64,000 nucleotides of DNA from Nitrosopumilus sp. (GCA_965214775.1 OZ243974.1:1632001-1696000), one strand, 5' to 3'. Positions 1 to 64,000 are shown, counted from the stretch's first letter. Translations and numbers: made by a program. The notes: a model not told the origin generated them from the sequence alone.

Positions 1-533
1 ACATGCTTGCAGACGGGATCTCACCGATGACCCTGCTTGACACCGGCACGAATCCTGATACGCCGGGAAAGATCCTGCTTGCAGACGGCGCATACGGCTC
101 AAGGAAGAACGTAGCCGAGTGCCACAAGCGCGGTATAAAACCACTCATACGGCTTTTGACAAGCTGTAATGCAAGGGGCAAGGGCACCGGCGACAAGTGG
201 GGCATGCTTGTACGGTGGCAGCTTGGGGGCGGCCCCGAGATGCCGGTGGGTGATCTCTCAAAGGAGGAAAGACAGGAGAACCTGCGGTACTCGAAGAGCA
301 CGGTCGGCTTTGGCAGCAGATGGATAGTCGAGATCGTGATATCGTCCATAAAGCGCATGTTCGGCGAGGGCGTAATGGCCCTCAAGTGGTCCAATGTGGT
401 GCAGGAGGTAAAGCTGAGGATATGGCTGTACAACAAGTGAATTGCAGAGGCGGTGGCTGCCATGTAGGAACCTAGTGCCGGTAGTGATCCGGGCGGACTG
501 ACTTGGCTCTAGTCGGAGTTATGCAACAGACTA
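1..533 (+). mobile_element. IS5 family (IS903-like) insertion sequence, right part, running off the window start
   Basis: C-terminal DDE transposase ORF followed by the terminal repeat GAGTTATGCAACAGACTA (516-533), which resembles IS903-group ends; the same end bounds MITE family M1. Confidence 0.8.
3..440 (+). CDS. IS5-family DDE transposase, C-terminal part (partial; possibly a premature stop)
   Basis: LADGAYGS (second Asp) and RWIVEIVISSIKRMFGE (Glu motif); the frame continues IAEAVAAM after the TGA. Confidence 0.8.
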   Translation: MLADGISPMTLLDTGTNPDTPGKILLADGAYGSRKNVAECHKRGIKPLIRLLTSCNARGKGTGDKWGMLVRWQLGGGPEMPVGDLSKEERQENLRYSKSTVGFGSRWIVEIVISSIKRMFGEGVMALKWSNVVQEVKLRIWLYNK

Positions 534-555
534 TATTCTAGCGGGGTTCTCACCA

Positions 556-648
556 ACGAGATGCATGCGGCAGCTTGGCCTGATCGACGCATTTGCGCTT
601 GGAAAAGCCTGCGTACTTCTTAGTCACGGTCGATTACGCATAAAGTCT
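556..648 (+). mobile_element. Right-end relic of an ISL2-type element
   Basis: Aligns with 29157-29249 and ends in the terminal repeat GATTACGCATAAAGTCT. Confidence 0.75.
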
Positions 649-690
649 ATTACAAACAATGTCAAAAGAGATCTTTCTTTAGGCGAATAG

Positions 691-1647
691 TCATTTAAAA
701 TGATTCCAGCCACGATCGCTTAGAATCGTTTTTTTATTTTCTTGCTCCAACCAGACGCCTTTTCCAGGTGATGACACGCGGCCTATCTCGATAATCGGCG
801 TCTTGAGAGATTTTGCTATCTCTAAGACCTTTGTCTTGTATTTCGGATTTATCGTAAAAACAAACTCGTATTCTTCACCTCCGTGAAAAACAAGATCGAT
901 TAGCTGTCTCCTAGTTTTGACATGTTCCTGAATCTCCTTTCTAACTGGAAGGTTTGTTATGCAAAATGCTTTCTTACTTTGCTCTGCCATTGTATTTAGG
1001 GTTGTAGAAAGGCCATCACTGGAATCCATTGCAGATGAAAAGTATTTTCTGGATTTTAATGCAAAATCCAGTCTTGGCTTGGGTTTTAGAAAACAATTGA
1101 TTGATTTTGAGACAATCCTGTCTTCTTGCTTTCTGGTGCCATTTAGAAGAAGACTCTTTAGACCTAAAGACGTATAGCCAAACGGCCCTGTTACAAAAAT
1201 CAAGTCGCCTTTCCTTGAGCCTCCTCTTGTGACTATGCTTTTGGACTTGCCAAAAACACATACGTTAAACACTATCTCTTTTCCCTGATTCGTGTCACCT
1301 CCAACAATAGAAATCCCAAATTCCTGAGACGCTTTTTTGAATCCGTCTGCAATATCATTTACCGCGTTTTTGGAAATGGTTTTGGGCAAATTTACCGAAA
1401 TTATGCCGTATTCGGGCTTGACTCCCTTGGAGGCAAAATCGCTAACGCATGCAGCAACACTTTTTCTTGCAGCGTCTTTTAGTCCCATTTTTTGAGGAAT
1501 GTCAGAACTCTGAACCAGCGTGTCTGTCTTTACAAAAATTTTTTCCTGACCGAACCGAATCGTTTCAACGTCTTCTGAAACGAAATTTTCATTCCCGAAT
1601 TTTTTTTGAAAAATGCCGATTATTGCAGCCTCATCCAACCTTTTCAT
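691..1647 (-). CDS. thiL: Thiamine-monophosphate kinase
   Basis: KTDTLV, SDFASKG, VGGDT, AMDSSDGL and GGEEYEFVFT motifs; alternative ATG at 1656. Confidence 0.92.
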   Translation of the reverse strand: MKRLDEAAIIGIFQKKFGNENFVSEDVETIRFGQEKIFVKTDTLVQSSDIPQKMGLKDAARKSVAACVSDFASKGVKPEYGIISVNLPKTISKNAVNDIADGFKKASQEFGISIVGGDTNQGKEIVFNVCVFGKSKSIVTRGGSRKGDLIFVTGPFGYTSLGLKSLLLNGTRKQEDRIVSKSINCFLKPKPRLDFALKSRKYFSSAMDSSDGLSTTLNTMAEQSKKAFCITNLPVRKEIQEHVKTRRQLIDLVFHGGEEYEFVFTINPKYKTKVLEIAKSLKTPIIEIGRVSSPGKGVWLEQENKKTILSDRGWNHFK

Positions 1648-2935
1648 GACTCTCATCCACCATTTTTATCCAGTCTTTGACAATTTTTTTGCACCTGTCT
1701 GAACTTTTTGATTCCCCAGACACTCTAATGACGTCTTCTGTATTTGATTTTCTAATTAGAATCCAGCTATCCTCGTCAATTATCCCTTTTAATCCATCCA
1801 ACGTACTGGTCTCAGAAAACTCTTTTTCAAATTTTAATTGCAAGTTTTGAATTACCTTGTCATGTGATGCTGAATCAACGCTTGTCTTGTCCCTAACCTG
1901 CGAATAACTTTCCATGTAACTTGTAACTTCATCAAAATTTGAACTGCCCGACATTGATGCAATTAGCCCACTGGTAAGAATTCCCTCTCTGCAATAGTTG
2001 AACTCAGGTAAAACAAACCCGCCACTGCTTCCCTCGCCCCCGGCCTGGGCATTTGTTTTTAGCATTAAATCAATGACATTGGCTTCCCCGACTTTGGATA
2101 TTTGAGCATTGCCTCCTTTCTCCTTGATGAACTTTTCTACAGCAACGCTTGTGTCAATACTTAGAACAAAATTTTTGCAACCCAGTTCCAGAGACTTTGC
2201 AACGCCTAGTCCCAAAGTCACATCCGGGCTCTGTTTTTTACCGTCTCTTACAACAACCAGGCGATCTCCGTCTAAATCAAAAGCAAATCCCAGTTGATTC
2301 TTCTTTGAGTGTTCACGCAGATCAGTCAGGTCATCTGCAGTTGGATCGGGCCCCCTTGAACTGTTTTCCAGTTTTTCATTAATTGTGGTTACCTTGCAAC
2401 CGATTCTTTCTAACAGGGTTGGAGCAGTTTTACTAGCCGCCCCACCGCCAATATCTATGACTATTTCTGGCTGACTGTTAACTTTGCCCAAGATTTTCTC
2501 TGCATCCTCAACATATGAGGAGGAAGAAATCTCAAACTCGTTTCCTATGTATGATACTGAAGGATTTTCTTGATGCTCAACAATGCAGGGCAATTCTTTT
2601 TCATTGATTCCTCTTCCATCGATAACGAATTTCATTCCGTTCCACTCAATTGGATTGTGCGATGCCGAAATAATCAGTCCAGAACCATATCTTCTTGCCT
2701 CTCTAAAAACAACCGGCGTTGGAACCGTCCCCAAATCAAAGACATCGATTCCGTTTTTCATCAGTGCGGCTTTTGCCGTTTCTTTGATCATGCCTCCCGA
2801 AGGACGCGTATCATTTCCTATGACGCACTTCCTTGACTGAATCAACGTTGAAAAATTACCTGCAAATTCTAGCACATCCTTCAGGCGTAAATCTTCCCCA
2901 AAGATTCCCCTAATTCCGGAAATTGTTTTTCTCAA
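1631..2935 (-). CDS. Phosphohexomutase (phosphomannomutase/phosphoglucosamine mutase family)
   Basis: SGIRG, SASHNP phosphoserine loop, FDLDGDR metal loop, GGEGSSGG, RKSNTE. Confidence 0.92.
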   Translation of the reverse strand: MRKTISGIRGIFGEDLRLKDVLEFAGNFSTLIQSRKCVIGNDTRPSGGMIKETAKAALMKNGIDVFDLGTVPTPVVFREARRYGSGLIISASHNPIEWNGMKFVIDGRGINEKELPCIVEHQENPSVSYIGNEFEISSSSYVEDAEKILGKVNSQPEIVIDIGGGAASKTAPTLLERIGCKVTTINEKLENSSRGPDPTADDLTDLREHSKKNQLGFAFDLDGDRLVVVRDGKKQSPDVTLGLGVAKSLELGCKNFVLSIDTSVAVEKFIKEKGGNAQISKVGEANVIDLMLKTNAQAGGEGSSGGFVLPEFNYCREGILTSGLIASMSGSSNFDEVTSYMESYSQVRDKTSVDSASHDKVIQNLQLKFEKEFSETSTLDGLKGIIDEDSWILIRKSNTEDVIRVSGESKSSDRCKKIVKDWIKMVDESHEKVG

Positions 2936-2988
2936 TCAATCCCACTCGGAAATGCTTTTTATTAACTCTGATGGATTTATCCAAACAT

Positions 2989-3062
2989 GCCTTGGTAGCT
3001 CAGCCCGGTAGAGCGAACGCCTCGTAAGCGTTAGGTCGCGAGATCATAGCTCGCCCAAGGCT
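2989..3062 (+). tRNA. tRNA-Thr(CGT)
   Basis: Acceptor stem GCCTTGG/CCAAGGC, anticodon arm AACGC-CTCGTAA-GCGTT, T arm GCGAG/CTCGC. Confidence 0.92.
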
Positions 3063-3640
3063 TTTGTTTTTGTATGGTTTTCTGTTGCTGCTGCTGCTGC
3101 TGATACGTTGCCAAATTTCATTGTGATGCAGCAGGGGCTGTCGCCCAATTCCGTCTGCTTGACTCAATCTGCACGTTTTTCTGAATTTCTGCCCTTTGCA
3201 TGTCTGATCCACATGGCATCACAACGGTTTTCAGGAATTCTGACGAATTAGGCGGTGACCCCGGGCCACTAGATTCAGTCTGAGAGTCTTGAATTAATGG
3301 AATTTCTTTTTAAAAAACCCCCGATTTTCTTTTTAATTTTATAATCTAGAGCTCGCATTGGCTAGACCCATGCACGGAACGATGGTAGTAGAACAGGCAC
3401 GGAGGGCAGTGGCCTAATGCAGTACCCTTGTTTCTAGTTGGAGTATGTTTTCGTGTCGGGTAATTTGGTTCCATCGTGCTTGATACGAATCAAATTTTAA
3501 TCCATTCTATGAGATCAAAGTCGTTCTTATCATGGAATGCCTTCTCCTATCAAAAACAACGATCAACAAAGAAATATTCTTAAATCATAAAGCCGAACAA
3601 AAATCCTCGTGCAAAACTTTTCTATTTTGGAGGAAGATCC

Positions 3641-5458
3641 ATGAGTCTCTCTGATACTCTTACTAAATATCGTGAGGCACTAGTCGCATCCCAAGATAGA
3701 CAACAAGCGATCTATGATTCAAGAAGCGACAAGGTGGGCGACTTTTACAATTCATTTCTGAACCAGCTTGTCAGAAAATATGAAAACAAGGTAGGAGATA
3801 AGGACTGGGAAAAAAATGTCTTGGATAACTTTAAGAATTTTTTTGGAACTGACAACCCGACATTTGTTGCAGTAGATGGAACCTCTGATAAAATACAACT
3901 AGAAGAATATGCGGTATTTTTTGCAGCATCCTACGGTGTTAAAGGAACGTTCTCGCTAGATGGCAAAAACTCTGTAGAATATGAGAGACGTGATATCCAT
4001 GACGAGCTAAGTATGGTGGCATATGTCCCGATACCCTTTGCAGAATTGGAGGATGTTGATTTTAGCCAGATTGATGATGACAATAGATTCTCCATGATAG
4101 ACATTCACAACCGACTTATGATTTTGGCTGAAATCTATCTTTTGTATAATGAAATCAAATCCGAAAACCATCCAAACATCCTGCTTTGGGACCAGACCTT
4201 TAGTGGAATGTTTCACTGGCGCGCACCTCCCATCAAAGACGTGCCAATGATAATCAATGCCTATGAGCATAATGGCAGAAAGCTTACCATTGCAGATGCA
4301 CTGATTTCCCGTTCACATCCATACAACGCTGACCTTAATACTCCTGCCCCTTCCAAGGGGTTTTTTAACATGCCCAACAGAATTCTTTATGAGCTTTTTA
4401 ATTCCCACACTAGAGAAGCAAAAATCTCAGAGCTTGCGACACTGTTTGGCGAATCTGAGGCAGAACTCAGGCGTGTAATTGAGAGGTTTATCCAAAATCT
4501 AAGGGTCGGAGATGAAATTACAAGTACCAATTGTCTAGAATATGAAAAATCATCAGATGCAATACGTCTGAATCCAAGATACTGGGATTCTTGGGATTTT
4601 GTGGTAGGGCTGGTTGAAAGTCTGTGCACTAAAATCTTTAGTGAGAAAGATGCCAAGGCATTGACCTACTCGGGAAAATGGGTTACAACAGTAGACATTG
4701 ATTTTATGGTATCCATCTTGCTTAGAAAAATTATTGAAATAAGTTGGGAGCAAAATGTTTTGCTAATTGGCGTGGTAAAGGATTCTGCGTCAAAATATTT
4801 TATTCGAAACTATCTTGGCGTGATGAAAAAAGAAAGCCATTATTCTGATTACGAAATACTTGATTTGTACGGTCTTTTGTGGTCTGACAGGCTTACAATG
4901 GAACATCTGCCCATAGAAGATGAGAGTCTTAATGCCCCATGGGCTACAGTGGAATATGACTCTATTTTTCAAATACTGTATCTTTCAACAAAGACTGAAA
5001 CTCAAGAGGCATACATTAGAACAGTCCCGACCTCTGAGAGAATCTTTGCCAGGCATCTGTCACTGTTATTTTCAACAAGACAAAAAGGAAAGGTAATTTT
5101 CAATCATATGTTGTTTGTTGATAGGGCGCTACTTCCAAAATTTGATCTAGGAAAAATTAACAACTATTCAATTCCTGCAAATGCAAACGAGGTTAAGGTA
5201 ACTGTTGATCCTTTTGTTGACCTAAACAGCTCTGAACCCAATGCTGTTCAAGACTTTGTAACCCTGTTTTTACACAACATTACATCCAACAGATTCCCCG
5301 ACGTAATAGGATATCCTGAGCCGTTACACAAGGCAGATCTGGGAGCCAAAACGTTTAATCGAATGGTACAGCCAATGATCCGAAGCAGCACCATGATGTA
5401 TGGCAGAAGCTCAAAACCGTGGTCAAAGTCAATCCGTGCAAAGAGGAAATTCAAGTGA
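3641..5458 (+). CDS. NurA-like nuclease (large, with a possible HTH insertion)
   Basis: FVAVDGT, LLWDQT, LIGVVKDS and C-terminal GYPEPLHKAD match the NurA motif layout; preceded by GGAGG; adjacent to a HerA-like gene. Confidence 0.75.
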   Translation: MSLSDTLTKYREALVASQDRQQAIYDSRSDKVGDFYNSFLNQLVRKYENKVGDKDWEKNVLDNFKNFFGTDNPTFVAVDGTSDKIQLEEYAVFFAASYGVKGTFSLDGKNSVEYERRDIHDELSMVAYVPIPFAELEDVDFSQIDDDNRFSMIDIHNRLMILAEIYLLYNEIKSENHPNILLWDQTFSGMFHWRAPPIKDVPMIINAYEHNGRKLTIADALISRSHPYNADLNTPAPSKGFFNMPNRILYELFNSHTREAKISELATLFGESEAELRRVIERFIQNLRVGDEITSTNCLEYEKSSDAIRLNPRYWDSWDFVVGLVESLCTKIFSEKDAKALTYSGKWVTTVDIDFMVSILLRKIIEISWEQNVLLIGVVKDSASKYFIRNYLGVMKKESHYSDYEILDLYGLLWSDRLTMEHLPIEDESLNAPWATVEYDSIFQILYLSTKTETQEAYIRTVPTSERIFARHLSLLFSTRQKGKVIFNHMLFVDRALLPKFDLGKINNYSIPANANEVKVTVDPFVDLNSSEPNAVQDFVTLFLHNITSNRFPDVIGYPEPLHKADLGAKTFNRMVQPMIRSSTMMYGRSSKPWSKSIRAKRKFK

Positions 5459-5463
5459 TACAA

Positions 5464-7227
5464 ATGTCTGAAAGCTCATTCCGTTCTGAAACTGGAAAAC
5501 TAATGGATGTCAGTTTTGATGAAAACTATGGATACCAGTACACGGTCTGGTTTGACTATACCAAGAAACTTATGCGTCAATTAAAGGCAGGAGATCTTTT
5601 ATCGGTGCCTAATTTCTCATATTCTGACGGTTCTGAGTGTTACAGCATTCTTAGCGCAACTTCGATAATGCCGTTTCACTATGCCACTGCAGGTGACCAA
5701 TTGGCAGGATATCCTGTGTTTTTAGAAAAAACCAGGGACGAGGCGTTCAAAGACTTTCTAAAACAAGACGAGGAATCTTCTGAGGAGACAACCAAAATCA
5801 GGGTAACTGCCGCACCAACCGGACTAGAACTTGTAACGAATCCTTCGATTCATACGCAAGAGGAATCCCAAATGCCTATTTTTGGTGGAGAGGCAAGAAT
5901 TCTTGATGTTGGGTTGGTTGGAAATATTTTCAACAGCGGTTTGGAAAATGAAAAAACCATTACCATTGGCAATCTTAGAAAAGGCGACATTGGCATTGAT
6001 TTGAAAATCGACGATATGATTAGAACCCATATAGGAATTTTTGGATATACTGGAACCGGAAAATCCAATCTTGTCAGCACGCTGGTCCACAAACTTTTGC
6101 AGCAAAGCCAAGTTCCTGTAAATATCGTAATATTTGACTTGATGGGCGAGTACACTGCATTACTTGCAGATGTGTTAGATGAGGTCAATGGTTACATGTG
6201 TTTTCTTGGGAAAGACTCTCTGCCGAATCCAGTCCAAAAATACATGACAGACAAAAAAGATTTGGATCAAGCTCGAGATGCATTTATCCGAAACATGCAT
6301 GTGCCGGCCCCGTTACGAACTTATTCTATGACTGACAAATACCAAAGGATTGTCAAGAATTTGCTCTCTAATGGAAAAATCAAACTGCTTATTGAACAAT
6401 ATGAAACAATAGGTCAATTTTTAGAAGAAAACGTTTCAAAGCATATTTCTTCTCAGGAATCAAAGCAAATGATGGGAAGAATCTTTGGGACTTACAAATC
6501 CAAACCCTTTGAAAAAGCAAACATGGAATCCTTGGTAAACTATCTAAAACAAGAATCATCGAACGTTGAAAAATCAGGCTCACAAACTATTTTGGAGGGA
6601 TGGATTAAAGCTGCAAGCAAGCATTCGGACTTTTTTGAGCCGTTAGATGAGTTCAAAGTGGATAGAAACAAGGATCTGGTAGATCCCCTGCTTGATCAGG
6701 AGAAGGAGGCAAAACCCTCCCTTTACATTGTTCAAAGTGAAGACGAGGATTCCATTCGAAAATTTGCGTATAACATCACGGCCAATCCAAAGCATAGCGT
6801 GTATGCAGAGAGACGCAAAAACGGTCTAAACTCGCCCCTGACTTTGTTTATCTTTGATGAGGCAGACGAATTCATTCCGCAAGACCCATCAGGTACCTAC
6901 AAGCTGTCTACTGAAGCAGTTGAAACTTTAGCCCGAAGAGGAAGGAAGTTTGGTTTGGGTGTTGCAATTGCAACTCAGAGGGTTACATATCTGAATACCA
7001 GTATTATGGCACAACCCCACACATACTTTATCAGCAAGTTGCCTAGGATGTCTGACAGGCAAAGGGTCACTGATGCATTTGGTACGTCTCAAGATGTAAT
7101 GCAGGAGACTTTTAAATTTAGAAAGGGTGATTGGCTGGCAATAAGCCACGATGCCACGGGTTTGAAGTCCGTTCCGATTCCGATTCATAGCGATAATGCT
7201 GAGGCAAGAATTCTTGGCTTGCCATAG
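5464..7227 (+). CDS. HerA/DUF87-family ATPase (FtsK-HerA superfamily)
   Basis: HIGIFGYTGTGKS Walker A, IFDLMGEY, IFDEADEF Walker B, ARRGRKFGLG arginine finger, ATQR; ATG 5464 preferred over GTG 5419. Confidence 0.88.
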   Translation: MSESSFRSETGKLMDVSFDENYGYQYTVWFDYTKKLMRQLKAGDLLSVPNFSYSDGSECYSILSATSIMPFHYATAGDQLAGYPVFLEKTRDEAFKDFLKQDEESSEETTKIRVTAAPTGLELVTNPSIHTQEESQMPIFGGEARILDVGLVGNIFNSGLENEKTITIGNLRKGDIGIDLKIDDMIRTHIGIFGYTGTGKSNLVSTLVHKLLQQSQVPVNIVIFDLMGEYTALLADVLDEVNGYMCFLGKDSLPNPVQKYMTDKKDLDQARDAFIRNMHVPAPLRTYSMTDKYQRIVKNLLSNGKIKLLIEQYETIGQFLEENVSKHISSQESKQMMGRIFGTYKSKPFEKANMESLVNYLKQESSNVEKSGSQTILEGWIKAASKHSDFFEPLDEFKVDRNKDLVDPLLDQEKEAKPSLYIVQSEDEDSIRKFAYNITANPKHSVYAERRKNGLNSPLTLFIFDEADEFIPQDPSGTYKLSTEAVETLARRGRKFGLGVAIATQRVTYLNTSIMAQPHTYFISKLPRMSDRQRVTDAFGTSQDVMQETFKFRKGDWLAISHDATGLKSVPIPIHSDNAEARILGLP

Positions 7228-7553
7228 TTTATAGGAGCCGTTTTACTAGATTGCCAGTCACGCACTGACAGTTTGAATGATTTGCTGAGGGACAGATCTG
7301 ACCATTCAAAAACGTGCTGGATGTTGAAATTTTTTGAAATCCTGGAATAAATTTCTGTTATGGCAAGAATACTTGCAAACCACTGAGGCCTCTTGCTGAC
7401 AATCTGAGCATGTTTTGGCTCTGATTTCTGCGTTTGCTATGTGGTGTTCTTTGGCCCTTTTGTGTATGGTGTTTGTTGGCCGACATAAAGACGGCTTTTA
7501 TTCAAAAGCAGCCATTTGTGAAAATCCTCCCGATCTGCGATCATCGAATCTGA

Positions 7554-7597
7554 CTCGTAAGCGTTCGGACGCCGATTCGCATCCTGTCTGAGGCTTT
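7554..7597 (+). repeat. Degenerate duplicate of the tRNA-Thr(CGT) 3' half (att-like island border)
   Basis: CTCGTAAGCGTT identical to 3021-3032, then an ungapped partial match ending AGGCTTT like 3058-3064. Confidence 0.65.
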
Positions 7598-7793
7598 AAT
7601 AATCATAATTTGGCTTTATAGAAAATTTCAGGGGTTATTCAGTGACAGTCTCAATGTCCGTCTCTAATTCTTTTGGCAAGCCGTCCCACCATTGTTTAGT
7701 TTCTTCAGTCATACTCCCCATTCATTTGCTAGAATTGTCCTTTATAGATCTGTCGGTTGGTTGGGATTTGATCAATTCTTGATAATTTGCAAA

Positions 7794-7985
7794 TTAATCC
7801 CGATCTGTTTTCTCTTCCTGCCTTCTTTTCATCCTTCTATACATGACGATCATCAGTGTGCCGCCTGCACATCCCCAAAACAATGGCGATAATCCCGGTT
7901 CAACGGTTGGCTGAAAAACACCCACAAAACTCAGTGACATGATTACAATTAAAACCAACCCTGAAATTTCAAGCATTTTTGCCAT
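7794..7985 (-). CDS. Small membrane protein with two predicted TM helices
   Basis: Two hydrophobic segments and a basic C-terminal tail. Confidence 0.6.
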   Translation of the reverse strand: MAKMLEISGLVLIVIMSLSFVGVFQPTVEPGLSPLFWGCAGGTLMIVMYRRMKRRQEEKTDRD

Positions 7986-8043
7986 GGCACTGAAATCAAC
8001 TGTGAAATCAAAAAGATATATGGTTTTGTAAACAGTCTAATTT

Positions 8044-8256
8044 ATGGACAAATATCTTACAGTAATCCTGATTTTTATGATGGTTGGAGTCCCGATCTCA
8101 TTTATCTCGCCTACGACTGGCGAATTAAGAGAAGATCCTCTATACCTGTTGTTTTATGCCTCTATTGGAGGAATGTGTTTTATAGTCGTTTATGGCTCAT
8201 ACAAAGACAGGGTAGAGCGCCAAAAGCGAAATGCTAGGAGAAGATCTGGGAAATAG
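8044..8256 (+). CDS. Small membrane protein with two predicted TM helices
   Basis: Two hydrophobic segments and a basic tail; divergent from its neighbour. Confidence 0.65.
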   Translation: MDKYLTVILIFMMVGVPISFISPTTGELREDPLYLLFYASIGGMCFIVVYGSYKDRVERQKRNARRRSGK

Positions 8257-8262
8257 TCGTAA

Positions 8263-8383
8263 CAGGCCCCCCGGGTTCTGGAAGCTCAGGCACGAATTTT
8301 GTCGCCAATGAGCGCCGATCAAATGGAATCTGTGCCTGAAATCAATGCATGCATCATCAGAAACGACCTTCAGAACTCATCAG
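8263..8383. mobile_element. MITE-like repeat, family M8
   Basis: Reverse-complement match to 11871-11985; imperfect terminal repeats around GTTCTG(G)AAG. Confidence 0.65.
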
Positions 8384-8536
8384 TTATGTTTTATTTCATG
8401 TTTTATGAAAAGGCAAACAGCGATCACATCTTGCTGATTTTTAGAGTGCATAAAGATTCAGAAAGACTCTGGAATGTTTGTGGATAATGCTGTACGCGAC
8501 GGCAGCCTTTTTAATTACATGCCTGTAGAGCCTGCC

Positions 8537-9940
8537 ATGATTAGACGCTTTTCCGCAGCAGGACTCTTTCTTGTTCTGGCTGTAGTGGCCCTTACTGCCA
8601 CCGCGTACGCAGAGGTGCCGCCCCCACCGCTAAAGCAGCTTGCAGCCGGCGTCTCTCCGGAGGATGTTTTGTGCAGGGAGGGGCTCGCGCTGGTCGTGCG
8701 TGGCGCCGATGACGCCATATGTGTGAGGGGGGAGACTGCCGAAAGGATGGGGTGGACTATAACCGTGCCAGATGCCGGCGCCGCCGAGTCCACGCGCCTG
8801 CTGCTGCAGGCCGGCGGCCTGATACCCGCCGAGATTTTAGACTATTCTGGGATCGTGACAGCAAACAACGGCTTTGCAGTCGACTTTTACTCCCGCGCCG
8901 CCGGGCAGGAGGGCCAAAACATCGTATTCTCGCCGTGGAGCATCTTCGGCGCCTTTGCACTCGCACACGAGGGGGCGGGGGGAGACACGAGGGACGAACT
9001 CACCGACGTGTTTGGATTTCCGGAGGAAAAGCGCACGCAGTTTGGCTCGGCAATGGCGGATCTGAACAGGCCCGACGCCGAGTACAGGCTGTCGGTTGCA
9101 AACGCGCTGTGGCTGGCAGAGTGGCTCGAGCCGCTAAAGGAGTACGTGCAGACTGCAAAAATACACTACGACAGCGGCGTGGAGAAGGTAAACTTTGGAT
9201 CCGGTGACACAGTCAAGACGATTAATGGATGGGTGTCAGATAACACCGGCGGCAAGATAGACGAGGTTCTGGCGCCTGGCTCCGTCGACGGCGCAACGGC
9301 TATGGTCATAACAAACGCAGTATACTTCAAGGGCGACTGGGTGAACACGTTTGACGAGTCTGCAACCATCGAGGACGACTCGTTCTGGGTGACCCCAGAC
9401 AAAAGGGTGGCAGTCCCGATGATGTACGCAAAGGAAGTCTACAGGCACGCAGACGTGGGCACGCACCAGGTCCTTGAGATGCCGTACGTGGGCGACCGTA
9501 TCTCCATGCTTGTGCTGCTGCCAAACGAAAAGGGCGGGATAGGCGAGCTAGAGGGGATGCTGAGCGCCGAGAGCCTCGAGGAGTGGAGGGGGGATCTTGT
9601 AGGTAAAAAACTGCAGGTCTATTTCCCAAAATTCAACCTTGATGTCTCGTACGACCTAAGATGGGATCTGTCGGCGATGGGCGTGACCTCGCTCTTTGAA
9701 GGGACAGCAGACCTTTCTGGCATCGCCGGCGAGGACGTGCAACTGTACGTGTCTAAAGCAATCCACAAGGCGTTCATAAACGTAAACGAAAAGGGGACGG
9801 AGGCAGGCGCTACGACTGCAATAGTAGCTACATCATCAGGGCCTCCGGCGTTTGTAGCAGACCACCCGTTTGTCTTTGTCATACAGGACACGGAGACGGG
9901 CAACATACTGTTCATCGGAAGGCTGTCTGACCCGTCCTAG
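8537..9940 (+). CDS. Secreted serpin with an N-terminal PPLKQ/Cys extension domain
   Basis: Signal peptide, NIVFSPWS, NAVYFKGDW, hinge EKGTEAGATT, FVADHPFVFVI, ILFIGR; GC-rich relative to flanks; ORF track start is 8474. Confidence 0.93.
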   Translation: MIRRFSAAGLFLVLAVVALTATAYAEVPPPPLKQLAAGVSPEDVLCREGLALVVRGADDAICVRGETAERMGWTITVPDAGAAESTRLLLQAGGLIPAEILDYSGIVTANNGFAVDFYSRAAGQEGQNIVFSPWSIFGAFALAHEGAGGDTRDELTDVFGFPEEKRTQFGSAMADLNRPDAEYRLSVANALWLAEWLEPLKEYVQTAKIHYDSGVEKVNFGSGDTVKTINGWVSDNTGGKIDEVLAPGSVDGATAMVITNAVYFKGDWVNTFDESATIEDDSFWVTPDKRVAVPMMYAKEVYRHADVGTHQVLEMPYVGDRISMLVLLPNEKGGIGELEGMLSAESLEEWRGDLVGKKLQVYFPKFNLDVSYDLRWDLSAMGVTSLFEGTADLSGIAGEDVQLYVSKAIHKAFINVNEKGTEAGATTAIVATSSGPPAFVADHPFVFVIQDTETGNILFIGRLSDPS

Positions 9941-9961
9941 GGGAATGGGATCCTGAATAAT

Positions 9962-10792
9962 TTAACAAGAATTTCTTCTAGCTATTTCGTCAATGATGAT
10001 CCTTAACATTGATCTAAGATCGCTGCCCTCTGAATAATCATTTGAATACATCCCATAATTAGTTCGTCTTCCTCTTGCAAGCTCATATGTTTTCTTTGGT
10101 GTATCCGCCATTATTCCAATACAATGTCCGCCATTACTTCGTACTGCAGAAAAACATGGAATATCACTAGGCCCGTCCCCTATGTAGATCATGTTTCTAA
10201 ACGGTATTCTTCTTTGTTCACTCTTTACTGCATCATTTACTAAATACGGATATTTGCGTAGATTTTCCTTGTCTATTCCTTTGTTGATTGCATAAAGATA
10301 TTTTGTTTTTTCTGTAAATGTGACTGTTGATTGTATTGCGTAATATTTTTCCGTTTTAGGATCTACACTATAATTAGATGCCAAAACATCTTTGAATTGT
10401 TTTGCAAATGAACAGCATTTTACAAGATCTTCTATTCCAGCTGAAATTATGTATCCCTCAACATTGATTCCAGATTTTATACATTCGGAATTATTTGAGA
10501 CATGCCTCTGCAGTTCTTTAATGAACGAGTCTGCTCCTTTGTATGGCTTGATTTTTTTTGCAAGGTCATGCATTTTCTGAGGGGTATTTTGTTTAATTTT
10601 TCCATCATTCATTAACTTTAAAATCTTATGAAGATATGCCTGAGGTGGATCCCAGCCCTTTTGAACAAAATTTCGATCAATGTCATTCCAAAAATCATCT
10701 AGTTTGATTCCATTTTCCTCAAGCAAAAAGTTAGTTGTGTCATGAGCTAAAGTATCATCACAGTCACAAATTATGGCTATCGTGTTATGCAT
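9962..10792 (-). CDS. HAD-superfamily hydrolase
   Basis: Motif I DCDDTL, IISAG, conserved Lys in TEKTKYL, motif IV YIGDGPSD; AT-rich. Confidence 0.85.
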   Translation of the reverse strand: MHNTIAIICDCDDTLAHDTTNFLLEENGIKLDDFWNDIDRNFVQKGWDPPQAYLHKILKLMNDGKIKQNTPQKMHDLAKKIKPYKGADSFIKELQRHVSNNSECIKSGINVEGYIISAGIEDLVKCCSFAKQFKDVLASNYSVDPKTEKYYAIQSTVTFTEKTKYLYAINKGIDKENLRKYPYLVNDAVKSEQRRIPFRNMIYIGDGPSDIPCFSAVRSNGGHCIGIMADTPKKTYELARGRRTNYGMYSNDYSEGSDLRSMLRIIIDEIARRNSC

Positions 10793-10891
10793 ATTGACAA
10801 AAAGAACGCTTGCAATAAAAAATGATCCCATGAAAAATAGGCTTTAGATTTTGCGCAATCTATGTGTTATGCCGAAATTATTTCGCCTAGC

Positions 10892-10976
10892 GGAATTTAT
10901 GTGTAATTGGATCAAATCAAATCAAAAAAAAGTCAGGTAGTTTTTGCGTCATTTTAGGCAAATGCGCACAAGGTCT
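10892..10976. mobile_element. Degenerate MITE, family M2 (ISL2-type ends)
   Basis: Similar to 11764-11841 and 27346-27424. Confidence 0.55.
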
Positions 10977-11064
10977 ATTGTCAGAACTTGTCTGACTGGC
11001 AGATGACTCCGGGCAGAAGATATGCAGGCCCAAAAGAAAGAACGTGGACAAGTCACACTGTTCT

Positions 11065-11233
11065 GGGAGCTGATTCAAAATCAGCAGATTCGGATCATGT
11101 ATAAACAAATTTGTACTATCAAATCGAGTAAAACGCCTGCAAATGACTAGTTATTTGTATATAATCTGCTTGACAAGCGTACAGAAAAATCCGGACGTTG
11201 ATTTACACGGCTTTTAATTTTGAATCATCTCTG
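11065..11233. mobile_element. MITE, family M4
   Basis: Ends GGAGCTGATTCAAAAT / ATTTTGAATCATCTCT; homologous to 17100-17262. Confidence 0.7.
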
Positions 11234-11409
11234 TGGGACTTGTTGCCTAGGTGCAGTAAACCGTGCCAACGCTGAACAATTGGCATAAGAAGGCACTTGT
11301 CTAAAGAATAACCCCAGCTAAATCAAAATCAATTCTAACACACTGATGAAAAAATCAAACATTCGAGAAGACAATGTTAAGATTCTAAAACGTGCAAAAA
11401 TCAAACAGA

Positions 11410-11530
11410 CAGTCTTCCCAGAAGTACGTGATTCATGACTGTGCAGATGGCGGCGGGCGAATCTGTAGTTATCATAATTTGATTTGTTTCAAATCTGGGG
11501 CCGTTTTCTGGGTTACCTCTGGGAAGACTG
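11410..11530. mobile_element. MITE, family M6
   Basis: Terminal repeat CAGTCTTCCCAGA with 6-bp target duplication AACAGA; homologs at 12453-12570 and 40294-40418. Confidence 0.85.
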
Positions 11531-11550
11531 AACAGAGAAATAATTCTTAT

Positions 11551-11643
11551 GTATGAGGTCACCTACCCCTGCCAATCAGGCACGAATTGACATCTATGAC
11601 TATGATTTTCACACCTAGTCAACAGGGGGACGTGACCACATAC
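11551..11643. mobile_element. 93-bp MITE, family M3 (IS66-like signature)
   Basis: Ends GTATGAGGTCAC / GTGACCACATAC with 8-bp target duplication ATTCTTAT; homolog at 26187-26279. Confidence 0.88.
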
Positions 11644-11763
11644 ATTCTTATCTGTAAATGAAGAAAATAGATAAATCTCTAATAAAAAGTCTAAAAATAT
11701 GAAACTAGAAGATTGGGATTGCTGGATAAACAAAATGCCCGAAACAGAACATCCTAATGCCAT

Positions 11764-11841
11764 AGGCCTTGTGCGTAATCGGTGTAGATCAAGAAAATCA
11801 GGCAGCGCTTACGTCATTTTTGGCAAATACGCATAAAGTCT
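11764..11841. mobile_element. 78-bp MITE, family M2 (ISL2-type ends)
   Basis: Ends match AGACTTTATGCGTAAT of the full IS; 3-bp target duplication CAT. Confidence 0.85.
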
Positions 11842-11870
11842 CATGTATAAAAAAAGCTAAAAATGCGTAA

Positions 11871-11985
11871 CTGGTGAGTTCTGAAGGTCGTTTCTGATGA
11901 TGTATGCATTGATTTCAGGCACAGATTCCATTTGATCGGCATTCGTTGGTGACAAAATTTGTGCCTGATCTTCCAGTCCGACCTG
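11871..11985. mobile_element. MITE-like repeat, family M8
   Basis: Inverted copy of 8263-8383. Confidence 0.65.
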
Positions 11986-11998
11986 TTACAGATAATCC

Positions 11999-12280
11999 CT
12001 ATAGTTCTAAACCAAAAGACTCTGCGATACTTGAGAACTTTACATAAGAATCCAAGTACTGCCTTCCTTTTGAAGTGATGACAAAAGTGTTTTTTCCATC
12101 AAACTCGATCTTATTGATAAGGCCTGCACCAGTCAGGTTTTCCAAGAATTTTGATAACCTTGAATGTGAAAGATTGGCTTTTGTCAAAAGTGATGTGGTT
12201 TTGATGCCTTCCTGTCCTGATTGTTCTGTTGCAGTAAGCAAGTCTGCTACAATCCGCACACTTGTACGATAGGAAACCAT
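11999..12280 (-). CDS. Winged-helix transcriptional regulator (archaeal type)
   Basis: YRTSVRIVADLL, TTSLLTKANLSHSRL, FVITSKGRQYL; start placed at MVSYRT. Confidence 0.85.
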   Translation of the reverse strand: MVSYRTSVRIVADLLTATEQSGQEGIKTTSLLTKANLSHSRLSKFLENLTGAGLINKIEFDGKNTFVITSKGRQYLDSYVKFSSIAESFGLEL

Positions 12281-12452
12281 GTGTAATGTCATATAAAACC
12301 CCGATATAAGGGTATTACCCCTAACCGCCAGGGTGAAATGTGCCAAAAAATCAAGTAAAAACAGAAAACTAGGCAAGAGGCACGACGCCTCAAATAGCCG
12401 ATGATAACAAGACAGTAGCGATCTTTTGATTCGCATCTCATTAGCGGTAAAG

Positions 12453-12570
12453 CAGATTACCTGGTGTAACTTGACTCACGGCGGTGCAGACTGACGCGCG
12501 GATCTACAGGCAGTCGATCTGAACTGTGTCAAACGTGGAACCGTCTTGTGGGGGACTTTTGGAAAGACTG
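12453..12570. mobile_element. Degenerate MITE, family M6
   Basis: Internal similarity to 11410-11530; ends GGAAAGACTG. Confidence 0.55.
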
Positions 12571-12625
12571 CTGTGGCCTAAAATAATTCAGATCAGATAA
12601 ATAAGCTCCTGTCTGATTTTTGACC

Positions 12626-13222
12626 ATGTCTTCTTCACAATCATCAATTCCCTGGTTTGATGAATTTATAGGCGTAGCATACCGATATTTTGACCTTAGA
12701 ATGAATGTAGTTCCGTTATTTACTGATCAAAAAGAGTCCCTGAACCTGTGGAGAGATGTGATTCATTGGTGGGTTGACCCATCAATTAAAATCCGCTTTG
12801 TTGAAACAGGCGACGATTATTGGTTCATCATGGGTTCTGATTCGCAAAAACAGGAGACCAATATCTCAATGTACAAACTGTTGCCAAAGTCTGTACATTA
12901 TGAACGATTCAAGAAAGGCCATGGCGGAGAGGCATACCTCAGATTTGGGGTATATACTAAAAAAACCCTGGAAAACTCAAAAAAAGACACCATGTGCGAT
13001 TGCGGTCATGATGCAGCTGACCATGATGAAAACGACGGCGATGCTTGCCTGTACAATACCTGCGATTGCAAGAAATTTTCCAGTTTCCAGGTTAATTTGC
13101 TCAAAAGAAAAAAAACAATTACCGACATTAAATTTCTAGGCGAAGAAAATGTTAAAGACGACGTTCTTGCATGGAATTGTCTGAACGTTAACAAATACCA
13201 TCCCAAAACAGAACAAAGCTAG
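12626..13222 (+). CDS. Hypothetical protein with a Cys/His metal-binding insert
   Basis: Long ORF with backbone-like composition; CDCGH-x4-H...C-x4-CDC motif. Confidence 0.75.
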   Translation: MSSSQSSIPWFDEFIGVAYRYFDLRMNVVPLFTDQKESLNLWRDVIHWWVDPSIKIRFVETGDDYWFIMGSDSQKQETNISMYKLLPKSVHYERFKKGHGGEAYLRFGVYTKKTLENSKKDTMCDCGHDAADHDENDGDACLYNTCDCKKFSSFQVNLLKRKKTITDIKFLGEENVKDDVLAWNCLNVNKYHPKTEQS

Positions 13223-13422
13223 CCAAGATCTTTGTTTATTCTAACGTGCTCTCCGGGATAATACTCGTAAAGCTGCTTGGAATAACAGTCCCCGCACAAG
13301 ACTCCTTGAATATTCCATTCCTTCATTGGATTGAATCTCCTCTCGATTTTTTCACCGCAAATCGCACATTTGTAACTTGAACCCAAAGCGACTTTGCTTT
13401 TTTTACTGGATATAAAAAACAT
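13219..13422 (-). CDS. Small zinc-finger protein
   Basis: CAIC...CGDC; the true start is probably a few codons downstream. Confidence 0.65.
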   Translation of the reverse strand: MFFISSKKSKVALGSSYKCAICGEKIERRFNPMKEWNIQGVLCGDCYSKQLYEYYPGEHVRINKDLG

Positions 13423-13546
13423 TCTGGAAAAAACATTCCTGCAAAAATCATGTTAAATAATACCTGCTTTTACAGAGTTTGGGTAGAGCAGTCTGGCCAG
13501 TGTAAACCTCCTGCAAGATTTTTACTTGGTTGGACTTCTGCCTATC

Positions 13547-15298
13547 TTACAACAAATTGCTAGTCAGCTTTCGTAGTGCCAGCATCTCGTCTTCTTCCTG
13601 CCTGATTTTCTTATCAATTACACGAAGCATTGTATCATTCCATACATGCTGTGAGAAGAAGTTGTGTTTTGTATTTGCCAACTCTATCTCGTCATCAACA
13701 ACCGTGTCTTCAAGAAACTTGGTTACGATGACATCCGTCAATCTTAGAATTCTGGAATTGAGTTTTAAGCTACGAAAAATCGGCTCTAGTCTTCTAATGT
13801 CTACCTTGAAATCCCCCTTTGACTCTAGAATTTTTTTGTACAGTATTCTGAAATAGACTGCCACAAAAAACAGCGTTGCATACCTCTTGGTTTTATGCCC
13901 TCCCTGCTTTCCGTACTTTAACGATTTTTTTGCGTATTCTTTTACAAGATACGGATACAGCAAAATCCTGTAATCATCTTTTAGGTTGTCATTGAAGATA
14001 TCATCATACTTGCTTCCACGTGGCAAAAACTGTGACGGCGAACTATATGCCTCTGTAGGCCTCTGCTCAATCCCGGCAACTAGCGACTGAATTGCATCTT
14101 TTGCAACAATTACTTTTTTGTGATTGTCAGGAAGATACGCGTTGTATGTTGAATCGCCCTCGTACTCGCATTGCCTGGACTTGGTTTTTGTATCAAACGA
14201 ACCTGCCTGGATTTCATAAAAGTAGCCGCAGTTTCTCAGTTGGGATTTTATTGACTTGTGAAAATCCATCAGTGAAACCAGGTCTTTTCCTCTTACAGAG
14301 TTTTGAGAATTTCTGTATTTTGTAATGTTGTTTTGCTCTTGCTCATCGTCGGCCTTGATGATTGTTACTGTCATTGAGCCATCCATGTTTTTGGTCCGCT
14401 TGGAATGGTCTAAAATTGAGTTTGATGTCTGTGCGCCGTTTACAATTTGAGGGGCATGCAATTTGATAAAGTTATCGCCCAACTCTTCAAAATCGCTAAC
14501 AACAATGGTGATGCCATTGTTATAATAGAAAAATTTTTCCGGATTGCTTTGCAAGGTTTCTCTTAATCCCTTGTTGACGGTGGTTTTGAACTGCATCCAC
14601 TGCCTGATGTTTGATTCAAAAACATAATCCCTGTTTTTACTCACAAACTCCGTAAGCTCCCTGAGTTTTAAGATTCCCAAAATGGTGTTTTCGTGTCTTA
14701 GCATTCGCTCTAACTTGATTGACGATTTTTTTCCTGCCGCAGGTTTTTTTATTCTGTCCCATAACCTCTGAATGATTCTCTCTCCGTCAATTATCTCGAC
14801 TAGGCTGTCTTCATACTCTACCTTTTGATCAGTAACATAGCAGCACTTGATCTTCAGATTTTTTTCCTTGATCTTTGTAACTAGCTGCGCTAGTTCCGGT
14901 CTCATCTTTGTAACATCTCTTGATAACAGGCGTTTTACATCTTCCTTGAATTTTGCAATTGCTTCAAGGCAATGTGATGTGCCGTATTTTGACTGGAACA
15001 ATCTGATTGTGTCGTCTGAAAAATCTACGGGAAGGTACGCATCAATTCCCAGATCGTTGGCACCATCTACAATTGCATCTGCTGCATCGTCCTCAGTTGC
15101 TTCAAAAACCCTGGTTAGCACCCAGTGCAAAAAATTATTTCCTTTCTCAACCTCGTTTTTGGCACTTTTGGCATAATCTTTGATGCTTTCTTGGATGTTT
15201 TCTGAAAATCCCTCTAGCGGAGGAGACGTGTTTTTCTGAATTAATAGTGAGTGAGAGCCCGGTATGTATTCTAGTAATCCGTTTCCGTTTTGAGACAA
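13547..15298 (-). CDS. AIPR-family protein
   Basis: DGANDLGIDA, FQSKY, FESNIR, FFYYNNGITIV, QIVNGAQT, NSQNSV. Confidence 0.9.
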   Translation of the reverse strand: MSQNGNGLLEYIPGSHSLLIQKNTSPPLEGFSENIQESIKDYAKSAKNEVEKGNNFLHWVLTRVFEATEDDAADAIVDGANDLGIDAYLPVDFSDDTIRLFQSKYGTSHCLEAIAKFKEDVKRLLSRDVTKMRPELAQLVTKIKEKNLKIKCCYVTDQKVEYEDSLVEIIDGERIIQRLWDRIKKPAAGKKSSIKLERMLRHENTILGILKLRELTEFVSKNRDYVFESNIRQWMQFKTTVNKGLRETLQSNPEKFFYYNNGITIVVSDFEELGDNFIKLHAPQIVNGAQTSNSILDHSKRTKNMDGSMTVTIIKADDEQEQNNITKYRNSQNSVRGKDLVSLMDFHKSIKSQLRNCGYFYEIQAGSFDTKTKSRQCEYEGDSTYNAYLPDNHKKVIVAKDAIQSLVAGIEQRPTEAYSSPSQFLPRGSKYDDIFNDNLKDDYRILLYPYLVKEYAKKSLKYGKQGGHKTKRYATLFFVAVYFRILYKKILESKGDFKVDIRRLEPIFRSLKLNSRILRLTDVIVTKFLEDTVVDDEIELANTKHNFFSQHVWNDTMLRVIDKKIRQEEDEMLALRKLTSNLL

Positions 15299-15372
15299 CT
15301 TACTCCTCTAATATGCTATATATTTAGAGAGTTTGGTAATTATGTAATAACTCAACCAGGTATGAAAAAAAT

Positions 15373-15798
15373 ATGCTGAAAAAAGTATCCATTGTGGGAG
15401 GAGGAGTGGCACTGATTACAATTTCAACAGTCATGATTGCCGCAGCTGCCCTGGGAAGTTATTCTGTTGATGAGTCCGTCAAAGAGACGGAGCCTGTTGT
15501 AAATGCAGATGTGATAATGCCCACAAAAGTTTCAAGGCCTGGGTGTGAGAAAGCCGATAGATGTTATGTTCCGTCTGAGATGACTGTTGAAAAAGGCAGA
15601 GCTGTTACGTGGCTAAACGAGGATTCTGCATTTCACAGCGTGACATCTGGTCTGTATGACGCTCCCACTGAACTGTTTGATAGTGGACATCTTGGCCCGT
15701 CTGAGTCATTTTCGTACACGTTTGCCGAGTCTGGAGTTTATGACTATTATTGTACCTTGCATCCGTGGATGGAGGCACAGGTGATGGTAGTTGAGTAA
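15373..15798 (+). CDS. Cupredoxin (plastocyanin/azurin-like blue copper protein)
   Basis: N-terminal anchor, HSVTSG and YYCTLHPWM copper ligands. Confidence 0.9.
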   Translation: MLKKVSIVGGGVALITISTVMIAAAALGSYSVDESVKETEPVVNADVIMPTKVSRPGCEKADRCYVPSEMTVEKGRAVTWLNEDSAFHSVTSGLYDAPTELFDSGHLGPSESFSYTFAESGVYDYYCTLHPWMEAQVMVVE

Positions 15799-15801
15799 GC
15801 A

Positions 15802-15873
15802 AGGTGCCCGAGGGAGTCGAACCCCCTTGTATAGGCTTTGCAGGCCCACGCATAACCGTTCTGCCAGAACACC
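15802..15873 (-). tRNA. tRNA-Cys(GCA)
   Basis: Minus-strand cloverleaf GGTGTTC...GGGCACCT, anticodon loop CTGCAAA, T loop TTCGACT. Confidence 0.92.
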
Positions 15874-15912
15874 GTTTTGAAAAAAACAAGGTGAACAATT
15901 AAACCCTTTAGA

Positions 15913-16134
15913 TTAGAACTTGCTGAACGATTTTGAGGCCAATTTGACGTCTTCTCCCTTGACAGTCTTTCTGCCTGCATGAGATGACAAGTCAACGGCA
16001 TTTTTTGCAATACTGTCTGCAACCTCTTCGATCACCCTTCTTAGTTCGTCAGCAGATTCGTCACTGACTCTTTGGGCCCCGGCTTTTTTCAAAATTCTAT
16101 ACATTGCTGAAAGTCCCAGTTCTGATGATTTCAT
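15913..16134 (-). CDS. Archaeal histone (HMf-like)
   Basis: RILKKAGAQRVS...HAGRKTVKGEDV histone-fold signature. Confidence 0.93.
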   Translation of the reverse strand: MKSSELGLSAMYRILKKAGAQRVSDESADELRRVIEEVADSIAKNAVDLSSHAGRKTVKGEDVKLASKSFSKF

Positions 16135-16229
16135 AAAATTTCATCTGTTTTTTTTCGGAAAAACATAAAGAGTGAAAAAATATCACCAAGGAATCGATTT
16201 ATACAGACAATTTGCACAATTAACAAGAC

Positions 16230-16991
16230 ATGACATGGTATTTTGATTCTCATATTCATCTGTCTGACCCCCAATATGCCCCGGAAATCGGTCATATCTT
16301 AAAACAAATGGAGATTCTAAAAATAAAGGCATGCTGTGTTTCGATGGACAATGAGACATCACTGGCCACGTTGAATTTGGCAAAAACAAACAACAACCAT
16401 GTCATGCCATTTGTTGGAATCCATCCTGAACGTGCTGATGACTGCCTTGAGTCAATGGTGGGTCTGATTGAAGAAAACCATGAAACTATTGCCGGGATAG
16501 GCGAAATAGGATTGGATCCCAATTATGTTGCAAACGGTGATGATGATTTTTCCAGACAAACCAAAGTCTTTGAAACATTACTGAGGCTTTCTGAAAAATA
16601 CAAAAAGCCCGTATCAATTCATTCTAGAAAAAGCCTGGAGAAGATATTTGAAATCATGACCTCCTATGATGTCTCGCATGCGTTATTGCATTGGTTTGAT
16701 GGAAGCAAAAAGGATCTCTCTACGGCAATGGACATGGGATTCTATGTATCTTATGGCCCTGTAATGATTTATGCAAATGACAAGCAGACACTGCTCTCAA
16801 AGACTGACTCGTCAAAAATTCTGGTAGAAACTGATGGGCCAGTCAGATTTTCCAGATGTTTTGAAATGAAATCTGGCCAAATCAGCTTTATTCCAAGCGT
16901 CATTTTTTGTGCTGCTGAAATTCTTGGAAAATCCTTTGATGAAATGAGCTCCATTCTGGAAAAGAACTCTAGATCGTACCTGGGAATATAG
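16230..16991 (+). CDS. tatD: TatD-family nuclease
   Basis: DSHIH, GIHP, GIGEIGLD, IHSR, LHWF, LVETDGP. Confidence 0.92.
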   Translation: MTWYFDSHIHLSDPQYAPEIGHILKQMEILKIKACCVSMDNETSLATLNLAKTNNNHVMPFVGIHPERADDCLESMVGLIEENHETIAGIGEIGLDPNYVANGDDDFSRQTKVFETLLRLSEKYKKPVSIHSRKSLEKIFEIMTSYDVSHALLHWFDGSKKDLSTAMDMGFYVSYGPVMIYANDKQTLLSKTDSSKILVETDGPVRFSRCFEMKSGQISFIPSVIFCAAEILGKSFDEMSSILEKNSRSYLGI

Positions 16992-17008
16992 AGACACAAG
17001 TCAAAAGC

Positions 17009-17096
17009 CAGTGCGCACAGTTGAAATCTGGACATTTTTTATCAAAATAGGCACGATATGTCAAAATTACGATCCGTTTTTTTGATGTGCGCACTA
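17009..17096. mobile_element. 88-bp MITE, family M5
   Basis: Ends CAGTGCGCACA / TGTGCGCACTA; homologs at 29984, 32486 and 42892. Confidence 0.8.
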
Positions 17097-17099
17097 TAT

Positions 17100-17262
17100 G
17101 AGAGTTGACTCAAAATCAGCAAAATTCGGATCATGTGTAAACAGACCTGGCATCAAATCGATTAAAACGCCTGCAGATGACAACCTGTCTGCATGTAAGA
17201 TTATCTGAGAAGCGTACGGAAAAACCCGGGCACTTGCAGTTTCTTATTTTGGATAATCTCTC
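17100..17262. mobile_element. MITE, family M4
   Basis: Ends GAGAGTTGACTCAAAAT / ATTTTGGATAATCTCTC; homolog of 11065-11233. Confidence 0.7.
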
Positions 17263-17289
17263 ATGGTGCACCATGTTCGGAAAAATTCA

Positions 17290-17560
17290 GGATATTTGTG
17301 GACAATGTGTCATACCGCCACAAGTCAAGGAAGAAGGCAAGAGGCACCAGAGGAATTTGACGGTAACATAATGCCTGCTGGAATGCCTGCTGCCCTACAC
17401 GCCGGGGCTGAACCCAATTGAGATAAAGTGGAGGCAGATAAGACGCGCGTTTTCTGCAAGAAGGTCTTTGATACGCTTGAGGATCTGGAGCAGTCCGTAC
17501 GAAGACTTTGATAAAAAGACGATTGTACCCGTGAGAACATTCCAGTATTTGATGTGCTAA
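17290..17560 (+). pseudogene. IS630-like transposase C-terminal relic
   Basis: Fragment reads LLPYTPGLNPIEIKWRQIRR, then after a frameshift VFDTLEDLEQSV; boundaries approximate. Confidence 0.7.
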
Positions 17561-17568
17561 CTACAGAC

Positions 17569-17708
17569 TAGTTTGTTGCATAACTTCTTTTTTCGTCAAA
17601 AAACTCCTGATTTCGATCACAGATAGATCCGAACTCAACTGTGGTTTTTATCTGGATTTGTCGTTTAGGACGAATTCGAGTAAAAAAATCGAGTTATGCA
17701 ACAAACTA
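17569..17708. mobile_element. 140-bp MITE, family M1 (IS903-like ends)
   Basis: Terminal inverted repeat TAGTTTGTTGCATAACT, matching the IS end at 516-533. Confidence 0.88.
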
Positions 17709-17719
17709 TGCCTTTGTAC

Positions 17720-17842
17720 ACACTTAATAACCACGCATAATTTAGCCATAATATTAGAATGAGTGTCTTACATGCTGTCGTGGTGCAGGACATCCCTGCC
17801 AAAGTTCCCCTGATCGCTTGGGGGGGGGGTGACCTGCCGTAG
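17720..17842 (+). promoter_or_regulatory. Putative promoter, 27-aa upstream ORF and G10 tract/hairpin in front of giant gene 1
   Basis: TTAATAA 17724-17730, ATG 17759, CCCC-loop-G10 (17820-17829), stop at 17842; homologous to 43132-43249. Confidence 0.5.
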
Positions 17843-17889
17843 CTCTGACACAAAGCCCGTCCCGCAGGGCTCCTGTAGGTGCTGCCTCC

Positions 17890-20800
17890 ATGTACTTGGT
17901 GTTAATTGCGGTCGTCTTAGGTCTTGCCGCCGCAGGCATGCAGGATGCATATGCACAACAGTTCCCGATCGAGATAACCGCCACCGGGATGCTGTCTGAT
18001 AGTCAATCTAGGGAGCTTGATGGCGCCAGAAGCGTGGATGTCTTCACGATAGGCAGCAACACCTATGCTGTAGTAGCATCCTTCCGTGACGACGGCATCC
18101 AGATTGTAAACGTCAACGATCCTACCAGTCCAGAGGCCGTAGGGAGGCTGGAAGAGAGGGGTTCTAGGGAGCTTGATGGCGCCTATGATGTGGCCGTCTT
18201 CATGATAGGCAGCAACACCTACGCCGCAGTGGTCTCCTTGGACGACGATGGCCTCCAGATTGTGGATGTCTCCAATCCTGCCCGTCCCACAGCTGCCGGG
18301 CATCTTGCAGACACCGAGGGTTCCGATGAACTGTTTCTTGACAACGCCAGAAGCGTGGATGTCTTCACGATAGGCAGCAACACCTACGCCGCAGTCGTCT
18401 CCAGCGTAGACGACGGCCTCCAGATTGTGGATGTCTCCAATCCTTCCAACCCGACTGGTGTCGGGAGGCTGGCGGACAGCGGCTCAATACTGCTTGATGC
18501 CCCCTACGGCATAGACGTCTTCACGATAGGCAGCAACACCTACGCCGCAGTAACATCTTTTGGCGACGCCGGCCTCCAGCTAGTCGACATCAGCGATCCG
18601 GTCAACCCGCGCTCGGCCGGGAAGGTGGAGGACAACTCCAACCTACTGCTTGCAAACGCCCACGAGGTGGCCGTCTTCACGATAGACAACAGGATATACG
18701 CTGCAGTGACCTCAGAGAGCGAAAACGGCCTCCAGCTTGTGGATGTCACCGACCCCGCCAGTCCCACCCCGGTAGCAAATTTGGGAGATGATAGTTCCAC
18801 GTTGCTTAGGGGCGCCTACGGCGTGGACATCTTCACGATAGGCGACAACACCTACGCCGCAGTAGCCTCTAACGACGAGAAAGGCCTCCAGCTTGTGGAT
18901 GTCACCGACCCCGCCAATCCCACCCCGGTAGCAAATTTGGGAGATGGGGGTTCCAAGAAGCTTACCCAGGCCAGAGGCGTGGACATCTTCACGATAGGCG
19001 GCAACACCTACGCCGCAGTCGCATCCTTTGGCGAAAACGGCCTCCAGCTGGCGGAGATCCGCCAGATCCCGGCCAGCCCGGACAATCTGATTCCATACGG
19101 AAGCCTGCCCGACGGCACCAGTCTGCTGCTTGAGAAATCCCGCAGCGTGGACACCTTTGAGATAGGCGGCTCCACGTATGCGATAGCAGTCTCCAGCAGC
19201 GAGAGCGGCACTCAGATCGTGGATGTCACCAACCCTGCCGCCCCGACGGCCACCGGGAACCTGGCAGACAACACCACCCGGCTGCTTGAGGGCGCCCGCG
19301 GCGTGAAAGTCTTCACGGCAGGCAGCAACACCTACGCCGTCGTCACAGCCCATGGCGACGACGGAGTCGAGGTAATCGACGTCACCAGCCCGGCCAGCCC
19401 GGCCTCGGTGGGGCGTCTGGCAGACGACGGCTCCCGCCTGCTTGACGGGGCAACCGCCGTGACCACCTTTGGGATCGGCACGGACATCTACGCCGCAGTC
19501 ACCTCCCAGCACGACGGCGGCCTTCAGATCATAGACATAACCAATCCTGCCAGTCCAGCAGAGGCCGGGAATCTGGCAGACAACACCACCCGGCTGCTTG
19601 GCGATACCAGCGCAGTGGACACCTTTGAGATAGGCGGCTCCACGTATGCAGTCGTGGCCTCCTGGGCCGACGACGGACTCCAGATTGTAGATGTCACCGA
19701 TCCCGACAACCCGGCGGCGGCCGGCATGCTTGCAGACGACAACGACCTGCTGCTTCGTGGAATCCGTGACATGGCCGTCTTTGAGACGGGCGGCTCCACC
19801 TACGCCGCAGTGGCCTCCTGGGCCGACGACGGCCTCCAGATTGTCGATATAACCGATCCCGACAACCCGGCGGCGGCAGGAAAACTGGCAGACGACAACG
19901 ACCTGCTGCTTGACGGGGCCAGCGGCGTGGAGATATTCCGGACGGACATGAAAGTCTACGCGGCAGTGGCATCCCAGACCGACGACGGCCTCCAGATTGT
20001 CGATATAACCGATCCCGACAATCCCTTGGGGGCCGGACTCGTGGGGGACGGCCCGCTGTACTCGCTTGACGCGGCACGGGATCTGGCCGTGTTTATGATA
20101 GGTAGCAACACGTACACCGTGGTGGCCTCCGACACGGAGGGCCTCCAGACGGTAAAACTTACCGAGGCCCACAACAACGCCCCAGTCTTGGGAACAATAG
20201 GCGACCAGACCGCAGCGCCCGATATACAGCTGGTTATAACGCCCACGGTAACCGATGCGGATTCAACTGATACGCACACGTACTTGATATCGCGTGGCAC
20301 GCTGCCCGCAGCTGCCGTATTTGATACCGCGGACGGCAGCATCGTCTGGACGCCGGTTCAGGGCGATGTCGGACAGACCCACACGGTCACCATAACCGTT
20401 GATGACGGCCGCGGCGGCACCGACTCGGAGACATTTGACATAGTCGTGGGCGAGCTGGTTGCCGTCGGCAGTCTGGGAGATGATACCAATCTGCTGCTTG
20501 GCGGCGCCCACGACGTGGACACGTTCACGATCGGACAGAACACCTATGCGGTAGTGGTCGCCGAAACAGACGACGGCATCCAAATTGTAGATGTCACCAA
20601 CCCTGCCAGCCCGGTAGCTGTCGGGCATCTGAGCGACGACACCAACATACTGCTTGATGGCCCCCGCGGCGTGGATATATCCGTGATAGGTGGCAACACC
20701 TACGCTATAGTTGCGACCTACTTTGAGAGCGCCCTCCAGATCGTGAACGTTACCGATCCTACTGATCCTGTAGCTGCAGGTAGTCTGAAAGATACTAACA

Positions 20801-23800
20801 GCTTGGAGCTTGAAACCCCCCAGGCCGTGGCCGTATTCACGATAGGCAGCAACACCTACGCCGCAGTGGCCTCCTACCAGGACAATGCCCTCCAGATCGT
20901 GGACATCACAAACCCGGCCGCCCCGATGGCCACCGGGAATTTGAAAGATGGAGGCTCCGCGCGGCTTGACGGTCCACGTGACGTGGAAATCTTCACGATA
21001 GGTAGCAACACCTACGCCGCGGTCGCCTCCTCTGCGGACAACGCCCTCCAGATTGTGGATGTCACCAACCCTGCCGATCCGACTCCAGCCGGGAGGCTGA
21101 GCGATACGGGCTCCCGAGAGCTTGGCGGCCCCCGCGGTGTGGAAATCTTCACGATATGCAGCAACACCTACGCCGCAGTCGCCGCCTACAAAGACCACGG
21201 CCTCCAGATCGTGGATGTCACCGATCCTACCGATCTGATGCCCACCGGCAAACTGGAAGATAGCAACTCCCGGAATCTTCAGAGCCCCCGCGGCGTGGCC
21301 GTCTTCACCACAGGTAGCAATATCTACGCCGCAGTGGCCTCCTTTCACGACGACGGCCTCCAGATTGTAGACGTCACCGATCCGACCGATCCGATTGCCG
21401 TCGGGAGGCTGAGCGATACGGGCTCCCGGGAGCTTGGCGGCGCCAGCGCAGTGACCACCTTCACCATAGGTAGTAGCACCTATGCCGCAGTTGCATCCAC
21501 CTCAGATAACGGACTCCAGCTAGCGAGACTGGGCGCGGAGGCAGGGACTCTTCCCAACTGTGTCCCCATCCTGGATGCAATAGGCAACCAGACCGCAACG
21601 CCGGGAATACAGCTGACCATAACGCCTACGGTAACTGACGCCGACACAACTGACACGCACACGTATTCCATAACACGTGGCACGCTGCCGGCAGCTGCCG
21701 TATTCAATACCTCTGACGGCACCCTCGTCTGGACGCCGGTTCAGGGTGATGTCGGACAGACTCACACGGTCACCATAACCGTTGATGACGGCCGCGGCGG
21801 CACCGACTCGGAGACCTTTGATATAGCCGTGGCCAACGAGGGTACCATTCCTCCCAACAGTTCGCCGGTGGCACCTAACGAGACGGCAACCACCGTAGAG
21901 GACACATCCGTTATCATAACACCTGCCATATCGGATCCGGACACATCGGATACCCCTGTAATATCGGCAGTAGAGAACCCGCCAAACGGGACTGTAACCT
22001 ATGATGATACTGCCATAATCTACATTCCCGACCAGGACTATGTGGGTACGGACACCTTTGGATATACGGTATCTGATGGAACTGACACGGCGCAGGGTAC
22101 CATAGTGATAACCGTAACGCGCGACAACAACGATCCCGTCCTAGATACAATAGGCGACCAGAACGTGACGGTGGACACACAGCTGACAATAACGCCCACG
22201 GTAACTGACGCCGACACAACTGACACGCACACTTATTCGATATCGCGCGGCACGCTGCCGGCAGCTGCCGTATTCAATACCTCTGACGGTACCCTCGTCT
22301 GGACGCCGGTTCAGGGTGATATAGGGCAGACCCACACGGTTACAATAACCGTTGATGACGGCCGCGGCGGCACCGACTCGCAAACCTTTGACATAGTAGC
22401 TTCTCCAGATCCGATCGTGATGACAATAGGCGCGCTTGTGCCGCAGACCGGACGCAGTGACGATGCCGGGGCACACAGGACGTTTGCCACCGAGCAGGCC
22501 GTAGAGGACTTTAACAGGTACCTGGACGAAAAAAGCGCGACATGGAGGCTTGAGGTGGACATAAGGGACACAGGAGCAAACCCAGCCGGCTCGACGGAGC
22601 AGGCAAGACTGCTGTATGATGACGGCGTCAGGATAATCTCGGGGCCGTCTGCAAGCTCCGGCGTAAGCGCAATCAAGGCAAACGTGACTGCAGACGGCAT
22701 AGATGACATGATGCTCGTAAGCTGTTGCTCCACGTCTCCTGCACTTGCCCAGGACGACAACATATTCCGCCTGGCTCCAGATGACAGCGTACACGGGGTG
22801 GTGATTGCCGACCTCATGTATCGTGACGGAAAAGAGGTCATGATACCCGTATGGATAAACGACACGTTCGGACACGGACTGCATGACAGCACGGCAGCCG
22901 CCTTTGAGCGCCTCGGGGGAGCTGTATATGATGATGTGGGAACCTACCAGCCGTGCGGGGACATGTGTGCAAATAACGAGTTTACAGATCTGGTCAGCAA
23001 TCTGAATGCCACCGTATCTGAGCACGCCGGACGGGTGGGTGCAGACAAGATCTTTGTGTTTTTCATAGGCTTTGCCGAGACCGATGACGTCGTCCGGGAG
23101 GCTGCAAACTACCCGATACTGCGCACCGTGCAATGGGTCGGCTCTGATGCAAACGTCAACTCCAGCTCGCTTACAGGCGATCCGGTAATAGCAGAGTTCC
23201 TTGATGATGCCAACTTTAGGACGTGCATCTTTGCAGAGGATCCGACCAGCCAGACCTACCAAAGCCTGCAGGCAAGGTTTGAGCAGGAGTTCGACTCGCC
23301 GCCAAACGTGTATGCGTACTCTACATATGACACGATCTGGGTAATCGGCCTTGCCATGGAGGAGGCGATGGCGCCTGACGGCAGTATTGACATCGGCAGC
23401 CTGGCCGGCAACATAGGAGGAATCGTGTCGGATTATTCGGGGGCACTAGGAGATATCAAGCTAAACGCCAACGGCGACCTGAGCGAGACCAGCTATGCAG
23501 TGCACGGGATAGAAAACAGGATGTGGACCAAGATAGGAACGTACGTACCGGGTACCGGACTGGTCCGCGAGATAACGATGGGCGCCCTGATTCCGCAGAC
23601 GGGGCCCCTAGGTGATCTGCTGGGCCCGCACCATACGTTTGCTGCCGAGGCCGCCGTCTCTGACCTCAATGTCTACCTTGCAAGTATAGGCGCGGACTGG
23701 CGCGCCGCCCTTGACATAAGGGATACCGAGGATGCCGGCGTGCAGGCTGAGATCCAGTCATTTGATGCTGACGGTGTCAGGCTGATCACAGGACCCGTCC

Positions 23801-26043
23801 GGAGCTCCGAGCTGGATGCCATAAGACCATATGCGGATTCCAATGATATGATACTCATCAGCTGCTGTTCTACGGCGCCCTCCCTTGCAATCCCAGACGA
23901 CAACGTCTTCCGTCTGGCCCCTGACGACTCGCAGCACGGGCCGGTGATTGCCGACCTGTTAAGGGAAGACGGAAAGGACGTCATGGTGGCAGTATGGCGC
24001 GACGACATCTGGGGTATAGGCCTCAAGAATTCTACGGTGGCAGCATTCGAGGAGTTTGGGGGCATTACCAATGTTACGGTGGGCAGCTACGACCCCGATG
24101 ATCCAAACCTAGATGCCGTCTTTGAGACACTGGCCGGACAGCTTGCCGCCACCGTCTCAGAATATGTGGAGGATGTGGGGGCAGACCATGTGTCTGTTCT
24201 GTTTATAGGGCAGGACGAGATGCCCGGATTCGTGACCAGGGCAGCAGATCACCCTGTGCTGAGAACGGTACAGTGGATAGGCTCTGATGCCTCGGTTCTT
24301 GATGATGCGCTTGTAGATGATCCCAAGATATTCGAGTTCCTAAGGGATGCCAACTTCCGGGCGTGCGTCTTTGAAGAGAACTCTGGCAGTGACCAGTACC
24401 GTTTACTGACTGCCAGAATACACGACGAGTTTGACGGCGACATGCCTGCAGTATACACGTACGGCATGTATGATACCATCTGGGTTCTGGGCCTGGCCCT
24501 TGAGCAGGCCGGAAGTGATGCCGAGTTTGCGGCAATAAAGGACGCCGTCCCTCAGGCTGCATCCGGGTATGTCGGGGCCCTCGGCGACATTGAACTAAAC
24601 GAGGCAGGCGACCTGGACAAGTCCGAGTATGCCGTATGGGGAATAGAGGACTCGGGCTGGATCCCGATGGGCACGTACTCGCCGCACACACCACCGGCCT
24701 TTGAATCGGCAACACTCAACGAGGAGACGGGTGCCATGGCCATAACCTTCAGCAAGAGCGTAGACGTATCTGCTACCAACCTGACTCTGATGCATGTCAG
24801 CGATGTAAACCAGGTAGACACAGTCTCGCTGAGGGGCGCCATACTTGAGTTTGCATCTGCATACGTCAAGACTCTTTCACTTACCCTAGTAGATTCCCAG
24901 ATACAGCAGGTGATCCCGATGGATACGCCGCAGCTTGATATTGCCGCCGGCGCCGTATCGGATCTGCGCGGCAACTTGATAGGAGACGCACCGGACAAAC
25001 CGATCACAGTAACGGTGCGCGTACCGACAGATGATGGTGACGGCGATGATGATGATGATGGCAGTACCGGATCAACATCGTCTGCAGGCCGCGGCGGAGG
25101 CGGCGGCGGAGGCAGCAGGGGCGGAGGCAGCAGCAGCAGCAGCAGCAGTAACGTCATTCACTCCTCAGACGGCCTAGGTTCTGCATACATTGCGTCCATA
25201 TCGTGGGACTGCACCGCCGGACTCGTAACGATATCTGCCGGACCTCCCTCAGACGCTCTCTGGATTTCGGTGCGCACCGCCGAGAGTGGCGTCGTCAGGG
25301 CTGTGGAGACAGATGATCAGACGCCCGAGGGATTGGGAGTGTTTACGGCACCGATGCGCGAGAACGAGACGTACATCAGCGTCAGCGCAGTCATGCCCTA
25401 TGAAAGGAGCCTTTCCTCTGACTCCCAGTCGATAAGCGTGGATTCCTGCATCGGCGAGCGCACCTATGACATTCCGATGTCCATGCCGGCCGATACCGAC
25501 GGAGTAGCAATGGTCCAACCAGGAGATGGGATCGTCAGACCGCCGGTGACAAAAGAGACCGACAACATGGCACAGCAACCTGACAACATGGCACAGCAAC
25601 CTGACAACATGGAACAGCAACCACAACCACAACCAGAACCCGTACCAGAGCCCGTGCAAGAGTCCGGCGGCGCATGCCTGATAGCCACTGCCGCATACGG
25701 CACCGAGCTGGCACCGCAAGTACAGGCACTCAGGGAGGTACGTGACGGCACGCTGCTCTCAACTGACTCGGGGACATCCTTTATGGTCGGATTTAATTCC
25801 ATATACTATTCGTTCTCGCCTGCGATAGCAGACCTAGAGCGCCAGAATCCTGTACTGCGCGAGGTCGTAAGGATTGCCATCACCCCAATGATCTCAACGC
25901 TTTCGATAATGTCGCTTGCAGAGGAGGGATCCGAGTCATCCGTACTGGCGCTGGGAGCCTCAGTCATTGCACTTAATATCGGCATGTATGTGGCAGCCCC
26001 TGCGGCCGCCGTCATTGTAGCCACAAGGCGACTGCGGATCTAA
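17890..26043 (+). CDS. Giant cell-surface protein 1: 3 LVIVD-like beta-propellers, Ig/cadherin-like domains, 2 type-I periplasmic-binding (Venus flytrap) domains, CFI-box-CTERM anchor
   Basis: Signal peptide; ~50-aa repeats with YAAV..GLQIVDV.DP; He_PIG/Big_9-like units; IGALVPQTG..SCCSTSP..FRLAPDD; [16 protein letters not shown] plus a C-terminal TM helix. Confidence 0.9.
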   Translation: MYLVLIAVVLGLAAAGMQDAYAQQFPIEITATGMLSDSQSRELDGARSVDVFTIGSNTYAVVASFRDDGIQIVNVNDPTSPEAVGRLEERGSRELDGAYDVAVFMIGSNTYAAVVSLDDDGLQIVDVSNPARPTAAGHLADTEGSDELFLDNARSVDVFTIGSNTYAAVVSSVDDGLQIVDVSNPSNPTGVGRLADSGSILLDAPYGIDVFTIGSNTYAAVTSFGDAGLQLVDISDPVNPRSAGKVEDNSNLLLANAHEVAVFTIDNRIYAAVTSESENGLQLVDVTDPASPTPVANLGDDSSTLLRGAYGVDIFTIGDNTYAAVASNDEKGLQLVDVTDPANPTPVANLGDGGSKKLTQARGVDIFTIGGNTYAAVASFGENGLQLAEIRQIPASPDNLIPYGSLPDGTSLLLEKSRSVDTFEIGGSTYAIAVSSSESGTQIVDVTNPAAPTATGNLADNTTRLLEGARGVKVFTAGSNTYAVVTAHGDDGVEVIDVTSPASPASVGRLADDGSRLLDGATAVTTFGIGTDIYAAVTSQHDGGLQIIDITNPASPAEAGNLADNTTRLLGDTSAVDTFEIGGSTYAVVASWADDGLQIVDVTDPDNPAAAGMLADDNDLLLRGIRDMAVFETGGSTYAAVASWADDGLQIVDITDPDNPAAAGKLADDNDLLLDGASGVEIFRTDMKVYAAVASQTDDGLQIVDITDPDNPLGAGLVGDGPLYSLDAARDLAVFMIGSNTYTVVASDTEGLQTVKLTEAHNNAPVLGTIGDQTAAPDIQLVITPTVTDADSTDTHTYLISRGTLPAAAVFDTADGSIVWTPVQGDVGQTHTVTITVDDGRGGTDSETFDIVVGELVAVGSLGDDTNLLLGGAHDVDTFTIGQNTYAVVVAETDDGIQIVDVTNPASPVAVGHLSDDTNILLDGPRGVDISVIGGNTYAIVATYFESALQIVNVTDPTDPVAAGSLKDTNSLELETPQAVAVFTIGSNTYAAVASYQDNALQIVDITNPAAPMATGNLKDGGSARLDGPRDVEIFTIGSNTYAAVASSADNALQIVDVTNPADPTPAGRLSDTGSRELGGPRGVEIFTICSNTYAAVAAYKDHGLQIVDVTDPTDLMPTGKLEDSNSRNLQSPRGVAVFTTGSNIYAAVASFHDDGLQIVDVTDPTDPIAVGRLSDTGSRELGGASAVTTFTIGSSTYAAVASTSDNGLQLARLGAEAGTLPNCVPILDAIGNQTATPGIQLTITPTVTDADTTDTHTYSITRGTLPAAAVFNTSDGTLVWTPVQGDVGQTHTVTITVDDGRGGTDSETFDIAVANEGTIPPNSSPVAPNETATTVEDTSVIITPAISDPDTSDTPVISAVENPPNGTVTYDDTAIIYIPDQDYVGTDTFGYTVSDGTDTAQGTIVITVTRDNNDPVLDTIGDQNVTVDTQLTITPTVTDADTTDTHTYSISRGTLPAAAVFNTSDGTLVWTPVQGDIGQTHTVTITVDDGRGGTDSQTFDIVASPDPIVMTIGALVPQTGRSDDAGAHRTFATEQAVEDFNRYLDEKSATWRLEVDIRDTGANPAGSTEQARLLYDDGVRIISGPSASSGVSAIKANVTADGIDDMMLVSCCSTSPALAQDDNIFRLAPDDSVHGVVIADLMYRDGKEVMIPVWINDTFGHGLHDSTAAAFERLGGAVYDDVGTYQPCGDMCANNEFTDLVSNLNATVSEHAGRVGADKIFVFFIGFAETDDVVREAANYPILRTVQWVGSDANVNSSSLTGDPVIAEFLDDANFRTCIFAEDPTSQTYQSLQARFEQEFDSPPNVYAYSTYDTIWVIGLAMEEAMAPDGSIDIGSLAGNIGGIVSDYSGALGDIKLNANGDLSETSYAVHGIENRMWTKIGTYVPGTGLVREITMGALIPQTGPLGDLLGPHHTFAAEAAVSDLNVYLASIGADWRAALDIRDTEDAGVQAEIQSFDADGVRLITGPVRSSELDAIRPYADSNDMILISCCSTAPSLAIPDDNVFRLAPDDSQHGPVIADLLREDGKDVMVAVWRDDIWGIGLKNSTVAAFEEFGGITNVTVGSYDPDDPNLDAVFETLAGQLAATVSEYVEDVGADHVSVLFIGQDEMPGFVTRAADHPVLRTVQWIGSDASVLDDALVDDPKIFEFLRDANFRACVFEENSGSDQYRLLTARIHDEFDGDMPAVYTYGMYDTIWVLGLALEQAGSDAEFAAIKDAVPQAASGYVGALGDIELNEAGDLDKSEYAVWGIEDSGWIPMGTYSPHTPPAFESATLNEETGAMAITFSKSVDVSATNLTLMHVSDVNQVDTVSLRGAILEFASAYVKTLSLTLVDSQIQQVIPMDTPQLDIAAGAVSDLRGNLIGDAPDKPITVTVRVPTDDGDGDDDDDGSTGSTSSAGRGGGGGGGSRGGGSSSSSSSNVIHSSDGLGSAYIASISWDCTAGLVTISAGPPSDALWISVRTAESGVVRAVETDDQTPEGLGVFTAPMRENETYISVSAVMPYERSLSSDSQSISVDSCIGERTYDIPMSMPADTDGVAMVQPGDGIVRPPVTKETDNMAQQPDNMAQQPDNMEQQPQPQPEPVPEPVQESGGACLIATAAYGTELAPQVQALREVRDGTLLSTDSGTSFMVGFNSIYYSFSPAIADLERQNPVLREVVRIAITPMISTLSIMSLAEEGSESSVLALGASVIALNIGMYVAAPAAAVIVATRRLRI
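25561..25623 (+). repeat. In-frame 21-bp tandem repeat x3 (DNMAQQP)
   Basis: GACAACATGGCACAGCAACCT repeated in the stalk region. Confidence 0.85.
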
Positions 26044-26086
26044 AGCCACGATAACCCAAGGCACCCCTTGCTATGCCGCCTCCGTA

Positions 26087-26169
26087 GAGAGATGATCTGA
26101 AATTAGAAATCATACAACAGATAAGTGAATTAGGCGACAACCTCCAAATTACCCACAAAATCACATCTC
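26087..26169. mobile_element. M4-type end or short MITE 43 bp after giant gene 1
   Basis: GAGAGATGATCTGAAATTAG resembles the M4 left end; same position as at 58461. Confidence 0.5.
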
Positions 26170-26186
26170 ACAATCACGATTCTGGA

Positions 26187-26279
26187 GTATGAGGTCACCT
26201 GCCCCTATCAATCAGGCATGAATTGGCATGTACAATTATGATTTTCGCGCCTAGCTAGCAAGGGGACGTGACCTCATAC
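26187..26279. mobile_element. 93-bp MITE, family M3 (IS66-like signature)
   Basis: Perfect 12-bp terminal repeat GTATGAGGTCAC with 8-bp target duplication ATTCTGGA. Confidence 0.9.
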
Positions 26280-26300
26280 ATTCTGGACAATGACGAGAAC

Positions 26301-26410
26301 CAGCCGAGTGAAAAGTAAATGAGGTTTGTTGTTTGTCCTGATATTGGGGCATCGTGTCTCCTGCCCATCTTCTGTTTTTACTCGATTTTTTGGTACTTTT
26401 CACTTATCTG
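26301..26410. mobile_element. 110-bp MITE, family M7
   Basis: End CAGCCGAGTGAAAAGTA; reverse-complement homolog at 39320-39429. Confidence 0.8.
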
Positions 26411-26453
26411 AGGGCACAGAATCAGTTAAAAGAAACTCAAGTGAGTCATCATC

Positions 26454-26585
26454 ATGAAAGCCAGATTTAATGGAAAATGTGTAGAATGTGGCGAGGTAAT
26501 CAAAGTAGGAAGAGAGATCGTTAAAAATTCTCAAGAAAAATGGGTTCACAAAGCCTGCTCAGACATTGAAGAAGAACTCCCTTGA
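26454..26585 (+). CDS. 43-aa zinc-finger microprotein (not in the ORF track)
   Basis: MKARFNGKCVECGEVIKVGREIVKNSQEKWVHKACSDIEEELP: CxxC...HxxC. Confidence 0.75.
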   Translation: MKARFNGKCVECGEVIKVGREIVKNSQEKWVHKACSDIEEELP

Positions 26586-26650
26586 TTCGGTCAAACTCCA
26601 GAATGAATTAGTAACAAATCTTTTAAATTACTTTGAAAGACTTTCCGTAA

Positions 26651-27073
26651 ATGAACAAAAAATCTGGGATGGTTTTGACAGCATCAATTATGATGATTTT
26701 TGGGATGATGATGATTCCAGGAAACATTTCTGCTGCTGAAAATTCTATCGCCGTAACACCACTCAACGAAAAAGTCAGTCTGCAAAAGACAGTCACTACA
26801 ATGTCAGTTCCTTCAGACAACGCCCTGCCATGGGGAACAGTCAAAGGAGCAGCTTCTGATTATGTTGAGAGATATCCAGTAATCATCCAGTTCTATCAAA
26901 ACGAAGATCCAGTTCACTTTGCACAAGTAGACGTTAAAGGGGACGGATCTTACGAATACAAATTCAGGGTAGGCAGTTTGAATTACGAGACTGGAGAATT
27001 TGAAAATTTCTATGAAGGAGATTACACAGTAAAAATCTTCAGGGTAATTCCCAACACTAACACGCTGGTTTAG
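26651..27073 (+). CDS. Exported hypothetical protein (beta-sandwich-like)
   Basis: Signal peptide; DGSYEYKF and GDYTVKI motifs. Confidence 0.8.
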   Translation: MNKKSGMVLTASIMMIFGMMMIPGNISAAENSIAVTPLNEKVSLQKTVTTMSVPSDNALPWGTVKGAASDYVERYPVIIQFYQNEDPVHFAQVDVKGDGSYEYKFRVGSLNYETGEFENFYEGDYTVKIFRVIPNTNTLV

Positions 27074-27074
27074 T

Positions 27075-27345
27075 AGTGGTGAATGCCAATCTTTCTTTGT
27101 TTTTGCACTACCTTGACATGCCGCAAATCCATCCAAGAATCTTTCAGCACTCCTATCGTGATTGGTGTCGGCTAGTTTTCCTGATTCATCAAAAGTCTCA
27201 TGAACTTTGTAAATAGGAATTGTGAAGGAATGGCTGGGGTATGTGCCCCTCTCGGCTAGAACTTGTCGTAAATGATTTCCGACAACCACCACACCACCAA
27301 AGGCACCAACGCAACAAGATACTACTGAAGAGGGTTTGAAGAAAT
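27075..27345 (-). pseudogene. NADPH-dependent FMN reductase C-terminal relic
   Basis: Fragments YFFKPSSVVS..GAFGG, HLRQVLAE, KVHETFDESGKL; frameshifted and cut off at an M2 MITE. Confidence 0.6.
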
Positions 27346-27424
27346 AGATCTTATTCGCAACCGGTGCAGAACAAAAAAATCAGACAGCTTTTACGTCATT
27401 TTCGGCAAATACGCATAACGGTCT
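27346..27424. mobile_element. Degenerate MITE, family M2
   Basis: Similar to 11764-11841. Confidence 0.65.
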
Positions 27425-27714
27425 AACGTCTGTTTTGGATGCCTTCACTTGCATATCTGCAGAATTATGCCCGATTCTGCTTCTAGCCTGCACTTTCAAA
27501 TCCAATCCAAGTCGATAAACATCACGTCCTGTTTTGTTTTGTGTTGTATGTGTACAAATCCGATCTTTTCATACCAACCAATCACATCATTGTCGGGATT
27601 AAGAATGAGCAATCGACAACCCACACTGTTTTGATATTTTTTTGCTTCTGCAATGACCCACTTGATCATTGCTTTTCCAACACCCAAACCCTCAAAATCC
27701 CTGTGTACTGCAAT

Positions 27715-29249
27715 AGACTTTATGCATAATCGGCCCATCTGATCTAAAAATACGACACAATAGATCATTATTTGCACACCAACAACCCTAAAGATCTGTA
27801 TGATTCCCTAACTGTATGGGCTCAAATGACAAGACTCTCCAAGCATTTCAAGCGTTACAAGCGCAACACGAGATGCTAGTCGAGCAACACGAGCAGGTAT
27901 CCAAGCAAAACAAACAGATGTCCAAGCAAAACGAGCGTATGAGGAAGCAGCTTGCGTTTGAGGACTCACTGTGGCAGTCCGAAGAAAACAAGACAAAAAG
28001 AGTCGTGCGCGGCGGGACGCCTCTGCGGATGCACGCAATCGAGGTTGCAGACGGCATAATCGGCGATCCGGTGCGCCTTTGCAACGTCACGGGATGCACA
28101 AAGGAGTCATTTACGATCATACTGGAGCGCTTTACGGAAGAAGTCATGGACGACGAGGACAGGCCCCTGTTCTGGGAGGACGACGTAAGAGGCGGCGATG
28201 CCGGAAACCGGTGCAAGCTGTACATCAGGCACGCGCTGCTTGCAGTACTCATGAGCATAAGGACCAAGGCAACGCAGCATCATCTGGCCGCAACGTTTGA
28301 CGTCGACCAGTCCACAATGTCCAGGTACCTCCGGTACGGTGCCGTGTTACTGCGCCGGCTCCTGCCTGCCTCCGAAAAGCTAACAAGCATCATCTGCAAG
28401 ACCCCGGCAGGCAAGCTGGAGGAGGTGCTGATCCCAAAAAAGACGCTCCTGATTGACGGTACCCTGACTCCGGTAGACAGGCCCGGGGACAGGACCGCAA
28501 GAAAGACCAGATACTCGGGAAGAAAAAAGCGGCACATGTTCAACACGATAATTACCTCGAACCTGGACGGCCTCATACTGCACTGCGGCAAGACTGTGGA
28601 CGGAAGCGTCAACGACAAGGGCGTGATGAACGCAGGGGGCGGCCCGGACTTTGGAAGGCACACCGGATCAATGAGGAATGCAAAAAACGCAGACGATCCG
28701 GAAGAGGCGTTTGTGATTTACAGCGACCTGGGATTTGAGGGCATTCAAAAGATGCTTCCGGGCGCCATACACAGGCAGCCCCCAAAGAAGCCCAGGGACG
28801 GGGATCTTACTGCAACGCAAAAGAGGCGCCGCAAGCAGATAAGCAGGGTTCGCGTCAGGGTGGAGCACCACATAGGGCGGCTCAAAAGATATGGCATTCT
28901 TACCATGCCGTTTGGCGGAACTGCCAAGGATCTAAACTATTTCATGCAGATAATCACGGGTCTTGAGAACCTCAAGACGATGTTGAAAAGGAAAAAATAC
29001 TATGGCCAGCTGCTGCAGCAGCTGCATCTGCTGCCAGACACATGACATACGGCGGTACGGACCGCCATTCTTTCTGACTTGTCAACGGGGCACATTGCCG
29101 TGCTGCATGGTTGCGCACGTTCTTTTGGCGCAACTGGCTTTTACGTGCGTCATGACACGAGATGCATGCGGTAATTTGATCCGATCAGCGCATTTGCGTT
29201 TGGAAAAGCCTACGGAATTTTTAATCACGGTCGATTACGCATAAAGTCT
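27715..29249 (+). mobile_element. IS5 family (ISL2/Harbinger-like) insertion sequence, copy 1
   Basis: Ends AGACTTTATGCATAATCG / CGATTACGCATAAAGTCT; 3-bp target duplication AAT. Confidence 0.93.
27816..29045 (+). CDS. DDE transposase (HTH plus DDE_Tnp_4 type)
   Basis: FDVDQSTMSR HTH, LIDGT, YSGRKKRH, SDLGFEG, RVRVEHHIGRLK. Confidence 0.93.
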   Translation: MGSNDKTLQAFQALQAQHEMLVEQHEQVSKQNKQMSKQNERMRKQLAFEDSLWQSEENKTKRVVRGGTPLRMHAIEVADGIIGDPVRLCNVTGCTKESFTIILERFTEEVMDDEDRPLFWEDDVRGGDAGNRCKLYIRHALLAVLMSIRTKATQHHLAATFDVDQSTMSRYLRYGAVLLRRLLPASEKLTSIICKTPAGKLEEVLIPKKTLLIDGTLTPVDRPGDRTARKTRYSGRKKRHMFNTIITSNLDGLILHCGKTVDGSVNDKGVMNAGGGPDFGRHTGSMRNAKNADDPEEAFVIYSDLGFEGIQKMLPGAIHRQPPKKPRDGDLTATQKRRRKQISRVRVRVEHHIGRLKRYGILTMPFGGTAKDLNYFMQIITGLENLKTMLKRKKYYGQLLQQLHLLPDT

Positions 29250-29540
29250 AATCTGTCCTACCAACAATCCCGGTACGTTGGAATGGGGAAAAGGTTCTAG
29301 TTTGCCGTGTTCGCGTTTGCTCAGATATGCCATTGCAATCGTAATATAGCCGATCACATCCTTTTTCTTGTATACGAAAAGCCAGGTTTGGCCAATTTTT
29401 TTGGCTTGATCATCAAAAGCTCCTTTTTTCAAGTAATCTGCGTATCACTGCTTGCTACATTTAAAGCGATTCAGATCAAAACCGGTCTTGTCTAATCTAT
29501 GAACGTGTACGTCCTTTTGAAAATTAATTGAAGCGGGCAA

Positions 29541-29699
29541 TTAGACGCCGTCTGGCGGTCTGATTACCTTGATCTTCTTGCTGTCCTCTATGGCTTCTTT
29601 GATAAGCTGCCTTTGTTCAAGTGTGGGTTCTTTGTTTAATGTATCGACCAGCACCTTCCACTGATCATCATCTAACGGTTCTACTTCTCTCAGGGTCAT
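29541..29699 (-). CDS. 52-aa putative antitoxin resembling a DUF1778 C-terminal half (not in the ORF track)
   Basis: MTLREVEPLDDDQWKVLVDTLNKEPTLEQRQLIKEAIEDSKKIKVIRPPDGV; its TAA abuts the TTG start of the GNAT gene. Confidence 0.7.
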   Translation of the reverse strand: MTLREVEPLDDDQWKVLVDTLNKEPTLEQRQLIKEAIEDSKKIKVIRPPDGV

Positions 29700-29744
29700 A
29701 TGAGATTAAGTACACATCATGCGTATCAAGTTTACGAAAACAGT

Positions 29745-29882
29745 TAGTCTGTTGCATAACCCGATTTTTCTGCCTGAATTCGTCCCAAATGGTAAATCCT
29801 GATAAAAACCACAGTTGATTTCGGCTCTTTGTGATCGAAACCAGATGTTTTTTGACTGGACACGAAGTCATGCAACCGATTA
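29745..29882. mobile_element. MITE, family M1
   Basis: Left end TAGTCTGTTGCATAAC; reverse-complement homolog of 17569-17708. Confidence 0.82.
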
Positions 29883-29983
29883 TTGTATTCGGGAATTACG
29901 TGAACAACCATCAGCCTCGGAGATAATCTTGTGCCGGGATTGCAATTTTTCGTAGGAAGAATCCGTTTCCTTGTACGTCTTGT

Positions 29984-30072
29984 AGGTGCGCACAGTTGAA
30001 AACCGAATGTTTTTCTGTCGAAACAGGCACGATGTGTCAGAAATCATGTTAGATTTTTTGATGTGGACACTA
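29984..30072. mobile_element. MITE, family M5
   Basis: GTGCGCACAGTTGAAA...GGCACGATGTGTCA...; homolog of 17009-17096. Confidence 0.72.
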
Positions 30073-30315
30073 CAGGTGATGACAAGTCCGCCAATCCAGC
30101 AGGAATCAACAGGTGAGACCTTGTGATTTTCCCCTGCTAGTTCTTTACAACCCATTTTGCAGTTTTGATTTCATGTCTTTCCTGTATGACTGAGCCGGAA
30201 ACAACTGCGATTTTTGCCACTGGCCAGACATGGGAACTGGACATAAGGCACTCTTTCCAAATCTTGATCAAATTCCCAGAATTCATATATTGAATTATGG
30301 CCAAATGAGCTGATT

Positions 30316-30855
30316 ATGAGTAAGAATTTTTGGCATGACATTGAACCAGGAATTGATATTCCCGAAATCATCAATGTCATTGTGGAGATTCCAAAGGGCT
30401 CCATGAACAAATACGAATATGACAAAAAGCACAACCTGATGAAACTAGACAGGGTATTGTTCTCGCCATTTCACTATCCGGGAGATTATGGTATTGTTCC
30501 CCAGACATTATCTGATGACGGAGACCCGCTTGACGCCTTGGTTCTAGTTACAAACCCAACTTATCCTGGAATACTAATCGAGGCAAGGCCAATAGGATTG
30601 CTTCAGATGAAAGATGATGGGAAACTAGATGACAAAATCATTTGCGTATCAACTAATGATCCAAGATATCTTCATACGGCAGACATTGGAGACATTGAGG
30701 ACCACTATCGTTCTGAAATTGCCCACTTTTTCCAGGTGTATAAAGATCTTGAAGGAAAGAAGGTAGAGATCCTGGGATGGAAATCATCCAAGGAATCAAA
30801 AACGGTCATCATCGAATCAATCAAGAGGTACAAAAACACACTAAAAAAATTCTAA
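30316..30855 (+). CDS. ppa: Inorganic pyrophosphatase (family I)
   Basis: EIPKGSMNKYEYDK, DRVL, DGDPLD, DDKII, HFFQVYKDLEGK. Confidence 0.96.
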   Translation: MSKNFWHDIEPGIDIPEIINVIVEIPKGSMNKYEYDKKHNLMKLDRVLFSPFHYPGDYGIVPQTLSDDGDPLDALVLVTNPTYPGILIEARPIGLLQMKDDGKLDDKIICVSTNDPRYLHTADIGDIEDHYRSEIAHFFQVYKDLEGKKVEILGWKSSKESKTVIIESIKRYKNTLKKF

Positions 30856-30865
30856 AATGCCCCTT

Positions 30866-32350
30866 AGACTTTATGCGTAATTGGAAAATCTGATCTAAAA
30901 ATACAACACAACAGATCATGGTTTGCATACCTACAACCATAAAGATCAGTAATGGCTCTCTAACGGTATGGGTTCAGATGTCGAGTTTGTCCAAACACTG
31001 CAAGAGCAAAACAAGAGTTTGGTAGAGCAAAACGAGCATCTGAAGAGCAGGCTTGCGTTTGAGGACTCGTTGTGGCAGTCCGAAGAAAACAAGACAAAAA
31101 GAGTCGTGCGCGGCGGGACGCCTCTGCGGATGCACGCAATCGAGGTTGCAGACGGCATAATCGGCGATCCGGTGCGCCTTCGCAACGTCACGGGATGCAC
31201 AAAGGAGTCATTTGAGATCATACTGGAGCGCTTTACGGAAGAAGTCATGGACGACGAGGACAGACCCCTGTTCTGGGAGGACGACGTAAGAGGCGGCGAT
31301 GCCGGAAACCGGTGCAAGCTGTACATCAGGCACGCGCTGCTTGCAGTACTCATGAGCATAAGGACCAAGGCAACGCAGCATCATCTGGCCGCAACGTTTG
31401 ACGTCGACCAGTCCACAATGTCCAGGTACCTCCGGTACGGTGCCGTGTTACTGCGCCAGCTCCTGCCTGCCTCCGAAAAGCTAACAAGCATCATCTGCAA
31501 GACCCCGGCAGGCAAGCTGGAGGAGGTGCTGATCCCAAAAAAGACGCTCCTGATTGACGGTACCCTGACTCCGGTAGACAGGCCCGGGGACAGGACCGCA
31601 AGAAAGACCAGATACTCGGGAAGAAAAAAGCGGCACATGTTCAACACGATAATTACCTCGAACCTGGACGGCCTCATACTGCACTGCGGCAAGACTGTGG
31701 ACGGAAGCGTCAACGACAAGGGCGTGATGAACGCAGGGGGCGGCCCGGACTTTGGAAGGCACACCGGATCAATGAGGAATGCAAAAAACGCAGACGATCC
31801 GGAAGAGGCGTTTGTGATTTACAGCGACCTGGGATTTGAGGGCATTCAAAAGATGCTTCCGGGCGCCATACACAGGCAGCCCCCAAAGAAGCCCAGGGAC
31901 GGGGATCTTACTGCAACGCAAAAGAGGCGCCGCAAGCAGATAAGCAGGGTTCGCGTCAGGGTGGAGCACCACATAGGGCGGCTCAAAAGATATGGCATTC
32001 TTACCATGCCGTTTGGCGGAACTGCCAAGGATCTAAACTATTTCATGCAGATAATCACGGGTCTTGAGAACCTCAAGACTATGCTGAAAAGGAAAAAACA
32101 CTATGGCCAGCTGCTGCAACAGCTGCATCTGCTGCCAGACACATGACATACGGCGGTACGGACCGCCATTCTTTCTGACTTGTCAAAGGGGCACATTGCC
32201 GTGCTGCATGGTTGCGCACGTTCTTTTGGCGCAACTGGCTTTTACGTGCGTCATGACACGAGATGCATGCGGTAATTTGATCCGATCAGCGCATTTGCGT
32301 TTGGAAAAGCCTACGGAATTTTTAATCACGGTCGATTACGCATAAAGTCT
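30866..32350 (+). mobile_element. IS5 family (ISL2/Harbinger-like) insertion sequence, copy 2
   Basis: Terminal repeat AGACTTTATGCGTAAT; 3-bp target duplication CTT; near-identical to copy 1 except at the left end. Confidence 0.93.
30968..32146 (+). CDS. DDE transposase (HTH plus DDE_Tnp_4 type)
   Basis: Same motifs as 27816-29045 with a different N-terminus. Confidence 0.93.
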   Translation: MGSDVEFVQTLQEQNKSLVEQNEHLKSRLAFEDSLWQSEENKTKRVVRGGTPLRMHAIEVADGIIGDPVRLRNVTGCTKESFEIILERFTEEVMDDEDRPLFWEDDVRGGDAGNRCKLYIRHALLAVLMSIRTKATQHHLAATFDVDQSTMSRYLRYGAVLLRQLLPASEKLTSIICKTPAGKLEEVLIPKKTLLIDGTLTPVDRPGDRTARKTRYSGRKKRHMFNTIITSNLDGLILHCGKTVDGSVNDKGVMNAGGGPDFGRHTGSMRNAKNADDPEEAFVIYSDLGFEGIQKMLPGAIHRQPPKKPRDGDLTATQKRRRKQISRVRVRVEHHIGRLKRYGILTMPFGGTAKDLNYFMQIITGLENLKTMLKRKKHYGQLLQQLHLLPDT

Positions 32351-32485
32351 CTTAATCACGCGAATCCTCTACACACAAAAAGAAGGGAATTTCCCAAATA
32401 CAAAAGCTATAGAGCGCAAGAAAACACATTTGCCTGCAGTGGCATTGCAGATGCGTCTGGCATGTTGTGTACGCGCAGGTTGCTG

Positions 32486-32573
32486 TAGTCAATACATAAA
32501 AAAATGGAATGCGATTTTGACACATCGTGCCTATTTTACCAAAAAAATATTCCATTTTCAACTGCACGCACTA
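32486..32573. mobile_element. Degenerate MITE, family M5 (reverse orientation)
   Basis: Reverse complement aligns to 17009-17096. Confidence 0.65.
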
Positions 32574-32673
32574 TGCGATTTGCCTATGGGCAAAACAAAC
32601 ATGCTATTAGACCCGTCTGATGAAAAGCTAAAAGAACATGCTGCCCAGCCAAATCCCCTCTGACTATTTTTTT

Positions 32674-33123
32674 TTACAATTCTTTTGTAAAAGACTGCGC
32701 AGATTGTGAAAATCCCATGGATTTGTAGAATCGATGAGCTTGACTGCGTTGGTTTCCGGATTCCAGTCTTATTCTATGACAATTTTTCTTTTTTCCAACC
32801 TGAATACAAAAACTAATCAGCTTGGAACCAATCCCTGATTTTTGATATTTTTTGCGAACAACCAGTTCTGGAACGTATAGCTCCGGCGTCTTTTGATTTA
32901 ATCTGGTCAAAAAGACAATGCTGAGCATTCCGACTATCTCCACATCATCAAGCACGGCAACCAGTATTTTTTTATCAGAATCAGAGATGTACTGTTTGGC
33001 CAGTCTTCTAAACGAATCGACATCTGAATCGACCTGAGGCTCCGGCCTGCCTAGCTCGTACAACAATCCCAGCAAAATCGGAACATCCACGTCCGAGGCC
33101 TCACGAATTGAAATTTTCTGCAC
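32674..33123 (-). CDS. GNAT-family N-acetyltransferase
   Basis: ELVVRKKYQKSGIGSKL acetyl-CoA motif; AHRFYKSMGF. Confidence 0.9.
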   Translation of the reverse strand: MQKISIREASDVDVPILLGLLYELGRPEPQVDSDVDSFRRLAKQYISDSDKKILVAVLDDVEIVGMLSIVFLTRLNQKTPELYVPELVVRKKYQKSGIGSKLISFCIQVGKKKNCHRIRLESGNQRSQAHRFYKSMGFSQSAQSFTKEL

Positions 33124-33224
33124 TAGAAACCTACTGCATTACTGCTTAATAATCTGATGAAAAAATCAAATATCAAAGACGTCCCTTCATATTGGTTTTT
33201 TAGTAGTCAGATAGCTGCAGTGTC

Positions 33225-34997
33225 ATGGAAGAGTACGAGCTTGGAAGATGGGATTTGTCTGATCTTGCAAAGAATCCGAAAGGCCCTCAGTTTCAAAGGC
33301 AGGTAACTGAACTAGAGAATCTTGCCAAGAACTTTGAGAAAATCAAGACAAAACTAGATCCCAAAATGTCTTCAAAAAGATTCATGACAATCTTACGGGA
33401 TGTGGAAGATATTTCTGAAAAGATGAGCAGGATTGTAGGCTATGCATCCCTGTCATATTCAGCCGATACGCAGTCTGATGAAGCAACATCTCTGATGACC
33501 AGGATGTCAAAGCTGGGTTCGGAGATTTCAAACAAGGTTCTGTTCTTTGACTTGTGGTGGAAGACCCAGGTTGATGAAAAAAATGCCAGGAGACTCATGA
33601 AAGATGCAGGGGAGCTGATTGAATATCTGCAACACAAGAGACTGTTTGCAAAATACGCATTAAGCGAACCCGAAGAAAGAATCATCAATACGCTGGATGT
33701 GACAGGAATTTCAGCGCTTGTAAAACTGTATGACAAGATTACAAATGCATTTGAATACAAAATGAGGATCGGAGGCAAAACCAGGACAATGACAAGAGAA
33801 GAACTTACAAACTATGTCAGAAGCACAAATCCAAAAATCAGAGAAGATGCATACAAGACAATTCTGACAAAATACGCCGAAAACAAGGGCGTAGTGGGTG
33901 AAATTTATCAAAACATCGTTCTTAATTGGAGGGATGAGGGAATTGATATCAGGGGTTATGACAGCCCAATATCGATGCGCAACATTGGAAATGACGTGGA
34001 TGACAAGACAATCAAATCGCTACTTTCTGTATGCAGAAGAAACTCTCCGGTATTTCAAAAGTTCTTTGTGCAAAAAGCAAGGATGCTCAAGGCAAAAAAA
34101 CTACGCAGATACGATCTGTACGCGCCTGCAGCGGCAGACATCAGGGAGAGGAGATATTCCTACGACAAATCGGTAAGACTGGTTTTTGAGTCACTTGGCA
34201 AATTCAGCGATACACTGGAAGATTTTGCAAGAAGGGTGTTCAAAGAAAACCACATAGACTCCTCAATTCGGCATGGAAAAAGAGACGGGGCATTTTGTAG
34301 CACACTTTCTCCAAAGATTACGCCATATGTTTTAGTCAATTTTACCGGAAAATCACGGGATGTCTTTACTCTGGCCCACGAGTTGGGCCATGCAGTACAC
34401 AGCCAGGCAGCTCAGGACAGATCAATTCTTGTCCAGGATGCGCCGTTGCCTCTAGCTGAGACTGCATCCACATTCTCAGAATTATTGCTGTACGATAACC
34501 TGTCAGGCAGGATTTCAGACGACGAGAAGAAAATCATGCTGTCTGAGAAAATTGATGATCTTTACGCAACAATCCTCCGCCAATCGTTTTTCACAATTTT
34601 TGAAGTTGATGCACACAGGAAAATTGCAGATGGCACAACAACTGACGAAATCTCCAAAACATATCTGGAGAGTTTGAAAGAGCAGTTTGGTAATTCGGTA
34701 AGGATGTCTGATGACTTTGCAATTGAATGGAGCTGTATTCCCCACTTTTATCACACACCGTTTTACTGCTATGCATATTCGTTTGGAAACCTCCTTGCAT
34801 TGTCACTATTCCAGAGATACAAAAAGGAGGGAGAGGACTTTGTCCCGTCATACACAAGCATCCTGGCAGCCGGCGGTTCAAGGAAACCAGAAAAACTGCT
34901 TGCCGAATACGGCTTTGACATTAGATCCCCAAAATTCTGGCAAGAGGGATTTGACTATATCGGTGAGCAGGTAAAAGCGTTGTCAAAACTAGGCTAG
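33225..34997 (+). CDS. pepF: Oligoendopeptidase F (peptidase M3B)
   Basis: WDLSDL, GKRDGAFC, LAHELGHAVH, AETASTFSE, IPHFYHTPFYCYAY. Confidence 0.93.
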   Translation: MEEYELGRWDLSDLAKNPKGPQFQRQVTELENLAKNFEKIKTKLDPKMSSKRFMTILRDVEDISEKMSRIVGYASLSYSADTQSDEATSLMTRMSKLGSEISNKVLFFDLWWKTQVDEKNARRLMKDAGELIEYLQHKRLFAKYALSEPEERIINTLDVTGISALVKLYDKITNAFEYKMRIGGKTRTMTREELTNYVRSTNPKIREDAYKTILTKYAENKGVVGEIYQNIVLNWRDEGIDIRGYDSPISMRNIGNDVDDKTIKSLLSVCRRNSPVFQKFFVQKARMLKAKKLRRYDLYAPAAADIRERRYSYDKSVRLVFESLGKFSDTLEDFARRVFKENHIDSSIRHGKRDGAFCSTLSPKITPYVLVNFTGKSRDVFTLAHELGHAVHSQAAQDRSILVQDAPLPLAETASTFSELLLYDNLSGRISDDEKKIMLSEKIDDLYATILRQSFFTIFEVDAHRKIADGTTTDEISKTYLESLKEQFGNSVRMSDDFAIEWSCIPHFYHTPFYCYAYSFGNLLALSLFQRYKKEGEDFVPSYTSILAAGGSRKPEKLLAEYGFDIRSPKFWQEGFDYIGEQVKALSKLG

Positions 34998-35346
34998 GCT
35001 TTAAAATTAATGGGGCTGACAGTCCAACGCAAGGACTGCCAGCTTGTTCCCCGAACGGTTTGAATTCGATGTCACTGGTGCGTCACAAGTTATCTGATTT
35101 AAACCTTTGAAATTGTTTGCAGTATGTCATGAATCGGTCTAGGGTCGTGACCTCCTCCTCCCTTCTTCTACTACTAATACTCGGCGCTTTCTGCCAATCT
35201 CATAAGAAAAAGCTTTCATGTCTTGTCTGCTGTACACTCCAAGATCAGCAGGATTTGCCGACATTATGTTGTCGTGTGTTGCCTTGTCTGCAAGACGTTG
35301 TATTGCCGAATCAGGTACTGTGCTGTCTGATGAATTTTTTGTTTCT

Positions 35347-35425
35347 AGACTTTATGCGTAATCGATTCAAAACTAGGATTGTTACGAACAAATCCTCTTA
35401 TTCAGGTCGATTACGCATAATGTCT
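35347..35425. mobile_element. 79-bp MITE with ISL2-type ends (M2 variant)
   Basis: AGACTTTATGCGTAATCGA / TCGATTACGCATAATGTCT. Confidence 0.82.
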
Positions 35426-35641
35426 AATGCCCCAACTACGGCAATCAATGAAAAGATCGGATCCTGAAATATACCGGCTAGAAACGGAATTGGAGCCATT
35501 TTGCTCGTAATTTTTCTCAAATATCTGATATTATCTAGGGACAGCGGTTTTTCAGAAAAAGAAATTAACGGCCAACAGTGCGAGGAGGCTCTGAACTGAA
35601 ACATGCGTAAATTTAATAATTTAATCCCAAGGGGACTATTT

Positions 35642-36814
35642 ATGCGACAAAAAAAAATGATGATTTTCTCAGTAATTGCACTGGTTTTTTCATATTCGGG
35701 AGGATCTGCCTTTGCTCAAGAGCCAGGTCTGGCAACATACCACGAGACTGCCCAAGTCCTTGTTGATAAAAGCATGTCACAAAACGTAACTGCCTCAATA
35801 ACGCTTCAAAGCACCAGCATTCAAGAGATTAGAATACCATATGATCTCGAAGGAGACATTAGAGAAGACGGCAAAGTCATAGCAATGGTCGTTACAAATC
35901 AAGACCGATGCGTTCTGGGCGTTTTTGACATGTCATGTGTCATGATTAATGTTGAGCGTGACCCTGCAGACAAAGGAATTCTCGAAATTCAGGACTCGTC
36001 CAAAGAAATAGGAAACCAATACATTGACAGAATTAACAAAGTTTTTGGGACAGAGGCAACACTGCATTCGGTTTTTGTTCACAGCGATGATCAGTCAAAC
36101 CAGGCACTGGGAACATCGGGAATAATCTCAGGAAGAGGTGCAATCTCCGTAGTATATACGATGCCAATGGAGGATACAGGCTCCATGTATGAAAAAATTT
36201 CAGCACTGCTGCTTCCAAAAGAGATTCGAGAGTCGGGGGGATTTTACAGTGTGGCAAGAGAACTATCAAATCAGGAAAATGCCAAAGTAACCTTCTCCCT
36301 GATTCCGGCGGACTCACATTCGCTAATGCAATTAAAACTGTCAGTTGATTATCCCGGGGAGGCCACAGATCTTTCACAAATTAGCCCGTTTGAATTTCTC
36401 AAGATAGAAGAATTGGCCAGATCAGACTACTTTTCAGGGGGATTCTATCCGCTAAACTCTTTGGTGCAGGTAGTAGTGCTGTCCCCTGGCAATTCAGCCG
36501 TTTCAGACGTTGCAGGAGATCAAGTCCCGACTCAGACTGTGGATAACGAAAAAATTCCGACTGACATTACAAAACAAGGATGGATTTTTGATCCCAAGGA
36601 AGGACAGATAATCCAAGGAATGTACATTTTCGGAGAAGAGACTCTGATTAGCAGGGATGATTTGATATTCGCATTGGACGGTTCAGCAGTTGAAAATCCG
36701 CCACCAGAACCCGCAGAATTTGATGATTCGGTTGCAATTGTTGCCGCTATTACTGCAGTAGCAATAGCATCAGCCGTATTTTATTTGAAAGGGTACAAAA
36801 GGCAGTCACAATAG
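35642..36814 (+). CDS. Exported hypothetical protein with a C-terminal membrane anchor
   Basis: Signal peptide ending AFA-Q; C-terminal TM helix and basic tail; alternative ATG at 35603. Confidence 0.82.
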   Translation: MRQKKMMIFSVIALVFSYSGGSAFAQEPGLATYHETAQVLVDKSMSQNVTASITLQSTSIQEIRIPYDLEGDIREDGKVIAMVVTNQDRCVLGVFDMSCVMINVERDPADKGILEIQDSSKEIGNQYIDRINKVFGTEATLHSVFVHSDDQSNQALGTSGIISGRGAISVVYTMPMEDTGSMYEKISALLLPKEIRESGGFYSVARELSNQENAKVTFSLIPADSHSLMQLKLSVDYPGEATDLSQISPFEFLKIEELARSDYFSGGFYPLNSLVQVVVLSPGNSAVSDVAGDQVPTQTVDNEKIPTDITKQGWIFDPKEGQIIQGMYIFGEETLISRDDLIFALDGSAVENPPPEPAEFDDSVAIVAAITAVAIASAVFYLKGYKRQSQ

Positions 36815-37357
36815 CAAGACTGCTGCGGCAAACACGGTAGTCCATTTGCCATCCTTGTTGCCGCGAGCTACCGAAGTGATGTTTTGAGTCTTGTAAATTT
36901 CGCCTGAAATTTTCCATTGCTGGCGTTTCTCATCCCAGTTTTTGTCAACATCAAAAGGAATGCCCAGCGAAGATGCAAGCATTTGTGCTGCAATATCCTC
37001 TGCATAATCGCCTGCTTGCGTCTGATTTTGTCCAAAGGATTCGTACTCGGATAGATAGCCATATTTGCTCTTGTCTTTTGGTTGTGCCACCCCGACAGAT
37101 GCACTGCACATCCTGTGCGGCTCTCTTGTTTGGTTTTTAGAATAAATCGTAAACAGTATCTGTCCTGGGGAGATCTGTCTGAGTCCCTCTTTTCTTGAAA
37201 CGAGTCTGGCATTTGGGGGAAATATGCTTGAGATCAAAACAACGTTGGTTCCGGCAATTCCTGCATCCCTTAGGGCATACTCGAAACTTGTTAAGCGGTC
37301 CTCATGAACTCCTTTTCCTTTTGTCAAGAACAATTTCTTTGCAACCAAGTCAAGCAA
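36806..37357 (-). CDS. pdaD: Pyruvoyl-dependent arginine decarboxylase
   Basis: SFEYALRDAGI, NVVLISSIFP (Ser-Ser cleavage site), YGYLSE, WTTVFAAAV. Confidence 0.93.
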   Translation of the reverse strand: MLDLVAKKLFLTKGKGVHEDRLTSFEYALRDAGIAGTNVVLISSIFPPNARLVSRKEGLRQISPGQILFTIYSKNQTREPHRMCSASVGVAQPKDKSKYGYLSEYESFGQNQTQAGDYAEDIAAQMLASSLGIPFDVDKNWDEKRQQWKISGEIYKTQNITSVARGNKDGKWTTVFAAAVLLL

Positions 37358-37422
37358 TTCTGAATTGATGAAAGAGGGTCATTATTTATACTTTAATTCA
37401 GACCGGTTGCTCGGCAATCCTG

Positions 37423-37647
37423 TCAGTCTTTTCTCTTTTTCTTTTTTCTTTTGTCCGGAGCCCTGTCTTTTTGTGTCAGGAAGACAAATGTGAACAGTGC
37501 ACCAAGACCGATGTTGACAACCCCCATGAATGTGATAAACATTGTAAACTGTGGCGAGGAGTTTAGCCCCATGAAGATGCCAATGGAGCCTGTAACATAG
37601 AACATTCCCATCAAAAGTTTCAGCCGCACGGGATCAATGTATCTCAT
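37423..37647 (-). CDS. Small membrane protein with two predicted TM helices
   Basis: Two hydrophobic helices and a Lys/Arg tail. Confidence 0.7.
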   Translation of the reverse strand: MRYIDPVRLKLLMGMFYVTGSIGIFMGLNSSPQFTMFITFMGVVNIGLGALFTFVFLTQKDRAPDKRKKKKRKD

Positions 37648-37770
37648 ATGATCTATCAGTTGGGGGGAATATTATAAGCTGACGCATCATCATTCAGGTG
37701 GGAGTCCCTTGATTGTCTGAAACGACTTCAGGCAACACTTTAAAGCTTCAAATCTTTTATTTTATTTCGT

Positions 37771-37845
37771 GCCAATGTAGCTCAGCCTGGCCAGAGCATT
37801 CGCCTTGTAAGCGAAAGGTCATGGGTTCAGATCCCATCATTGGCT
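37771..37845 (+). tRNA. tRNA-Thr(TGT)
   Basis: Acceptor GCCAATG/CATTGGC, anticodon arm TTCGC-CTTGTAA-GCGAA, T arm ATGGG-TTCAGAT-CCCAT. Confidence 0.93.
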
Positions 37846-38123
37846 TAATCTCACTTTGAGAGAGCCAGAAAATAACAAACAAGGATCTGATGATTTTCAG
37901 TCACGGATATTCAAAAATAAAGATTAGAGATAACATCAAAAAGGTCAGTGTCACGTTGGGGATCTTTGTTAACTAGATGGGATCATAACAAAATGCGAGA
38001 ATCGAGAGTTTACTCCTCAGATGACACTACTGGCCGGAGCATTGTTGATCACTCTTGTTGTGCCGTCTCATTGGAGGGGCAAACTTTTTTCCGAGAATCA
38101 TTCTCAAAATATATAAATAGAAT

Positions 38124-38774
38124 ATGATTTTGGAACAAATATTGGTTAGAGTATTAGACGTTGGGTCTACTACTGTCATTCATTTTCAAACAAAGTATCC
38201 CACATTTTCAGCATTAGAGTTTGACAAAATTTTATCAGATTTAGAATACCAATCAAAGATAGTTAATAATCCAACAGGCACAAACCCCCCGCAATCAAAA
38301 GTGTATTCAAAAGAAAACACAGTGATAAATTTTAACCATGTCAATAACGTGTTGACGTTTACATTATTCAACACAATCAGCCTAACAGAAATTTACAAAG
38401 ACATTACAGAAATTATGGCTCTTTTAAAAATCGATCATGATGCAATCCAATTGATGGGATTAAAATGTACAACTAGAGCACATGATGTTGGAGATCCTGA
38501 AAAAAGACTATCGGGGTTACTTAATTCAGATATAGTAGAAAAACTATCAGAAACTATAAACCATGAACCGGGAATTGCATCATTGGTTTTAGTGAACAAA
38601 TATCCAGTTGACGAAGACTTACAAATCAGATTAGAACCATTGGCATCCAACCCCAAAGAGTCATTTTATCTAGAGATTGCGTATAAGACAAGTAAGCACG
38701 ATAAGTTCGATCAATATATTACAGAGTTTGGGATAAAGAAGATAGAGGATATCTGTACAATAGGTGATGCATAA
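38124..38774 (+). CDS. Hypothetical protein in an AT-rich islet
   Basis: 216-aa ORF after a TATA-like ATATATAAA; its stop overlaps the next start (TAATG). Confidence 0.75.
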   Translation: MILEQILVRVLDVGSTTVIHFQTKYPTFSALEFDKILSDLEYQSKIVNNPTGTNPPQSKVYSKENTVINFNHVNNVLTFTLFNTISLTEIYKDITEIMALLKIDHDAIQLMGLKCTTRAHDVGDPEKRLSGLLNSDIVEKLSETINHEPGIASLVLVNKYPVDEDLQIRLEPLASNPKESFYLEIAYKTSKHDKFDQYITEFGIKKIEDICTIGDA

Positions 38775-39010
38775 TGTTCAAATCAGTCAGAACACACATA
38801 GAGAAATCAGAATATACAAACATTGTTCCTGTATTTCAGTTCAAATCAGCATTAGAATTATCTAAAACAGACAGTCACAACTTAGAGAGCATAAACAGAC
38901 TAGAGAGAGATTTAGAATTAGAAGATGTTGCCGAGTACTATTCCGGAAAAGAAATTCCAAGACATTTCAAATCAGCTGAAGAATTAATTAAGGATCTGGA
39001 TTCAGAATAA
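38774..39010 (+). CDS. Putative type II antitoxin
   Basis: Acidic; C-terminal G..PRHFKSAEELIKDL resembles RelB/DinJ-type tails; directly upstream of the toxin. Confidence 0.7.
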   Translation: MFKSVRTHIEKSEYTNIVPVFQFKSALELSKTDSHNLESINRLERDLELEDVAEYYSGKEIPRHFKSAEELIKDLDSE

Positions 39011-39014
39011 AAAA

Positions 39015-39272
39015 TTGTGGGAATTTGAACGAAAGTCAAAATTCAAACAGCAGTATAAGAAATTCCAAGACAAAGAATCCATAAAGAACGCAATTAGAGA
39101 ATTAGGAAAATTAGAAAAGCCAGAAACATTAGGCAAATATAAAAGACATCTAAAGGTTTACGGATACAAATTGGATGCCAGTAACAGGCTATTGTGTAAT
39201 GTACGACACTCATACAATACAATAGAATTGATCAGAGTAGGCAACCATAAAGAAGTCTATGGTAAAGGATGA
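39015..39272 (+). CDS. RelE/YafQ-superfamily toxin
   Basis: Basic 85 aa; SKFKQQYKK at the N-terminus and IELIRVGNHKEVY at the C-terminus. Confidence 0.8.
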   Translation: MWEFERKSKFKQQYKKFQDKESIKNAIRELGKLEKPETLGKYKRHLKVYGYKLDASNRLLCNVRHSYNTIELIRVGNHKEVYGKG

Positions 39273-39319
39273 GCAGGCCCTTGGCCGATCAGCAGACGCC
39301 CATCATCAGCTCCGAATTT

Positions 39320-39429
39320 CAGCCAAGTGAAAAGTACCATGAAATCGAGTAAAACAGAAACTGGGCAGGGGGCACTATGCCTCAATATCAGGACAAAACA
39401 ACAAATCTCATTTACATCTCACTTGGCCG
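39320..39429. mobile_element. 110-bp MITE, family M7
   Basis: Ends CAGCCAAGTGA / TCACTTGGCCG with 5-bp target duplication AATTT. Confidence 0.85.
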
Positions 39430-39473
39430 AATTTGGCAATACGATTAAGTAGCCAAATTCCTCAACAACTTCA

Positions 39474-40289
39474 ATGAGCTCTGAGGATTCTGAACCAAGC
39501 ACATCTCCTGGTTCGAACGATAGATCACCGAACCATGGCCTGGTCATCGGGCTGGTTGTCGCAGTAGGCACAGCTGCCTTTTTTGCAGGAATGCACCTCT
39601 CAAACTCTGATCAGATGATAACACAGGAGGATCTTGATGATGCAATCTCCAACTTGGAGTTAAAGATGCTTCAAAACCAATTACCGACACAGCGGCCACA
39701 ACAGCCTCCTCCTCAGATGCTGATGCCAAAAAACATCTCGGCTGATGATGATCCAGTCATCGGGGATCCGAATGCGCCAATTGCGATCATCGAATTCTCG
39801 GATTTTGAGTGCCCGTTTTGCGCAAGATTCCATGTGCAAACGTTGCCTGCACTCATGACAGAATATATCAATGACGGCAAAGTCAAGCTCGTGTTCAGGG
39901 ACTTTCCAATCCAAAGCATTCATCCCAACGCATTATCCGCATCAGCTGCTGCTGAATGCGCAGATGAGCAAGGCAGGTTCAGGGAGATGCATGATGCGTT
40001 ATTTGACAACCAGGGCCATTGGAGTAATGCAGAGACAGTTGATGCCATGGCATTGTTCATGCAGTATGCAAGTGCAATGGAACTAGAGCAAGAGCAGTTT
40101 GATTCCTGCTTGACGAATGGAAAATACGTCGATGAGATCAGGGGTGACTTGAGCGATGGAAGGGACTACGGGGTTGCAGGCACGCCTGGGTTCTTTATAG
40201 GAAATGACGAAATAGGATACGTTGAACTAAAAGGCGCACAGCCTTTTGAGAGTTTTAAAAAAGTCATTGATGCCCAGCTGGGCCTGTAA
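39474..40289 (+). CDS. DsbA/thioredoxin-fold oxidoreductase, membrane anchored
   Basis: EFSDFECPFC, FRDFP, GVAGTPGFFI, GAQPFE. Confidence 0.92.
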   Translation: MSSEDSEPSTSPGSNDRSPNHGLVIGLVVAVGTAAFFAGMHLSNSDQMITQEDLDDAISNLELKMLQNQLPTQRPQQPPPQMLMPKNISADDDPVIGDPNAPIAIIEFSDFECPFCARFHVQTLPALMTEYINDGKVKLVFRDFPIQSIHPNALSASAAAECADEQGRFREMHDALFDNQGHWSNAETVDAMALFMQYASAMELEQEQFDSCLTNGKYVDEIRGDLSDGRDYGVAGTPGFFIGNDEIGYVELKGAQPFESFKKVIDAQLGL

Positions 40290-40293
40290 AAAA

Positions 40294-40418
40294 CAGCCTT
40301 CCCAAAAGTAACCCAAAAAGCGGCTCCAATCCTGAAACAGTTCAAATCAGGCTTTTCTGCAGATCCGCACGTTGCCGTCTGCACCACCGCCACGAGTCAG
40401 CTACATCTGGGAAGACTG
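40294..40418. mobile_element. MITE, family M6
   Basis: CAGCCTTCCCA / TGGGAAGACTG; reverse-complement homolog of 11410-11530. Confidence 0.78.
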
Positions 40419-40529
40419 AAAAATAACAAGCGTTTATTAGACCACCTGAGAGGCTTGATTTATCGGAAATAATGACGTGTAAGCAGCAGCAATGAGCTTT
40501 ATCGTCGTTGCTTAAGAGAAGAAAACAAA

Positions 40530-41888
40530 ATGACAAAGTTCAAAGAATTAGGATTAAACGAAGAGATACTGAAAGGAATCAGGGATCTTGGATTTGAGGA
40601 GGCATTCCCAATTCAGGAGGCTGTAATTCCGGTTCTGCTTGCCGGAAGAGACGTCGTAGGACAAGCTCATACGGGTTCGGGAAAGACTGCAGCATTCTCA
40701 TTGTCCATGCTGCAAGAGATCAGGCCAAAGAACGGAATCCAGGGCCTCATCATGGCACCAACAAGAGAATTGGCAATGCAGATAACAGACGAGATTAAAA
40801 AGTTTGGAAGGCATACGGGAATCAGGGTTGCAGCCGTCTATGGCGGACAAGGAATGGGAATCCAGCTTGACGCGCTAGAGAGGGGCGTCGAGGTAGTTGT
40901 CGCAACGCCGGGAAGACTAATTGATCATCTCAAAAGAGGCTCAATTGAGTTACGAGATGTTACCCACATTGTCCTTGATGAGGCAGACACAATGCTTGAC
41001 ATGGGGTTTATTGACGACATCCAGTTCATTTTGGATTTGGCCCCTGAGGAGCGAGTAATGTCATTGTTTTCAGCCACAATGCCAACTGAGATTTTGAGAT
41101 TGTCAGAGGAGTACCTGAAAAATCCAAAGCAATTCCTCCTGGATGCAGACGATCTTAGTGGAGAGGGAATTGACCAGTCGTTTTTGGTCATAAAAGACAG
41201 AGACAAAGTCAAGTATCTAATTGACTTTATCAAACAAACAAAAGGACAATGCATAGTGTTTTGCTCAACCAAATACAGGACAAGAGACGTTCAAAGGTTC
41301 CTGCACAGGGAGAGGTTTGATGCAGTTGCAATTGAAGGAGACATGTCACAGCACAGAAGAGAGCAGTCCATGGCAAAATTCCGAAGTGGCAAAGCAGAGA
41401 TACTAGTTGCTACAGATGTGGCATCAAGGGGCATCGATGTTCCAAGAGTGGGACTGGTAATCAATTATGACGTTCCAAATCAAGAGATGACTTATTTTCA
41501 CAGAATTGGGAGAACTGCAAGAGCGGGGGCAGACGGCAAGGCAATCACATTTGTCTCATATTCCTCAGTGGGTGACTGGAGCCTGATTAAACGACAAATC
41601 AAAGTTCCGATCAAGGATCTGAATGAAGAGATGGGCATTGAAATTTCAATTCCGGACCCTCTGAAAAGAGAAATTCCGTCAAGAAGATTTGGCGGACAAT
41701 CTAGGGGAAATTATTCTAGAGGCGGAAGAGGCCGTTCTGGAGGTTACGGAAGGGGTGGCAGCAGAAGGCGAGACTCTAGAGACGACAGAGGCGGCAGGCG
41801 AAGGCGTAATGACCGAGGAGGCCGCAGTGGCAGTAGCGGTAGCAACAGCAGCAGCAGAAATAGCTACGGCGGTCGCAGCAGATGGTGA
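40530..41888 (+). CDS. DEAD-box RNA helicase with an RGG-rich tail
   Basis: Q motif, AHTGSGKT, PTRELA, TPGR, DEAD, SAT, HRIGRTAR. Confidence 0.96.
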   Translation: MTKFKELGLNEEILKGIRDLGFEEAFPIQEAVIPVLLAGRDVVGQAHTGSGKTAAFSLSMLQEIRPKNGIQGLIMAPTRELAMQITDEIKKFGRHTGIRVAAVYGGQGMGIQLDALERGVEVVVATPGRLIDHLKRGSIELRDVTHIVLDEADTMLDMGFIDDIQFILDLAPEERVMSLFSATMPTEILRLSEEYLKNPKQFLLDADDLSGEGIDQSFLVIKDRDKVKYLIDFIKQTKGQCIVFCSTKYRTRDVQRFLHRERFDAVAIEGDMSQHRREQSMAKFRSGKAEILVATDVASRGIDVPRVGLVINYDVPNQEMTYFHRIGRTARAGADGKAITFVSYSSVGDWSLIKRQIKVPIKDLNEEMGIEISIPDPLKREIPSRRFGGQSRGNYSRGGRGRSGGYGRGGSRRRDSRDDRGGRRRRNDRGGRSGSSGSNSSSRNSYGGRSRW

Positions 41889-41937
41889 CTAGTGTAAAAC
41901 TTAAAGGCCTGAACATGCTAAATTATTGTAAGGTAAA

Positions 41938-42174
41938 GTGACGTACAAGGGATTTGTTTTGTTAAACTGTGATCTGGGCGCAGAAGAATACATCGTAGAC
42001 GAACTAAAGCAGATGGAAAATGTAAGCAAGGCATACCTGACATTTGGAGCGTATGACGTAGTTGCAGAGATTGAGACTGACGATCAAGAGGGATTTGAAA
42101 AGGCAGTTTCGATAATTAGAAAATTATCCAGAGTTGTCAGCACGATGACGCTTAACGTAATTAATACAGAATAA
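41938..42174 (+). CDS. Lrp/AsnC ligand-binding-domain protein (stand-alone)
   Basis: FVLLNC...TFGAYDVVAEI...IRKL..V.ST.TL. Confidence 0.88.
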   Translation: MTYKGFVLLNCDLGAEEYIVDELKQMENVSKAYLTFGAYDVVAEIETDDQEGFEKAVSIIRKLSRVVSTMTLNVINTE

Positions 42175-42184
42175 TATCGTCGTA

Positions 42185-42296
42185 TGGGAATCTAAACGTG
42201 CCAATTCTCAGGAATTACGAGTTGCCTGTAAAATTACTTGACAAACATACCGAAAAATCCGGGCATTTACAGTTTCTAATTTCGGATCACCTCTCT
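42185..42296. mobile_element. M4 MITE, right part
   Basis: Aligns to the right half of 17100-17262 and ends AATTTCGGATCACCTCTC. Confidence 0.62.
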
Positions 42297-42329
42297 GCTT
42301 GACTGCAAGTGCCACGGCCGCATGAAAAA

Positions 42330-42715
42330 GGACGCAAACCGCAGGATCAGATGCTAATGACACATGCTCAACGTCGCCGTACAGCACGACGACAGGATGA
42401 GGGAGTTCTGCAAGAGTCCGCAAAAGGAATGGTAACAGCCACGTCATAGCGGTAACGCATGTCAGTACTTCCCAAGTGTACTTTTACAGGCACGGCAATT
42501 ACGTAATTTGCAAAAGACCTTATGCGTAAACGAAATTAGCGGCTATGTCGTGCCGGGTCTGCAAAAGCACATAGGAAGTACTGATGTTGCAAACAAGATG
42601 CTCAGGATGATCTGGCACATGCTGCGACAAAGACACTGTACTCATCGCGCAACGATATCCTGTACAACAAGAAGATCAAGAGGGTGACTGAGCTGGCGGA
42701 GACAGGCCAAGATCA
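42330..42715 (+). pseudogene. IS110-family transposase C-terminal relic interrupted by a MITE
   Basis: NVAVQHDDRMREF..RKRNG..IAVTH|VANKMLRMIWHML..RNDILYNKKIKR after MITE removal; frameshifted. Confidence 0.75.
42463..42583. mobile_element. 121-bp MITE, family M9
   Basis: Ends CAGTACTTCC / GGAAGTACTG with 4-bp target duplication ATGT; excision restores the IS110 frame. Confidence 0.85.
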
Positions 42716-42891
42716 CCCCCTGCCCCGTCACCCGTCCAATGATCCGGCCGCACCCAGGCAGGTACAAATGGACTGGTTCGTGCACATTACCGGCGTTAGC
42801 TGTAAGGCACGGCCCGTCTGAGCAGGCACGGATCAAAAGAAGAAAGGAACATCGTCGTGCTACCGGCGGGCGTTTCTACCATGGATGAATG

Positions 42892-42997
42892 CAGTGCGCA
42901 CATCAAAAAACAGATCATGATTTTGCCATATCGTGCATGATTTTGCCATATCGTGCATGTTTTGACACAAATGTTCGATTTTCAACTGTGCGCACTG
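42892..42997. mobile_element. MITE, family M5, with an internal 20-bp tandem duplication
   Basis: Perfect CAGTGCGCACA ends; CATGATTTTGCCATATCGTG x2. Confidence 0.85.
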
Positions 42998-43121
42998 CAC
43001 AACTCGGTTTTTTTGCTTGAATTCGTCCTATGATAAATCCAGATAAAAATCACAGTTGATTTCGGCTCTGTGATCGAAATCAGGGGTTTTTTGGCGAAAA
43101 AGGAAGTTATGCAACAAACTA
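42998..43121. mobile_element. MITE, family M1 (left end clipped), inverted relative to 17569-17708
   Basis: Reverse-complement homolog; right end GAAGTTATGCAACAAACTA. Confidence 0.82.
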
Positions 43122-43131
43122 CCAATTCTAT

Positions 43132-43249
43132 AACTTTAATAATTCATTTTTTAATCAATTAAGGTGTTAGAATGAACGTTTTATGTGATGCCATACGGCC
43201 GGATGTCCTTGCCGGGGCCCCCGCGATTGTTGGGGGGGGGGGGTGGTAG
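43132..43249 (+). promoter_or_regulatory. Putative promoter, 25-aa upstream ORF and G12 tract/hairpin in front of giant gene 2
   Basis: TTAATAA 43136-43142, ATG 43172, CCCCC-loop-G12 (43232-43243), stop at 43249; homologous to 17720-17842. Confidence 0.5.
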
Positions 43250-43465
43250 TGGTGGATCGACCAAAGGGTGTTGGCCAGAATCGCCACTGCGGCCTGAAGG
43301 TCGGCAGCAGCAGGATTGCCACGGACGCGGCACTCGGTTTCTATTTTCGGATCACTTCTCAGGTGCAGGTACGCGGGGCGGGGGAGCCCATGCGTCCTGC
43401 GGTCGGATGTTTTTGCGGGACGCCGTCAACTGCAGACAGTCCCGCGGAAGGGGGGAGGCATACTC

Positions 43466-46400
43466 ATGACGCTCCGCTCTCGTAGCAAGTCCGGTGGCCG
43501 GCCTGCCACAGCTGCGGCACGGCAGCATCCTCTCCTTCGGGATCCGGCACGGGTGGCCGTCCTGTTAGCGGTACTGGCTGCGGCCGCCGTCTCCGGCCTT
43601 GCCGCCATCGGCTTGCAGGCCGAGGCACAGGTACAAGAGCAGGCAGTCTCACGCCTCATAGTGTCTGAATCCTCGATCGTGTGGGACAATGAGGACGCCC
43701 CGCGGCTCTGGCAGCCCACCGGCGTGGACACCTTCGAGAGGAACGGGCGCGTCTATGCGGCCATAATCACAGAGGCCGAAGACGCCCTCCAGCTGGTGGA
43801 CATTACGGATCCGGACAATCCGCGGGCCACCGACGCCATCGACAGTTATGATATTGATCGCAGGTTTATTGACCCGCATGACGTGGCCATATATGAGAGG
43901 GACGGCAAGGCCTATGCCGTGATCGTCTCGCACGATGACGCCGTCCAGGTGCTTGATGTCTCAGATCCCGGCGATATCCGGGTCGCAGACTTTGTGGAAG
44001 ACAAAAGCGGTGTATACCTGGGCAACGGCCACGCCGTGGATGTCTTTGAGCGCCAGGGAGCCCTCTATGCGGTCGTGGCATCTGAGAGCGAGAACGGCAT
44101 CCAGCTGGTCACCCTCAGCAATCCTGAGGAGTTGCGACTGGCGGGGGGCCTGGGCGACAACAGCCAGCGCCTGCTTGACGATGCCCGCGGCGTGGCCGTC
44201 TTTGCTAGGGGAAACACCAACTTTGCCGTCGTCACCTCCGAGACCGAGGACGGCATCCAGATCGTGAGCCTCGGTGATCCCAACGGCCTGCGTGCCGTCG
44301 GGAGGCTCACCGCCGACGCGGATCTGGACTATGACAACCCGCGCGCCGTTGTCGTCTTTGAAATTGGTACAAAAGACTATGCGGCAGTGGCCTCGACCAA
44401 GGGCCTGCGCATAATAGACATCAGCAATACCAACCAGCCCGTCAACGCCGGCCAGTGGGTGGACGGCTCGTTCTCGCAGGACACCAGGCCCAACGACATG
44501 GACGTCTTCTCGATGGAGGGACGTACCTTTGTTGCCATGACGTTTGACGGTAGCGGCGGCGTCTCGTTTGTGGATGTGACGGATCCGCATGCCCCGGTAC
44601 ATGTGGGGAGTCTGAAGGACTCGACAAGCAGGGCCCTTGACACGGTATATGACATTGACATATTTACGAGAGGGGACTCGACGTACGCGGCGGCCGTCTC
44701 CTGGGAGGAGGACGCCATGCAGATCCTCAGGCTGGCGCTTGCAGAGGACACAAAGCCGGAGCTTGCCTCGGCCAGCCTTGACGAGCGCTCCGGGGTTCTT
44801 ACCGTCAAGTTCACCGAGCCCGTCGACGTGTCAAAGACCAACATGCTGCACCTGCACGTGAGCAGCGCCGGGGCGGCAAACCAAGTCCCGCTGCATGGCG
44901 CCGACTATGACAGAGCGGGGGTCGATACGACCACCTTGAGGTTCAAACTCTCAGAGTCGCAGCGGAGAATCGTAGACCCGATGGAGACGCCGCAGCTGGA
45001 CATCACCGAGGGAGCCGTCAGGGACCGGGCCGGAAACGCCATAGCGTCGGCGGCCGACAACCCGATCGAAGTCACCAGAATGGCAGCCTCCGTCGTCGTG
45101 ACTCCGGTGGGAAAACTGCACGACAACAACAAGGAGCTGCACCTTGACGGGCCGCGCGGCCTAGACGTGTACACCAGGGACGGCAAGACCTACGCCGTCG
45201 TTACATCGCACACCGACAGCGGCGTGCAGTTTGTAGACGTCACTAATCCGGACGACCCGAGAGGTTCTGGCCGCAACGGCGACGGCAGAGGCTCGGAGCT
45301 CAGGTGGGCGCGCGATGTGGCAGTCTACGAGCAAAGCGGGCGAATATATGCGGCCGTCGTGGGGCATGATGACGCCATCCAGATACTTGATGTCACCAAT
45401 CCCGGATCCGGCAATCACGAGCGGGGACACGAAAATGACAACAATGCCAGACTGCTTGGCAACGCCGAGGGCGTGGCGACGTTCAACATAGACGGAACCA
45501 CATACGCCATATCGACCTCCTTCTCGGAGAACGGCATACAGATAACCGACATCAGCGATCCCTCCGACCCGACTGCAATTGTGAACATGCCTGACAACGG
45601 CGACCGCCTGCTGGGCGAGCCTTGGGGCGTGGCCGTCTTTGAGAGGGACGGCTCCACGTACGCGGCGGTGACCTCAAACGAGGACGGCCTCCAGATCATA
45701 GACATCAGCCGTCCTCACCTTCCTAACGCCGTGGGACGTATAGGCGACAACGGCGACCGCCTGCTTGAGGACACTAGGGGCGTGGACACCTTTGAAAAGG
45801 ACGGTAGGACCTACGCCGTGGTGGCCTCTTGGCTTGACGACGGCATCCAGATTGTGGATGTCACCGATCCGGCCAGCCCGACTGCCAAGGGCAATCTGCG
45901 TGACACGGACGGCCTGCTGATACTCAACGGCGCCCACGGCGTGGATGTCTTTGAGCTGGGCGAATACGTGTTTGCAGCCGTGGCAACGTTTAGCAACGAC
46001 GGCATCCAGATTGTGGACGTCACTGATCCGGATCGCCCGGCACCGGCGGCATCCCTCGGGGACACCGGGGGCTCCAACGAACTGCTGCTAGATGGCGCCG
46101 TCGAGGTGGATGTCTTTCAGATAGGCGGCGTCACGTACGCTGCCGTCTCGCCATGGCATGACGACGGCCTGCAGATAGTCCGGCTGGCCCTTGCCGAGAA
46201 CGAGCCGCCGCGCTTTGCGTCGGCCTCCATAGACGAGAGGAGTGGCGTCCTTACAGTCAGGTTCACCGAGAGGATAGACGTCTCAATGACCGATCTGAAC
46301 CGCATGCACCTCAGCCAGGACGGCGACGTGGACACCGTCTCGCTGGCAGGCGCCAGCCTGGACTCGAGGGCGGCCGACTCGGACACCATAACCATAAAGC

Positions 46401-49400
46401 TTACAGAGGCGCAGCTGCTGCGGACGTCGCCGATGAGCACGCCGCAGCTGGACATCGGCGCCGGCGCCGTTACCGACCTGGCCGGCAACGCCATAAGGGG
46501 CATGCCGGACAACCCCGTCAGCGTCGAAGCAGAGACGGCACTCCTTGTCGCGACCCCAGTCGGGTCCATAAAGGACACCGGCGCCCTACTGCTCAACGGC
46601 CCGCGTTCGGTCAACGCATTTACGATAGGACCGGAGACGTACCTGGCAGTCACATCCATATCAAACCACGGCATCCAGTTTATCCGTGTGACCGATCCGA
46701 CGAATCCGGAAGGTGCCGGGCAGGTGAGCGATACCAAGGGTCTCGAGCTTCGGGATCCGCACGATAGCGCCTTCTTCGAGAAGAACGGATCTTACTATGT
46801 GGCAGTCGTGGCGCACGACGACGGCATGGAGATAATCGACGTCACAAGTCCGGCCGGGGCGACCCCGGTCTCGCGCGTACGGGACGACAGTAGCAAGCGG
46901 CTCTCAAACCCGCACAGCGTCGACGTCTTTGAAAAGGATGGCAGGATATACACCGTATCGACGGCCAGTGCGGATCGGGGCTTACAGATCGTGGACGTCA
47001 CCGATCCGCGCAACCCGGAGGCCCTCGGAACCCTGTTTGACGGCTGGACACTGTATGACGCCCGTGACGTGGATGTCTTTACGATAGGGAATCGCATCTA
47101 CGCGGTGGTGACCGCATACGGCGCCGGCGGCAGCGAGGGCTGGGACGGCATCCGGATCGTGGACGTTACCGATCCGCGCAGTCCGGCCTTTGTCGGAGCG
47201 TTGCGCGATGACGGCACCCGGCTGCTCAAAGACACCCGTGGCGTGGACACCTTCGTCATAGGCGAGCACACGTACGCGGCAGTCACCGGCAACGGGAACG
47301 ACGGGGTGGAGATAGTCCGGGTTACCGATCCGGCCAATCCGGCCAGCGTAGGACGGCTGTCAGACAGCGACCGCGACCGCGACGGCGGCGGGCTGATTCT
47401 CAACAACCCCCACGGCGTGGCGGCCTTTGAGATAGGCGTCAGGACATACGTGGCAGTCACCGCAGGCGAGGACGGCCTGCAGCTGATCGACGTCACCAAG
47501 CCAAACAACCCGATCCCAGCAGCAGAGGTGCGCGATACGCCAAGCCTGCTGCTTGATGACACCTATGATGTGGACACCTTCGTAATAGACGGCACCACGT
47601 ACGCCGCAGTGGCCTCTTGGTCCGAGGACGGCATCCAGATACTCAGGCTCGAGCATGCGGACACCTCAAGGCCCGCCTTCGAGTCGGCCTCGTTGAATAC
47701 AAACACGCGCGTCCTTACCGTCACATTCGACGAGAAGATCGACGTCTCCGAGGTAAGTCTGAGTAGGTTCCTCATAACCGACGCAGACGGCGATCCCAGC
47801 TTCCGTCTGACTGCACTTCCACTGTCCACGACGGACGACTCTGATACGATAACCATTCATCTTTCCTCTGGACAGATAAACACCGTCGGCGCGATGAACA
47901 GCCCAAGGCTGACCATATCCGAGGGAGGCGTGTCGGATCTGGCCGGCAACGAGATTTCCACGACGAATAACAAGCGAATCACGCTTGCCGGCGACAGCGA
48001 CAGGCCGGCGTTCGTGTCTGCCGCACTGGACGAGAACACGAGGATCATTTCAATCAGCTTTGACGAGATCATCGACGTGTCAGAGACCAACACGTGGCGG
48101 ATGAACGTGACCTACGCCGGGGCGGATCCGGCCAGGGATCCGATCAGGTTGCGTGGCGCCAGCCTTGACCGTACGGGACCCGACACGGACACCCTGTCTC
48201 TCCTGCTTGCCGAGTCGCAGCTGCGGCGGATAGCCGCCATACCTGAGCCGCTGCTGGACATCCGGGAGGGCGCCGTCGTCGACCTCTCAGGCAACGACGT
48301 CGAGGCGGTCTCCGACGGCCGGATCGAGATCACCGAAAGGCTGCCGGGCCTCATCATAACTGCCTCCTCGAACATAGTCGACGGACGCGGTGCCGAGCGG
48401 CTCAACGGCCCCACCGGCCTGGAGATCTTTGAGAAGGACGGGCGCACCTACGCGGCCATAGTGACCCAGTCAGATGACTCCCTCCAGATTATAGACATCA
48501 CGGATCCGGACAACCTGCGGGCCACCGACCATTCGGGCGACGGCCGTAACTCGGAGTTCAATAATCCAAACGACGTGGCCATAGTAAAGAACGACAACAA
48601 GATCTTTGCCGTAATCGTCTCAGACGACGATGCCGTTCAGGTGCTTGAGATCACCAATCCCTCCGACATCCGGGAGACCAGGCACCTGAACGATCACACA
48701 GACCTGTTCCTGGGCAACGGCTACGCGCTTGCCACCTTTGATCCTCCTGGTGGAATCAAATACGCAATCGTAACCTCTGAGAGCGAGAATGGCGTCCAGG
48801 TGATCAACGTAGACAATCTATCCAGAAACCTGGGTGCCACTGTCAAACTGGCCGACTCGAGCGACCTACTGCTCGACGATCCCCGCAGCGTGGCCGTCTT
48901 TGCCGGTGGCCAGCAACGATACGCTGTCATCACGTCCTCGACCGAGGACGGCATACAGGTGCTCGAGATCGGAGCCAACCGTGTACGTGCAGCCGGACAG
49001 CTCACGTTTGACCCTCGCCTGGACTATGACAACCCCAACAGCGTCGTCACCTTCCAGATCGACGGACATAACTATGCGGCCGTGGCCTCCTCCAAGGGGC
49101 TGCGGATGGTGGATCTGGGCGACCCCAGTTCCCCGGCCTTCGCCGGCCAGTGGATCGGCGGCTCGTCCTCGTCGTCTCCGAGACCATACGAGATGGATGT
49201 CTTTGAGATGGAGGGCCGCACCTTTGTGGCCATGGGCTTTGACGGCACTGCCGGCATACGGTTCATAGACGTCACCGATCCGTACAGGCCGGTGTCCGTG
49301 GGGAACCTGTGGGACTCGACAGGCAGGAACCTCCATACGATATACGACATAGACGTGTTTACCATAGGCGCCTCGACGTACGCGGCTGCCGTCTCTTGGC

Positions 49401-52400
49401 AGGAGGATGCGCTGCAGGTCGTCAGACTGGCCCTCGAGGAGGACACAAAACCGGAGTTTGCATCGGCCGAGCTTGACGAGAACACCGGACGACTTACAGT
49501 CACATTCACCGAGCCCGTCGACGTGTCAAGGACCAACCTGTGGCGGCTTTATATAAGCGACACCGGGATGGCCAACCAGGTCAGGCTGACCGGTGCCGGC
49601 TTTGACGGCACGAAACCCGACGCGGACACCCTGACGTTTACGCTTACCGAGTCGCAGCGGAGGATTGTCGTCCCGATGGACACGCCGCAGCTGGACATCA
49701 CCGAGGGAGCCGTCAGGGATCGGGCCGGAAACAACATAGCGTCGGCGGCCGACAACCCGATCAAAGTCACCAGAATGGCAGCCTCCGTCGTCGTGACCCC
49801 GGTGGGAAACCTGCACGACAACAACAAGGAGCTGCACCTTGACGGGCCGCGCGGCCTAGACGTGTACACCAGGGACGGCAAGACCTACGCCGTCGTTACA
49901 TCGCACACCGACAGCGGCGTGCAGTTTGTAGACGTCACTAATCCAGACAACCCGAGAGGTTCTGGCCGCAACGGCGACGGCAAAGGCTCGGAGCTCAGGT
50001 GGGCGCGCGATGTGGCAGTCTACGAGAGGAACAATCGCATATATGCGGCCGTCGTGGGACATGATGATGCCATCCAGATACTTGATGTCACCAATCCCGG
50101 ATCCGGCGATCACGAGCGGGGACACGTAAATGACAACAATGACAGACTGCTTGGCAACGCCGAGGGCGTGGCGATATTCAACCGGGGCCCGGACGTATAC
50201 GCCATATCGACCTCCTTTGCGGAGGACGGCATCCAGATAACCAACATAGGCAACCCGTCCAGTCCTGATGCCGTCGGAAAGCTGCGCGACAACACCACCC
50301 ACCTGCGACTGAACGAGGCCTGGGCCGTGGCCACCTTTAGGTTGGGTGGCACCCCGTACGCGGCGGTGGCCGGCAACGAGGACGGCCTTGAGATAATCCA
50401 GCTTATCAGTACAAACAGCCCAACGTCTGTCGGACGCATAGTCGACAACAATGACCTGCTGCTCGAGGACGTCCGGGGCCTAGACACCTTTGAGAAGGAC
50501 GGCAAGACCTACGTCGTGGCGGCCTCCTGGCTTGACGACGGCATCCAGATATTTGAGATCGACGCAGGGGGAGTCCCGACCGCCAAGGGCAAGCTGAGCG
50601 ACAGCGACGGCGGCCTGGGACAATCGCTGATACTCAACGGCGCCCACGGCGTGGACGTCTTTGAGATGGGCGAATACATATTTGCAGCCGTGGCATCGTA
50701 CAGCAACGACGGCATCCAGATTGTGGACATCACCGATCCGGATCGCCCGGCACCGGCGGGATCCCTCGGGGACTCCGGTGAGCTGCTGCTAGACGGCGCC
50801 ATCGAGGTAAAGGTCTTTGAGATAGACGGCGTCACGTACGCGGCCGTCTCGGCATGGGAGGAGGACGGCATCCAGATAGTCCGGCTGGCCCTTGCCGAGA
50901 ACGAGCCGCCGCGCTTTGCATCGGCCTCCCTGGACGAGAGGAGGGGCGTCCTCACAGTAGAGTTCAGCGAGAAGGTAGACGTCTCAATGACCGATCTGGG
51001 CCGCATGCACCTCAGCCAGGACGGTATCGTGGATGCCGTCTCGCTGGCAGGCGCCGAGCTGGACTCGGAGATGGCCGACTCGGATACCATGACCATCACG
51101 CTTACAGAGTCCCAGCTACTGCGGACATCGCCGATGAACACGCCGCAGCTGGACATCGGCGCCGGCGCCGTCACCGATCTTGCCGGCAACACCATAGGAC
51201 GCTCGACGGACAACCCCGCCGGCATCACCGCCGAGAGCCCGCTGCTGTTTGCGACCCCCGTGGCAAACATAAGGGACGACTACACCCTGCTGCTCAACGG
51301 CCCGCGCTCGGTCAACGCGTTTGTGATAGGCGACAAGACGTACGTGGCAGTCACCTCAATATCAAATCACGGCCTCGAGCTGATCGAGGTCACCGATCCG
51401 AAGAATCCGACCGGCGTCGGGAGGGTAAAGGACACCAGCGGCCTCGAGCTCCGGGATCCGCACGACACGGCCATCTTCAAGATAGGAACAAAGACGTATG
51501 CGGCAGTCGTGGCGCACGACGACGGCATGGAGATTATCGACATCACGGATCCGGCCAACCCGGATCCGGTCTCGCGCGTACGGGACGACAGTAGCAAGCG
51601 GCTCTCAAACCCGCACAGCGTCGACGTCTTTGAAAAGGATGGCAGGATATACACCGTATCGACGGCCAGTGCGGATCGGGGCTTACAGATCGTGGACGTC
51701 ACCGATCCGCGCAACCCGGAGGCCCTCGGAACCCTGTTTGACGGCTGGACACTGTATGACGCCCGTGACGTGGATGTCTTTACGATAGGGAATCACATCT
51801 ACGCGGTGGTGACCGCATACGGCGCCGGCGGCAGCGAGGGCTGGGACGGCATCCGGATCGTGGACGTTACCGATCCGCGCAGTCCGGCCTTTGTCGGAGC
51901 GTTGCGCGATGACGGCACCCGGCTGCTCAAAGACACCCGTGGCGTGGACACCTTCGTCATAGGCGAGCACACGTACGCGGCAGTCACCGGCAACGGGAAC
52001 GACGGGGTGGAGATAGTCCGGGTTACCGATCCGGCCAATCCGGCCAGCGTAGGACGGCTGTCAGACAGCGACCGCGACCGCGACGGCGGCGGGCTGATTC
52101 TCAACAACCCCCACGGCGTGGCGGCCTTTGAGATAGGCATATACACGTACGTGGCAGTCACCGCAGGAGAGGACGGCCTGCAGGTGGTCGACGTCAGCGA
52201 CCCGCGCAACCCGATTCCTGTCGTGGAGATGCGCGACAACGGCAACCGGCTGCTTGCTGACACCTACGACGTGGACACCTTCGTAATAGACGGCACCACG
52301 TACGCCGCAGTGGCCTCATGGACGGAGGACGGCATCCAGATAGTCAAGCTCGAGCATGCGGACACCTCAAGACCCGTCCTCGAGTCGGCCACGCTGGACT

Positions 52401-55400
52401 TCAACACGAGGGTCTTCAGCGCCACGTTTGACAAGACGATAGACGCATCCGAGACGGATCTGTCAAAGCTGTCCATAATCGAGGGCTCGAACCGGGTGGG
52501 CTTGGTAGGTGCCGACCACACGGGGACGGACTCTGACGTAGTGATGATTACGCTTACCCGGGAACAGATACAGCAGGTCGATGCCATGGCCAGTCCGTCG
52601 CTTGACGTCGGCGAGGGTGCCGTCTCGGATCTCTCCGGCAACCAGGTGCGCAGCGTCTCTGAGGTCATGGAGACCACCGGAAGGCCGGAGCCGGCCCCGC
52701 CGGTGGCGCCGGACACGGCGGTCACGACTGCAGAGGACACGGCCATAGTCATCACGCCGGCCATATCCGACCCGGATCCGGGCGACACGCCCAGGATAAC
52801 GGATGTCGGCACTCCTGTAGAAGGATCTGCCACCTTCAGCGACACGGAGATCACGTACACGCCGTCCCCGGACTATAATGGCACCGACACGTTTGATTAT
52901 ACTGTCACCTCCGGGGCCGACACCGCACAGGGCACGATAACTGTGACAATCACGCGCGACAACAACGCCCCGGTCCTGGGCGCAATAGGCAACCAGACTG
53001 CCACGGTGGGCGTCCAGCTGATCATAACACCTGACGTGACTGACGCGGATCCGACTGACACGCATACGTATTCGATATCGCGCGGCACGCTGCCGGCAGC
53101 TGCCACGTTCAGCACGTCTGACGGCCGCCTCGACTGGACGCCGGTTCAGGCAGACGCCGGGCAGACACACGAGGTTACAATAACGGTAAATGACACCCGC
53201 GGAGGCGCCGACTCGGAGGCCTTCAGCATAAAGACGGTGGAGGCACCGGACGTGACACCGCCCGTAATCACGATAACCGGTGGCAGTCCGCTGGTCCACG
53301 AGCTCGGCGACCCGTACACCGACCAGGGCGCCACTTCTGACGACGGCTCGGTAGTCCACACCACTGGCTCGAACGTCAACGTGACAAAGTCCGGCGACTA
53401 CTTTGTGTCATACGCGGCCACCGACGATAACGCCAACACGGGCACGGCCACTAGGACGGTGCAGGTGCGCGACACCACGGCACCCGTTATTGTGGTGACC
53501 GGTCCGCCGTCACTGACCCTGGTGATCGACGGCAGCTACCCGGAGAGGGGCGCCACCGTATCTGACAACGATCCTGCATATACAACCACGACGGCCACAG
53601 TCGAAGGCGACACCGTGGACACAAACTCCACGGGCACCTACGTGGTATCGTACACAGCGCCGGCAGACGACGCCGGCAACGCACCGGATGCGGTCACCCG
53701 CACCGTCATAGTCCAGGATACGGATGCGCCCGTCATCACGATAAATGGCGACAACCCGCTGGCCCACGAGCTCGGTGATACATACACCGACCAGGGCGCC
53801 GACTCCGACGACGGCTCGGCAGTTATCACCGACGACACGGCAGTAGACGTCAACGAGCACGGTGACTATGCGGTTACATACACGGCCACCGACGCGGGTA
53901 ACAACACGGGCACGGCCATCCGGATGGTTCAGGTGCGCGACACCACGGCACCCGTCATAACACTCAACGGGAGCGCGTCTGTGACAGTCGAGCTGGGCGG
54001 CGCATACGCCGAGCTGGGTGCCACCGTATCTGACAACGATCCCGATTATACAACCACGACGGCCACAGTCGGCGGCGACACCGTGGACACGAGCTCGACT
54101 GGCACCTACACGGTATCGTACACGGCGCCGGCAGACGATGCCGGCAACACGCCGGATCCGGTCACCCGCACCGTCATAGTCCAGGATACGGCGGCGCCCA
54201 CCATTACGGTATCCGGCGACAACCCGCTGGCCCACGAGCTCGGCAACCCGTACACGGATCCGGGCGCCACTTCTGACGACGGCTCGGCAGTTATCACGAA
54301 CTCCTCGGCCGTCGACGTCAACGAGCACGGCGACTATACCGTAACCTATACTGCCACCGACGGGGACGGCAACGAGGGTAAGAACACTAGGACGGTTCAG
54401 GTGCGCGACACCACAAAGCCTGTCATCGGCGCCACGGGCGACGACCCGCTGGTCCACGAGCTCGGCAACCCGTACACGGATCCGGGCGCCACTGTATCTG
54501 ACAACGATCCCGATTATACCGGCACGGTCACAACCGGAGGCGACACCGTTGACACAAACACCGCGGGCACCTACACGGTATCGTATACGGCGCCGGCAGA
54601 TGACGCCGGCAACGCACCGGATCCGGTCCCCCGCACCGTCACCGTCCAGGACACCACGGCACCCGTCATAACACTCAACGGGGACGCGTCTGTGACCGTC
54701 GAGTTCGGCGGCACCTACGCCGAGCAGGGCACCACCGTATCTGACAACGATCCCAACTATAACGGCATTGTGACCGAGTCGGGAACGGTCAACACGCAAG
54801 TGTCAGGCGACTATCAGGTGACATATACGGCACCGGCAGACGATGCGGGTAACGCACCTGACACGGTCACCAGGTTTGTCTTTGTCCGGGACTCGACTGC
54901 ACCCGTAATAACACTCTATGGGAACGCGACTGTGACCGTCGAGCTGGGCGGCACGTACACTGAGCTGGGCGCCGAGGTGGCCGACGGCGAGCCGGGCTAT
55001 GCAGGCACGGTCACAACCGGAGGCGACACCGTTGACACAAACACCGCGGGCACCTACACGGTATCGTATACGGCGCCGCCAGACGGGGACGGCAACGCAC
55101 CTGCTCCGGTCATCCGCACCGTCGTGGTGCAGGACACCACGGCACCCGTCATAACACTCAACGGGGACGCGACCGTCTTCGTCGAGCTGGGCGGCACCTA
55201 CACGGAACAGGGCGCCACCGTATCTGACAACGATCCCGACTATGCCGGCACGGCCACGCCCGGAGGCGACACCGTTGACACAAACACCGCGGGCACCTAC
55301 ACGGTATCGTATACGGCGCTGGCAGACGATGCAAACAACGCACCGGATCAGGTCACCCGCACCGTCGTGGTACAGGACACCAGCGGGCCGGCAATAACAC

Positions 55401-58400
55401 TCAACGGGGACGCGACCGTCTTCGTCGAGCTGGGAAACAGCTACGCCGAGCAGGGCGCCACTGCCGAGGGCGGCCTGGCAGTCACCACGGACTCCTCTGA
55501 CGTGGATGTTACTCAGACCGGAACCTATACGGTGACATACACTGCCACCGACGGGGACGGCAACGAAGGCACGGCTACGAGAATCGTCACGGTGCGCGAC
55601 ACCACGCCGCCGGTCATCACCATAAACGGAGACGATACGATATTCCTGGATCTGGATTCTGTGTATGAAGACGAGGGCGCTGCCTCGACTGACAACGATC
55701 CGGACTATGTGGAATCCGTGTTCGATGATGCTTCTGCAGTCGATACGGCCACACCGGGCACCTATACGGTAACATATACTGCCACCGATGACGCAGGCAA
55801 CGCGGCCACGGCCACCAGGACGGTGCACGTGGAGCTGGACGAAGTAAAGGTGGGCACCCTCATACCCTCGGGCGATGACGCAGGCGACCAGCAGGGCCAG
55901 CAACAAGTCCTTGCGGCAGTTGCAAACAGCATGCAAGTCCTGGCAGAGGCCGCAGGCGACCAGCTGGCCTCGCAATACGTCCTTGCCGCAAAGACTGCCG
56001 TCTCTGACTTTAACGGATACCTCACGCAGAACAACGCCACCTGGCGCATCGCAGTCGACATCAGGGATACGGAGGATCATGGCGTGCAGGCTGCGATCCA
56101 GTCGCTCAATGCAGACGACGTCACTCTCGTCTCCGGATCCATCCGGGGTCCCGATCTGGTGTCCATAGCACCGTATGTGGATTCCAATGACATGATACTT
56201 TTCAGCTGCTGCTCGACGGCGCCCTCGCTTGCAGTTGCAGGCGACAACGTGTTCCGCCTGGCCCCTGACAGCTCGCAGCACGGGCTCGTGATTGCCGACC
56301 TGCTAATGCACGAGTACGGAAAGGACGTCATGGTGGCAGTGTGGCGTGACGACGTCTGGGGGATCGGCCTCAAGGACTCGACTGCAGACGAGTTTGAGGA
56401 GCTTGGAGGCACCGTTGATGATACCCTGGGCGGCTACGATCCGAACTCTGCTGACTTGGATGCCGACTTTGAGGTCTTGGCCGAAAGGCTGAGTGACGCC
56501 GTCTCGGGCCACGTGGACACGGTGGGGGCCGACAGGGTGTCCGTCCTGTTTATAGGGCAGGACGAGATGTCCAGGTTCGTAAACAAGGCTGCAGACCATC
56601 CGATACTGAGTACGGTACAGTGGATGGGATCCGATGCCTCGGTTCTTGACGATGCGCTGGTGAGCGATCCTAGAACATTCGAGTTCCTAAGGAATGCCAA
56701 CTTTGTAGCGTCCATCTTTGCAGGGGATTCCGGCAGCGAGATGCACATGAGGCTGGCAAACCTGGTCGAGGCAGAAACTGGCATCATGCCTACGGCATAC
56801 ACGTACGGCATGTATGATTCCATATGGATTCTCGGCCTGGCCCTAGAGCAGGCAGGAACTGACGCCGAGGTTGCGGCAATAAAGGACGCCATACCTCAGG
56901 TAACATTCCAGCATGCCGGGGTTGAGCTCAACGAGGCAGGCGACTTGGACGAGTCCGAGTATGCCATATGGGGAATAGATGATTCGGGCTGGGCCATGAT
57001 GGGCACGTACTCGCCGCACGCGCCGCCGGCCTTTGAATCGGCAACCCTCAACGAGAACACGGGCGCCATGACCATAACCTTCAGCAAGACCGTGGACATA
57101 TCGGCGACCAACCTGACCATAATGTATGTCAGCGATGTAAACCAGGCAGATACAGTCTCGCTGGCCGGCGCCGTGTTTGACTTTGAATCCGCCGACGTCG
57201 AGACCCTCTCGCTTACCCTGGTGGATTCCCAGATACAGCAGGTGAACCCGATGGATACGCCACAGCTCGACATTGCAGCCGGCGCCGTATCGGATCTGCG
57301 CGGCAACCTGATAGGCGACTTGCCGGACAACAGGATCATCCTGGATCCTCCACGGGATCGTGGTGATGATGACAGCACAGGATCGACGCCGTCTGTCAGC
57401 CGCGGCGGAGGCGGAGGCGGAAGCGGCGGCGGCCGCACCGGCGTCATGGTTTCCTCGGACATTCTGAGTTCTACGCACATAGCGTCCATATCATGGGACT
57501 GCACCGCCGGACTCATAACGATAGTTGCCGTACCGCCCTCAGATTATCTCTCGGTCTCGGTGCGCACTACTGTGGGCGGTGCCATCCTAGCTACGGCGGC
57601 AGGCCAGACGGCCGATGGGTTGGCAGCGACATTTACGGCACCCATGCATGAGACTGAGACGTACATCGGCGTCAGCGCAATCATGCAGTCTGGAAGGAGC
57701 ATAAGCTCTGACCACGAGTCAATAAACGTCGGCGCCTGTATCGGCGAGCGCACGTATGACATTCCGGCGTCCATGCGCGCAGATGTCATCGGAGGGGCAG
57801 TCGATCAGCCGCGCGATGCGGCCGACGAGGCCGTCGAACCGCCGGTGCCAGAAGGGCCCGAAGTCGTGGTACAGCCAGAACCCGTACCAGAACCGCAGCC
57901 AGAACCCGTACCAGAACCCGTACCAGAACCGCAGCCAGAACCGCAGCCAGAACCCGTACCAGAACCCGTACCAGAACCCGTACCAGAACCCGTACCAGAA
58001 CCCGTACCAGAACCCGTACCAGAACCCGTACCAGAGCCCGGCGGCTCATGCCTGATAGCTACTGCCGCATATGGCACCGAGCTGGCACCGCAGGTACAGG
58101 CACTCAGGGAGGTACGCGATGTTACGCTGCTCTCGACGGATTCGGGCGCATCCTTTGTAGCCGGATTCAACTCCATATACTACTCGTTCTCGCCTGCGAT
58201 AGCAGACCTGGAGCGCCAGAATCCTGTACTGCGCGATGCCGTAAGAATTGCCATCACCCCGATGATCTCGACGCTGTCGGTAATGTCGCTTGCAGAGGAG
58301 GGATCCGAGTCATCCGTACTGGCACTGGGCGCCTCAGTCATTGCCCTGAATATCGGCATGTATGTGGCAGCCCCTGCTGCCGCCGTCATTGTAGCCACAA

Positions 58401-58417
58401 GGCGACTGCGGGCCTAA
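43466..58417 (+). CDS. Giant cell-surface protein 2 (~4983 aa): 6 LVIVD-like propellers with Ig-like spacers, Big_9/He_PIG-like units, 11 DUF5011-like Ig repeats, 1 Venus-flytrap domain, PEPV stalk, CFI-box-CTERM
   Basis: GGAGG 7 nt before ATG 43466; signal peptide; repeats as in gene 1; PVITLNG..ELG..Y...GAT repeats at 53250-55830; C-terminus near-identical to gene 1. Confidence 0.9.
57875..58042 (+). repeat. In-frame 12-bp tandem repeat x14 (PEPV/PEPQ stalk)
   Basis: CCAGAACCCGTA and CCAGAACCGCAG units. Confidence 0.92.
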
Positions 58418-58460
58418 AGTCACGATGACACAAGGCTGTTCCTACCATACCTTCTCTGCA

Positions 58461-58520
58461 GAGATCTGATTCGAAATTAGCAAATTCTGATCATGTGCAA
58501 ACGAATCTGCGCAAAACAGA
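58461..58520. mobile_element. M4 MITE left part, 43 bp after giant gene 2
   Basis: GAGATCTGATTCGAAATTAGCAAATTCTGATCATGTG aligns to 17100-17140. Confidence 0.6.
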
Positions 58521-58722
58521 TGCTGTATGAAATCTTGTCCGTATCCTGTGATATAGCATTGCTGTTGGGCCTGAGAGTCGATCGAAACTTACCATGTACA
58601 AGGGTGTTCAATAGACTGGCTCGCAACAGCAGCAGGCAGAAAGCAATATGCCGCACAGAAGACGATAAATGGGAGATCCCGTCCGGATCAGGCATTTTGA
58701 TCAAAAAGAAGGAGGTGATAAC

Positions 58723-59130
58723 ATGATCAACGTAGGAACAGATGTACACAAAGAGGTGCGTTGCAGCAGTAAAGGACGGTTCGGACAAGCTGCTGCTAGA
58801 GCGCTCCACGTTTGAGGACCGTTTCTGCGGCAACGAATTTTGTAACAGACCTAGGGGTACAACACTCCGGACTACTGCCAATCAGGGTAGCATACGGATC
58901 TGCTACCATCTACCGGATCATCATACATGACATGCATGAGAATTGCGGGACAGGCACCGCGCCGGTGCATCCGGCAAAGGTCAGGGCGATGGTGCACGCC
59001 AGGACAAAGGACGACCACCAAGGCCAATGCTCACTGAATTCAGAGGCAGGTCAGGGCGATGGCACACGCCAGGACATTGGACGGCTGCGTGGATGCCGGC
59101 ATACTTGTGGATCTGCTCATAACGGACATG
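58723..59130 (+). pseudogene. IS110-family transposase N-terminal relic
   Basis: SD GGAGGTGA; MINVGTDVHK..CVAAVKD, VHPAKVRAMVHARTKDD, VDAGILVDLL; several frameshifts. Confidence 0.75.
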
Positions 59131-59238
59131 CCAGCCAGCCAGGCAGCCAGCCAGCCAGCCAGCCAGGCAGCCAGCCAGCCAGGCAGCCAGCCAGCCAGGC
59201 AGCCAGGCAGCCAGCCAGCCAGGCAGCCAGGCAGGCAG
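59130..59238. repeat. Mosaic CCAG/GCAG tetranucleotide microsatellite
   Basis: About 27 consecutive tetramers. Confidence 0.92.
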
Positions 59239-59496
59239 GGTAGTAGTCTAATGTAGCAAGTACGGAATTTGAGGTAGAAGAAGAAGAAGAATTGCTTGGA
59301 TGAAGAGAGCAGCAAATGAAAGTCATACCACAACCAAATTGCAAGAAACGTGGAGCAAGAATTCAGAAGCAAAGACAGCATTCAGGATTGCAGACTAGCC
59401 ATATCTGAACTTCCTCTAAATTATCCCAAAAAGCAGGAATCATGACACTGAGCCAAAGTTTACACTTTAATTTGAGAAAATTAGGATTATTTCAAA

Positions 59497-59808
59497 TTGC
59501 AAAAAATAGATTATGAGGCACCTGTATGGGTTTTAAATTACAACAATCCAAAGCCGCTATTGGATCATGCCATTTACATGCTTGAAAAGCACGGAGTCAA
59601 ACGAGAAGACATGGAAATTACCGAAACTCCCACTGCCAAAGTTGGCGCAATCGTAGTTGAGGTTTGGCCATATGAACTGGTCATTGGAAGGGTCAGATCT
59701 ACTAGAAATGACTCTTTTATCAGTGGAACAGAGTTTGCAATCGAGCTTCGGTTAGATGAGAACGGGAATTACGTAGATTACATTGAAGAAGAAGAAAAAA
59801 AAAATTAA
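59497..59808 (+). CDS. Hypothetical protein
   Basis: 103-aa ORF with TTG start and backbone-like composition. Confidence 0.7.
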   Translation: MQKIDYEAPVWVLNYNNPKPLLDHAIYMLEKHGVKREDMEITETPTAKVGAIVVEVWPYELVIGRVRSTRNDSFISGTEFAIELRLDENGNYVDYIEEEEKKN

Positions 59809-60478
59809 CAACATCATAATTGCAGCCGTTGCAATCGGGATTATCGGCGCAATTGCTGCATACAACTATTCGGCAGACCAGACAAGACAAAAAGGGCTGC
59901 AGTTTGGAATTCAACTGGAGCAAATTCAAAAGGAGGTCAAAGAGATTCAAGACAGATTCTATTCGGAAAAAACCAAATGGGAAGAAGAGGACATTACCAA
60001 GGAGGAACTTTTGTCATACTATGATAAACACATATCAAAATTCAAAGAGGTTATCTCAAAGTATGACGAGTTGGACCCCCCGGAACTGTTTGAGAGTTCT
60101 GTTCAGCTGTTAAAGATGTCCTCGCAAACCCAGCTGGAAAGCGATGTACAGTTCATCGAATGGATAAAGACAGGCGACGAATCTGCAAAAGTCAGATCAG
60201 ACACGCAAATCCAGGAATCGCTGGACTTTGAGATGCAGGGACTGGTTGAATTTTATTCTGCAAAAACAGGGGTAAAAGACTATGAGCAGCCAGAAAAGTT
60301 TGAGGCGCCGCAATCAGGACTGACCCAAAAAGTAATTCGTGTAGCTGAAGACATGAAAAAGAGATGTGATGAAAAATTCAAAAATGAGCTGGGTGAATTT
60401 GACTCAGATGATCTGAAAGAAGAGTGGTCTGATTGTGCCAACGAGGCACAAAAATGGAAGATTGAACACCTCCCGTAG
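59783..60478 (+). CDS. Membrane-anchored helical hypothetical protein
   Basis: Poly-Lys N-terminus, one TM helix, helical acidic body. Confidence 0.8.
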   Translation: MKKKKKKINNIIIAAVAIGIIGAIAAYNYSADQTRQKGLQFGIQLEQIQKEVKEIQDRFYSEKTKWEEEDITKEELLSYYDKHISKFKEVISKYDELDPPELFESSVQLLKMSSQTQLESDVQFIEWIKTGDESAKVRSDTQIQESLDFEMQGLVEFYSAKTGVKDYEQPEKFEAPQSGLTQKVIRVAEDMKKRCDEKFKNELGEFDSDDLKEEWSDCANEAQKWKIEHLP

Positions 60479-60516
60479 CACAAAAGCTTCTTAAAATAAT
60501 ATTTTCTAAGCCATGT

Positions 60517-61278
60517 GTGGAAAACAGCATTCTGGGATTAGTGGTTTTGTCTGGTCTTGTCCCGTTGGCGTTTGCCGAAGTAACCATCCAAAATGATCAG
60601 AAATACATCGGAGATGATGGGTCGTTGCACGTTGTTGGGGAGATTCTCAATGATTTAGAGGCACCATTAAACCAAATTTCTGTCCGTGTGACACTCTTAG
60701 ATGAAAACCAGGACGTAATCACAGTCAAAGAGACCAATTCGCTTGTAAACACGATAATGCCCGGCATGAAAGGCCCATTTGATCTGATTTTGACTAGTGG
60801 CAAGGAGGCATCAAACACGGAATCATACAGACTGGAATTGGACTATGAGATCAGTCCTCCAAAAAACCAAGTAATTGAGATTACGGAATCCGAGCTGTCT
60901 CGAGATAATTTGGGAAATCTGATGATAAAGGGAACCGTGGCAAATCAGGGAGAAATTACGGCCAACACAGTAGCAGTGATAGCCACACTGTATGACAGCA
61001 AAGGAAATGTGGCAGCAGTATCAAGAGTCCATCCGGAACCTGACTATCTGAAAACCAAGGATGACATGTTTTTCTTGATCTCAGTCCCAGACAAAATTCA
61101 AACCCGGGGAATCGACAGATACGAGTTAATTGCCGAATCCGAGGAATTTGCCGCAGTCCCAGAATTTCCAATTGGGACATTGATTGTTCTTGCCGGAACA
61201 TTATCTGCATACGTTGGAATTACGAAATTTTCTGGCAGATTCATAACAAATCTGATCTCTTCAACAGGTCTAAAGTAG
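60517..61278 (+). CDS. Exported FxLYD-domain protein with a PEF-CTERM-like sorting signal
   Basis: Two domains with VTLLD/ATLYD; VPEFP followed by a TM helix. Confidence 0.82.
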   Translation: MENSILGLVVLSGLVPLAFAEVTIQNDQKYIGDDGSLHVVGEILNDLEAPLNQISVRVTLLDENQDVITVKETNSLVNTIMPGMKGPFDLILTSGKEASNTESYRLELDYEISPPKNQVIEITESELSRDNLGNLMIKGTVANQGEITANTVAVIATLYDSKGNVAAVSRVHPEPDYLKTKDDMFFLISVPDKIQTRGIDRYELIAESEEFAAVPEFPIGTLIVLAGTLSAYVGITKFSGRFITNLISSTGLK

Positions 61279-61696
61279 GGCAAAGCTCCTCAATCAGATC
61301 CCTTTTGTGCAGGGGAGTGGGTCTTGAAAATTTTACTGGAAAAGTAATTGTCAGCATGTCCTGGTCCGTATGGGAGATTCTGACTGAATGAGCGTTTCTG
61401 TTTGTTCCAGACAGAAACCTCTTCCATTTGTCTAGATGCAGGTGAACCCTTCTGACATTGTTATCGACCTCAAAGATGTCAGTATCCAAATCAGTATCAA
61501 ACAAGCCGAATTTTACAAGAGGCACCATTACAACGCCGCCTGGAATCTTATCGTGGTTTTTTAGCATGTCTGATATGATTTCAGACGCATTTTCTTTTGG
61601 ATGGATGTCTCCATAATCAGGATCAAAGTAGCCTGCCACCATTCTCTTTGAATCATAAATTCTGAAAAAATCCTCATCAAAGTCCAGCTTCCACAA
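61241..61696 (-). CDS. Hypothetical protein
   Basis: 151-aa ORF with globular composition. Confidence 0.72.
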   Translation of the reverse strand: MWKLDFDEDFFRIYDSKRMVAGYFDPDYGDIHPKENASEIISDMLKNHDKIPGGVVMVPLVKFGLFDTDLDTDIFEVDNNVRRVHLHLDKWKRFLSGTNRNAHSVRISHTDQDMLTITFPVKFSRPTPLHKRDLIEELCPTLDLLKRSDLL

Positions 61697-61771
61697 TGAC
61701 TGTGCATGAAATTGTGGCTAAATAACAGTTTATCAAAGACAGTTAAATAAACTCAAAAACAGAAGAGACAT

Positions 61772-62098
61772 ATGGCAATTTCAAAAGAGAACAAGGATTT
61801 CATTGAAAGCTTGATTGACTATTACATCAGCGAATCAGAATCATACAAGCAGATTGCAGAGAATTTTGTTCCGGCAGTCGAATCCGTCTCAGATACTGCA
61901 TTTGGAATCATTACGGGATGCGTGTATTCGGGATTTTTACAGGCATATCAGAACCAGCAGCAAACCCCAGGTCTGGAGGATATGAGGGAGTTCAATGAGA
62001 TTGTCAAAAAAAAGGCCCCGCTTATGAAAAAGGCAATAACTGGGCCTGCAAAAGACGGTTATGAGCCAGAGAAGAAAGAAGACGGTTCTGAAGAATAA
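61772..62098 (+). CDS. Hypothetical protein
   Basis: 108-aa ORF after TTAAATAA. Confidence 0.75.
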   Translation: MAISKENKDFIESLIDYYISESESYKQIAENFVPAVESVSDTAFGIITGCVYSGFLQAYQNQQQTPGLEDMREFNEIVKKKAPLMKKAITGPAKDGYEPEKKEDGSEE

Positions 62099-62300
62099 CT
62101 GAGTGCCCAGAGGAAAACATATTTCTGCCTGCATCATTGGATGCGGCCGTGCTATCCCGGATGCACAAATGTGGCGTTAGCCGGCAGCAGCCGACAAAAA
62201 AAATTCATGTCACCACACTTGGCGTAAAAGTCACCGGTGATCAAACACTGGTTTTGAGAAAGTCAGTTACAGTTTAATCTGGCACAAACTGCCAAAAATC

Positions 62301-62393
62301 ATGCACGTAGACGGCAGCAAGATCATTTTCGGGTTGGGGGTGGCAGCAGCCGTGGCCACTGCAGCAGTTGCGTTGTTTTTTGCAATCAGTTAG
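62301..62393 (+). CDS. Possible 30-aa single-TM microprotein
   Basis: MHVDGSKIIFGLGVAAAVATAAVALFFAIS; hydrophobic pattern only. Confidence 0.3.
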   Translation: MHVDGSKIIFGLGVAAAVATAAVALFFAIS

Positions 62394-62423
62394 AGATAAA
62401 TCATTTAAGAGATTAGGAGATTC

Positions 62424-62744
62424 ATGTCAGCTACAAATGAATTCAGAATTACGCAGATAGTGGACAACGGGCAAATGGTACAACTCACGCTAATTGAAAA
62501 CGTATCAACAGAACCGATTTCACAAAAACAAATGATTATGGAAAACGTCTCAAAAAGGGTCGATGCTGAAACCAAAGAGCAGATAATGCCGTTGCTAGAA
62601 GCAATGCTGCAAGCTCAGCCGACTGTAAACATCAAATCATACCAGCAAACACAAATCACAATGGGAATGCCAAAATCAAGATACGAGGGCATGGGAAGGC
62701 CCCAAGTGGGAGAGACCGTCCAAGTCGACATGAAAAAGAACTAG
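62424..62744 (+). CDS. Hypothetical protein
   Basis: 106-aa ORF after AGGAG; ends YEGMGRPQVGETVQV. Confidence 0.75.
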   Translation: MSATNEFRITQIVDNGQMVQLTLIENVSTEPISQKQMIMENVSKRVDAETKEQIMPLLEAMLQAQPTVNIKSYQQTQITMGMPKSRYEGMGRPQVGETVQVDMKKN

Positions 62745-64000
62745 AGACTGCTTCTTACTTCGTCTATCGTGCGTAAAGGCAGAGAGCATGTGAAATCCTT
62801 GCAGACAAACACCAAAGTCTTTTCCTCGAAATCCTTTCCTGCAAAGAAGGGAAATTCTGACAAGCCAGAGAGCTGCCCGCTGTTTTGAACCGTAACTAGA
62901 AATGAGTTTGGGATGTACTCGGATTGCAGTGTTTTGCACAGTTCAGAATTTTCAGGGTTGATTACGGTGATCTCAAGAGGCCCTTCAAGAAATATTGCAA
63001 CTGCATTTAACAGGTACCCAAATCCAAACGGGTTTTCAGCTGCCGCTTGTGCCTGACTTTCCATGGCTTTGGTGGAAATCTCGAGGAATTTGTCGTTCTG
63101 AGACAGATGGAACAGCCTCAGCATCACTAGCGCCGAGACGGAATTGCCAGACGGAAGCGACAAATCATGGTTGCTTTTTGGACGAATGATCAGTTTTTCA
63201 TGATTGTCTGAAGTCATAAAGAAACTGTTGTTTTCTGCATCCCAAAAGTGTTCGACTAGGATCTCTCCTAGCTTCAAGGCAAGCTTGAGATGCCTTGGTT
63301 CGGGGTCTATCTCAAAGACATCAAGCAGCGCATTGACAAAATACGAATAGTCCTCCAGATAGCCGTCAATCTTTGCAGTTCCATCTTTGTATGTTCGAAG
63401 TAGTTTACCGCCTTTGAGCAGGTTGTTTTCAATAAAATCAACACAGTTTCTGGCCGCATCCAGATATTTTTTATCCAGAGTCACGCGGTATCCTTTGGCA
63501 AAAGCAGTAACCATCAAGGCATTCCATGATACAAGGACTTTGTCATCCAAGCCGGGTGCAACCCGCTTTGAGCGAATCTCAAGCAGTTTTTCTGAACACT
63601 CTTTGAGTTTTGCCCTTGCTTGATCTTCGGTCATTCCAAAGTTAAATGCAACAGTTGATACGTTCAGACTGTTGCACAGGATGTTGTTTCCCTCCCAGTT
63701 GCCGCCATCAGTCACATCATAAAACAAGCAAAACAGGTCCGCGTCATTTCCAAGAATCTCTTTGATTTCGCTTTTTTTCCAAACATAGAATTTTCCTTCC
63801 ACTCCCTGAGAGTCTGCATCATACGCAGAATAGAACCCGCCTTCAGGGGAGGTCATTTCACGTATTACAAAATCCAATGTCATTCTAAGGACGTCCAGGT
63901 AAAACTGATCTTTTGTGATTTGATATGCTTCGGCATAGTTGACTGGAATCAGCGCATTGTCATACAGCATCTTTTCAAAATGTGGGACCAGCCACTTTGC
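62741..64000 (-). CDS. YyaL/SSP411-like thioredoxin-domain protein, C-terminal part (runs off the window)
   Basis: PHFEKMLYDNAL, GGFYSAYDADS, DDKVLVSWNALM, YLEDY, PSGNS. Confidence 0.93.
   Translation of the reverse strand, partial: AKWLVPHFEKMLYDNALIPVNYAEAYQITKDQFYLDVLRMTLDFVIREMTSPEGGFYSAYDADSQGVEGKFYVWKKSEIKEILGNDADLFCLFYDVTDGGNWEGNNILCNSLNVSTVAFNFGMTEDQARAKLKECSEKLLEIRSKRVAPGLDDKVLVSWNALMVTAFAKGYRVTLDKKYLDAARNCVDFIENNLLKGGKLLRTYKDGTAKIDGYLEDYSYFVNALLDVFEIDPEPRHLKLALKLGEILVEHFWDAENNSFFMTSDNHEKLIIRPKSNHDLSLPSGNSVSALVMLRLFHLSQNDKFLEISTKAMESQAQAAAENPFGFGYLLNAVAIFLEGPLEITVINPENSELCKTLQSEYIPNSFLVTVQNSGQLSGLSEFPFFAGKDFEEKTLVFVCKDFTCSLPLRTIDEVRSSL

Follow-up and report, generated by a model that had tools for sequence, protein, structure and literature searches.

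Layout of the islet

The window analysed here, a 64,000-nucleotide stretch of DNA from Nitrosopumilus sp., an ammonia-oxidising archaeon (GCA_965214775.1 OZ243974.1:1632001-1696000), carries an islet in which, as the initial annotation had reported, two large genes lie between tRNA-Thr(CGT) and a decayed copy of the 3′ half of that tRNA (Table 1). The genes, encoding a NurA-like nuclease (P0001) and a HerA-like ATPase, are both intact and are separated by 5 nucleotides from the stop codon of ORF1 to the ATG of ORF2. No mre11, rad50 or integrase gene was found inside the islet, again as first described. The left spacer gave no significant match to neighbour proteins of related loci, and in the right spacer no significant trace of DpdA, DUF6884 or another neighbour gene was detected. 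PDC-S34-like and AbiU/AIPR genes lie within 8 kb of the islet in the window.

The left spacer is more than empty sequence and contains one copy of a dispersed repeat that has about a hundred matches in the same genome (76–89% identity among the matches listed), and depth spikes and loose ends of contigs were seen at 3139–3252 in four metagenome runs. A near-identical islet was found in metagenome runs of several studies.

Table 1. Features of the islet, with positions counted from the first letter of the window.
Feature	Position	Strand	Basis or remark
tRNA-Thr(CGT)	2989-3062	+	ARAGORN; Rfam tRNA 57.2 bits
Left repeat (attL), 3′ half of tRNA-Thr(CGT)	3021-3062	+	
Left islet spacer, non-coding	3063-3640		No Pfam match for the sole ORF of at least 60 aa (3000-3212, - strand)
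MITE-like dispersed repeat	3134-3264		In left spacer
NurA-like nuclease P0001, 605 aa	3641-5458	+	Predicted NurA core (RNase H-like) carrying large inserts
HerA-like hexameric translocase ATPase, 587 aa	5464-7227	+	Pfam DUF87, PADLOC PDLC01055, predicted fold
Right islet spacer, non-coding	7228-7553		No ORF of at least 60 aa
Decayed original tRNA-Thr 3′ half (attR), from the anticodon loop	7554-7597	+	Repeat and relatives' alignments

Insertion into the tRNA-Thr(CGT) gene

Aligned without gaps, positions 7554–7595 are identical to the tRNA 3′ half at 28/42 nucleotides, the first 12 being exact. When the 2.83-Mb genome was scanned on both strands, no further sites reached 26/42 matches except position 282889 (30/42; presumably another tRNA gene) and the tRNA-Thr(TGT) gene of the window (27/42), all remaining sites giving 25/42 at most; the annotated copy is real and lies beyond chance matches. 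Compared with tRNA-Thr 3′ halves from relatives within the genus, it is identical at 34/42 positions, and the present tRNA 3′ half at 31–38/42 (n = 22 compared). The tRNA 3′ half of one relative (L106) is collinear with the decayed copy, and its downstream flank aligns with positions 7598–8260 of the window. From the match to relatives and this collinear alignment it follows that the right-hand copy is the genuine 3′ half of old, moved to its present place when 4.5 kb were inserted.

The tRNA-Thr site is empty in same-genus relatives. The order PGM–tRNA-Thr(CGT) is kept in 27 of 29 relatives' loci, and of 23 relatives with loci reaching about 1.4 kb beyond the tRNA, 19 have orthologues of the window genes at 11999–12436 and 12620–13222 starting some 650 nucleotides after the tRNA. 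Two single metagenome contigs join position 3040 to about 7735, a weak hint with short sides of 20–25 nucleotides. The direct repeat on the distal side and the vacant site of the relatives give the islet the hallmarks of a tRNA island. A search with PF00589 (Phage_integrase) placed no integrase at an islet end, its matches in the genome occurring only at 534, 1401 and 2805 kb, the nearest about 231 kb away. In the reading that we favour, the islet from 3063 to 7553 would be what is left of an integrative element that entered tRNA-Thr(CGT) and lost its integrase, and this element probably brought the present tRNA 3′ half with it.

Folds and motifs of the two proteins

P0001 matches PF09376 (NurA) below the gathering score (16.1 versus 21 bits, E = 0.0079), over residues 361–409 only. 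A precomputed match to this family exists for 2 of 78 homologues, and a 22-sequence profile reached no PDB NurA by sequence. P0001 matched no PADLOC model, the NurA models included. An AF2 model (pLDDT 85.4, pTM 0.87) was compared with known structures. The top 10 Foldseek hits were all NurA, and VIA aligned the model with S. solfataricus NurA (2ygk) at Z 21.9 and rmsd 3.5 over 312/319 residues; other NurAs gave Z 12–16, chain 8wfd_G of TdpAB Z 14.3, and Argonaute and EndoV about Z 10 (VIA). The predicted structure thus confirms a NurA-type RNase H-like fold, with a winged-helix-like (HTH-like) insert at about residues 244–295. Invariant in 22 homologues are D79 (AVDGT), E164, D184 (WDQ), D381 (KDS), H563 and D566, the last two within a C-terminal motif, GYPxPLHxAD, that is itself invariant in the 22 sequences.

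The second protein scored 77.6 bits against Pfam PF01935 DUF87 (cut-off 23.2 bits, 1.9e-21). It matches PADLOC PDLC01055 ('HerA, Type III coevolved') along model positions 7–523 of 532, at 3.7e-75. Its Walker A and B motifs read GYTGTGKSN and FDEADEF, and the Walker (GxxGxGKS, FDEAD) and RRGRK/ATQR motifs are invariant in 20 HerA homologues. Its AF2 model (pLDDT 84.8) aligned with Sso HerA (4d2i) at Z 27.6 over residues 8–583 (VIA). Values of Z 25–27.4 were obtained with the antiphage-complex HerA 8xau, DUF4297-HerA, SIR2-HerA, TdpA and Thermococcus HerA, and Z 20–22, below these full-length HerAs, with TrwB and VirB4. On the family match, the Walker motifs and a predicted full fold including the N-terminal barrel, the ATPase is a HerA. 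It falls far under the NCBIfam equivalog cut-offs, scoring 62.7 bits for helicase_HerA (cut-off 970) and 73.5 and 69.1 bits for the antiphage HerA equivalogs (cut-offs 800 and 850).

The initial annotation had pointed to the oversized NurA, its HTH-like insert, the GYP..AD ending and the DEADE sequence as peculiarities of this pair. All four are present, but they are family-wide traits.

A probably mobile family, distinct from the housekeeping copy

The housekeeping cluster whose presence had been left to be checked is found at C1:184-193 kb and comprises NurA (278 aa), HerA (510 aa), a Mre11-like phosphoesterase and Rad50, with an IS630-like transposase between herA and mre11. The islet pair, which is accordingly not the genome's only copy, is distinct from it: BLASTP found no similarity between the two NurAs (E = 1.8), and the two HerAs share 26–42% identity over ATPase motifs only. 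Among 25 same-genus genomes searched, the pair was found in 2, in the second of them at a different locus, beside tRNA-His, and it is therefore not syntenic. The family tree of the pair is incongruent with organismal phylogeny, and the window clade is sister to DpdA-linked archaeal pairs (99% SH-aLRT). No relative was found in a viral contig collection; the closest metagenomic homologues (n = 11) are 46–83% identical. Compared with a relative of 76–77% identity, dN is about 0.15 and the ratio to dS about 0.05–0.08, a rough estimate because dS is saturated. The separate housekeeping cluster, the dissimilarity to it, the lack of synteny and the empty tRNA-Thr site support the earlier proposal of a horizontally acquired, specialised nuclease–translocase module, none of the three findings named in advance as evidence against it having been made; membership of a distinct, horizontally mobile family is part of the explanation that we favour.

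Gene neighbourhoods of the family

Gene contexts were counted in 63 loci, which do not include those of the 11 closest metagenomic homologues. In 62 of these loci, from archaea and bacteria, the NurA-like gene is immediately followed by a HerA-like gene; in the remaining locus the contig ends at that point. DpdA-like and/or DUF6884 genes occur in 38/63 loci and are adjacent to the pair in 34, often at –3 to +22 nucleotides from it, with varying order and fusions. The bacterial DpdA-like neighbours match PADLOC DpdA at 1e-98 to 1e-130. C5 DNA methylases adjoin the pair in 5 loci, so that DpdA/DUF6884 or DNA methylase genes are linked to it in 43/63. QueC, PTPS, Vut_1 and Q_salvage genes lie near the pair in some loci, DpdJ and DndB flank it in one (L042), and no DpdB was found among the neighbours scanned. 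Other neighbours include Fic, AbiEi, ParE, NADAR antitoxin, TIR, Sir2-HerA, AIPR and type II/III restriction-modification genes. The usual partners, probably ancestral, are DNA-modification enzymes, either a DpdA-like DNA transglycosylase with a DpdC-like DUF6884 protein or, in some lineages, C5 cytosine methylases.

In this genome there is no DpdA-like or DUF6884 gene, and the only TGT is a 512-aa protein of housekeeping type encoded 940 kb from the islet; the copy described here is therefore an orphan. Modification genes are also absent around the sole same-clade relative with known context (L008). The most informative partners, DNA-modification genes, were invisible to the initial annotation because this genome lacks them.

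Comparison with known systems

The archaeal repair system (2ygk, 4d2i; T. kodakarensis 9x1m) shares with the islet pair both predicted folds (Z 21.9 and 27.6), gene adjacency, a GYP-type motif and Walker A and B. In contrast, the islet NurA is twice as long and carries the winged-helix-like insert, GYPxPLHxAD replaces GYP..L..AH and DEAD replaces EEAH, linkage to mre11/rad50 is lacking, the distribution is patchy and mobile, and the islet HerA lies far under the equivalog cut-offs of repair HerA.

TdpAB (PDB 8wfd, 8wet) likewise combines a HerA-like ring with a NurA-like nuclease (Z 26.4 and 14.3 to the islet models), although P0001 and TdpAB have no sequence-level relation. TdpAB is the restricting part of TdpABC, a modification-based system, a logic that we propose also for the present family. 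The modification genes differ, being tdpC/phosphorothioate in TdpABC and DpdA/DUF6884 or a C5 methylase in the family of the pair. One account describes tdpABC as based on phosphorothioate, with tdpC sufficient by itself for modification (PMC12914056). In the Dpd system, passages of another account assign modification to DpdA/B/C, with the ATPase DpdB assisting DpdA, and restriction to DpdD-K (PMC10164549). Relatives of the pair adjoin bona fide DpdA and DpdC-like DUF6884, and in one locus DpdJ, but NurA and HerA are absent from DpdD-K. DpdA, with DpdC, encoded beside restriction genes is what marks Dpd; relatives show this linkage (DpdA-like and/or DUF6884 genes in 38/63 loci) and the window genome does not. 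Sir2-HerA and DUF4297-HerA are also two-gene units of HerA and an effector, with similar HerA folds (Z 25–27); the effector is Sir2 or DUF4297 in these antiphage pairs and a NurA nuclease in the islet.

The PADLOC model that the islet HerA matches over its full length was derived from Shah et al. 2018, where cluster 57, together with cluster 58, represents type III CRISPR-associated HerA/NurA; these genes are described there as lying beside type III cassettes (PMC6546367). The islet NurA, on the other hand, has no model match, and there is no cas neighbourhood here or in the 63 loci sampled.

Alternative explanations

A second end-resection machine serving as a backup or a specialised form of the housekeeping NurA-HerA-Mre11-Rad50 system, an accessory repair or recombination paralogue with no role against foreign DNA, would account for two folds that are those of the repair enzymes, for the interruption of the canonical cluster by a transposase, and for the MutS, MutL, RecQ, DprA and Mre11-like genes found near the pair in a few relatives. 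We consider it unlikely, given the occurrence in just 2/25 genomes at different loci, arrival through insertion in a tRNA gene, a tree at odds with taxonomy, the link to modification genes in 43/63 loci together with the company of defence genes, and the lack of mre11 or rad50 adjoining the pair in the window. Rather less likely again is that a defunct integrative element left the two genes behind as inert or decaying cargo, open but useless to the host. The missing integrase, the decayed right repeat, the colonisation of the spacer by a host dispersed repeat and the missing modification partners are consistent with decay. The right repeat, however, has 14/42 differences to the present tRNA half and 8/42 to relatives' halves, which points to an old insertion; both ORFs are nonetheless full length with every family-invariant residue kept, the clade shows a dN/dS well under 1 (a rough value, dS being saturated), and the islet recurs nearly identical across studies.

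That the pair is the element's own machinery, a HerA/FtsK-type pump and nuclease for transfer, packaging or replication, is improbable. It is the sole cargo of a tRNA-integrated element, and HerA/FtsK-type ATPases fold like conjugation coupling proteins and VirB4, yet full-length HerAs outscore TrwB and VirB4, the neighbours scanned in the 63 loci include no conjugation, capsid or replication gene sets, and the viral contig collection holds no relative. The PADLOC label would make the pair an accessory nuclease–helicase of type III CRISPR-Cas, as the full-length HerA match and the source of its model might suggest. This explanation, already disfavoured, is highly improbable: besides the lack of any PADLOC match to P0001, no cas gene was found with Pfam among 179 neighbour proteins (36 + 143), CRISPR-array-like repeats occur in only 2/63 loci, the portion of the genome that includes the window has no such array, about 790 kb separate Cas1 from the islet, and no Cas10 was detected in this genome with TIGR02577 or TIGR02578.

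A proposed restriction arm of modification-based defence

The explanation that we favour, at a probability of roughly 60%, is that an integrated NurA–HerA module belongs to the restriction arm of a modification-based defence and is an orphan here. The initial suggestion of a candidate defence system is strengthened by the family-wide neighbourhoods, although we still infer rather than observe that role. With DNA-modification enzymes as its usual partners, the family is most likely, like TdpAB, the restriction arm of such a defence against viruses and plasmids. The two proteins would form one machine, as in the solved HerA–NurA and TdpAB complexes, in which an ATP-driven HerA ring may feed double-stranded DNA into the NurA nuclease. 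As an alternative for loci linked to DpdA, HerA might contribute to modification in the way that DpdB assists DpdA.

The defence role is argued from guilt by association, yet the associated modification genes are missing from this genome, which counts against it. Moreover, restriction of unmodified DNA by the family should make an orphan copy toxic, and the orphan clade must therefore work differently. The islet pair is probably a defence module working without a marking partner; it would act independently of a modification mark and might spare its host by degrading DNA that has free ends, of which a circular chromosome has none, or DNA to which the nuclease is guided by its winged-helix-like insert. 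What is new lies at the level of the family, a fixed NurA–HerA pair that in 38/63 loci is tied to DpdA-like and/or DUF6884 genes for 7-deazaguanine DNA modification.

The islet proteins have NurA and HerA folds

The first islet ORF scored 16.1 bits against the Pfam NurA profile, for a cut-off of 21, and had no match in PADLOC or NCBIfam; a profile built from 22 NurA-like sequences found no PDB sequence. As judged from its predicted model (pLDDT 85.4, pTM 0.87), the protein clearly has the NurA fold. All of its best 10 Foldseek matches were NurA, and a second structural alignment to S. solfataricus NurA gave Z 21.9 and an rmsd of 3.5 Å over 312 of 319 residues; next came Thermococcus and Pyrococcus NurA (Z 14–16) and the nuclease chain of TdpAB (Z 14.3), then Argonaute and endonuclease V (about Z 10). 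With 312 residues aligned, added sequence outside the NurA core makes up about half of the 605-aa protein. The initial annotation had pointed to an HTH-like insert, and the predicted model agrees: residues 244–295 run helix-strand-helix-helix-strand-strand, the order expected of a winged helix. A protein atlas search with insert residues 236–345 returned a sole, uninformative match (score 0.75) to an unnamed archaeal cluster.

The second islet protein is a full-length HerA (Pfam DUF87, 1.9e-21; predicted model pLDDT 84.8). Its model aligned with S. solfataricus HerA at Z 27.6, and HerA 8xau from an antiphage complex, DUF4297-HerA, SIR2-HerA, TdpA and Thermococcus HerA all fell within about 2.5 Z units of this best value; tied at Z 25–27.6, these structures neither separate repair from defence HerAs nor name the closest HerA. 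By structure, the two proteins belong to the NurA and HerA superfamilies.

The pair is distinct from the housekeeping repair pair

Across the genome, DUF87 gave five matches and NurA a single one above threshold. The latter, a 278-aa NurA, is followed directly by a 510-aa HerA, then by an IS630-like transposase, with an Mre11-like phosphoesterase and Rad50 beyond. Islet NurA showed no BLASTP similarity to this housekeeping NurA (E 1.8), and the two HerA proteins were 26–42% identical over the ATPase motifs only. The housekeeping proteins end in GYPYALKLAH (NurA) and carry EEAH as Walker B (HerA), bearing out, within the same genome, the contrast with canonical motif forms drawn initially. The islet pair is distinct from the housekeeping repair pair. 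The IS630-like element interrupts the canonical repair cluster, and a second transposase fragment, HTH-only, lies at 6018–6656 of the same locus (L007).

Of 25 genomes of the genus that were searched (G000 plus 24 more), 2 contain the pair. The second copy (L008), 62% identical, lies about 1.5 kb from a tRNA-His gene and far from the locus in that genome where tRNA-Thr follows the phosphoglucomutase-type (PGM) gene; no tRNA-His repeat was found downstream of it. A repair cluster elsewhere in the genome, and occurrence in 2 of 25 genomes at differing loci, show that the pair is separate from the repair copy and was acquired horizontally, as had been proposed.

Features of the islet, its surroundings and the repair cluster (window positions unless a locus is named)
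Feature	Position	Strand	Remarks
tRNA-Thr(CGT)	2989-3062	+	ARAGORN, Rfam
Left non-coding spacer			578 bases between tRNA and first ORF
ORF, 605 aa	3641-5458	+	NurA-like
ORF, 587 aa	5464-7227	+	HerA-like; ATG at 5464, 5 bases after first ORF
Right non-coding spacer			326 bases 3' of second ORF
Repeat of tRNA 3' part	7554-7595		Anticodon loop to 3' end
Serpin gene	8474-9940		GC-rich (52-62%); Pfam 3e-109
PADLOC candidate defence model PDC-S34 match	9962-10831	-	2e-56
AIPR/AbiU-type abortive-infection gene	13547-15298	-	Pfam 1e-59; PADLOC AbiU 2e-48
tRNA-Cys(GCA)	15802-15873	-	Adjoins AIPR/AbiU-type gene
NurA	L007 8034-8870		Repair cluster (L007, genome C1:176001-195000)
HerA	L007 8867-10399		Repair cluster; then a 173-aa ORF
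DDE_3 transposase	L007 11113-12099		Repair cluster
Mre11-like	L007 13690-14829		Repair cluster
Rad50	L007 14826-16895		Repair cluster

Insertion into the tRNA gene

The PGM gene, left neighbour of tRNA-Thr(CGT), has an orthologue in 29 of the 30 other genomes of the genus that were searched, and the tRNA adjoins it in 27 of the 29 fetched loci; one of the two exceptions, L110, is a locus that stops at the gene end. Among the 23 relatives whose loci extend about 1.4 kb past the tRNA, 19 have about 650 nt 3' of it followed by orthologues of window genes 11999–12436 and 12620–13222. The tRNA 3' half of the empty-site relative L106 aligns base for base with window 7554–7597, and its 3' flank pairs with 7598–8260 before skipping to 12003.

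The islet repeat and the present tRNA are identical at 28 of 42 positions, ungapped, with the initial 12 bases exact. On both strands of the 2.83-Mb genome, the other sites with at least 26/42 matches to the tRNA 3' half were the query itself, position 282889 (30/42), presumably another tRNA gene, and tRNA-Thr(TGT) of the window (27/42); all remaining sites scored at most 25/42. The decayed copy reaches 34/42 identity with the tRNA 3' halves of several relatives, against the 28/42 with its own present half, which itself shares 31–38/42 with the halves of 22 relatives compared. The T-arm of the present tRNA reads GCGAG ATCATAG CTCGC where all 27 relatives have GGGTTC(A/G)..., consistent with a foreign origin of its 3' half.

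These sequence comparisons show that the islet was inserted and that the tRNA's original 3' half survives as the decayed repeat. In the simplest, classical reading, an element with a tRNA-like attachment site recombined inside the tRNA, bringing a new 3' half, and the old half, displaced 4.5 kb downstream, then decayed there. Two single metagenome contigs connect 3040 to about 7735 and resemble an empty site, but are a hint only because their matching sides (20–25 nt) are shorter than 30 nt. The Phage_integrase family had no match within about 231 kb of the islet. Neither spacer held significant remnants of an integrase, of DpdA/DUF6884 or of any neighbour gene of the family (best E 0.004 among 861 queries), and a scan for promoters and terminators, with bacterial consensus in an archaeal host, found no excess.

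The left spacer carries a dispersed, MITE-like repeat (3134–3264) about 130 nt long, whose ends resemble inverted repeats and which has no Rfam match. BLASTN of the two spacers against the genome gave 100 matches, self-matches included; among the matches listed, 59 non-self matches were to this repeat, 76–89% identical and on both strands. Depth spikes and loose ends coincide with it in four metagenome runs. A search for sequencing runs containing the islet listed no RNA dataset.

Other features of the window

Window 8257–11990 is a second insertion relative to L106, in which a small ORF equivalent to 8044–8256 is followed directly by the orthologue of 11999–12436. The serpin gene and the PDC-S34-like gene lie inside this insertion. 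With the islet, the PDC-S34-like gene and the AIPR/AbiU-type gene, the 13 kb between the two tRNA genes resembles a defence hot spot. Elsewhere, two giant ORFs (17890–26043, 2717 aa; 43316–58417, 5033 aa), probably surface proteins, carry long tandem repeats internally (156, 243 and 468 nt), and a DDE_Tnp_1 transposase fragment (3–440, +) lies in a GC-rich (57%) patch at the left window edge.

A conserved and widely distributed family

Homologues of the nuclease (78 matches) measure 590–630 aa and align over their whole length; an exhaustive search of 1.84 billion proteins gave 213 representative clusters at E ≤0.001, 50 of them at ≤1e-30. D79, E164, D184, D381, H563, D566 and GYPxPLHxAD are invariant in 22 aligned nucleases, the insert being their least conserved region, and Walker A, FDEAD, RRGRK and ATQR are invariant in 20 HerA partners. 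Both islet proteins retain every one of these residues and motifs. The unusual features once read as peculiar to the islet copy are instead common to the family. Against a relative 76–77% identical, dN was about 0.15 and dS at least 1.9; dS being saturated, the ratio of about 0.05–0.08 is only approximate and gives a coarse indication of purifying selection.

A maximum-likelihood tree of 69 nucleases (quick search, midpoint rooting, some long branches) cut across taxonomy, placing for example Methanosarcina with Patescibacteria. The window's copy fell in a clade of 13 (100% SH-aLRT), sister to archaeal DpdA-linked pairs (99% SH-aLRT), and DpdA linkage occurred in both halves of the tree. Two peptide patterns found no relative of the pair in viral contigs, and a metagenome scan found only two short contigs (L079 and L080), almost without flank. 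A more distant family of NurA-like proteins (L073–L078; about 22–25% identity, also about 610 aa) extends beyond the host's own taxonomic family: 6 of 16 genomes searched elsewhere in the order, representing six families, carry it, with a HerA-like gene adjoining in all five loci that extend far enough; large NurA–HerA pairs may be widespread in Nitrososphaerota.

Many relatives of the pair adjoin DNA-modification genes

Scanning one genome per prokaryotic species yielded 63 family loci, from Nitrososphaerota, several further archaeal phyla and many bacterial phyla. In 62 loci a HerA-like gene lay directly 3' of the NurA-like gene; the remaining locus is cut off there by the end of its contig. 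Clustering of 861 neighbour ORFs revealed one recurrent partner family, TGT-like and/or DUF6884 by Pfam; as outlined in PMC11701544 and PMC12839542, DUF6884 is a distant relative of YaaA/DUF328, the DpdC family. Counted with home-made profiles and two loci added by hand, a TGT-like/DUF6884 gene was present in 38 of the 63 loci and adjoined the pair in 34, often with a few-base overlap; 15 of the 25 loci lacking it extend less than 1.5 kb on one side or both. Partner order varied: in some loci DUF6884 lay upstream and TGT downstream, while fused TGT-DUF6884 followed the pair in archaea and fused DUF6884-TGT preceded it in Latescibacterota. PADLOC DpdA matched the bacterial TGT-like proteins at 1e-98 to 1e-130 and the archaeal fused forms at only 1e-8 to 1e-12; the DUF6884 proteins matched candidate-system model PDC-M57A and, weakly, DpdC. 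Genes of the preQ0 pathway or of salvage (QueC, PTPS, Vut_1, Q_salvage) were near the pair in some loci.

Five loci instead had a C5 cytosine methylase; three of these are other thaumarchaeal loci, which also hold a type II restriction-modification pair. A cyanobacterial locus (L042) has DndB upstream (8528–9622, -) and a 1656-aa DpdJ-like helicase downstream (13652–18622, +), and in a Methanoculleus locus (L037) a Sir2-HerA pair (15209–18563, -) directly adjoins the NurA-HerA-DpdA unit. Further neighbours were Fic, AbiEi, ParE, the DarT-associated NADAR antitoxin, TIR, Sir2-HerA, AIPR, Uma2 and a type III restriction enzyme. A Pfam scan of 179 neighbour proteins (36 + 143) found no cas genes, and CRISPR-like repeats occurred in only 2 of the 63 loci.

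The genome analysed here has no DUF6884, and its single TGT gene (512 aa, housekeeping type) lies 940 kb from the islet. DpdA-like/DUF6884 partners are also absent around L008, the only clade member with visible context, whose neighbours include an opposite-strand class I methyltransferase and two transposases.

Discussion

The pair belonged neither to the housekeeping repair system nor to Sir2-HerA, DUF4297-HerA or the type III CRISPR accessory pairs, nor to a Dpd system in its own genome. According to PMC10164549, DpdA and the ATPase DpdB insert preQ0 into DNA, DpdC converts it to the amido form, and DpdD-K carry out restriction in the Salmonella Dpd system. The tdpABC system is a phosphorothioate system in which, as PMC12914056 summarizes it, tdpC alone performs modification; the solved TdpAB complex combines a HerA-like ring with a NurA-like nuclease, judging by PDB titles and fold matches. 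The nearest published system, a HerA/FtsK-TGT-BREX-like one, lacks NurA in its outline in PMC12839542, and no paper tying NurA/HerA to DpdA or 7-deazaguanine was found in a search with subscription journals and supplements outside its range.

We tentatively propose, with a probability of about 0.4, that the NurA–HerA family provides the restriction activity in a so far undescribed form of 7-deazaguanine restriction-modification (DpdA-like, DpdC-like DUF6884, NurA and HerA, without DpdB or DpdD-K), that it has spread horizontally to a dozen or more phyla of archaea and bacteria, and that the window's thaumarchaeal clade shed the modification genes, leaving a stand-alone, modification-independent or modification-sensing DNA-degrading defence. 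By analogy, the most likely action of the motor-nuclease would be to destroy DNA without the mark set by its DpdA/DUF6884 or methylase partner. In the linked loci, HerA might alternatively stand in for DpdB during modification; judging by the invariant nuclease site, DNA would be cut either way. For the orphan clade, restriction of unmarked DNA would kill the host, which suggests a mark-independent mode: the pair might attack DNA at free ends, the way the repair HerA-NurA acts on breaks, or recognize its target through the variable winged-helix insert. A defence role of the islet pair is probable.

Research is active on HerA-plus-effector pairs and on modification-based defences alike, and the proposed restriction-modification type, if real, would join these two fields by coupling NurA-HerA to 7-deazaguanine insertion. 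It would also offer a compact, directly testable four-gene form of Dpd-type modification, parallel to TdpAB for phosphorothioate. The orphan copy poses the question of how the host chromosome is spared by a motor-nuclease whose relatives depend on a mark that here is gone. To our knowledge, few defences of ammonia-oxidizing archaea have been characterized, and the tRNA-flanked hot spot contains, besides the pair, three more genes that are candidates for defence or for foreign origin.
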